Source: Styela clava
Lineage: Eukaryota
Length of the DNA: 64,000 nucleotides
Assembly: GCF_964204865.1 (NCBI RefSeq)
Contig: NC_135255.1
Coordinates: 13,516,001-13,580,000 of the forward strand
Direction: 5' to 3'
Both the position numbers and the translations under genes were made by a program. Of the stretch, positions 1 through 64,000 are shown one piece after another. Under the pieces are notes generated by a model. The model did not search any database. It worked only from the letters and a program-made list of their open reading frames with translations, and was not told the origin of the DNA. The stretch's first letter is position 1; the number at the start of each line of letters is the position of its first letter.

Positions 1-13346: not shown

Positions 13347-13585
13347 TGCGCTCCCGAAGTATGTGAACCAAAATGGCAGACACCGGAACGTAGTACGTGT
13401 AGGCTACTAGGTTAGGGTTAGGCCATATTTTTATGCCAATTTTCCTTATTTTAGTTCTACTACGAGTTCAGGGACTAGGCAAGTGACTCCTATACTATGT
13501 ACCTGAAATTATGGCCTAGCCCTAACCTGGTACACATACCACGCTCAAGTGTTTGCCATTTTGAATCACATACTTCAGGAGTACC
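13347..13585. mobile_element. Palindromic MITE with internal ggttagggttagg, GG..CC ends, 8-bp TSD (Merlin-like); paralogs 42244-42477 and 59440-59673
   Basis: About 75-bp imperfect TIR; TSD tactagtt is perfect in the 42244 copy. Superfamily tentative. Confidence 0.78.
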
Positions 13586-14998
13586 TACTAGTTTACCTTC
13601 CAACAAATCACCATTTATCCACTTACCTCAATAACAGTGAAACATTATTCGGCATCAGATCAGTAAGAAAATTATAAGCAGTTGATATGTGTTGCCTTGT
13701 ATGAAAGCATGATAAGTAGATAGACGCAACCTGTAGTTTATAAAATACTAAAATCAATATCATCATGTAAATACTGTCATTATCAAAAATCGTTCGGTCT
13801 ACGCATTATTACATTTTATATTTAAAATATTTAGTATCCTAAATGAGTTTATTATCATTAAGCAAAAAAGCAAATTCACAAAAATCTTCATTATTCAGAG
13901 AATTAGACATAAACATCTATAAAAAATAAAAGGATATGAATTTTAATAAACAACTGTACACTTACTAATATTATGTATCATGTTAGAATCTAGTAACCTA
14001 GAGTACATCATCGCCAATAAGTTCACATTATATTTCTACCTGATTATGAAATGTGTAGTCAGAAAATCTGGCATCAGAGCTGAGCAATTCATCAATGGCT
14101 AAACCTGGAGAACAAGTTGTTATGCATCGACGAATAACTGCAGTAAAATTCTTTAGCCATATTTGACGCGTTTTTACAGTTATTGTTGTTGGTTCGACTA
14201 GTTTTGAAGCAAGATGCTGACGATATAGAAGATATCTGTAAAGAAAATTTGATATAAAAAAAATGGACTCGGGATATTTTTTTTTCCAAATGGGAGATGT
14301 TTTGACCATTTATGTAGTAGTAGTACTTACATATTTATCCTGGAGGAGAGAAAAGAATAGGAATGGGACGCTTAGCACAACGCGCCACTGGATATCATCA
14401 ACATGTCAAAGGTGACGTGACAATTGAAATTTTAAGAAGTCGCTTAGACAATTTTTAATTTAGATTCTCAGGCATGGTTGGAAACATTATCTAGCAATTG
14501 ATTAGTTTTTTTGTTGTGTTTCCGAAACTTGGGTACAAATTGAACAACTGAATGATTATTTTGTCTTTCTAAAAGTTTTAATTCAGTTACAAGGATCAAA
14601 AATGAGTCCTGAGAAGAGAAAATAAAATTAGCTATCAATACTTTTGGATTTTACAATGATGGTATCAAGAAGTATCCAAATAAGTATTTTGAGGAAAATG
14701 AATTATTTGAATATAATTTTTTTTCATTATTAAAAAAATTTGCGAATCTGATTATAAAGTCCCACCTTAGCCATATTTGTCTTCTATCATTTTCATCACC
14801 CACATCCACAATTGCCTTTTCATAATAGTCCAGTATAACGTTGACAGATTCGCTGGATAAATCGAGAATTACACTGAAAAGAACATGATACACCATAAAG
14901 CATTGTTCAAAAATGAATAGAATCCAAATAAGAATTCTATTACGATTTCCGTAATCACAAACATTGATTGAGTGGCACATCAGGATATTTCTGGATCT

Positions 14999-15478
14999 AC
15001 AGGGTGTCCATAAAGTCCCTTTATGATTTCAATTTTGTTACGAAGTCAGTTCTGAATATATCTTAACCAGGTTTGTTGTTTTTCAATCAGTGAATTCAAA
15101 AGTATTTTTACTTCATCGATCTCGATAAGTATGTTGATAGGTATTTGTTTGTTTGTCTGTCAGACACTTTCGTATGTTACGCGATATCTCACGAAAGCAA
15201 GGTTGAATCTACTCCAAATTTTGCATGTGCATTCAATATATATTGAATCAGAAGCCTATTGCTTTTGGATGAATTATGTCGTATAATTAGCGAGTTATTA
15301 ATTAATTAGTGATGGGACATGCGGTGTCGCTATTTAGTCAGAGCGAAGGAATCGAAACCGTAGATCGATAAGTCGACAGTCTCAGATCGCTAGCTAGTTT
15401 ATGACATCTGTAAGGGCTGAAACATTATATGGCATCAATAAATACCATTCGTAATATTAAAAAAATTGAGACACCATA
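14999..15478. mobile_element. Old mariner-type MITE with nested Helitron/DINE-like element (about 15107-15398); paralog about 45034-45518
   Basis: ta-cagggtgtcc start, degenerate caccctata end; the insert has a gtttgtctgt microsatellite and ends ctagt. Confidence 0.55.
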
Positions 15479-15789
15479 TATATCTTAACACTCATAATCT
15501 CAACAGCCTTGATCTATTTCACTTACATGTAAATCATCCATAAATATGCTTTGTTCTTCCCAACAATTTTCCAACTAATTTCCGGTAAAAGAGAAAGATG
15601 TTTGTCAGTTAATGAATCCGATAATCTCAATAAGTAGTGAAATAATTTCTTCAATTCTGATAAATTAATCACATCTATATCTGAAAAAGAATCCAAAATG
15701 AAGCTAAAATTGAGAACCTAATGTTAATATTAAAATCATGTCATCACTTAGGGTGTAATAAACTAGGCAATGCCGAAACCTGGTAACTA

Positions 15790-15936
15790 CAGGGTGGTGG
15801 CTAGAAAAACAGTACCAACCTAAAACAACCTAGAACCTAAAAGAAATAAAAATGTATCGAAAAAGAAATAAGCACGCATTTTATTTGTGATGTCATGTGA
15901 CCTTCAAATTTTCTGCTTTTTTATCAACCACCCTGG
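15790..15936. mobile_element. Small mariner-type MITE
   Basis: cagggtggtgg...aaccaccctg inverted ends; not present at the paralogous site (about 45810). Confidence 0.55.
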
Positions 15937-16787
15937 TGTATTTCACATGGTGAATCTTGATTTTATAAAAACTACGAAACTTTTACCTATTTTCAAATAA
16001 GCTGAAGCACAAGTTTCAAAATACAGAAGTGCAGCATCAATGTCCGATGATTCTTGATTCAATTGAAACAAAGCTGCTTCATAACATAGTTTTGCATCAG
16101 ATGGATTTTCTGTCACAGCTTCTTCAAAGACCTTTAAAAAAGTAATATTAAATAGATAAGATCTTCTTGCCTGTTTGTCCTATCCATGACTGTTATAATA
16201 TCCCATTATTACCACAAGAAAAAATTTTTTTTTATTTTTTCAAACTTAACATAATAATTTTGATATTCCAGTGCCTTTTTTATGCTTTTAATGGCTCAGT
16301 TATAGTTACATAGTTTATAGCTTTTTCAAGCTGCAAAATAACATTTCAAACGCCTAAATGTCTGCTTTTCAGGCGCTTCGTCATTTTCTCACACAACACA
16401 TTTTGACAACAATACCAAACGCGCAGAAATTTCACAGCCAAATAGCATGGGAAACAAGTTTTTTGCAGTTTACCATGGCAATTCAAAATACTTCATGACA
16501 AAAATAGTACTCCTTCAAATTTATTGGTTGGAAACATTTCAACTTCTGAAAGCTGAACGAATGCAACAATTCAATATAAATACTTTGCTTGCTACAGTAG
16601 TACAGTAGGCTGCTTAGCGCAGTAGGTTGGCATGCATAGATGTATTTGCCTCAACTTTATAAATAACAGTTAGTAAGATAGAAATTTCATTGAGATGGAA
16701 TTGCAACTTGATTAAATTTAGACACAAATGTATGCTAGACTGCATTTGAGTTTCAATTCTAATGTTTGCTTTAAACAGGCGTTAAAT

Positions 16788-18432
16788 ATGAAAAAGGGTA
16801 TACTATATTGTATGTTTTTGAGCATTCAATTGCTCGTCAACCAAGTATATTGCAATCAAAGAATTTGCATGCAAATTGAAAATGTCAATACAGAAGAAAC
16901 GTACCCAATTCCATCACAACAAAGTTCACAGGGTGTTCCGGGCAAACGAGGACCACCTGGTGAAATTGGACCAAAAGGATCACAGGGGCCCAGAGGACCA
17001 AAAGGAATTGTTGATTATGAAAGAATTAATGCAGCAATAGAATCAGGTAATTTAAATTAATATTGGCCGTAAGCATCAGTGGGGCTTGTACAAAGCCTTG
17101 TTTGAAGTGGAAGAACTTGCAAAAATTACAGATTTCCGTATATAAGAATATATTGAAGTGTACTTCTTATTGTATATATATATATAGTTTACATCTTTTT
17201 AAATGATGATATAATGACTGTCTGTATAAATGGACTTGGTATAGACAAAACTTAATAATTGGGTTTGTGCAGAACATCCAAGTATGTTATGTTGTGGACT
17301 TTATTCACTCATTCATTGGTAAAATTAAAACAATGTATCACTAATTTTGATGCTTTTATAAAATTTAGTTTGTTTGATTTGTATTATTACTTCAGCGACC
17401 CATACTTTTATATTTAATCCATTGCAGCGATAAATGAGCTGCGGACAGAAACGGAAGAGAAGATGAATAAAACTATAAATGATCTTCAGCAAAGGATGGG
17501 TAATAGTTACTAAACTATCAATTATGAACAAACATGAATTTAATTTATTTTCAAACTGAGCTAAATGAAATTTTCATTTATCAAATATAATAGTCAACTG
17601 CGAAGTCATTCACAAGAATACTTGTTATCGGATGATACTTCGTGAAACACAAATGAATTTTGACCAAGCAACACAAGCATGTAGAGATATCCGTATGAAT
17701 ATTGGATACATTGAAGATGAAACACATTACCAAAAAATAGCAGAGTTAGTCAGATCAAAATCAACAGTGTTTCGAACAGGATACTGGACAGGACTATTGT
17801 ACAAAAACTCAGTGAGTATTTAAATTTGATTCATAATGAATATGGTGAACTACCAATTCCCCAGCATTTCTATCTCAGTAAATCATCAATGACTTATCTC
17901 AGCTTACGCTCGACGGTGTAGTGTAAAGTGCTGAGCGTTAGGAATATGGTTGCAACAGCACCCCTGACTATCTTACATAGTTTTGCAGGTCCAAATCCTG
18001 TGTGGGATAATTATGTACGAGATGAATGCAGGAATCCTCGCCTCCATAGGGTAGTTCACATAACCGCTGGTCGGTTATGGCTTTCTTCGTCATTAAGTTC
18101 ATGCATTAAAAACTGGCTAACTAATCCCACACCCAACATGACTGTTAGCGGACGAGAGGCTGCGGTTCCCCATATGATTATTAATTCGCGTTATCGCCTC
18201 TCCCGGGATGAATGTGTAACTCCTATCCTATTTATTTCAGCAACTTGTGACACTTTCTGGAAATCCATCACCGTTCACTAAATGGTATCCAAGTACACCC
18301 AATAGTAGCGGGCAAAAAAAAAATGTGTTCATCAATGTCAGGAAAGATACAGGAAATGTAAACCATGGCATGTATAACAACTATCAAACAGTCACACAAC
18401 CTGGAGTGTTATGTCAAATCATGTATACTTGA
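16788..18432 (+). CDS. Collectin copy 2, 246 aa; exons 16788-17046, 17428-17499, 17594-17811, 18241-18432
   Basis: Hydrophobic N-terminus, Cys, 9 Gly-X-Y triplets, heptad-like neck exon (AINELRTETEEKMNKTINDLQQRM), CTLD motifs CY, FDQATQAC, YWTGL, FTKWYP, LCQ. Splice phases 1,1,0 give an open 741-nt CDS. Confidence 0.92.
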
Positions 18433-18757
18433 GATCGGATTAGCAAGCATTGTCCTGTTTGTTACCTTCTCGGATCACACAAACTACAATGCTAGTTATA
18501 TTGTCAATATTCAAATTACATAAATCATAAGGTGCCTTTGATTACAGAATCCCATTTTTATTATTAATATTTGATTTGATTATTATCTTGCTTAATATCT
18601 ATCACCTACTATGTGTAATGTGATAATGGTTAAAATTAATTTTGTGTTTTGCTTTTTGTTTGCATTGGCAACAAATATATAAGTATTGAAAAATAAAGAA
18701 ATATGGTATTTATAAAAGATAGTGAAGGCAGAAGAGGCATATTTTATTGTTGAAGTA

Positions 18758-19225
18758 CAGTGATACCTCAGTAGTCGAATGACTTGTTACTCGAACATTC
18801 GGCAGTCGACCAAAAAATTATAGTCAAAAATACTGCAGTTCCTCAAAACAGAAATCCGGTGATCGAACATTTGAGCATTCCCTGAGTGAGATTACATCAA
18901 CCAAACAGCAAATCTCGGCTGCCTCTTTACCACTCAACAACAGAGCGATGCTCGTATATGTGAACACGAAAGACAATATAAAGAAGTACGCGTATGGTTT
19001 ATGTCACAATAAACTGTTGGTTGGTACAGCAATTTTCACGACTAACGAGGAAGCAGAACTGTCACAAGATGGACAAATATTTATGCAGTCATCGTAAACA
19101 ATAAACAAATCCCATAGAACCCAAAGATTTTTATCTTCGTTATATTTAATCTTTATTATGTACACATTTAAATGATTATTGTTGTTTAAAAACACTTTTT
19201 GTTGATAGTTAGTTAAAAACATATT
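18758..19225. mobile_element. Truncated Tigger/pogo-like MITE
   Basis: ta-cagtgatacctc start with tcgaa subterminal motifs; absent after the other collectin copies; right end not found. Confidence 0.55.
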
Positions 19226-19918
19226 AGCCTACATTACATGGGCTGTCTAATACATTTAATTCTCTAATTTAGCATTTCTCATTTATTCCACACAAGTCAT
19301 ACATTTTTTTTATTTTCATATGCTTTTCAAAAAAATAATAATTCAGATATGTTAGTGCCTTGTTTTTATGGCTCAGTTGAAGTTGCTAAAAACATTGTTA
19401 ATAGCTTTTTTCAAGCTGCAAAAAACATTTCAAATGCCCAAATGTCTGTTTTTTCGGTAAATCATTATTTCCTTGCACGAACAGGCCAAGACTTATATTG
19501 AAAACAATACCAGAAGTACAGAAATTTCACAGCCAAATAACGTGGGAAACAAGTTTTTTGCAATTTACACGACAATCCAAAACACCACACAACAAAAATA
19601 GCAAATTTTTCGTGGTTGAAAACAACACAGCATCTCAAAACGAAAGCATAATTCCAATATAAATACTTGCTACAGTATGTTTCTTAATGTAATAGGTTAG
19701 CAATAATACTAGAATGCTGGTTATATCGACAATAATCAAACTCAATAAAGCACATGATGAACTATTTAACTTCACATGAATAATCAGTTTATTAGGAATC
19801 ATCGATTTGTACTTATATAGGTGGCACCTGATTACAGAATTCTATTTTATTATTATTTGATTATGATCTTGTTAAATATCACTCACCTAACATGTGCAGC
19901 AATTACACAGCCAAATAG

Positions 19919-19950
19919 CGTGGGAAACAAGTTTTTTGCAATTTCCCACG
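19919..19950 (+). promoter_or_regulatory. Candidate paired CSL/Su(H) site (SPS) upstream of collectin 3; paralogs 46877-46908, 16446-16477, 19541-19571
   Basis: CGTGGGAA-N16-TTCCCACG, head-to-head. Confidence 0.5.
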
Positions 19951-20404
19951 ACAATCCAAAACACCACAACTTAAAAATAGCAAATTTTTAGTCGATGAAA
20001 TTTAGTGGTTGAAAACAACACAGCATCTAAAAACGAAAGCATCATCCCAATATAAATACTTGCTACAGTACGTTGCTTAATGTAGTAGGTTAGAAAGTAT
20101 AGATGTATTTGCCACTATTTATAAATTACAGATTGTAAGATGTAAGTGGAATTGCAAGTGGATTAATCAAAGCCATATACGTATGCATTCAATTCACTAT
20201 AAACCAGCTGTATTGACTGCATTTGAGTTATATTGCTATTAGCTACAAACAGGCGTTAAATATGAGTAAGGGTATACTATACTGTATGTTTTTGAGCATT
20301 CAATTGCTCGTCAATGAAGTATATTGCAATCAAAGAATTGCAATGCAATGCAGCTGTGTAGACTGCATTTCAATTCTAATGCTAGGTTTAAACAGGCATT
20401 AAAT

Positions 20405-22029
20405 ATGAGTAAGGGTATACTATATTGTATGTTTTTGAGCATTCAACTGCTCGTCAACCAAGTATATTGCAATCAAAGAATTTGTATGCAAATTGAAAAT
20501 GTCAATACAGAAGAAACGTACCCGATTCCACCACAACGAAGCTCACAGGGTGTTCCGGGCAAACGAGGACCTCCTGGTGAAATTGGACCAAAAGGATCAC
20601 AGGGGCCCAGAGGACCAAAAGGAATTGTTGATTATGAAAGAATTAATGCAGCAATAGAATCAGGTAATTTAAATTAATATTGGCCGTAAGCATCAATGGG
20701 GCTTGTACAAAGCCTTGTTTGAAGTAGAAGAACTTGCAAAAATTACAGATTTCCGTATATCAGAATATACTGAAGTTTACTTCTTATTGTATATATATAT
20801 ATAGTTTACATCTTTTTAAATGATGATATAATGACTGTCTGTATAAATGGACTTGGAAAAGACAAAACTTAATAATTGGGTTTGTGCAGAACATCCAAGT
20901 ATGTTATGTTGTGAACTTTATTCACTCATTCATTGGTAAAATTAAAACCATGTATCACTAATTTTAATGCTTTTATAAAATTTAGTTTGTTTGATTTGTA
21001 TTATTACTTCAGCGACCCATACTTTTATATTTAATCCATTGCAGCGATAAATGAGCTGCGGACAGAAACGGAAGAGAAGATGAATAAAACTATGAATGAT
21101 CTTCAGCAGAGGATGGGTAATAGTTACTAAACTATCAATTATGAACAAACATGAATTTAATTTATTTTCAAACTGAGCTAAATGAAATTTTCATTTATCA
21201 AATATAATAGTCAACTGCGAAGTCATTCACAAGAATACTTGTTATCGGATGATACTTCGTGAAACACAAATAAATTTTGACCAAGCAACACAAGCATGTA
21301 GAGATATCCGTATGAATATTGGATACATTCAAGATGGAACACATTATCAAAAAATAGCAGAGTTAGTCAGATCAAAATCAACATCATCTCTTACAGGATA
21401 CTGGACAGGACTATTGTACATAAACTCAGTGAGTATTTAAATATGATTCATAACGAATATGGTGAACCAGCAATTTTTTATCATTTCTATCACATTAAAT
21501 TATCATTGACTTATCTCGGATTAGGCTCAGAGCATAGTGCCAAACGTTAGGAATACGCTTGCCACAACACCTCTGATTACCCTGGGTGGGTTGGATGGTC
21601 CGATCCTGTGTGGGATAACTATGTACCAGATAATTGCTGAATTCCTCGCTTCCATAGGGTGGTTCACATAACCACTGTCCACTGGTCAGTTACAGCTTCC
21701 TTCACCGTCAAGTTCATGCATCAGAAAACTGGCTAACTAACCCCATACCCAACATGACTGGGTTCCCCATATCATTATTAAGTCACCTTATCGTCTCACC
21801 CTTGATACATATGTAACTCCCATCCTATCTATTTCAGCAACTTGTGACACTTTCTGGAAATCCATCACCATTCACTAAATGGTATCCGGGTACACCCAGA
21901 AGTGGTGAGCAATACAAAAATGTGTTCATTTATGTCAGGAAAGATACAGGAAGTGTATACCAGGGCATGGATAACTACCTTCCAACAGACACACAACCTG
22001 GAGTGTTATGTCAAATCATGTATACTTAA
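20405..22029 (+). CDS. Collectin copy 3, 246 aa; exons 20405-20663, 21045-21116, 21211-21428, 21838-22029
   Basis: Same exon sizes (259/72/218/192) and motifs as copy 2; open frame. Confidence 0.92.
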
Positions 22030-23444
22030 GATCGGATTAAAAGCATTATCCACAGAGTTATATTTGTTAACTTCTCTGATCACACAATACTACAAGGCTA
22101 GTTATATTGTCAATATTCAAATAACGTAAATCATATGGTGCACCTGATTACAGAATTCCATTTTTTATTATTATTTTATGATTTGATTATTATCTTGCTT
22201 GATATCAATCCTCCATGAGATGACTATGGTCAAAATTAATAATATATAAATAATGAAAAATAAAAAAGTCTGGTATATATAAAAGATAGAAATGGGAGAA
22301 GCATATTTGATTATTAAAGCAGTTGTTTTGTGGAAAACAGCAAATTTTCATTTTATGACAGTTGAAGGATTAATTAACATTAACAAACAGACAATTTTTC
22401 TTAATACCATTAATTCTTTGGAAGGGAATTTGATGAAAAAACAATGTCATGCGCACTCTAAAATAAAGGAAATTGATAACCACTAAAGTATAAAGAGCTA
22501 CTGAGATTATAAGAATTTTGATGTAGAATTCAGTGTTAGTGCACGTGTATTCAAAATATAATGCAATAAACGTAATAAAGGATCTATAATTAGAAAACAT
22601 CTCAATACCATACCTGTGTGGCAGCTAAGCTGTCTCCCCTCTCCACCAAAACATCTGCCCACATCATAGAAATATCAGTCACTTTCTTTTTCATCTGTCT
22701 TATCGTTTCCTCATTTATTAACAGTTTTTGTATCGCAGTAGTCATAGTTTTACACAAAAAACTGTAAATCCAAGAGAAAATTTTTTTCTCCAATGAAAAT
22801 GATGTTATAAATATAACTTTGCCATTGTCAAGATAGAGTTTGTAAAACTTCATTTGTCTTTTCCTATTTTTTCTAACAAAAATGAAAATGAGATAGACAA
22901 GAAGAAATTGAAAACTCAGTCAAATCTTTCCTCTTATTACTAGAATCTTATTATTTTCAGGAACAAATTATTAAAGTTACAAAATTTCTGACATTACATT
23001 TTGATAAATGTGGAATGAAAATTTACATTTCGTTTTAAATCTGCGATGATTTTTAGAATAGAAAGACATAAATCAGAATGATATGTTTAATTTGTTACTG
23101 TATATATACTATGTAAATAAAATCATTCAGTTATTCAGTTGTTTTATTCGTCGATCATGGAGGAATGCAACATAGAATTCAATGATAGGAATAAACAAGT
23201 TATAAAGTACTGGTTAGGATGAAGTTAAAAAAATAGAGGATTCTCAATTCTTACTTGCAACTATTAGCAGTGTCCAATTTTTGCTGAGATATTTCCAATC
23301 GCAATTTTTCCCGAAGTAATTGTAACGCTGATAATGGATCTTCAGTTGATGAAGAATTCTTGATAGCAACTGAATCAATCATAATTATAGTAAAATTCGG
23401 TGTAACTTTGAAAAATCAGAAATTGAATGGATCAAATATCTAAC

Positions 23445-23695
23445 TGCTAAGGGTTAGGAACATGATTTTCACCACTCTGATTACATGTGTAAGTTCGCAG
23501 GTTTGAATCCTGTGAGAGATAATTATGTGCGAGAAAATTGCACGATTACTCGCTGGGTGGTTCACGTGACTGCAAACTCATCCCATACCCAACATGGACC
23601 GGGAACTGGACAAGAAGCTGTAGTTCACCATGTGATAAAGCAGTCTTAATGGCATTCCCCTCTGCCAGAATAAATATGTGAATCATCTCCTATGA
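23445..23695 (+). mobile_element. Degenerate tRNA-SINE copy
   Basis: gctaagggttaggaa...gttcgcaggtttgaatcc...cccatacccaacatgg...taaatatgtgaatc. Confidence 0.75.
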
Positions 23696-24131
23696 TATAG
23701 TCCTAATTGCCATTATATCAAAATTCATACCCTACAGACACACTCTTATTCTTATATTTTCAAATTTTATCTATGCGAATTTTTCAGTCTTAACGAAAGA
23801 AAATATATTTTTATATGTATTTGGAATGGTAAATTATTTAGTTTGGCCATCCCGGACAATCGCCGTTATCCGAGTGAACAGGTCATAAAGCGTTGAGAAT
23901 CACCCCCAATGGGCATATTCGATAGTCCATTAGGCTACTCACCGTCAAGGTCAGCATGCAGGTTAGAATAGAAATTTTCATCAAGTTTATTCCTTGAATT
24001 AGAGTCAAGCTGAACTTCTAATCCTGGATAAACTTTGATCTCGAGATAATTTCGAGCATTGTATGCAGAGCTGAAAAGTGACAAAAAAAATGATATGTAT
24101 TTCTGCTCAATACAGAAATTTGACTCACAAA

Positions 24132-26140
24132 TAGGGATGCCACTTTTGGATTTACGAATCGGATCGATTCGAATCGCATCTTTTCCGGATCGATTCGAAT
24201 CAGATTTACGCGATTCGGAAAAAGAGAGCGATTTAGCGAAAAAAAAAACATTGAACGTTTGTTAAATCGTCGTTTTCGGCGGCTTTAAATCTGCCAGAGT
24301 GTGTTTATGCGGCACTCCAAATAACGCCAAATTACGGGACCGAAAAAAAAACATTGAACGTGTGTTAATCGTTGTTTTCGGCGGTGTTAAAACTACCGAA
24401 TGCGTTTATGCAGCACTCCAAATAACACCAAATTACGGGACCGAAAGAAAAACATTGAACATTTGTTAATCGTTGTTTTCGGTGGCGTTAAAACTGCCGA
24501 ATGCGTCTATGCGGCACTCCAAATAGCAACAAATTACGGGACGTAAATAAATGAAAATGAATTTTTCGTGATTGACACAACACACTCTTTTACGCATCAC
24601 TCGAGATGATGTGTGGCGTAATTACCAGCAAACTGCGAGTTCAGTTTTTTCACTAAATAGCCGAAGTTTCCATTACGCGCGAATTTAAATGGATCGTACA
24701 CCTGAAAATTCGTGACAATTTTGATGAAAATTTTCAACAGCACACCTGCGCTGCGACTAAGTTATTGTACGCCCTGGCATGATTGGATAAAGAATCGGCC
24801 ACCGACGTCTAGATAATGTTTAATTTTGATTGAAATTTAATTTAAACTTTGTTCTGAGAGCAATATTTTGCGTACATTTGAAGAGAACTATTACTGAATG
24901 AGTTCATCGGCCGGCAATGTTAATTGACAATCATGTTTCTCATCCTGAAATATATATTTATTTTGTTTGCGTTTGTCAGGCTTCCACTCGAGTGGCGGTA
25001 AACGAAATCAGGGGGACATAATGTAATAGTACATACACGTCTTTTTTCAGCTGTTACAAAAAAAAGTAGTATTTACTTTTAATTTTGTTAGCGCGATACA
25101 AGCGAATAAAACATTTCGGATTATTTCGAGCAAATGTCATAACGGACAGGTGGGAGTAAATAATACTTGAGGAATGGCAACTTGTGCACTGTTTTACATC
25201 AACACGTGGCAGATTTCATACCAGACCGAGCATACTGTGCGAATGTCGTCTTACTTTAGCCCCAGCGACCATGTCCGATCGAGATAAAGCGTCAACCAAT
25301 TATCGCTCGTCAGCGCGGCGTCCATTATGCACATTTGGACTTTCTGAACTACGAAATTAAACGTAGTCCACATTAATAATGAAGCCCGAGTTAGCCAATA
25401 ACGCTGTTAGCCACAAATAATACTTTCTCTGATATTTATGGAAATTTTTGTTCGCAATCGTAGTCGGATGAACGATTGTTTTTATTGAATTTAATTTAAT
25501 CGTGGTTAATTTTATCGTCTTCAATCATATTCTTGTAAGCATTTCCCATTTATAGTACCGTAATTCAGATGCAATTAGAATGTTTTTGTCGTATTACTCT
25601 ATGCTGCTAGCATAAATATAAAATATTGTACTAAGATTTTGAAGATAAAGAATCGGTAATAAGGCCGGCCTCAATTCAATATAACAAGAAGGGAAATACC
25701 ACGGTCACATATACTGGTGTGGGACAAGGAAAAGCAGTGCTGTTACTGTGTTTACGACATAACAGTACAACTGTTCCCTGCTTATTTTCTCATATGAATT
25801 CCATCAAATTGCCTCAGCCCTGATACAAGTATAACACAATAACTCAGTATTGTAAGACTCACAGATAAGTTGCAACAGCAAGTTTTTCATCAATGCATTT
25901 ATTAGTGATATCTATGACCTACATCTTTTTTATCATGATGAAAATAAGTGTGGCTTATTCACTGAAAAACCCTTATCATCCTTGCTATATAGCCTATTCC
26001 ATTTTCAAATTTTTTTCTTCTAGATTTGAGCTTTTTTGTGACTTTGGGCAAACATACGCATGTAATAAAAAAAAAGCTTAATGGAATCAGATTCGGAAAG
26101 ATTCGATTCGAAAAGTTTTGATTCGAGATTCGATCTGAAT
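24132..26140. mobile_element. Non-autonomous hAT-like element (TAGGGATG), right TIR missing
   Basis: tagggatgcc start, dense gattcg/cgaatc subterminal motifs at both ends; absent in the paralogous region. Confidence 0.7.
24242..24543. repeat. About 100-bp tandem repeat x3 inside the hAT element
   Basis: aaaacattgaac...gcactccaaataac..caaattacgggac repeated three times. Confidence 0.88.
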
Positions 26141-28087
26141 ATTGAAATTTCAAAGGAGTAAATGATATGTATTTCTGCTCAATATAGAAATTTGACTCAC
26201 TCACAAATACAAAGTAATTATGGGAATAACGGATTCAGGTATTTATTTTCACTGTGCATGAAAAATTCAGTCAGTTTTTAGTTTTTATAGTCTGTAAATT
26301 TGACTATTGCAATTTTCAAAAGAGTAAATGAGAAAACAATGACACATAAAAAGCAGTGCTGTTTTGACAGCAAAAGAATAGGATGTTTCACTAAATAGTG
26401 CATTGTGAAAAAAAAACAATAAAACAGCTCAACCAATAACCATATTGCAAACCATAACATATCCTATTATTCGATTGCTAGTCTACCTTGTGTATAAGGA
26501 AAAGGTAACCAATTGATCATTTGAGATAGATGGATATGGATAAAACTTGGTATTGTTTTTAGACGCTCACTTGCACCTTCCGCTGCCTACAGGTGGCAAC
26601 TGAGAACTCACTCAAACCCAATCAAAATGTATGAAGCTACTGCTATTCGAACGGCCACAGATCTTCCCAGTTAGGCATTGCCTACACATTTTTATAATAC
26701 CTTGAGTGAGGTGGGACTTATGGGATATTAACCCAGGATGAATAATAATATTAAAGTACCAAACCAGAAAACCCTTCTTTTCACTTTTTGTTACATTACC
26801 TTATATTTGGAAAAAAGCATCGTGGAAGATTATTGAAATGCACGACGTTTAAATATGCCAACCAAAGATGATTAAGATCAGTCGACGTCAAACATCTATT
26901 CAAAGAAGACGTAGAAAAGGTGGGAAACTTCTGACATTGTGGAGAGAATTCTTTTACTGTTACCTGTAGAAATGTTTTCGAATGTTAGAGGGACAAAAGT
27001 CGTAAAATAAGGTCAGTCTAGATAAGGGTTATTCAAAATGAACCCTCCGCTCCACTAGGGGACCACAGAGAGTTTCCCTCTGGGCAAAAAGAACTTTCAC
27101 TAGGTAATGTAGGTTTCATTCACGATGACGTTGACAAATCTAGAATAACATTACAAGTTATCGAGTAAAATCTTGTCTGATATTATGCAGAAAATTTGAA
27201 AATTTAAAAAAAAAAAATTTCTTTTGAAATACTTTGCTCTCGGTCACGAATTATACATATGGATCGCTATACTATTTCTCATTGTTATTATTCTTGTTGA
27301 CATTATTTGGAAAAAATTGCCAGTACTGCTTGATTTCTCATTTTTAGTACTTAGATAGAAAAAGTTGCAAAATTGCTATTGCTTTTATTTTATTTCTCAA
27401 ATTTTTCTATGAGACCATTATATTTACAAAAAAATTTTAGGGCTTTAAGTAAAGGGGACACTTTTTTATTTCATCACACTGGTCTTTTTTGTGATAATTG
27501 GTGCTCTGAGGTCTTAAAATCCTGGTACCGATACCGTAACCTTTGATGCACAGAGGGTCATATAGAAATGGTTATCTGGCCAGATTGGTTCAACAGTTAT
27601 TGTTAATATATGCCTTCAACATTGGAGCATTAATAAACATCGTTAGTCAAATGAACTTAACTTATTGAGACAATGTACCGGTAACTATTTATTATGAAAT
27701 TCGAATGATAAGAAATATACTTTAAAATGATTAATTTGATCAAAAAAATAATTCTTACTTTCAACAATGGTAAAATCTTTAAAAATTTGGCGATTATAAT
27801 AATTGAAGTTGAGTTTTTTGCAACACTGTTTGCAAAAGCTATCTTGAAGTAACATCTGGTGATAAACCATTTACAGAGATCCCACCTTATAAAGAGAAAG
27901 AATATTGATAACAAACAACAATAAAATTTACGAAAAAGTCCCAGAGTCAAAAACAAAGCAACAAAAACTGAAAAATTCAGAAATCACCTTCAACATTTTT
28001 CAGCAAGTTTAAGATGAGTTGGTCGTATAGAAATTCCCTTTTTTTGTTTAAATCTCATGACAAAAGCTGTAAAGCAAGAAGTCAAAC

Positions 28088-28850
28088 AAACTTGTGGCAT
28101 TAAGAAGTTAGAGGGGTAGCAAACCAACTCCTGGCTAACTAGAATGCAATTTGTTTAAATGGGTTCATGCTGTTCCCCTACCTTGCCTGTGACCCTCAAG
28201 GCGCCCAGAGATCTTGCTTGGGCCCGACGTTATTCTGTATTTTTATCAATGATTTCCCCCACAGCTTCACACTATTTTCAAAATTGTTCGCTGATGACAC
28301 AAACCTTCATGATAGCAACAAGTCTCCGGATGTGCTTGAGTCCAGAGTGAACACTAAAATACAAAAAAGTAGCAAATTGATGAAACTCAACAAACTAACA
28401 TTGAATGTTGAAAAATCAAAAACTATGCTATTGCGGTAAGGATGCTGTATCGGCTTAGGTGTTTCACTTCAATTTCAACTTTGTGCATGGTTTACTTTGT
28501 CTTGTTTCAGTCTCATTTGCAATATGGATTTGTAGCTTGGGGATCAGCTGAGAAAACCATTCTACTTCGAATCGAGATAATTCAAAACAGCGCTATGCGT
28601 GCTGTACTCTTTGCTGGACCAATGTCAAAATTAAACCCCCACTACCATAAGATGCAACTAATCAAAATGGCAGATATTTATAAAAGCGAGGTATTAAAAC
28701 TCATGCACCAGCACCATAAAACTGCCTACTGCATTTTGTCAAACAAACCAGTTGCCAGTGTACACTCTTGTGCAACTCGGTCCGCTGCCAATAGCCCATA
28801 CTACAGTACTATGTGCCTCGCTATTCCACCAATCAGCCAATTGTTATAGA
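28088..28850 (+). mobile_element. Truncated LINE (L2/CR1-group) RT fragment, paralog
   Basis: SCLGPTLFCIFIND...LFADDTNL...NKLTLNVEKSK then LYRLR...QYGFVAWGS. Confidence 0.88.
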
Positions 28851-30429
28851 TATAATATATGGAATGAGTGTTATCTTTATTTGTCCATGTTTTTTTATAA
28901 TATGCTATCACCATCACCATAATAATTCTCATCAACACTGTGGTTTACTTTGTTTCCAGTATTATTTGCTCCCACCTGACAGAGAAAAATAACTCCAGTA
29001 TGACTTTTTCCCACAAGTATTTTACCTCAATATCCTCAAGATTCCTTAATAGGCTATTCATCATCATTATATAAATTTGCATAAATGTTGTATTTTTACC
29101 CAAATAGTATGTGCACCTTGCAAGAGTCATAGCACAAAATAACTTTATAGCTTATGAACTTTTCCAATAACTGAATGAAGGCAAACTTCATTTAATATTC
29201 TGTTACCTTTAATACTGTAATAGTCAATGTTCCATAACAGGCTAATCATCATTGTATTATTATATTCCATATACGTTGTTCAATAATTTTCCATTATTAT
29301 GTGTTCCACGCATTGACATTTCTCTGCATAAAATCCAAATTATGTATTTCCAGTTCCACTGTTGTTGCGGGGAATCCCCATGTAGTTCGTAGCGGGCTCG
29401 GCGGTGTGGCTCATTGTGCTCAAAGTGACTATAAACTTATAGTCGCTTTGATCAATGACATTAAACAACATGATAGGCAACTCTGACGTCACTCCATAAG
29501 ACTACAGGCAAAACATTGTATTTCATGATACGCTCCAATGCACATATTTCTCGTCGCCTTTCGCGTCCGTTTTCCGCTCGCTTTTGCTACTCGGCGTCTT
29601 TTTTACGTGTAGTACCTGCCTTTTTGCGCCTGTAACGAAACAAAATAATCTCTATATCTAAGAAGTTTTGCTTACTTGGAAAGCTGGAATAACAGGCAAG
29701 CTGTAAAGAGCAATTCTGGACATCATAGACGTTTTTTTTTATCAGAGAAGATTACAAACGCGATAGCGGAAAGATTTGTGTGGAACATTTTGCAGATAAT
29801 GACAAAGTTCAAAGTTAGTAATTTTAATGTTTGCGCTTAATCATTGAATTTTCATTTAAAGAGGGTGTCATACAAAACTGTGCTGCGATACAATTCCATA
29901 ACACAAAGTTTGCACCTATCGAACTTGCTTTTGTAGGTGAATTTATTAGACATATTACATATTCAGTTAATCGTAGGTAACATTGCTGGTACATAATGCA
30001 TCGTAGATAGGTTTGTTTAAATTTAGGAATTTAGCTCATAGCCCACTAATTAATATTATCTTCTATGCAGGAGGTTGCAGGGCTGAATTCAACTTGCAGC
30101 CTTACCGATCACCTGACGATGCTCGTTTAGTTTGGCTCGAGCAAGTCTTCTTGAAATGCTTGTGTGGATGGAAACTACCTATATTTTTTGCCTTCCTCCG
30201 ATTTTAGACAAATTTATTCTGAGGGATTTTGCATATAATTCTCACTGATTGTTGGCTGTTTATAATTCCTATTGATTGTGAATTCTGATTATAACAATGA
30301 GTTGAAAATTTTTACCTAATTTACTGGCACCTTTTTCTTGTCAATACTCCAAGCTGAGGTAATAAACATGACAATACATTTATGTCATCTGGAAGCAAAA
30401 TATGCACACTAATTAATAGTTTGGCACAT

Positions 30430-33400
30430 CAATGACATTAAACAACATGATGCGCAACTCCGGCATTTTTGTCCGAAGATCGTATTCGATAGCACGCTCC
30501 AATGCACATACTTGACGAGACGAAAACGAGCGGATGTGTGCTGCTTTCAAGGCGTAGCACGAATGGTGTTCGTGCCTGCTTTGACAGTTGTTGTCGATTT
30601 TAATGATATTTTTGAAAGTTGGGGTAAAAAGAAATCGGTAAAAGGTAAGGTGAATACTATTGTTGTATATCACACCCGGGCATCGCACTGTTAAGTACAT
30701 GTGGGAAAGCCAGCCTTTGTCAAATACTACGAAGTTATTAATTCAGTACGGTACGTAGTTGCCCATTTGCCGAAATTACATATTTACTTACCCCTTATGG
30801 TTTCAAATAGTTCATGCACCTCCAGTTAGATTTTTTTAATCAGTGAGGATATATACTCATTGTTGATTGCTGCTCATTGTAACATACTATTACGCATTCA
30901 CTTTTATTTGCGTATTGAATCAAAGTGTTAACAAGTTCACCTAACATTTCACTCATACCGGTCTATATTGTATAGTCTGATTTCTCAAGTATTTGGAGCC
31001 ACGAATGCTTGTAATTTTCTGACTAAACCCTTTTATTAGTTGGTTTATATACCAAATTCAGTAAAATATTTTTTAAATAAAACATGAGATATTGGTTTTA
31101 TTAGCTTTTCCATTCTGAATCATATAGACTGCTTTATTTATTCTTAACGAAAATTAATAAATCTCCTCTCTTTCTTCAGATGTGAAAGTTGTGGACAAAC
31201 CTGTCTAAGCATTGTGAGACTCTTGCAGCACAAGAGGCAATAGCAGAAATAGTAAGTATATCAATCAAGAAATTAAGGCGACATAAAGCAAAACTTTCAA
31301 CTATTCGTCTAATCTCAATTTCCTATTATTTATTCACAGGACAACTATAGCAGACGGGGAGATATCAGAAGTCTGGCGACATATCAGTGACAGTGTGATT
31401 CCAATAAATATAATGCAATTGAAAATAGAAAATTGCAATAGAAAAACAACCTATGGAGGCATGCAAAGACATTTGACCCTCCGGTAGAGTTGTGTATGGC
31501 CCCCACATCCTGCAGGGCTTGAGGAAAATAACTAAAAATTTCAAAGCGTAAGATTGCATAAGCGGTCTTATTTGTAAAAAGGCACAAAACACGCCAGACA
31601 TACTTAAAACAGCTTTGGAAATGAGGATTACGGGTACCTCACTGCACTTGTGTTATATTTGGTTCATCAACTTTTGGTAGTACTATAGAAGAAATTCCGG
31701 AAGAGGTATAATCATCATTCATGATAAAATACTATCATATATTTTTTGAACAACTTCAATCTAGACCAGGGATCTCAAACTCGCGGCCCCAGAGAACTTC
31801 CAGTGCGGTCCTCGAACGCTTAACAATAATTGTAATATTATTTTTGAAGTTTTTTTTTTTATCTAAATGTAATAGATTTTTCAAACCTTCTAAAGTGAAA
31901 TTGATTATTCACACAGAAAACAATTTACTGAAAGTAGTTTTGGAATATTAATTTTTTTGTCCACATTTTGACCCAATTAAGAATACACATCAAGCTAGCA
32001 AAAGAATACTTGAATAAAACACTTGAGTAATTAAATTAAACGCAAAGTACATGAAGAAGGTGGCATTTTCGAAGAAAATGGGAGTTGTAACATTTCTGCT
32101 CTTCACAAAATTCTGAAGCACATTGTTTAATTTGTCATATTTCCGTCAATACAATCAAAAAACACAATAAGCTCAGCAGTCAATATGACAAATTCGAAGA
32201 CCAACTTCGAACAGAAAATTTCCATGTGTTTGTATATTAATATAATTATACAAAGACTTAGTTACTAAAAATCAATATCAATAATAATTCAAGCAATCCT
32301 ATGCCACGCAATGTAGTGCGAAATGTCTTGTCGAAAAAATCTGTCATTTGTTTTTTTACTGATCTATACATGAAATGATAAAAGTAACTTTTTTGCATTA
32401 CTGGAATTAATTAAACATTCGTAAAGATCCAGATAAACCCATGATCATGTGGCCTCGTTAGTTAGAGTTGGTACTATAAAATCATTTCAGACTGGCCTTA
32501 GTATGCTGGTGACACAAAAAAGATGCCAAACGCCAGGACAAATGTAATTATTAAAACATTGAGTTTATACTGTAGTATTTTTGTTAATTTTAGGTTCATA
32601 TATTTAGATTAAGTTATTTTTAGTGTATGTATTATTCTTTCCTTATTCAAAGCTTGTTCAAAAATGATTTTGATGGTTGTACATAGAATTTTACGATTTT
32701 TTATAATAAATACTGTAACTTGCAAATGTTGCAATAATAGTGGAATGCAAATATTAATATGTAATTGCATTTGAAATTGAAGAAAATAATAAAACTTAAT
32801 CCAACTGTTTAGTTGCATCACAATATATGTCACAAACTAAAACTATCTTAAAAATATCTTTCAAGTATACATTATCAAAAACTGTTTGCGGCTCTTTTTA
32901 CAATTTTCAAAATGCAATGCGGCTCTCGAAAACCCATGAGTTTGACACCACTGATCTATTCTAGACGATTCAAGCATTGCTTTGGGAAATTATATCACTT
33001 CAATTAAATTGAAATAATCTCGCTATATTAAATACAAAATCGTTGCTATCATAAAGGTAAACCAATTCAGCCACTCGAAATATATTGGCCTTCACAAAGC
33101 AATGGAGGCAAAATTGAGAGTTCATGAGCTATGAACATTTGTTCTTTTCTTTGTCTTGAACTTTTCATACTCCACAGCCCCTATTAATTTTTTTTAATTT
33201 TAATTACCATGTGATGGTCATACATATCTTTAACTTGTATTTTCTGTCATGATGTATTATCTCAATGTGCCAAACTATTAATTAGTGTGCATATTTTGCT
33301 TCCAGATGACATAAATGTATTGTCATGTTTATTACCTCAGCTTGGAGTATTGACAAGAAAAAGGTGCCAGTAAATTAGGTAAAAAAATTTTCAACTCATT

Positions 33401-34243
33401 GTTATAATCAGAATTCACAATCAATAGGAATTATAAACAGCCAACGATCAGTGAGAATTATATGCAAAATCCCTCAGAATAAATTTGTCTAAAATCGGAG
33501 GAAGGCAAAAAATATAGGTAGTTTCCATCCACACAAGCATTTCAAGAAGACTTGCTCGAGCCAAACTAAATGAGCATCGTCAGGTGATCGGTAAGGCTGC
33601 AAGTTGAATTCAGCCCTGCAACCTCCTGCATAGAAGATAATATTAATTAGTGGGCTATGAGCTAAATTCCTAAATTTAAACAAACCTATCTACGATGCAT
33701 TATGTACCAGCAATGTTACCTACGATTAACTGAATATGTAATATGTCTAATAAATTCACCTACAAAAGCAAGTTCGATAGGTGCAAACTTTGTGTTATGG
33801 AATTGTATCGCAGCACAGTTTTGTATGACACCCTCTTTAAATGAAATTTCAATGATTAAGCGCAAACATTGAAATTACTAACTTTGAACTTTGTCATTAT
33901 CTGCAAAATGTTCCACACAAATCTTTCCGCTATCGCGTTTGTAATCTTCTCTGATAAAAAAAAACGTCTATGATGTCCAGAATTGCTCTTTACAGCTTGC
34001 CTGTTTTTCCAGCTTTCCAAGTAAGCAAAACTTCTTAGATATAGAGATTATTTTGTTTCGTTACAGGCGCAAAAAGACAGGTACTACAAGTAAAAAAGAC
34101 GCCGAGTAGCAAAAGCGAGCGGAAAACGGACGCGAAAGGCGACGAGAAATATGTGCATTGGAGCGTATCATGAAATACAATGTTTTGCCTGTAGTCTTAT
34201 GGAGTGACGTCAGAGTTGCCTATCATGTTGTTTAATGTCATTG
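30430..34243 (-). mobile_element. Second complete copy (3814 bp) of the same P-superfamily element, inserted inverted into the first
   Basis: Own TIRs, 7-bp TSD ggcacat (30423-30429, 34244-34250); the uninterrupted target is visible inside this copy at about 33261-33280. Confidence 0.92.
31767..32953. mobile_element. hAT (Charlie-like) MITE carried inside the P element; second copy 34562-35748
   Basis: cagggatctcaaactc / gagtttgacaccactg ends at a tctaga target; gcggcc subterminal motifs; 1187 bp in both copies. Confidence 0.8.
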
Positions 34244-37200
34244 GGCACATTGAGATAATACATCATGACAGAAAATACAAGTTAAGGATATGTATGACCA
34301 TCACATGGTAATTAAAATTAAAAAAAATTAATAGGGGCTGTGGAGTATGGAAAGTTCGAGACAAAGAAAAGAACAAATGTTCATAGCTCATGAACTCTCA
34401 ATTTTGCCTCCATTGCTTTGTGAAGGCCAATATATTTCGAGTGGGTGAATTGGTTTACCTTTATGATAGCAACGATTTTGTATTTAATATAGCGAGATTA
34501 TTTCAATTCAATTGGAGTGATATAATTTCCCTAAGCAATGCTTGAATCGTCTAGAATAGATCAGTGGTGTCAAACTCGTGGGTTTTCGAGAGCAGCATTG
34601 CATTTTGAAAATTGTAAAAAGAGCCGCAAACAGTTTTTGATAATGTATACTTAAAAGATATTTTTAAGATAGTTTTAGTTTGTGACATATATTGTGATGC
34701 AACTAAACAGTTGGATTAAGTTTTATTATTTTCTTCAATTTCAAATGCAATTACATATTAATATTTGCATTCCACTATTATTGCAACATTTGCAAGTTAC
34801 AGTATTTAATATAAAAATCGTAAAATTCTATGTACAACCATCAAAATCATTTTTGAACAAGCTTTGAATAAGGAAAGAATAATACATACACTAAAAATAA
34901 CTTAATCTAAATATATGAACCTAAAATTAACAAAAATACTACAGTATAAACTCAATGTTTTAATAATTACATTTGTCCTGGCGTTTGGCATCTTTTTTGT
35001 GTCACCAGCATACTAAGGCCAGTCTGAAATGATTTTATAGTACCAACTCTAACTAACGAGGCCACATGATCATGGGTTTATCTGGATCTTTACGAATGTT
35101 TAATTAATTCCAGTAATGCAAAAAAGTTACTTTTATCATTTCATGTATAGATCAGTAAAAAAACAAATGACAGATTTTTTCGACAAGACATTTCGCACTA
35201 CATTGCGTGGCATAGGATTGCTTGAATTATTATTGATATTGATTTTTAGTAACTAAGTCGTTGTATAATTATATTAATATACAAACACATGGAAATTTTC
35301 TGTTCGAAGTTGGTCTTCGAATTTGTCATATTGACTGCTGAGCTTATTGTGTTTTTTGATTGTATTGACGGAAATATGACAAATTAAACAATGTGCTTCA
35401 GAATTTTGTGAAGAGCAGAAATGTTACAACTCCCATTTTCTTCGAAAATGCCACCTTCTCCATGTACTTTGCGTTTAATTTAATTACTCAAGTGTTTTAT
35501 TCAAGTATTCTTTTGCTAGCTTGATGTGTATTCTTAATTGGGTCAAAATGTGGACAAAAAAATTAATATTCCAAAACTACTTTCAGTAAATTGTTTTCTG
35601 TGTGAATAATCAATTTCACTTTAGAAGGTTTGAAAAATCGATTACATTTAGATAAAAAAAAAAACCTTCAAAAATACTATTACAATTATTTTTAAGCGTT
35701 CGAGGGCCGCACTGGAAGTTCTTTGGGGCCGCGAGTTTGAGATCCCTGGTCTAGATTGAAGTTGTTCAAAAAATATATGATAGTATTTTATCATGAATGA
35801 TGATTATACCCCTTCCGGAATTTCTTCTATAGTACTACCAAAAGTTGATGAACCAAATATAACACAGGTGCAGTGAGGTACCCGTAATCCTCATTTCCAA
35901 AGCTGTTTTAAGTATGTCTGGCGTGTTTTGTGCCTTTTTACAAATAAGACCGCTTATGCAATCTTACGCTTTGGAATTTTTAGTTATTTTCCTCAAGCCC
36001 TGCAGGATGTGGGGGCCATACACAACTCTACCGGAGGGTCAAATGTCTTTGCATGCCTCCATAGGTTGTTTTTCTATTGCAATTTTCAATTTTCAATTGC
36101 ATTATATTTCTTGGAATCACACTGTCACTGATATGTCGCCAGACTTCTGATATCTCCCCGTCTGCTATAGTTGTCCTGTGAATAAATAATAGGAAATTGA
36201 GATTAGACGAATAGTTGAAAGTTTTGCTTTATGTCGGCTTAATTTCTTGATTGATATACTTACTATTTCTGCTATTGCCTCTTGTGCTGCAAGAGTCTCA
36301 CAATGCTTAGACAGGTTTGTCCACAACTTTCACATCTGAAGAAAGAGAGGAGATTTATTAATTTCCGTTAAGAATAAATAAAGCAGTCTATATGATTCAG
36401 AATGGAAAAGCTAATAAATCCAATATCTCATGTTTTATTTAAAAAATATTTTACTGAATTTGGTATATAAACCAACTAATAAAAGGGTTTAGTCAGAAAA
36501 TTACAAGCATTCGTGGCTCCAAATACTTGAGAAATCAGACTATACAATATAGACCGTTATGAGTGAAATGTTAGGTGAACTTTTTAACACTTTGATTTAA
36601 TACGCAAATAAAAGTGAATGCGTAATAGTATGTTACAATGAGCAGCAGTCAACAATGAGTATATATCCTCACTGATTAAAAAAATCTAACTGGAGGTGCA
36701 TGAACTATTTGAAACCATAAGGGGTAAGTAAATATGTAATTTCGGCAAATGGGCAACTACGTACCGTACTGAATTAATAACTTCGTAGTATTTGACAAAG
36801 GCTGGCTTTCCCACATGTACTTAACAGTGCGATGCCCGGGTGTGATATACAACAATAGTATTCACCTTACCTTTTACCGATTTCTTTTTACCCCAACTTT
36901 CAAAAATATCATTAAAATCGACAACAACTGTCAAAGCAGGCACGAACACCATTCGTGCTACGCCTTGAAAGCAGCACACGTCCGCTCGTTTTTGTCTCGT
37001 CAAGTATGTGCATTGGAGCGTGCTATCGAATACGATCTTCGGACAAAAATGCCGGAGTTGCGCATCATGTTGTTTAATGTCATTGCTTTGATCGTGCTAA
37101 GCGTTAGGAATACGCTCGCCCCCGCATCTCTGATTACTCTGCATGGGTTCGCAGGTTCGAATCCCATGCGGGATAGTTATGTGCGGGAAGATTGCTGGAC

Positions 37201-37424
37201 TCCTCGCCGTCGTAGGGTGGATCACGTAACCGCTGGCCGGTTACGGCTTCCTCTACCATCAAGTCCATGCTTCCGGAACAAATAACTAACTAATCCCATA
37301 CCCGACATGGACTGGTAACTGGACGAGATGCCGTGGTTCGCCATATGGATGAGCCGTCTTATCGGCTTTCCTCTCCCCCGGGATAAATATATAAATCCTA
37401 TCGTGCTTCTTCCCATCCACACGC

Positions 37425-38837
37425 TTTGGTCCAAACCCAGGTTCGCGGGCCACATGTGGCCCACCGCTCCATTATCTGTGGCCCGCGTCGCATTTGCGCC
37501 AACGTAGACAAAAAATCGTATTTGGTGTTGTTTCGTCAAAATAAAAATAACCGGAAAAATCTTTTGACATATTGTTACATCACTAATTTAACTGAATTGA
37601 CTAGTGTTATGGCTAGTGAAGTTGAATAATAATGTGCTCGGCTAGTCTAAATTGTCAACTGGCTTTCTATTTTTTTGGGGGGTCGGGAATATCTGCTAAC
37701 AAAATAGGCTTCATAGAAAACTAAAAATCAAATGAGTTGGTTATACATGATAACTGAATATTACTGTAATGGCCTAACAATATAATTCCTGCGGGTGTTT
37801 TATTGCAACCAGCCTTAACAGTAATACAAAAAATGCTGCCTATTTATCAGAAAATTTAGTAATTACCCTTCTGTATCTCAAATTAGGTAAAATTCGGTAA
37901 TCAGTCAATTTGCAGTTATTTGTAGGTTATTTTGTAAATATGAGTTTGAAAAGAAAGCTGACCAATTTAAAGAGATATTTGACTTAATATAGGAAGGAAA
38001 ATACCACAATGTTTGCTTAAATATGTCTGCAAATTGTGTCGGTGACAATCTAAAACGGCATTTTCTCATTATGTCACTTTATCCGTTATGATGAGTAACA
38101 AACGTGAAGAGTGACAAACTTTATGTATTCCACTTTGTTATAAAATAATAATATCCCGTGCCTCTTGTGCGGACAGGACATGCCATTAATCTTTGAAAAT
38201 TCAACACTTTATCGGTATATACCGGTACGTAATTTTGATAAATACGGTCATCTTCGACAGGGAAAGGCGCAATTTCTAAGTTAGTAATTTTAGGTTCAAG
38301 GTGTGTGACAAACTTTATTTATTCTACTCTGATATATAATAATAAAACCGCGTGCCTCTTGCGCGGCGGCCATGCTATTAATCTTTGGGAATTGCAATAT
38401 TTAACACTTTATCGGCATAGGTAATTTTGATAAATAGGGGTATCTTCAAACAGGGAAAGATCCCAATTTCTAAGTTCGAGTAGCTCTATAGGTTCTAAGT
38501 GTGTGACAACTTTATATATTCCAACTTGACATAAAATCGCATACCTCCTGTGCGGATACCGGTTTCATGTCATATTACCATTTTCAATGAGTTGCATTTA
38601 CTTTTAAAAATCAGTTGAATAAAACAAATCAGCCGGTTCCGCGTTCATTATTTTGTTTCAGTTAGTATTGTATTATCTACCACTAGAGATTCTTGTATCG
38701 ATACCCAACACCACTAAAATTTATGAGAATGTGATAGATACTTAGTTTATACGCGTAGAACGGCGACGCTACATTTTGTGAACTGGTGAAACTGTCGTCG
38801 ATTGTGTCTGCAGTCCTATTCCCTAACTAAAGTGGAG
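37425..38837. mobile_element. hAT-like non-autonomous element with damaged left end; paralog about 54642-56073
   Basis: ccaaac..cgcgggccacatgtggccc left motifs; gtttgaagagccctg|ttctagac right end. Confidence 0.5.
38111..38555. repeat. About 195-bp tandem repeat x2.3 (paralog about 55327-55770)
   Basis: gtgacaaacttta...gcctcttg.gcgg recurs at 38111, 38305 and 38503. Confidence 0.8.
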
Positions 38838-41800
38838 CCCCAGTTTGAAGAGCCCTGTTCTAGACATTGACAGGGATAAACAAAGAGAAGGATATGGATA
38901 AATATCAAAACCTTATATCGACATAAAAACTATTCTTTGATGTCCTTTCATTTCTAAATCTGGACAAAATGTAAGGAAATCCAAGTTTGATAACAAAATG
39001 CAGACAAAGTCACGCAAATGTATTTATTAAAAAAAGTAATAATATGCCATCAAAAGCATTTTTGCTTGCAGTGAGTGTCCAAGTGAAAAATGGAATACAG
39101 AAAATGGATAAAGCAGTGACGGAAACATAAATACAAAGACGGAAAAAATAAAAACTGCTGAAGATCAAAAAAAATCTTGGATCTTCTAAACTTCCAAATT
39201 TGCAGAAAATGAGATATTCTAGACAAGGATCTTCTCACGAACTCGACAATAATTGAGCATCATTCACAGGAACAAATCGTATGCACAAAACTTTGGTTTA
39301 GGTCGGAAGGAACCATCCAGTTTCTTGACAATATTCTGGTGCAGAATTGATCTTCAAAACACTTTCCATCAATTCGTTATGGTTACACTTAAACTAAGCA
39401 AGTAGTCCTACAATACACCAAGTACTGCATAAAACAAAACAATATTAATTGGCATCTGCGAAGCCCATGAAGGAGCCGAGATGCGAAAATAACAGTTCAT
39501 GTTTGTTGTAGAACGGAACCTACTGCAGTAATAAACAGTACTTACTGCAAGTTGAGGAGACCGGGTACTGCAGAATATGAAAATCGAAGATATACCTGAA
39601 AAAAAATAAGTGGCAAAGATGTGTAGAAAAGATTAATCTTAAGAAAAATTTCCTTTAATATCCTGCTCTATCGAAATGGAAAAGTTTGATTAGAACAAAT
39701 ACAGGCAACCACCCTGCTATATTCTAAGGGCACCCACTTCCAAATACCCTACATTTCTATTTTCTGATGCAAAATATACTGTATATATACAAAAATGTAA
39801 AATATTGAGATGCTTAATATAGTAACAAAGATAACCAATCACTCTCACCTTTTTATTGCAAGAAATTAACTTGAGGAGTTTTGGGCAGAAGACATCCTGC
39901 ATCCATCTGTAACCATGATGAACATCGAATCTTTTCCGGAATAAAATCTTCAGGTTTCGCATATGTTTTCAGAGTGGTGAGATACTGCAGTAACAGAGAA
40001 AACGTATATTAAAACAAACAAATAGTAACGACATTGTGTAGAATGGAAAGGAATATAGAAAGAAGATTAACGAATCAAAAATCCACAATGTCAGTTCTTC
40101 TTGCGGTTTCAACACAAGACATCTTGAGTAATTTCCGAAGCAATCAAAACACCTCCAACAGGCAATGCAAGAGTGATTTCAAATATCTGAAGTTACTATA
40201 AACTTTATCTGCCTCTCTTAACACAATACTCTATCCTGTTGTTCCTAAACTGTTCTGATGAAGAGACTAAATACAAGTCGATATAAATATTTAACCTGAA
40301 ATTTTAGATTGGATGTTTCCTAAATATGCATGTTAATATTCGATATTAGGAAGAAAAAAATCCAGGAGCCCTAAGTCTGCTGAAACTATACTGAAATCAC
40401 ATGAATATGAGTTTCTTATTACTTTAAAATGGGACATTCCTAAAAGAGTGTGAGAAAGAATTTTAAAAGAAAATTTCTTTATTTTTCTTCAGAATGCAAA
40501 ATAATAGGAATGTCCATAGAATTCAGACATGACGAAGCCCGGGTTTCAGGGCTATAACATGCAGAAAACGCAATTTACTGTTTTAAAATATTGTGAATAA
40601 ATTGTACAAATTCAAAAACTTGAAGATTCCAGACTTCAAAGTCAAAACTAAAAGAATGACGAAATTCAAGCAAAGGACTAAATTAACAGGTTAAATGATT
40701 TGGTTTCTGCAGACTAACTACTTAACTTTTATGCTTTTGTGTCGATGAATCCATATGCACTCAATGCAAGGATGCTGTAGTAAGAGTGGAGATAACTATC
40801 CTAGTGATTCAAAAGTCTTGATGCACACTAACACAAATATATTTCTATAACGTTTCGTCTGACATTGAACTTGAAACAATGATGACAGGCTCTCAAATCA
40901 AACTGAAAGACTAGTCTTTCAACCAGCAAGATTATTAAAACTTCTGGTGTATCACTAGCAAAACAAAGCAGTTTTACAATCCAACATCCTGACTCTTGAT
41001 TCATTGAAATGAAAAATTGCATCTGATTTCAGTACTAGTTTAAGAGAATGAACATTTAACTGTGGCGAATACAAGACACATTCAAAAATCTCATTCTATT
41101 AAAGCTGGAAATTTTCTACCTGCATCTTAAGAACATCTGAAATTAAAACTCCCATAATAGCTAGTTCAAATTTCAACTCATAATCTGAAAGTATGAAAAT
41201 ATGACCCACGAAGAACTCTAAAATGAATGCAATCAAAATAAATCGATTTTACGTACATTTGCAAGAAGCCACATGGTCCCAATTTTTGTATGAAATTATC
41301 ACTTTACAAATATAACAACTTTCTAATTGCACTCACCTGTTGCCCAGGAAACAAAGTTTAAAACATTTTACTAGTTAAGAAAAATTTATATTTACATCAG
41401 TCCACAGCTCACGAGAATACGGTACTGCATCCACAGACCGCCGGGACAGATGTATTGCCTAAAATAGGGATTATTTTCAATAAACATAATTGTCACTTTG
41501 TCAATTTCACAAAATCAAAACTTGATACCCGTACCTTTGATATTCTTCCACGAGAGAAAAGTGACGAGACTGATCTAGATCATTTTGTGAAAAAAAAATA
41601 TAGAAATTAATAAGTTGCCTCATGAAACTTTTATAAATCAATTACAAAAAGGATTTAAACATTTAACATCTAAATACTTGGATTTACATACAACTCGTAA
41701 GAAAACATGTTGATTACCATAAAACTTGAATAGCAAATATATCAAATATCATTCAAAAAAGATTATTCAAGATTTACTACATTTTCCATATCATCATGTT

Positions 41801-42876
41801 TTGACACAATGTAGTTGAAGTTATCCTCCATAATATGGAAACGATTGTTGAGTCATCTCCAAAACTGAGAAAATGTCGGCAAGCCCTGGAATATAAAAAT
41901 ATATTCCATAAAATTTGGAATATCCGAGTTAATGTTCCCGAAACCTTGATCTAAAATGCTGATGAAAGTACAGTCGAAATTGAAAAACCAAACGAATATT
42001 ATTTTTCCATTACAAGATAATTTACAAAGACTGTGTATATCAAATACTAATTCTAAATGCCTATGAAGAACGCTAAAGCTAAAATGTTTCTACAATAACA
42101 TTTCCAAATTTGGTATACCCTAATGGTCCCTTGTTTGATTGAAAGATTGTTGTTAAAGAAACCCATAGAATATAAATTCAAAAATTCACCAAATCAAATA
42201 CAAATATTTATAAACTTATTTAAATAGATGTTGCATACTAGTTGGCGCTCCCGAAGTATGTGGACCAAAATAGCAGACACCGGAACGTAGTACGTGTACT
42301 AGGTTAGGGTTAGGCCATATTTTTATGCCAATTTTCCTTATTTTAGTTCTACTACGAGTTCAGGGACTAGGCAAGTGACTCCTATACTATGTACCTGAAA
42401 TTATGGCCTAGCCCTAACCTGGTACACATACTACGCTCAAGTGTTTGCCATTTTGAATCACATACTTCAGGAGTACCTACTAGTTTACCTTCCAACAAAT
42501 CACCATTTATCCACTTACCTCAATAACAGTGGAACATTATATGGCATCAGATCAGTAAGAAAATTATAAGCAGTTGATATGTGTTGCCTTGTATGAAAGC
42601 ATGATAAGTAGATAGACGCAACCTGTAGTTTATAAAATACTAAAATCAATATTATCATGTAAATACTGTCATTATCAAAAATCGATCGGTCTATGCAAAA
42701 TATTTAGTATCCTAAATGAGTTTATTATCATTAAGCAAAAAAGCAAATTCACAAAAATCTTTATTATTCCGAGAATTAGACATAAACATCTATAAAAAAT
42801 AAAAGGATATGAATTTTAATAAACAACTGTACACTTACTATTATTATGTATCATGTTAGAATCTAGTAACCTAGAG

Positions 42877-44035
42877 CAGTGGTTCCCAACCGCCGGTCCG
42901 CGCAGCTTTTTTGCCGGTCCGCGAGAAATTTCGTAGTTTGGTTGTTTTAATGCCGCCTCAATTGCTTTACCGAAGACGAGGTTGCGTTTATTACGCAATT
43001 TCTCTTCCGCCGTCATATTGCCACATCTTGGCGACGTCTTTCGGGACATCTTATCCCCAGGTAATAACACTTCGCTTTTTCGGCTCTGATTCGCCGCGAA
43101 TGCGCGCCATCGAATCTCGCAAGAATCAGAAACCTAAAAATTGGCACGTGTGTTTTTCTGTTCTTCATGCTTTGCCCGATTAATATGACTATCCATATAA
43201 AACTTTATGCATATTTCTTTGTTTAAACAAAAATACAGTCAAGAACAGTATAATATTCTAGTAAGATATGAAGTTGTTGCGACCCTGCAGGTGGTCACGA
43301 CTCCCGAGACGCGCAAAAAAGCATGGACCGCAGAGATCCATGTATTTTAGGCAGGCACAGTAGGATTTTGGGCCAAGTTACCGACGACTTTGTCATTTTG
43401 TTGTAAATTCATTTTGTTTGAGACGTCAAGCAACTGCAGTGGGATTAATATGATAAACTCGAAAAAGAAAAAACCTCGATTAAAATTGTGATTATACTTT
43501 ACAGTTCAGATTTAAAAAAGTATCACTGTCACAATTTTGGATATCTCTTGATAACGAATACCCATCGCTAAGTAATCGAGCAATCAAACTGTTGTCCGTA
43601 TTTTCAACCAGTTACTTATGCGTTAAAACATTTTCATTATTAGCTTTAATTAAATCGAAGCAGAGAAATCGGCCACACGCCGCTGCATAGCTACGTGATG
43701 CAGAAACTTCTTTGAGGCCTCGTTTACAATCCTATATTTTTCATGTGAGATTTTTTTATGCTGCATTTCATATGCGTAATGAGTGTCCAGCACTGCATTT
43801 CATTACGCAAATATATGGTATTATTTCGTTTCACTCATTTCAATTTTTGGCCGTCACATTATTCGATATTTTTTTTTTCGTGTGACATGTTTTTGGGTGT
43901 GCCTTTTATGTCTAGGAGCATATTGAGTGCCCTACACTGCATTATTTTACGCAAATATATGTTATTCTTTTATGTTCCAGTCATTTCAATTTTAATTTTA
44001 CCGGTCCGCCAGGGTAGAAAGGTTGAGAACCACTG
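42877..44035 (+). mobile_element. hAT (Charlie/Buster-like) deletion derivative with C-terminal dimerisation-domain remnant
   Basis: TIR cagtggttcccaacc / ggttgagaaccactg; perfect TSD acctagag; FWISLDNEYPSLSNRAIKLLSVFSTSYLCVKTFS..IKSKQRNR at about 43510-43730. Confidence 0.93.
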
Positions 44036-47000
44036 ACCTAGAGTACATCATCGCCAATAAGTTCACATTATATTTCTACCTGATTATGAAATGTGTAGTC
44101 AGAAAATCTGGCATCAGAGCTGAGCAATTCATCAATGGCTAATTCTGGAGAACAAGTTGTTATGCATCGGCGAATAACTGCGGTAAAATTCTTTAGCCAT
44201 ATTTGACGCGTTTTTACAGTTATTGTTGTTGGTTCGACTAGTTTTGAGGCAAGATGCTGACGATATAGAAGATATCTGTAAAGAAAATTTGATATAAAAA
44301 ATGGAATCGGGATATTTTTTATTCTAAATGAGAGATGCTTTGACCATTTATGTAGTAGTAGTACTTACATATTTATCCTGGAGGAGAGAAAAGAATGGGA
44401 ATGGACGATGAGCACAACGCCACTGGATATCATCAAGATGTCAAAGGTGACGTGCCAATTGAAATTTTAAGAAGTCGCTTAGACAATTTTTAATTCAAGA
44501 TTCTCAGGCATGGTTGGAAACATTATCTAGCAATTGATTAGTTTTTTCGTTGTCTCCAAACCTTGGGTACAAATTAAACAACTGAATGATTATTTTGTCT
44601 TCCTAAAAGTTTTAAATTCAGTTAAGAGGATCAAAAATGGGTCCTGAGAAGAGAAACTAAAATTAGCTATCAATACTTTTGAATTTTACAATGATGGTAT
44701 CAAGAAGTATCCAAATAAGTATTTCGAGGAAAATGAATTATTTGAATATACTTTTTTTTATTATTAAAAAAATTTGCGAATCTGATTATAAAGTCCCACC
44801 TTAGCCATATTTGTCTTCTATCATTTTCATCACCCACATCCACAATTGCCTTTTCATAATAATCCAGAATAACGTTGACAGATTCGCTGGATAAATCGAG
44901 AATTACACTGAAAAGAACATGATACACCATAAAGCATTGTTCAAAAATGAATAGAATCCAAATAGGAATTCCATTACGATTGGCGTAATCACAAACATTG
45001 ATTGAGTGGCACATCAGGATATTTCTGGATCTACAGGGTGTCCATAAAGTCCCTTTATGATTTCAATTTTGTTACGAAGTCAGGTCTAAATATATCTCAA
45101 CCAGGTTTGTTGCTTTTTAATCAGTGAATTCAAAAGTATTTTTACTTCATCGATCTCGATAAGTATGTTGATAGGTATTTGTTTGTTTGTTTGTCTGTCA
45201 TACACTTTCGTATGTTACGCGATATCTCACGAAAGCAAGGTTGAATCTACTCCAAATTTTGCATGTGCATTCAATATATATTGAATCAGAAGCCTATTGC
45301 TTTTGGATGAATTATGTCGTATAATTAGCGAGTTATTAATTATTTAGTGATGGAACATGCGGTGTTGTTATTGAGTCAGAGCGAAGGAATCGAAACCGCA
45401 GATCGATAAGTCGACGGTCTCCGATCGCTAGCTAGTTTAATACATCTGTCAGGGCCTAAACAATATATGACATCGATAAATACCATTTGCAATATTAAAA
45501 AAAAATGAGTCACCCTATATTATCTTAACACTCATAATCTCAACAGCCTTGATCTATTTCACTTACATGTAAATCATCCATAAATACGCTTTGTTCTTCC
45601 CAACAATTTTCCAACTAATTTCCGGTAAAAGAGAAAGATGTTTGTCAGTTAATGAATCCGATAATCTCAATAAGTAGTGAAATAATTTCTTCAATTCTGA
45701 TAAATTAATCACATCTATATCTGAAAATGAAACTAAAATGAAACAAAAATTGAAGAACTAATTTTATTGTTTAACTCATGTCCTCACAGATAGCGGGGTA
45801 GGCAATGGCAAAGCCTGGTTAATTATATCAGAATCAAAAATTGGTAGTTAAGTGTAGTACTCACTACTATTGAGGGTAAATACCACTCATTACATCATGT
45901 AATTGTAATCCAGCTCTTTAGGAATATTTTATGCTCAGTATCTACTTGATGGTACTCATTTCATTTCATATTTGCGATTTCCTCACTCAGCTTTTTGCAA
46001 TTTAGTTGTTGCCTAAAACTTGATTCAAAAATCAGTCACTTTCACTTCTAAGTGAGTGACAATGAACAACGTATAATATAGGTATGACCTCCTTCGCTCT
46101 TAGTTTCATCAATATCATTTAGTATGTTTATTGATTGATAGATCAGGAATTGGACATAATATAACAATTATATTACACACGATGAATCTTAATTTGATGA
46201 AAACTACAAAACTTTTACCTATTTTCAAATAGGCTGAAGCACAAGTTTCAAAATACAGAAGTGCAGCATCAATGTCCGATGATTCTTGATTCAATTGAAA
46301 CAAAGCTGCTTCATAACAAAGTTTTGCATCATATGGATTTTCTGTCACAGCTTCTTCAAAGACCTTTAAAAAAGTAATATTAAATAGATAACAATTCTTT
46401 TTGCCTGTTTGTTTATCCATGACTGTTATAATATCCCATTAAAAACATTCATCAATAAATATGTATTCACAAATAAATAATATTACAATGCAAACCTTAA
46501 TAAGGATTATTTTGTCAAGATTAGAATATTCAACTTGAAAACTTTCATGTAGCCTAGTCAAAATCATATTACATTACTCTTACGTATCTAATATATTAAA
46601 TTTCCTGATTTGAATACTATCACAAGAAAAATATTTTCTTTTCTTATACTTTTCAAAAAAAAAAAAAGTTTGATAATTCAGTCAGTGCCTTGTTTTCATG
46701 GTTCAGTTGTAGTTACAAAAAAACATGATAAATAACTACTTTCAAGTCGAAAAATATTATTCAAACACACCGACGATTGTTTTTGATCCTTCATTATTTC
46801 CTCGCACGAAAAGGTCAAAACTTCTATTCACAAGTCACAACAATACCAAAAGTGCAGAAATTTCATAGCAAAATAGCATGGGAAACAAGTTTTTTGTAAT
46901 TTCCCATGACAACCCAAAACATTCCACAACAATTTTCATACACTTTCCCAAGACAATTCAAAACACTCAACAAAAATAGCATTTTTAGTCGTTGGAATTT

Positions 47001-47261
47001 TGTGGTTGAAAACAACACAGCATCTAAAAACGAAAGCATCATCCCAATATAAATACTTGCTACAGTACGTTGCTTAATGTAGTAGGTTAGAAAGCATAGA
47101 TGTATTTGCCTCTGTTTATAAATTACAGATTGTAAGATGTAAGTGGAATTGCAAGTGGATTAATCGAAGCCATATACGTATGCATTCAATTCACTATAAA
47201 CTAGCTGTATTGACTGCATTTGGGTTATAATGCTAATGTTAGCTTCAAACAGGCATTAAAT

Positions 47262-48882
47262 ATGAGTAAGAATATACTATATTGTATGTTTTTGAGCATT
47301 CAATTGCTCGTCAATCAAGTATATTGCAATCAAAGAATTTGCATGCAAATTGAAAATGTCAATGCAGAAGAAACGTACCCGATTCCACCACAACAAAGCT
47401 CACAGGGTGTTCCGGGCAAACGTGGACCTCCTGGTGAAATTGGCCCGAAAGGGCCACAGGGGCCAAGAGGCCCAAAAGGAATTGTTGATTATGAAAGAAT
47501 TAATGCAGCAATAGCATCAGGTAATTTAAATTAATATTTATTTGCTATTGGCCGTAAGCATCAGTGACGCTTGTACAAAGCCTTGTTTCGAGTGGAAAAT
47601 CTTGCAAAAATTACAGATTTCCCTTTTTACAGTTTACTTCTTATTGTAAATATATATATATGCTTTACATCTTTTTAATTGATGATATGAAGACTTTCCG
47701 TATAAATGGACTTGGTATATACAAACTTAATAATGGGGTTTTGGCAGAACATCTAAGTATGTTGTGTTGCAAACTTTATTCACTCATTCATTGAAAAATT
47801 TAAAAAAATAGTGTATCACTAATTTCAATGTTTTTAAAAAATTTAGTTTGTTTGATTTGTACTATTAGTTCAGCGACCCATTTATATATAACTTATTGCA
47901 GCAATAAATGATCTGCGGACAGAAACGGAAGAGAAGATGAATAAAACCATGAATGATCTTCAGCAGAGAATGGGTAATATTTACTAAACTATCAATTATG
48001 TAAAACTGTTTTGTTAACATTACATGATGAATTTTTTGTCAAAGAGTTTTGAAACATGAAATTAAAAGCCAACTAGAAACATAAAAATTGTTTGGCAAAC
48101 ATGATTTAGAATCTAGAATCCCCAATAAACAGAACTAAATATATTTTTCTTTTTCTAAATATAATAGTCAACTGCGAAGTCTTTTACAAGAATAATTGTT
48201 ATCGGATGGAACTTCGCAAAACCACAATGAATTTTGACCAAGCAACACAAGCATGTAGAGATATTGGTATGAATATTGGACACATTCAAGATGAAACACA
48301 TTACCAGAAAATAGCAGAGTTAGTCAGATCAAAATCAACATCATCTCTTACAGGATACTGGACAGGACTATTGTACAAAAACTCAGTGAGTATTTAAATT
48401 TGATTCATAATGAAGATGTTCAACTACAAATTCTTACGCTCGCCACAGCACCTCTGATTACCCTGCGTGGGTTCGCTGGTTTGGATCCTGTGTGGGTTAA
48501 TTATGTACAAGATGAATGCAGAACTTCTAGCTTTCATAAGGTGGTTCACATAACCTGTGGTCAGTTACAGCTTCCTTCACCGTCATGTCTATTCATCAGA
48601 GAACTGGCCAACTAACCCCATACCCAACATGATTATTAAGCCGCCTTGATAAATATGTAAATCCTATCCTATCTATTTCAGCAACTTGTGACACTTTCTG
48701 GAAATCCATCACCGTTCACTAAATGGTATCCAACTTTGCCACTTTCACCCGTTAGTGGCAATAATTACAGAAATGTGTACATTTATGTCAGGAAAGATAC
48801 AGGAAGTGTAAACCACGGCATGCATAACAACAATCCAACAGCCACACAACCTGGAGTGTTATGTCAAATCAAGTATACTTAA
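47262..48882 (+). CDS. Collectin copy 4, 249 aa; exons 47262-47520, 47902-47973, 48168-48385, 48682-48882
   Basis: Same structure; exon 4 has a 9-nt in-frame insertion in the long loop (WYPTLPLSPVSGNNYRNV). Confidence 0.92.
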
Positions 48883-50078
48883 GATCATATTAACAAGCAT
48901 TGTCTACAGATTTCTTATTTGTTAACTTCTCCGGTCACACAATACTACAATGCTAGTTATATTGTCAATATTCAAATTACATAAATGATATGGTGCACCT
49001 GATTACAGAATTCCATTTTTTATTATTATTTTATGATTTGATTATTATCTTGCTTGATATCAATCACATATCAAGTGAATATGGTCAAAATTAATATTGT
49101 GTTTTTTTGGTACTGGCAACAAATTTATAAATAATACAAAATTAAAAAAGTATGGTCGGAATAAAAGATAGAAACGGGAGAAGCATATTTGATTTTAAAG
49201 TAGTAGTTTTGCAGAAAACATCAAATTTTCATTTCACGGCAGTCGAAGGATTAATTGACTAATTAATTGATTAATTCCAATAATATACCTGTGTGGCAGA
49301 TAAGCTGTCGCCCTTCTTCACCAAAACATCTGCCCATGTTATAGAAATACCAGTCACTCCCTTTTTGATCTGGGTTATCGTTTCCTCATTTATTGACAGT
49401 TTTTGTATCGCTTTAGTCATATTTTAAAAAAAAAACTGTAAAACCAAGAAACTCATTCAAACTCATTGAAAACTCATTCAAACTTTTCCTCTTATTTCTA
49501 GAATCTTATTATTTTCAGGAACAAATTATTGAAGTTACAAAATATCTGACATTACATTTTAATGAATATGGAATAAAAATTTACATTTAGTTTTGAATTT
49601 GCGATTTTCTTTAGAATAGAAAGACATAAATCAGAATGATATGTTTTACTTTTTAATGTATATATACTATGTAAATAAAATCATTCAGTTAATCAGTTGT
49701 TTTATTCGTCGATATTGGGCTGATTGGCCATTGTGAAGAAACCAAATACAACGAAGATCACATCATGGGCGAAATGCAACATAGAATTCAATGATAGAAA
49801 TGAACGGGTTATAAAGTACTGGTTAGGATGACAATCAATAGAAGTAAAAACGAGAATTCCCAATTCTTACTTGCAACTATTAGCAGCGTTGTCCCATTTT
49901 TGCTGAGATATTTCCAATCGCAATCTTTCCCGAAGTAACTGAAGAGCTGATAATGGATCTTCAGTTGATGAAGAATCCTTGATAGCAACTGAATCAAACA
50001 TATAGTAAAATTAAGAACAACTTTGAAAAATCAAAAAATACATAGACAGAACTGCCCAAATGAGCGAAGCCATTAAAG

Positions 50079-51600
50079 CAGGGATGGCCAATACCGAATA
50101 GTTCACTATTTCGAATACATTCGAAATTATTTTTTTCGAATATGAAATTTCGAATACTTCGAAAATAAAATCCACTAATTGAAGCTTATCTAAATGTATG
50201 TAGGAATTTCCATACAATAAGCAATGGAATAACTGCTATCTACAAGTTACAACCTGGCTATATTACCAGACATTTCATATTTGCAGATTATTGCAGTATA
50301 TATTTTATATACCATGAGTCATGTTAACAGAATTAAATTAATCTGGCAATAGTGGTATCGATGATGGATTTGAATATTTGCGCAACACAAAATCATCTTA
50401 GTAAAACGCCCATGCTTTTAAATACCAACCATTATCCAAATTATTTGCCAAAAAGCGGGATAAAGTATGAGCTATTTTTCCGACTTGTGACAATTTTTTC
50501 GTCGGTACAAAAATATGAATCAAAAATTAATTATATTCGGGAACTTTACCACACATTTTAAGTCCGCAGATCGCCGTTGTATGTTTGAGTAATAATACTT
50601 TTATTATTTTATAAATATGAAAATAGAAATCAAAAACTATTTATAATCGCGTAGTTTACCACATATTCTAAGTCCACAGATCGCAATTGTATTTTGTAAA
50701 TACGAAAATAGGAATCAAAAATTAAAATTAATCGCGAGTTTGCCACACAATTTATGTCCACAGATTGCCATGATATTGTGCCGAATACAATTAGTTTTTG
50801 ATTCTTATTTTCGTACTCACGAAAAATTGTCATAAGTCGGAAAAAGAATTTATACTTTTTCCCGCTCTTGGGAACTAATTTGGATAATGGTTGCCATTGG
50901 TTTGTATTTAAAAGTATGGACATTTTACCAGGATGATTTTGTGCTGCGCAAAATATTCGAATCCATGACCGATACCACTATTTAAAATGGGTTACCGTGT
51001 TAATTTAATTCTATTATCATAACTCGAATGTTGGTAAATCGGGCAGTTTACCACACATTTTAAGGCCACAGTTCGCCGTTGCATTTTAGAATTATAATAG
51101 TTTTATTATTTTGTAAATACCAATCCGAAATTAATTATAATTGGGCAGTTTACCACATATTTCATGTCCACAAATACCCGTGGTATTTGGTATTTATACT
51201 TTCATTTCAGTTGTTTAGTTATGCTTATATGCGCTAATAATTTTATATGTTTAGAACCAGATCATGTTAGTTTGGTAGAATCATACCCACAGAGTTGACT
51301 ATTTTTAACAATTGAGCGATAAATTTAAGTTGTGAAGCGATAAATTTAAGTTGTGAAGCGGCAATCATTTTGGACAACCTATTAACCCGAATGTTGAAAT
51401 AAAAATAATTTTAGAATGTGATAAGTACTACACTGTACGTCCAAGGGTTATTTCACAGCAGCGTTTTTCTGTCCCTGTCGTGTTCTGCTGAATCGGCAAA
51501 ACGGAAGGGTCACAAATCACTTTATCTCATTGGCCGTGTTTCTCTTTAAAGTAACGATAACCGACCTGCGATTAAATATCATGATTGGCAGACCCTAAGA
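50079..51600. mobile_element. Left part of a hAT-like element (cagggatggccaa) containing a foldback segment 50349-50981
   Basis: Matching right ends ttggccatccctg remain at 3838-3850 and about 23843-23855. About 185-bp inverted arms surround tttaccaca.att..a.gtccacagat repeats. Right boundary approximate. Confidence 0.55.
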
Positions 51601-52944
51601 CCCAAAAATAAGGTTATGAAAATCATGTTTGAGAACGCTCATGCGAATAATAAGCAGGCCACATAGAAATAAAATAAACATACTTTCTCAATTAGACGCC
51701 CCCCCTAAAAAAAATGAAATCAGGCCGACAAATTGGGCCTAAAAAAGCGACTTATTAGCCGGGAAATACGGTAATTGTCATTTTTTCGACGTAATGTAAA
51801 TTAATTTGTAAATGTTGGCAATGTCCACCCACGCAAACACTATGCGACGTACGGTCGCACAGAATATAAACAATCAAAGTGCCGATTCTATTTCATCGTC
51901 GTTACAATACGTGAGACAGCGTAAAAAGATGATTAAGATCAGTCGACGTCAAACATCTAGGGCAAAAAGCACTTTAACTAGGTTTCATTCACGATGACGA
52001 TGACAGATCTAGATTAACATTCTAAGTTATCGAGTAAAATCTTGTCTGATATTATGCAGAAAATTTGAAATTTGAAAAAATTTCTTTTGAAATATTTTGC
52101 TCTCGGTCACGAATTATACATATGATCGCTATACTATTTCTCATTGTTGTTATTCTTGTTGACATTATTTGGAAAAAATGGCCAGTACTGCTTGATTTCT
52201 CATTTTTAGTACTTAGATAGAAAAAGTTGCAAATTTGCTATTGCTTTTATTTTATTTCTCAAATTTTTCTAGGAGACAATTATATTTACGAAAAAATTTT
52301 AGGGCTTTAATTAAAGGGGACACTTTTTTATTTCATCACACTGGTCTTTTTTGTCATAATTGGTGCTATGAGGTCTTAAAATCCTGGTACCGATACCGAA
52401 CCTTTGATGCACAGAGGGTCATATAGAAATGGTTATCTGGCCAGATTGGTTCAACAGTTATTGTTAATATATGCCTTCAACATTGGAGCATTATTAAACA
52501 TCGTTAGTCAAATGAACTTAACTTATTGAGACAATGTAACTATTTATTACGAAATTCGAATGATAAGAAATATACTTGAAAATGATTATTTTGATCAAAA
52601 AAATAATTCTTACTTTCAACAATGGTAAAATCTTTAAAAATTTGGCGATTATAATAATTGAAGTTGAGTTCGTTGCAACACTGTTTGCAAAAGCTATCTT
52701 GAAGTAACATCTGGTGATAAACCATTTACAGAGATCCCACCTTATAAAGAGAAAGAATATTGATAACAAACAACAATAAAATTTAGGAAAAAGTCCCAGA
52801 GTCAAAAACAAAGTAACAAAAACTGAAAAATTTTGAAATCACCTTCAACATTTTTCAGCAAGTTTAAGAGGAGTTGGTCGTATAGAAATTCCCTTTTTAC
52901 GTTTAAATCTCATGACAAAAGCTGTAAAGCAAGAAGTCAAACAA

Positions 52945-53700
52945 ACTTGTGGCATTAAGAAGTTAGAGGGGTAGCAAACCAACTCCTGGCTAACTAGAAT
53001 GCAATTTGTTTAAATGGGTTCATGCTGTTCCCCTACCTTGCCTGTGACCTCAAGGCGCCCAGAGATCTTGCTTGGGCCCGACGTTATTCTGTATTTTTAT
53101 CAATGATTTCCCCCACAGCTTCACACTATTTTCAAAATTGTTCGCTGATGACACAAACCTTCATGATAGCGACAAGTCTCCGGATGTGCTTGAGTCCAGA
53201 GTGAACACTAAAATACAAAAAAGTAGCAAATTGATGAAACTTAACAAACTAACATTGAATGTTGAAAAATCAAAAACTATGCTATTGCGGTAGATGCTGT
53301 ATCGGCTTAGGTGTTTCACTTCAATTTCAACTTTGTGCATGGTTTACTTTGTCTTGTTTCAGTCTCATTTGCAATATGGATTTGTAAATTGGGGATCAGC
53401 TAAGAAAACCATTCTACGTCGAATCGAGATAATTCAAAACAGCGCCATGTGTGCTGTACTCTTTGCTGAGCCAATGTCAAAATTAAATCCCCACTACCAT
53501 AAGATGCAACTAATCAAAATGGCAGATATTTATAAAATCGAGGTATTAAAACTCATGCACCAGCACCATAAAACTGCCTACTGTATTTTGTCAAACAAAC
53601 CAGTTGCCAGTGTACACTCTTGTGCAATTCGGTCCGCTGCCAATAGCCCATACTATGTGCCTCGCTATTCCTGTATTCCACCAATCAGCCAATTGTTATA
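52945..53700 (+). mobile_element. Truncated LINE (L2/CR1-group) RT fragment, paralog
   Basis: Near-identical to 28088-28850. Confidence 0.88.
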
Positions 53701-54251
53701 GATATAATATATGGAATGAGTGTTATCTTTATTTGTCCATGTTTTTTTATAATATGCTATCACCATCACCATAATAATTCTCATCAACACTGTTTACTTT
53801 GTTTCCAGTATTATTTGCTCCCACCTGACAGAGAAAAATAACTCCAGTACTGCAGTATGACTTTTTCCCACAAGTATTTTACCTCAATATCCTCAAGATT
53901 CCTTAATAGGCTATTCATCATCATTATATAAATTTGCATAAATGTTGTATTTTTACCCAAATAGTATGTGCACCTTGCAAGAGTCATAGCACAAAATAAC
54001 TTTATAGCTTATGAACTTTTCCAATAACTGAATGAAGGCAAACTTCATTTAATATTCTGTTACCTTTAATACTGTAATAGTCAATGTTCCATAACAGGCT
54101 AATCATCATTGTATTATTATATTCCATATACGTTGTTTAATAATTTTCCATTATTATGTGTTCCACGCATTGACATTTCTCTGCATAAAATCCAAATTAT
54201 GTATTTCCAGTTCCACTGTTGTTGCGGGGAATCCCCATGTAGTTCGTAGCG

Positions 54252-54618
54252 GGCTCGGCGGTGTGGCTCATTGTGCTCAAAGTGACTATAAACTTATAGT
54301 CGCTTTGATCGTGCTAAGCGTTAGGAATACGCTCGCCCCCGCATCTCTGATTACTCTGCATGGGTTCGCAGGTTCGAATATCATGCGGGATAGTTATGTG
54401 CGGGAAGATTGCTGGACTCCTCGCCGTCGTAGGGTGGATCACGTAACCGCTGGCCGGTTACGGCTTCCTCTACCATCAAGTCCATGCTTCCGGAACAAAT
54501 AACTAACTAATCCCATACCCGACATGGACTGGTAACCGGACGAGATGCCGTGGTTCGCCATATGGATAAGCCGTCTTATCGACTTTCCTCTCCCCCGGGA
54601 TAAATTTATAAATCCTAT
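54252..54618 (+). mobile_element. tRNA-SINE with a 30-bp hairpin insert in its A box; paralog split as 29395-29452 + 37086-37401
   Basis: High similarity to 7972-8321. Confidence 0.9.
54278..54307. other. Probable P-element excision footprint (paralog 29421-29450)
   Basis: caaagtgactataa-ac-ttatagtcgctttg hairpin flanked by attgtgct / atcgtgct. Confidence 0.65.
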
Positions 54619-57600
54619 CGTGCTTCTTCCCATCCACACGCTTTGGTCCAAACCCAGGTTCGCGGGCCACATGTGGCCCACCGCTCCATTATCTGTGGCC
54701 CGCGTCGCATTTGCGCCAACGTAGACAAAAAATCGTATTTGGTGTTGTTTCGTCAAAATAAAAATAACCGGAAAAATCTTTTGACATATTGTTACATCAC
54801 TAATTTAACTGAATTGACTAGTGTTATGGCTAGTGAAGTTGAATAATAATGTGCTCGGCTAGTCTAAATTGTCAACTGGCTTTCTATTTTTTTGGGGGTC
54901 GGGAATATCTGCTAACAAAATAGGCTTCATAGAAAACTAAAAATCAAATGAGTTGGTGATACATGATAACTGAATATTACTGTAATGGCCTAACAATATA
55001 ATTCCTGCGGGTGTTTTATTGCAACCAGTCTTAACAGTAATACAAAAAATGCTGCCTATATATCAGAAAATTTAGTAATTACCCTTCTGTATCTCAAATT
55101 AGGTAAAATTCGGTAATCAGTCAATTTGCAGTTATTTGTAGGTTATTTTGTAAATATGAGTTTGAAAAGAAAGCTGACTAATTTAAAGAGATATTTGACT
55201 TAATATAGGAAGGAAAATACCACAATGTTTGCTTAAATATGTCTGCAAATTGTGTCGGTGACAATCTAAAACGGCATTTTCTCATTATGTCACTTTATCC
55301 GTTATGATGAGTAACAAACGTGAAGAGTGACAAACTTTATGTATTCCACTTTGATATAAAATAATAATATCCCGTGCCGCTTGTGCGGACAGGACATGCC
55401 ATTAATCTTTGAAAATTCAACACTTTATCGGTATATACCGATACGTAATTTTGATAAATACGGTCATCTTCGACAGGGAAAGGCGCAATTTCTAAGTTAG
55501 TAATTTTAGGTTCAAGGTGTGTGACAAACTTTATTTATTCTACTTTGATATATAATAATAAAACCGCGTGCCTCTTGCGCGGCGGCCATGCTATTAATCT
55601 TTGGGAATTGCAATATTTAACACTTTATCGCCATAGGTAATTTTGATAAATAGGGGTATCTTCAAAAAGGGAAAGATCCCAATTTCTAAGTTCGAGTAGC
55701 TCTATAGGTTCTAAGTGTGTGACAACTTTATATATTCCAACTTGACATAAAATCGCATACCTCCTGTGCGGATACCGGTTTCATGTCATATTACCATTTT
55801 CAATGAGTTGCATTTACTTTTAAAAATCAGTTGAATAAAACAAATCAGCCGGTTCCGCGTTCATTATTTTGTTTCAGTTAGTATTGTATTATCTACCACT
55901 AGAGATTCTTGTATCGATACCCAACACCACTAAAATTTATGAGAATGTGATAGATACTTAGTTTATACGCGTAGAACGGCGACGCTACATTTTGTGAACT
56001 GGTGAAACTGTCGTCGATTGTGTCTGCAGTCCTATTCCCTAACTAAAGTGGAGCCCCAGTTTGAAGAGCCCTGTTCTAGACATTGACAGGGATAAACAAA
56101 GAGAAGGATATGGATAAATATCAAAACCTTATATCGACATAAAAACTATTCTTTGATGTCCTTTCATTTCTAAATCTGGACAAAATGTAAGGAGATCCAA
56201 GTTTGATAACAAAATGCAGACAAAGTTACGCAAATGTATTTATTAAAAAAAGTAATAATATGCCATCAAAAGCATTTTTGCTTGCAGTGAGTGTCCAAGT
56301 GAAAAATGGAATACAGAAAAGGGATAAAGCAGTGACGGAAACATAAATACAAAGACTGAAAAAATAAAAACTGCTGAAGATCAAAAAAAATCTTGGATCT
56401 TCTAAACTTCCAAATTTGCAGAAAATGAGATATTCTAGACAAGGATCTTCTCACGAACTTGACAATAATTGAGCATCATTCACAGGAACAAATCGTATGC
56501 ACAAAACTTTGGTTTAGGTCGGAAGGAACCATCCAGTTTCTTGACAATATTCTGGTGCAGAATTGATCTTCACAAACACTTTCCATCATTCGTTATGGTT
56601 ACACTTAAACTAAGCAAGTAGTCCTACAATACACCAAGTACTGCATAAAACAAAACAATATTAATTGGCATCTGCAAAGCCCATGAAGGAGCCGAGATGC
56701 GAAAATAACAGTTCAAGTTTGTTGTAGAACGGAACCTAGTGCAGTATTAAACAGTACTTACTGCAAGTTGAGGAGACCGGGTACTGCAGAATATGAAAAT
56801 CGAAGATATACCTGAAAAAAAATAAGTGGCAAAGATGTGTAGAAAAGATTGATGTTATGAGAGTTTTTTTTTATATTTTGCTCTATCGAAATGGAAGAAA
56901 AGTTTGATTAGGACAAATACAGGCAACCACCCTGCTGTATTCTAAGGGCGCCCACTTCCGAATACCCTACATTTCTATTTTCTGATGCAAAATATACTGT
57001 ATAAAGTAAAATATTGAGATGCTTAATATAGTAACAAAGATAACCAACCACTCTCACCTTTTTATTGCAAGAAATTAACTTGAGGAGTTTTGGGCAGAAG
57101 ACATCCTGCATCCATCTGTAACCATGATGAACATCGAATCTTTTCCGGAATAAAATCCTCAGGTTTCGCATATGTTTTCAGAGTGGTGAGATACTGCAGT
57201 AACAGAGAAAACGTATATTGGAACAAATAAATCGTAACAACATTGTGTAGAATGGAAAGGAAAATAGAAAAAAAATAACGAATCAAACAATCCACAATGT
57301 CAGTTCTTTTCACGGTTTCAATACAAGACATCTTGAGTAATTTCCGAAGCAATCAAAACACCTCCAACAGGCAATGCAAGAGTGATTTCAAATATCTGAA
57401 GTTACTATAAACTTTATCTGCCTCTCTTAACACAATACTCTATCCTGTTGTTCCTAAACTGTTCTGATGAAGAGACTAAATACAAGTCGATATAAATATT
57501 TATCCTGAAATTTTAGATTGGATGTTTCCTAAATATGCATGTTAATATTCGATAATAGGAAGAAAAAAATCCAGGAGCCCTAAGTCTGCTGAAACTATAC

Positions 57601-58590
57601 TGAAATCAAATGAATATGAGTGTCTTATTACTTTATAATAGGGCATTCCTAAAATAGTGTGAGAAAGAATTTAAAAAGAAAATTTCTTTATTTTTCTTCA
57701 GAATGCAAAATAATAGGAATGTCCATAGAATTCAGACACGACGAAGCCCGGGTTTCAGGGCTATAACATGCAGAAAACGCAATTTACTGCTCTAAAATAT
57801 TCTGAATAAACTGTACAAATTCAAAAACGTGAAGATTCCAGACTTCAAAGTCAAAACTAAAAGAATGACGAAATTCAAGCAAAGGAATAAATTAACAGTT
57901 TTAAATGATTTGGTTTCTGCAGACGAACTACTTAACTTTTATGCTTTTGTGTCGATGAATCCATATGCACTCAATGCAAGAATGCTGTAGTAACAGTGGA
58001 GATAACTATCCTAGTGATTCAAAAGTCTTGGTGCACACTAACACAAATATATTTCTATAACGTTTCATCTGACATTGAACTTGAAACAATGATGACAGGC
58101 TTTCAAATCAAACTGAAATGCTAGTCTTTCAACCAGCAAGATTATTAAAACTTCTGGTTTATCGCTATCAAAACAAAGCAGTTTTACAATCCAACATCCT
58201 GACTCTTGATTCATTGAAATAAGAAAGTGCATCTGATTTCAGTACTAGTTTAAGAGAATAAACATTTAACTGTGGCAAATACAAGACACATTCAAAAATC
58301 TCATTCTATTAAAGCTGGAAATTTTCTACCTGCATCTTAAGGACATCTGAAATTAAAACTCCCATAATGGCTAGTTAATCTGAAAGTATGAAAATATGAC
58401 CCACAAAAAACTTTAAAATGAATGCAATCAAAATAAATCGATTTTACGTACATTTGCAAGAAGCCACATGGTCCCAATTTTTGTATGAAATTATCACTTT
58501 ACAAATATAACAACTTTCTAATTGCACTCACCTGTTGCCCAGGAAACAAAGTTTAAAACATTTTACTAGTTGAGAAAAATTTATATTTAC

Positions 58591-61500
58591 ATCAGTCCAC
58601 AGCTCACGAGAATACGGTACTGCATCCACAGACCGCCGGGACAGATGTATTGCCTAAAATAGGGATTATTTTCAATAAACATAATTGTCACTTTGTCAAT
58701 TTCACAAAATCAAAACTTGATACCCGTACCTTTGATATTCTTCCACGAGAGAAAAGTGACGAGACCGATCTAGTGAATTTTGTGAAAAAAAAAATATAGA
58801 AATTATTAAGTTCCCTCATGAAACTTTTATAAATCAATTAAAGAAGGGATTTAAACATTTAACATCTATTTACTTAGCTTTACATACAACTCGTAAGAAA
58901 AGATGTTGATTAACATAAAACTTGAATAGAAAATAAATCAAATATTAATCAAAAGATTATTCAAGATTTACTACATTTTCCATATCATCATGTTTTGACA
59001 CAATGTAGTTGAAGTTATCCTCCATAATATGGAAACGATTGTTGAGTCATCTCCAAAACTGAGAAAATGTCGGCAAGCCCTGGAATATAAAAATATATTC
59101 CATAAAATTTGGAATATCTGAGTTAATGTTCCCGAAACCTTGATCTAAAATGCTGATGAAAGTACAGTCGAAATTGAAAAACCAAACAAATATTATTTTT
59201 CCATTACAAGATAATTTACAAAGACTGTGTATATCAAATACTAATTCTAAATGCCTATGAAGAACGCTAAAGCTAAAATGTTTCTACAATAACATTTCTA
59301 AATTTGGTATACCCTAATGGTCCCTTGTTTGATTGGAAAATTGTTGTTAAAGAATTCCTTTTACTTGAATATAAATTCAAAAATTCACCAAATCAAATAC
59401 AAATATTCATAAACTTATTTAAATAGCTGCATATTAGTTTGCGCTCCCGAAGTATGTGAACCAAAATGGCAGACACCGGAACGTAGTACGTGTACTAGGT
59501 TAGGGTTAGGCCATATTTTTATGCCAATTTTTCTTATTTTAGTTCTACTACGAGTTCAGGGACTAGGCAAGTGACTCCTATACTTTGTACCTGAAATTAT
59601 GGCCTAGCCCTAACCTGGCACACATACTACGCTCGAGTGTTTGCCATTTTGGTTCACATACTACAGGAGTACCTACTAGTTTACCTTCCAACAAATCACC
59701 ATTTATCCACTTACCTCAATAACAGTGGAACATTATACGGCATCAGATCAGTAAGAAAATTATAAGCAGTTGATATGTGTTGCCTTGTATGAAAGCATGA
59801 TAAGTAGATAGACGCAACCTGAAGTTTATAAAATAGTAAAATCAATATCATCATGTAAATACTGTCGTTATCAAAAATCGTTCGGTCTACGCATTATTAT
59901 ATTTTATATGTAAAATATTTAGTATCCTAAATGAGTTTATTATCATTAAGCAAAAAAGCAAAATCACAAAAATCTTTATTATTCCGAGAATTAGACATAA
60001 ACATCTATAAAACATAAAAAGATATCAATTTTAATAAGCAACTGTACACTTACTATTATTATGCATCATGTTAGAATCTGGTAACCTAGAGCATAGGTTC
60101 TCAAAGTGCTCCGTACGGAGCCCCAGGGCTCCGCAAGAGAAACCCAGGGGCTCCGCGAGCTATTCGATTACTTTTTAAAATACTGACTAATTTCGTAACT
60201 GTTCAAAGAAGCAATAACAGCTTTGATAATATATGACAACAGTATAGCCTCGAAATATGGCAAAGAGGCGGAATTAAAAAATGACATTGTTTATAAGCAG
60301 GAGCGCAGCAAGGATTCTTAGGAGGGAGGTGGTTCAAAATTGGAATCGGAAATTTCCGCGCAACATTTTTTGCGATTAAAAAAACGGATAACGAGATTTC
60401 TGTTGCGTAAAATATTCAATCCATGTCCATGTCCACATATTCAATCGTTACTCACGTTTGATTCGAGATTACTATTAGGATTACTAAAATGAAAGCATAC
60501 TATTCTAAAATAACATAAAATACGTGATAAACTGCCAACTATAAATAAATTGGAGTCGTATTTTTGCGATCTTGGAATTTGTCAAACTTGATTCGTTCTT
60601 TCGCACTTAAGATTATTTTTGGGCAAGATATCGCCGTTTATAAAATCGCAATGTCTGGGCAAAATACGAACAATTGAAATTTATTTTATTGCATTCGGCT
60701 CCGTTGGTAGTTTCAGAATAAAAAAGGGTACATCGCGGATCGCGCGCACAATTGATTGCGTGCGGCTCCGTCGGTAGTTTCAAAATGGGAAAAAAAGGTA
60801 CATCGCGCATACAATTGACTGTGTTTCGATTTCGCGGTTACTACTACGATGAAAGCCTAACATAACACCAAATTTTGTGATTTACAACGTCTATAAAAGC
60901 ATTTTCAATCTGAGGCGAGTCTGCTGAAACCAAACGTGTGATCTTCCATTTTAAGTTTTAGTTTTAATATTTTAGAATGCCGCTTTTCAATCAAGAAATG
61001 TGAGTTGCGGATTTATCTCTTTATTAATTAATATTTTTAGCATTTCATCGTCGATGACTATAATATGGTAACATATTTTTCACATTCAACTGATGATTCC
61101 CCACGAGAACAAAAAAGCAATTAACGTCGTCATTGTGTAACAATACATGTATATGCCGATCGACCCCTAATTTATTAGTATGTTTGTCAAGTGTCAAATT
61201 TACAGCTTTAGTATATATATATAATTTATGCTTAAAATTTAGTTTTATTTATGACTTGCATCAACCCTATTAAAAAAGGTTCAGCATTTAAATTGGGTAA
61301 AGTACTTTTAACTTGCTCAGGAATATTAATCTGAAAGTAACAATTTTAACATTTATTTTGGGGCTCCGTGAATAATAGTCAACCTTTTCAAGGGCTCCGC
61401 AACACCAAAAGTTTGGGAACCCCTGACCTAGAGTACATCATCACCAATAAGTTCACATTATATTTCTACCTGATTATGAAATGTGTAGTCAGAAAATCTG

Positions 61501-61665
61501 GCATCAGAGCTGAGCAATTCATCAATGGCTAAATCTGGAGAACAAGTTGTTATGCATCGACGAATAACTGCAGTAAAATTCTTTAGCCATATTTGACGCA
61601 TTTTTACAGTTATTGTTGTTGGTTCGACTAGTTTTGAAGCAAGATGCTGACGATATAGAAGATAT
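58591..61665 (-). CDS. ZFC3H1: ZFC3H1-like exons, copy delta (61470-61665, 59715-59818, 58975-59079, 58730-58769, 58591-58653); upstream exons lie right of the window
   Basis: Same exon sizes and splice sites as beta/gamma, no lesion noticed in the visible exons. Confidence 0.72.
60092..61425. mobile_element. hAT (Charlie-like) non-autonomous element
   Basis: TIR cataggttctcaaa / tttgggaacccctg; TSD acctagag; gggctccg subterminal repeats. Confidence 0.9.
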
Positions 61666-61752
61666 CTGTAAAGAAAATTTAATATAAAAAAAATGGACTC
61701 AGGATATTTTTTTTCCAAATGGGAGATGCTTTGACCATTTATGTAGTAGTAG

Positions 61753-63951
61753 TAGGGATGCGACAAGATTCGGACTCGTGCTCGGATTCGTGGCCGAATC
61801 TCTCGTAATTTGATACTCGGATTCGGCCCGAGTCTTTGATGATTTTACCCGAGTCCCGGATATCATACGTCACGCGATAGTCAAGCGCAGACTGGTGGCG
61901 GATTCGACGAGAAATTCAACTTTTTCGTTCTGTTTTGCCACGAGACTGTTCAATCTATTTTCTCTACGGTGAAATTAAAACTACGCGCCAAAACTACAAA
62001 TTCACGACGCTGTAAGAACAAAAAAATGTCAGCGAAAGTCAGCTGAATAAATTCCAGTGTTGCGCGTGTAGCTTGCCTTCCAGTGCCAGACGTCGTTTAG
62101 TGAATGTTTACCACGTCCTATTTCAAGCATATACTTGCTAATCCTCTAACAGTGATTAATCCGTAATCAGCGGTAACCATGTCGTGCTGTTCGCCTGTTA
62201 TCGTTCCATAAATGATCTAGCTATTTCCGGAGAGAAACAAATGTTAGAAATAAAACAATAAAATAGTGAAAATTACGGTTCTTTTAAGAGAAAAGTACAA
62301 CTCGCAGATGTCAGTGGCGTTACAATCGTATATATGTACAAAAACAATCTCGCAAGCCGCATCGATTAAATGTGCATAAATTTGGAAACTAATACTCGTG
62401 GTAATTGGATGTTAATCGGGCCGACTTTTTATTTTTATTCAATAATTATTTACATACACCGCGATAGTGACGGGCAAAATCGAATTTTTCCTGATCGAAT
62501 AATTCGACTACCGTATTTCTTTTAATATACCGATAGTAGAAAATTACTAGAAGACTGGAGACTCGATAACAACGCGGCGTCTTTACTTCTTATCCGTAAT
62601 TTTATCACAATCGTGAATTGTTTTTTTTGTCACCGCGATCGTTTCGGCGACCGACATCCTAATTATGGTTGGTAAACTATATTTTTAAAGCACCCTTTTT
62701 CACTATCAGCTCTCACGCAACGCCGGACATCGAAGTTTCGTTTTTTATATTTCAGGCAGAAGTGTGAGTACAAATCGGCGAAGATATTAAAGACAGCTAT
62801 TAATTAGTGAATTCATAAACATATTAATTTTATTCTGGCCTCATCTTCCGGATTTGATCTTTCATATCACAGTTTGTAAATTACGATCCCTATTTTAAGC
62901 GAACAATACCTATCGTGGCTGTGTTATTTTAATATTAGATAATAAATAAAAACTCCGGAAATTTACCATTGCGTGCTGTTTCGAGTTATGGTATTTCCAC
63001 CTAGTCGAAACAATATTTCCATATAATACATAATTTACCTGCGTCACTTAATCTGGTTTGACGTTTCTATATGTGAAAAGGTGTTGGCGCGCTTTATGCA
63101 AAATTGGGAATTGTTAAGATAACGATAGGCGCAGAAAGAAAACCATAATAATTCTCACATTCATCGTTTCTGTCTGTTAGCGAAAGTCGTATGTGAATTC
63201 TTTCTAAATTAATGTTAATAAATTTGATTTTGCTTTTCAAAGCGCCGTTATTTGTATTAATGAAAATGATTGTGTCATACAGCCGTAACTTAGCATATAA
63301 CACATTTCGCCTTTTGCGTCTCTCTTATTGAATGAAAATCAACAATTACGCATTCTTATTTTCCGCAGATTCGACAATCGCTATTGATGGTTTTCAAACG
63401 AAGAATAGCTAGCTATTTTGTTACGATATATTTATAAGATACATTTATTCGATGCTTCCACAGTTGGCAATTCTTTATTAGTACCCCAATTATCACGGAG
63501 ATGGGCGTCCGTATCAGCGCCGACTAAAAAAGATAACATATGAGTAAAAATTTCCCATAAAAAATTTGTTCCAAACGTGTGGGTTATGGCCCGTATTTAT
63601 CGTGACAGGACACGAGCGCGGCGTCTTCAGCAGTCGACGCGGCGGTCGATCAGAGTTACGTAACAAAGTATTCCTTCGACGGGGAATATGACCTATTTAT
63701 TCTAATTTAAACTAGTCGCTCAGAGAATGAACGTCTCGAAAGCAATAGTGTTTATGTGCAACGTTTTCAAATTACATAGTCTTTTCATACAGAATTTTTA
63801 ATTTACGGCCAATATACGAGAACAACAGCATCACTTTAGGTATTTGTTTCGTAGCTATGTAAAAGTATTGGACTCGGGACTCGGACACGAGTCCAGCACA
63901 AATACTCGGGATTCGGCCGAGCCGAACCTTTTTGGATTCGTCGCATCCCTA
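61753..63951. mobile_element. hAT non-autonomous element, 2199 bp
   Basis: 12-bp TIR tagggatgcgac; perfect TSD agtagtag; empty site at 14312-14330; ggattcg/gactcg subterminal motifs. Confidence 0.92.
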
Positions 63952-64000
63952 AGTAGTAGTACTTACATATTTATCCTGGAGAAGAGAAAAGAATGGGAAT

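What the first reader, a model, noticed from the sequence alone, without database searches (positions are those of the whole stretch)
29453..37085. P-superfamily element inserted inverted into a copy of itself, making a 7.6-kb double foldback
Seen: a complete 3814-bp copy sits 977 bp inside a near-identical outer copy in opposite orientation, each with its own 7-bp TSD. This gives about 2.8-kb inverted arms (30430-33270 vs 34244-37085) plus about 1-kb arms, and four TIRs that could pair in several ways. Both ends share a subterminal acgctccaatgcacata. Known: Drosophila P has 31-bp TIRs and hops locally; Galileo has 7-bp TSDs and long TIRs. Inference: recent P activity, a plausible route to Galileo-like long TIRs, and a fragile site within the array.
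Basis: partly seen in the sequence, partly recalled or inferred. Interest (0 to 1): 0.7.

Follow-up and report, generated by a model that had tools for sequence, protein, structure and literature searches.

The report
Nested relics of split P transposon
Two dead copies of a very common sea-squirt jumping gene sit one inside the other, likely an ordinary accident, but their intact relative encodes a cutting enzyme without its usual tail domain and carries that tail as a second, facing gene, so the working enzyme is likely built from two proteins.

Summary
The nested structure is as described: a 3814-bp copy lies inverted 977 bp inside a 3812-bp copy, each with its own 7-bp TSD; a paralogous empty site lies in the window. 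The interpretation mostly fails. The element is a non-autonomous family of about 460 dispersed copies. Inner and outer differ by 39-40 substitutions (family median 42), while the outer's nearest sampled relative is on another chromosome (13), so this is not a local self-hop. Two other nests and 13 end-to-end junctions occur elsewhere; no mobilised long-TIR derivative was seen; reads neither confirmed nor refuted the junction. The interest lies in the family: an intact 10.15-kb relative (C18) has the same ends and two convergent spliced genes, an 856-aa THAP/RNase H/GBD transposase that stops before the C-terminal domain, and a 310-aa C2H2 protein carrying that domain (PDB 6p5a chain B, Z 10.3). 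The window's copies keep scraps of both genes. CTD-less transposases form one branch, and 21 of 26 metagenome loci with room carry a separate CTD gene. This scan reported the two-gene P layout before on other DNA, including this genome; my ten paper searches found no description.

The parts
29446..29452 (+). outer TSD, left copy (CTTTGAT)
   Evidence: single copy at the empty paralogous site 54303-54309
29453..30429 (+). outer element, 5' 977 bp (TIR 29453-29483, subterminal 17-mer 29530-29546)
29697..29824 (+). decayed THAP exon end of gene 1 (outer copy); inner counterpart 33872-33999 on -
   Evidence: 82% nt and 76% aa to the C18 element
30076..30175 (+). 33-codon scrap of the transposase core, fused to the start of exon 2 by a deletion (outer copy); inner counterpart 33521-33620 on -
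   Evidence: 73% aa, E 2e-9
30423..30429 (+). inner TSD, left copy (GGCACAT)
30430..34243 (-). inner element, complete 3814-bp non-autonomous copy, inverted (TIRs 30430-30460 and 34213-34243; 17-mers 30494-30510 and 34150-34166)
30563..30667 (+). decayed exon 1 of gene 2 (inner copy); outer counterpart about 36848-36952 on -
   Evidence: 75% aa over 16 residues, E 0.011, weak alone
31169..31240 (+). decayed C2H2 exon of gene 2 (inner copy); outer counterpart about 36275-36346 on -
   Evidence: 85% aa over 20 residues
31498..31775 (+). decayed P-transposase-CTD part of gene 2 (inner copy); outer counterpart about 35740-36017 on -
   Evidence: 44-53% aa, E 3e-13
34244..34250 (+). inner TSD, right copy (GGCACAT)
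34251..37085 (+). outer element, 3' part (17-mer 37005-37021, TIR 37055-37085)
37086..37092 (+). outer TSD, right copy (CTTTGAT)
54303..54309 (+). empty paralogous target site in the duplicated array segment, inside a repeat that looks like a tRNA-derived SINE (judged by eye, not tested)

Best explanation
The 7.6-kb structure is one non-autonomous P-type transposon copy inserted backwards into another copy of the same 460-copy family, likely by an ordinary cut-and-paste jump from a distant donor, and the family is a gutted relative of a two-gene P element whose transposase likely works as two proteins. Shown: both TSDs, the empty site, the family size, the non-sibling relation of inner and outer, the intact relative on C18 with the same ends, gene 1 ending 62 residues after the last catalytic motif without a CTD, gene 2 carrying the CTD on the opposite strand, and the same layout in other families and organisms. 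Inferred: the outer copy landed first in an intergenic repeat of a collectin-like gene array; a second, unrelated copy was later excised elsewhere and pasted at a target-like 7-mer inside it; mobilisation was in trans by a gene-1/gene-2 pair such as the C18 element, with THAP binding the shared subterminal 17-mer; the gene-2 protein would dock between RNase H and GTP-binding domains and supply the DNA contacts that the fused CTD supplies in the fly enzyme.
For: Nest. Family: 461 5' and 460 3' exact ends (930); 29 of 30 fetched copies with a 7-bp TSD, one with 8; target consensus GTYWRAC from 30 TSDs read on both strands. Non-sibling; a 28-mer with two inner-specific changes occurs once in the genome; the one change shared only by inner, outer and the C16 copy is a CpG transition. 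Uniform chance alone gives about 1 nest for 450 copies; three were seen (window, C19 direct, C1 inverted). Parent type: C18:4775463-4785616, 10154 bp, TSD GTCAGAC, shares ends and 13 colinear segments at 69-93%; 8 exons, all GT-AG, 856 aa, no stop; Pfam THAP (E 5e-4, under cut-off), TNP-like RNaseH_N, GBD, RNaseH_C over cut-off; last exon matches 6p5a_A 251-548, E 2e-16. Gene 2: 310 aa, identical to the RefSeq model P0213; C2H2 over cut-off; profile's only PDB hit 6p5a_B, E 3.4e-5; model pLDDT 84, top of 48161 chains 6p5a_B, Z 10.3, rmsd 2.7 over 112 of 118 residues, next Z 6.5. Same convergent pair in the C19/C2, C6, C5 and C1 loci. Of 40 long homologues, 20 end 50-75 residues after QDxLE with no CTD, 16 have 239-291-residue tails with a CTD, 4 lacked the motif. 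80 metagenome loci: of 26 with 1200 bp or more downstream, 20 have a CTD gene on the opposite strand, 1 on the same strand, 5 none. 26 CTD-less rows against 17 fused, SH-aLRT 99.
Against: No read or contig bridging the inner-left junction was listed in four runs. The inner's donor lineage was not found; only 30 of about 460 copies were compared, chosen by likeness to the inner. Three nests with only C1+C2 surveyed by end pairing is above the uniform expectation of 1, so 'chance' includes a real target preference. The C18 element is only 69-93% alike to the family in shared segments and its TIR differs at two positions (12 exact ends of that type), so it is a relative, not shown to be the mobiliser. 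Foldseek ranks 6p5a_B first but at E 0.5. No TIR pair with a 7- or 8-bp TSD was found around the gene pairs in 20 metagenome loci tested. The tree is the quick search, midpoint-rooted, with a long C18 branch and rows collected by likeness to the C18 protein. No expression or activity data were examined.
Confidence: 0.78

Rival explanations
1. Local hop: the outer copy's own sister-chromatid copy jumped into it.
For: Same family, adjacent, 98.9% alike; inner and outer fall in one loosely supported 7-copy subgroup and share one further change with the C16 copy; local hopping is known for P (PMC7776569, passage); a 99.7% identical head-to-head pair exists at C1:14.49 Mb.
Against: 40 substitutions, the family median; the outer shares 15 derived changes only with a C16 copy, spread on both sides of the insertion point, and that copy has no footprint at position 977.
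Confidence: 0.05
2. The nest is a step towards a Galileo-like long-TIR element or a fragile site: inner and outer ends pair as new composite units.
For: Four intact ends allow 5'-5' (4.8 kb, 1-kb arms) and 3'-3' (6.7 kb, 2.8-kb arms) pairs. One inverted dimer on C8 has its middle TSD reverse-complemented, which fits a flip between arms.
Against: 74 of 75 inward pairs on C1+C2 are 5'-3'; none is a mobilised same-end unit. The two ends are not equivalent (17-mer at 78 versus 65 bp). Galileo TIR growth is ascribed to tandem repeats and recruited internal sequence (PMC3573991, passages). Six inverted end-to-end dimers with 7-bp spacers are stronger palindromes than this nest and persist.
Confidence: 0.08
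3. Gene 2 is not a transposase subunit but a regulator or targeting factor (or gene 1 is active without a CTD).
For: Gene 2 has extra parts absent from the fly CTD: a C2H2 finger and a four-helix region at 50-143; 14 of 131 homologues of 150 aa or more carry a C2H2 pattern. The family re-uses the same 7-bp targets (13 junctions).
Against: The fly CTD makes many transposon and target DNA contacts and the CTD-less 66-kDa form is a repressor (PMC7776569, passages); loss of the CTD from gene 1 and presence of gene 2 go together in 21 of 26 loci.
Confidence: 0.25
4. Assembly artefact (collapsed or inverted chimeric reads).
For: No bridging record in four runs; long inverted repeats are hard to assemble.
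Against: Correct TSDs at both levels, an empty paralogous site and 39 evenly spread differences between arms.
Confidence: 0.03

Closest known systems
Drosophila melanogaster P element and 87-kDa transposase (PDB 6P5A/6PE2; PMC7776569, passages)
   Same: 31-bp TIRs starting CA, internal binding-site-like motif at unequal distance from the two ends, THAP, RNase H with GTP-binding insertion, a homologous CTD fold, spliced gene, non-autonomous deletion derivatives, end-to-end dimers spaced by one TSD (10.1101/158386, passages).
   Different: 7-bp rather than 8-bp TSD; CTD encoded by a separate convergent gene with a C2H2 finger; parent type 10 kb rather than 2.9 kb.
Galileo and 1360/Hoppel (PMC4168063, PMC3698922, PMC3573991; passages)
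   Same: P superfamily, 7-bp TSD, palindromic target consensus beginning GT and ending AC (Galileo GTANTAC; here GTYWRAC).
   Different: Short 31-bp TIRs, introns, two genes; the long arms here are a by-product of nesting, not the element's TIRs. Relationship to Galileo or 1360 transposases was not tested.
One-gene THAP9-like P family of the same genome (C9:2.46 Mb and about ten copies)
   Same: Same catalytic core (24-28% aa) and a homologous CTD (hhalign probability 92; HMM E 8e-22).
   Different: CTD fused; unrelated ends; no nucleotide match to the nested family.
Two-gene DNA transposons such as PIF/Harbinger and MuDR (recalled, no call)
   Same: A transposase gene plus a second, often convergent, gene inside the TIRs.
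   Different: Here the second gene is a piece of the superfamily's own one-chain transposase, not an unrelated accessory protein.

Membership tests
P superfamily | Transposase with P-type split RNase H and GTP-binding insertion | tested here: met
   C18 relative: PF21787, PF21788, PF21789 over cut-off; 6p5a_A E 2e-16; window copies keep a 33-codon scrap
P superfamily | N-terminal THAP domain | tested here: met
   PF05485 E 5e-4 on exon 1 alone, 21.3 bits against cut-off 23.9; C2CH residues and AIP box visible in the spliced product
P superfamily | Short TIRs and 7-8-bp TSD | tested here: met
   31-bp TIR; 29 of 30 copies 7 bp, one 8 bp
P superfamily | Catalytic D, D, E present | tested here: met
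   MDE at 460-462, CDG at 551-553, QDPLE at 790-794; QDPLE aligns with QDIVE of 6p5a_A; assignment of the two aspartates is by recalled motif
Canonical one-gene P / THAP9 | CTD fused to the transposase | tested here: not met
   Gene 1 stops 62 residues after QDPLE, no CTD hit; CTD is in gene 2
Galileo | Long (hundreds of bp) element TIRs | tested here: not met
   Self-comparison of one copy gives only the 31-bp TIR and a 38-bp subterminal match
Galileo | Intronless single transposase gene | tested here: not met
   8-exon gene plus a second 3-exon gene; Galileo intronless per PMC3698922 passage
Galileo / 1360 | Transposase groups with Galileo or 1360 in a tree | not tested
   No Galileo or 1360 sequence was in hand
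Local-hop product | Inner and outer are each other's closest relatives | tested here: not met
   13 substitutions to a C16 copy against 40; 30 of about 460 copies compared
Two-protein transposase | Both products needed and in contact | not testable with these tools
   Needs a transposition assay

The most novel reading that the evidence does not exclude
A widespread clade of marine-invertebrate P elements uses a naturally split transposase: gene 1 is equivalent to the fly's CTD-less repressor form, and gene 2 is a separately expressed activating subunit whose zinc finger helps choose targets, so the ratio of two convergent transcripts replaces the fly's germline splice switch, and repeated use of the same 7-bp sites (13 junctions, a trimer, three nests) is its footprint.
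Probability: 0.4. Interest if true: 0.75.

Novelty: new variant of a known kind. Interest (0 to 1): 0.52.

Why it matters
The nest itself is ordinary. The family behind it offers a natural split of the P transposase at the disordered linker before the CTD, with an intact pair, identical to an annotated gene for gene 2, and about 460 ready substrates in one genome. That makes the role of the CTD (DNA contacts, activation, target choice) and the repressor-versus-transposase switch directly testable by two-plasmid assays, and could give a two-key transposon tool. It also explains a large set of unnamed 'C2H2 plus helical domain' proteins in invertebrate annotations as transposon genes.

Tried and rejected
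Read support: two layings of four coded runs each showed high depth on the element and no listed bridging piece; inconclusive. Complex prediction of the gene-1 last exon with gene 2 gave no answer (score 0.00 twice, partner fold uncertain); no evidence either way. Donor search with one inner-specific 28-mer found only the inner copy. The intact one-gene THAP9-like family was rejected as partner: no nucleotide match, different ends. A metagenome scan with one CTD protein found nothing. TIR/TSD search around 20 metagenome gene pairs found no convincing TSD-flanked ends; many contigs are short. Longer end pairs on C1/C2 (4.0-8.5 kb) were family copies with secondary insertions, not autonomous elements. 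The careful tree did not finish; the quick tree was used, with only 5 of 12 attempted metagenome pairs included. Literature: ten searches; none listed a two-gene P element, but three papers I wanted (a Ciona P-element paper, a P review and the structure paper) were not held, and Repbase and subscription journals were not searchable, so absence from print is not shown.

Full report
Observation. A self-comparison of the window shows arms 30430-33274 / 34241-37085 at 98.8% and 29453-30450 / 33247-34243 at 98.4%. The junctions are clean: CTTTGAT flanks the outer copy, GGCACAT flanks the inner one, the inner copy holds its own un-interrupted target once, and the 96%-identical duplicate of the flanks holds the empty outer site at 54303-54309. 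Inner (3814 bp) and outer (3812 bp) differ by 39 substitutions and 4 gap columns. The TIR is 31 bp with two mismatches; the 17-mer lies 78 bp from the 5' end and 65 bp from the 3' end. In two layings of four public runs each, no listed piece bridged the inner-left junction, but the runs are not known to be this animal. The structure is accepted on the TSDs and the scattered arm differences.

Setting. The site is intergenic in an array whose units begin with a short collagen exon (Pfam Collagen E 9e-5, under cut-off; six such exons in 84 kb) followed by exons that look like a C-type lectin domain by eye. The outer copy interrupts a repeat that looks like a tRNA-derived SINE (by eye). Protein labels name the host as the sea squirt Styela clava.

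Family. The genome (377 Mb) holds 461 exact 5' ends and 460 exact 3' ends (930; controls 0). Of the 30 best copies fetched (of 50 matches, 37 of 882 candidates scored), 29 have a 7-bp TSD and one 8 bp; the 31 sequences including the outer differ by a median of 42 substitutions (range 3-66) on a star-like tree. Older subfamilies at about 90% exist. The TSD consensus from 30 sites is GTYWRAC.

Local hop. The outer copy's nearest sampled relative is on C16 (13 substitutions, 15 derived changes shared by these two alone); the inner copy is 40 away and has no close relative among the 30, and a 28-mer with two of its private changes is unique in the genome. The C16 copy has no footprint at position 977 and the single change shared by inner, outer and C16 only is a CpG transition. 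The nest is therefore younger than the outer/C16 split and was made by an already diverged copy. The sample was chosen by likeness to the inner, which favours finding its sibling, yet none was found.

How unusual. Uniform insertion of 450 copies gives about one nest, half of them inverted. Two more were found: direct on C19 and inverted on C1, with only C1 and C2 surveyed by end pairing, so nests are probably a few-fold above uniform chance. End-to-end junctions are far more enriched: 13, all spaced by exactly 7 bp out of 0-15 allowed, 6 direct, 6 inverted, 1 other, including a trimer on C9; eight adjacent pairs measured differ by 0.9-6.3%, as expected for double insertion at one target, which is described for fly P (10.1101/158386, passages). 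On C1+C2 (92 5' and 89 3' ends; the truncated C3 rows were dropped) 74 of 75 inward pairs under 20 kb are 5'-3', and the exception is the C1 nest: no mobilised long-TIR unit. The window's arms show no conversion tract (P 0.27).

Autonomous relative. A Pfam search of the genome gave 44 P-type core matches; of the 30 fetched, one on C18 matched an internal scrap of the element. It lies in a 10154-bp element with TIR CAATGACATATAACAACATGAT, TSD GTCAGAC and the same 17-mers, abutting a family copy at the same target. Gene 1 has eight exons, all GT-AG, and gives 856 aa without a stop: THAP, RNase H, GBD, matching 6p5a chain A, and ending 62 residues after QDPLE. Gene 2 runs the other way, three exons, 310 aa, identical to an existing RefSeq model. 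It has a C2H2 finger, and its C-terminal half is the P-transposase CTD: only PDB sequence hit 6p5a chain B, E 3.4e-5; probability 92 against the fused CTD of a one-gene family in the same genome; structure model pLDDT 84, best of 48161 chains 6p5a_B at Z 10.3, rmsd 2.7, 112 of 118 residues (Foldseek first rank but E 0.5). It is the only intact transposase of this kind among the candidates scored; a C2 copy keeps gene 2 only. The window's copies retain colinear scraps of both genes. Identity is 69-93% in shared segments, so C18 is a relative of the family's progenitor, and that it mobilises the family is inferred from the shared ends.

Breadth. The convergent pair recurs in more distant families of this genome (C19/C2 with an 8.5-kb element, CAATGAG ends and a 7-bp TSD; C6; C5). 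A profile search gave 187 proteins; the best 150 are all 437 aa or shorter, and of the 131 with 150 aa or more, 14 carry a C2H2 pattern and 6 are pieces of fused transposases; named ones come from Styela, Ciona and two snails, though many unnamed ones may be fragments. Of 40 long homologues of gene 1, 20 (including Hydra and Saccoglossus) end 50-75 residues after QDxLE without a CTD, 16 have a fused CTD, 4 lacked the motif. A Ciona transposase and a Ciona CTD protein have neighbouring locus numbers on a contig of the same length. In 80 metagenome loci, 21 of the 26 with 1200 bp or more downstream have a separate CTD gene (20 opposite strand), and 5 of the other 54 do. A quick tree puts 26 CTD-less rows on one side against 17 fused rows, support 99.

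Mechanism. [quoted passage not shown] A split at that linker is structurally easy, so the most likely reading is an enzyme assembled from the two products; this is inferred, not shown. That the 66-kDa form keeps all three catalytic residues is recalled, not checked.

Literature seen. Passages of PMC4168063, PMC3573991, PMC3698922, PMC7776569 and 10.1101/158386; other papers only as search listings; no supplements were opened. Ten searches listed no two-gene P element; three wanted papers were not held and Repbase was not available. I reached the two-gene reading before looking at earlier scan notes; those notes report the same layout on other DNA, once in this genome, and are not independent support.

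Verdict. Observation confirmed; local hop, long-TIR route and fragile site unsupported; the nest alone would score about 0.2. The family's split two-gene transposase is a new variant of the P superfamily with a direct test, which sets the overall score.

Noticed in passing
L077 (G000:C1:14491780-14499363): Head-to-head pair 99.7% identical, one copy lacking 41 bp of its 5' end and the right flank without the TSD; looks like a true local or aberrant transposition event.
   Followed up: partly
L235 (G000:C8:13935000-13944000): Inverted dimer whose middle TSD is the reverse complement of the outer two, as a flip by recombination between arms would leave.
   Followed up: partly
L231-L232 (G000:C9:590640-601541): Three family copies in direct tandem with four CTCAGAC spacers; neighbours about 6% apart.
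   Followed up: partly
L228 (G000:C2:3747054-3754738): 95 bp of a 3' end, then two full copies, with mismatched inner TSDs but matching outermost TSDs; a rearranged nest or dimer.
   Followed up: partly
L078 (G000:C2:1061285-1068803): Tail-to-tail dimer with a 7-bp spacer, a near-perfect 7.5-kb palindrome of about 98% identical arms.
   Followed up: partly
L070, L071 and about ten loci (e.g. G000:C9:2.46 Mb): A young one-gene THAP9-like P family with open frames of 662-834 aa, 96-99% alike, with unrelated ends.
   Followed up: partly
L072+L113 (G000:C19:15766263-15774775): A second two-gene family, 8.5 kb, TIR starting CAATGAGCATATATACAATG, 7-bp TSD, frameshifted transposase and intact-looking gene 2.
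   Followed up: partly
window 24-404, 16722-17057, 20318-22030, 47214-47531: Tandem array of collectin-like genes (signal-like N terminus, short collagen, lectin-like exons); a 46115-46438 (-) frame and a second repeated unit at 9659-15747 / 38555-45787 / 55771-61754 were not identified.
   Followed up: no
L174 and L182 (metagenome): Two loci carry the separate CTD gene on the same strand as the transposase, about 220 bp downstream.
   Followed up: no
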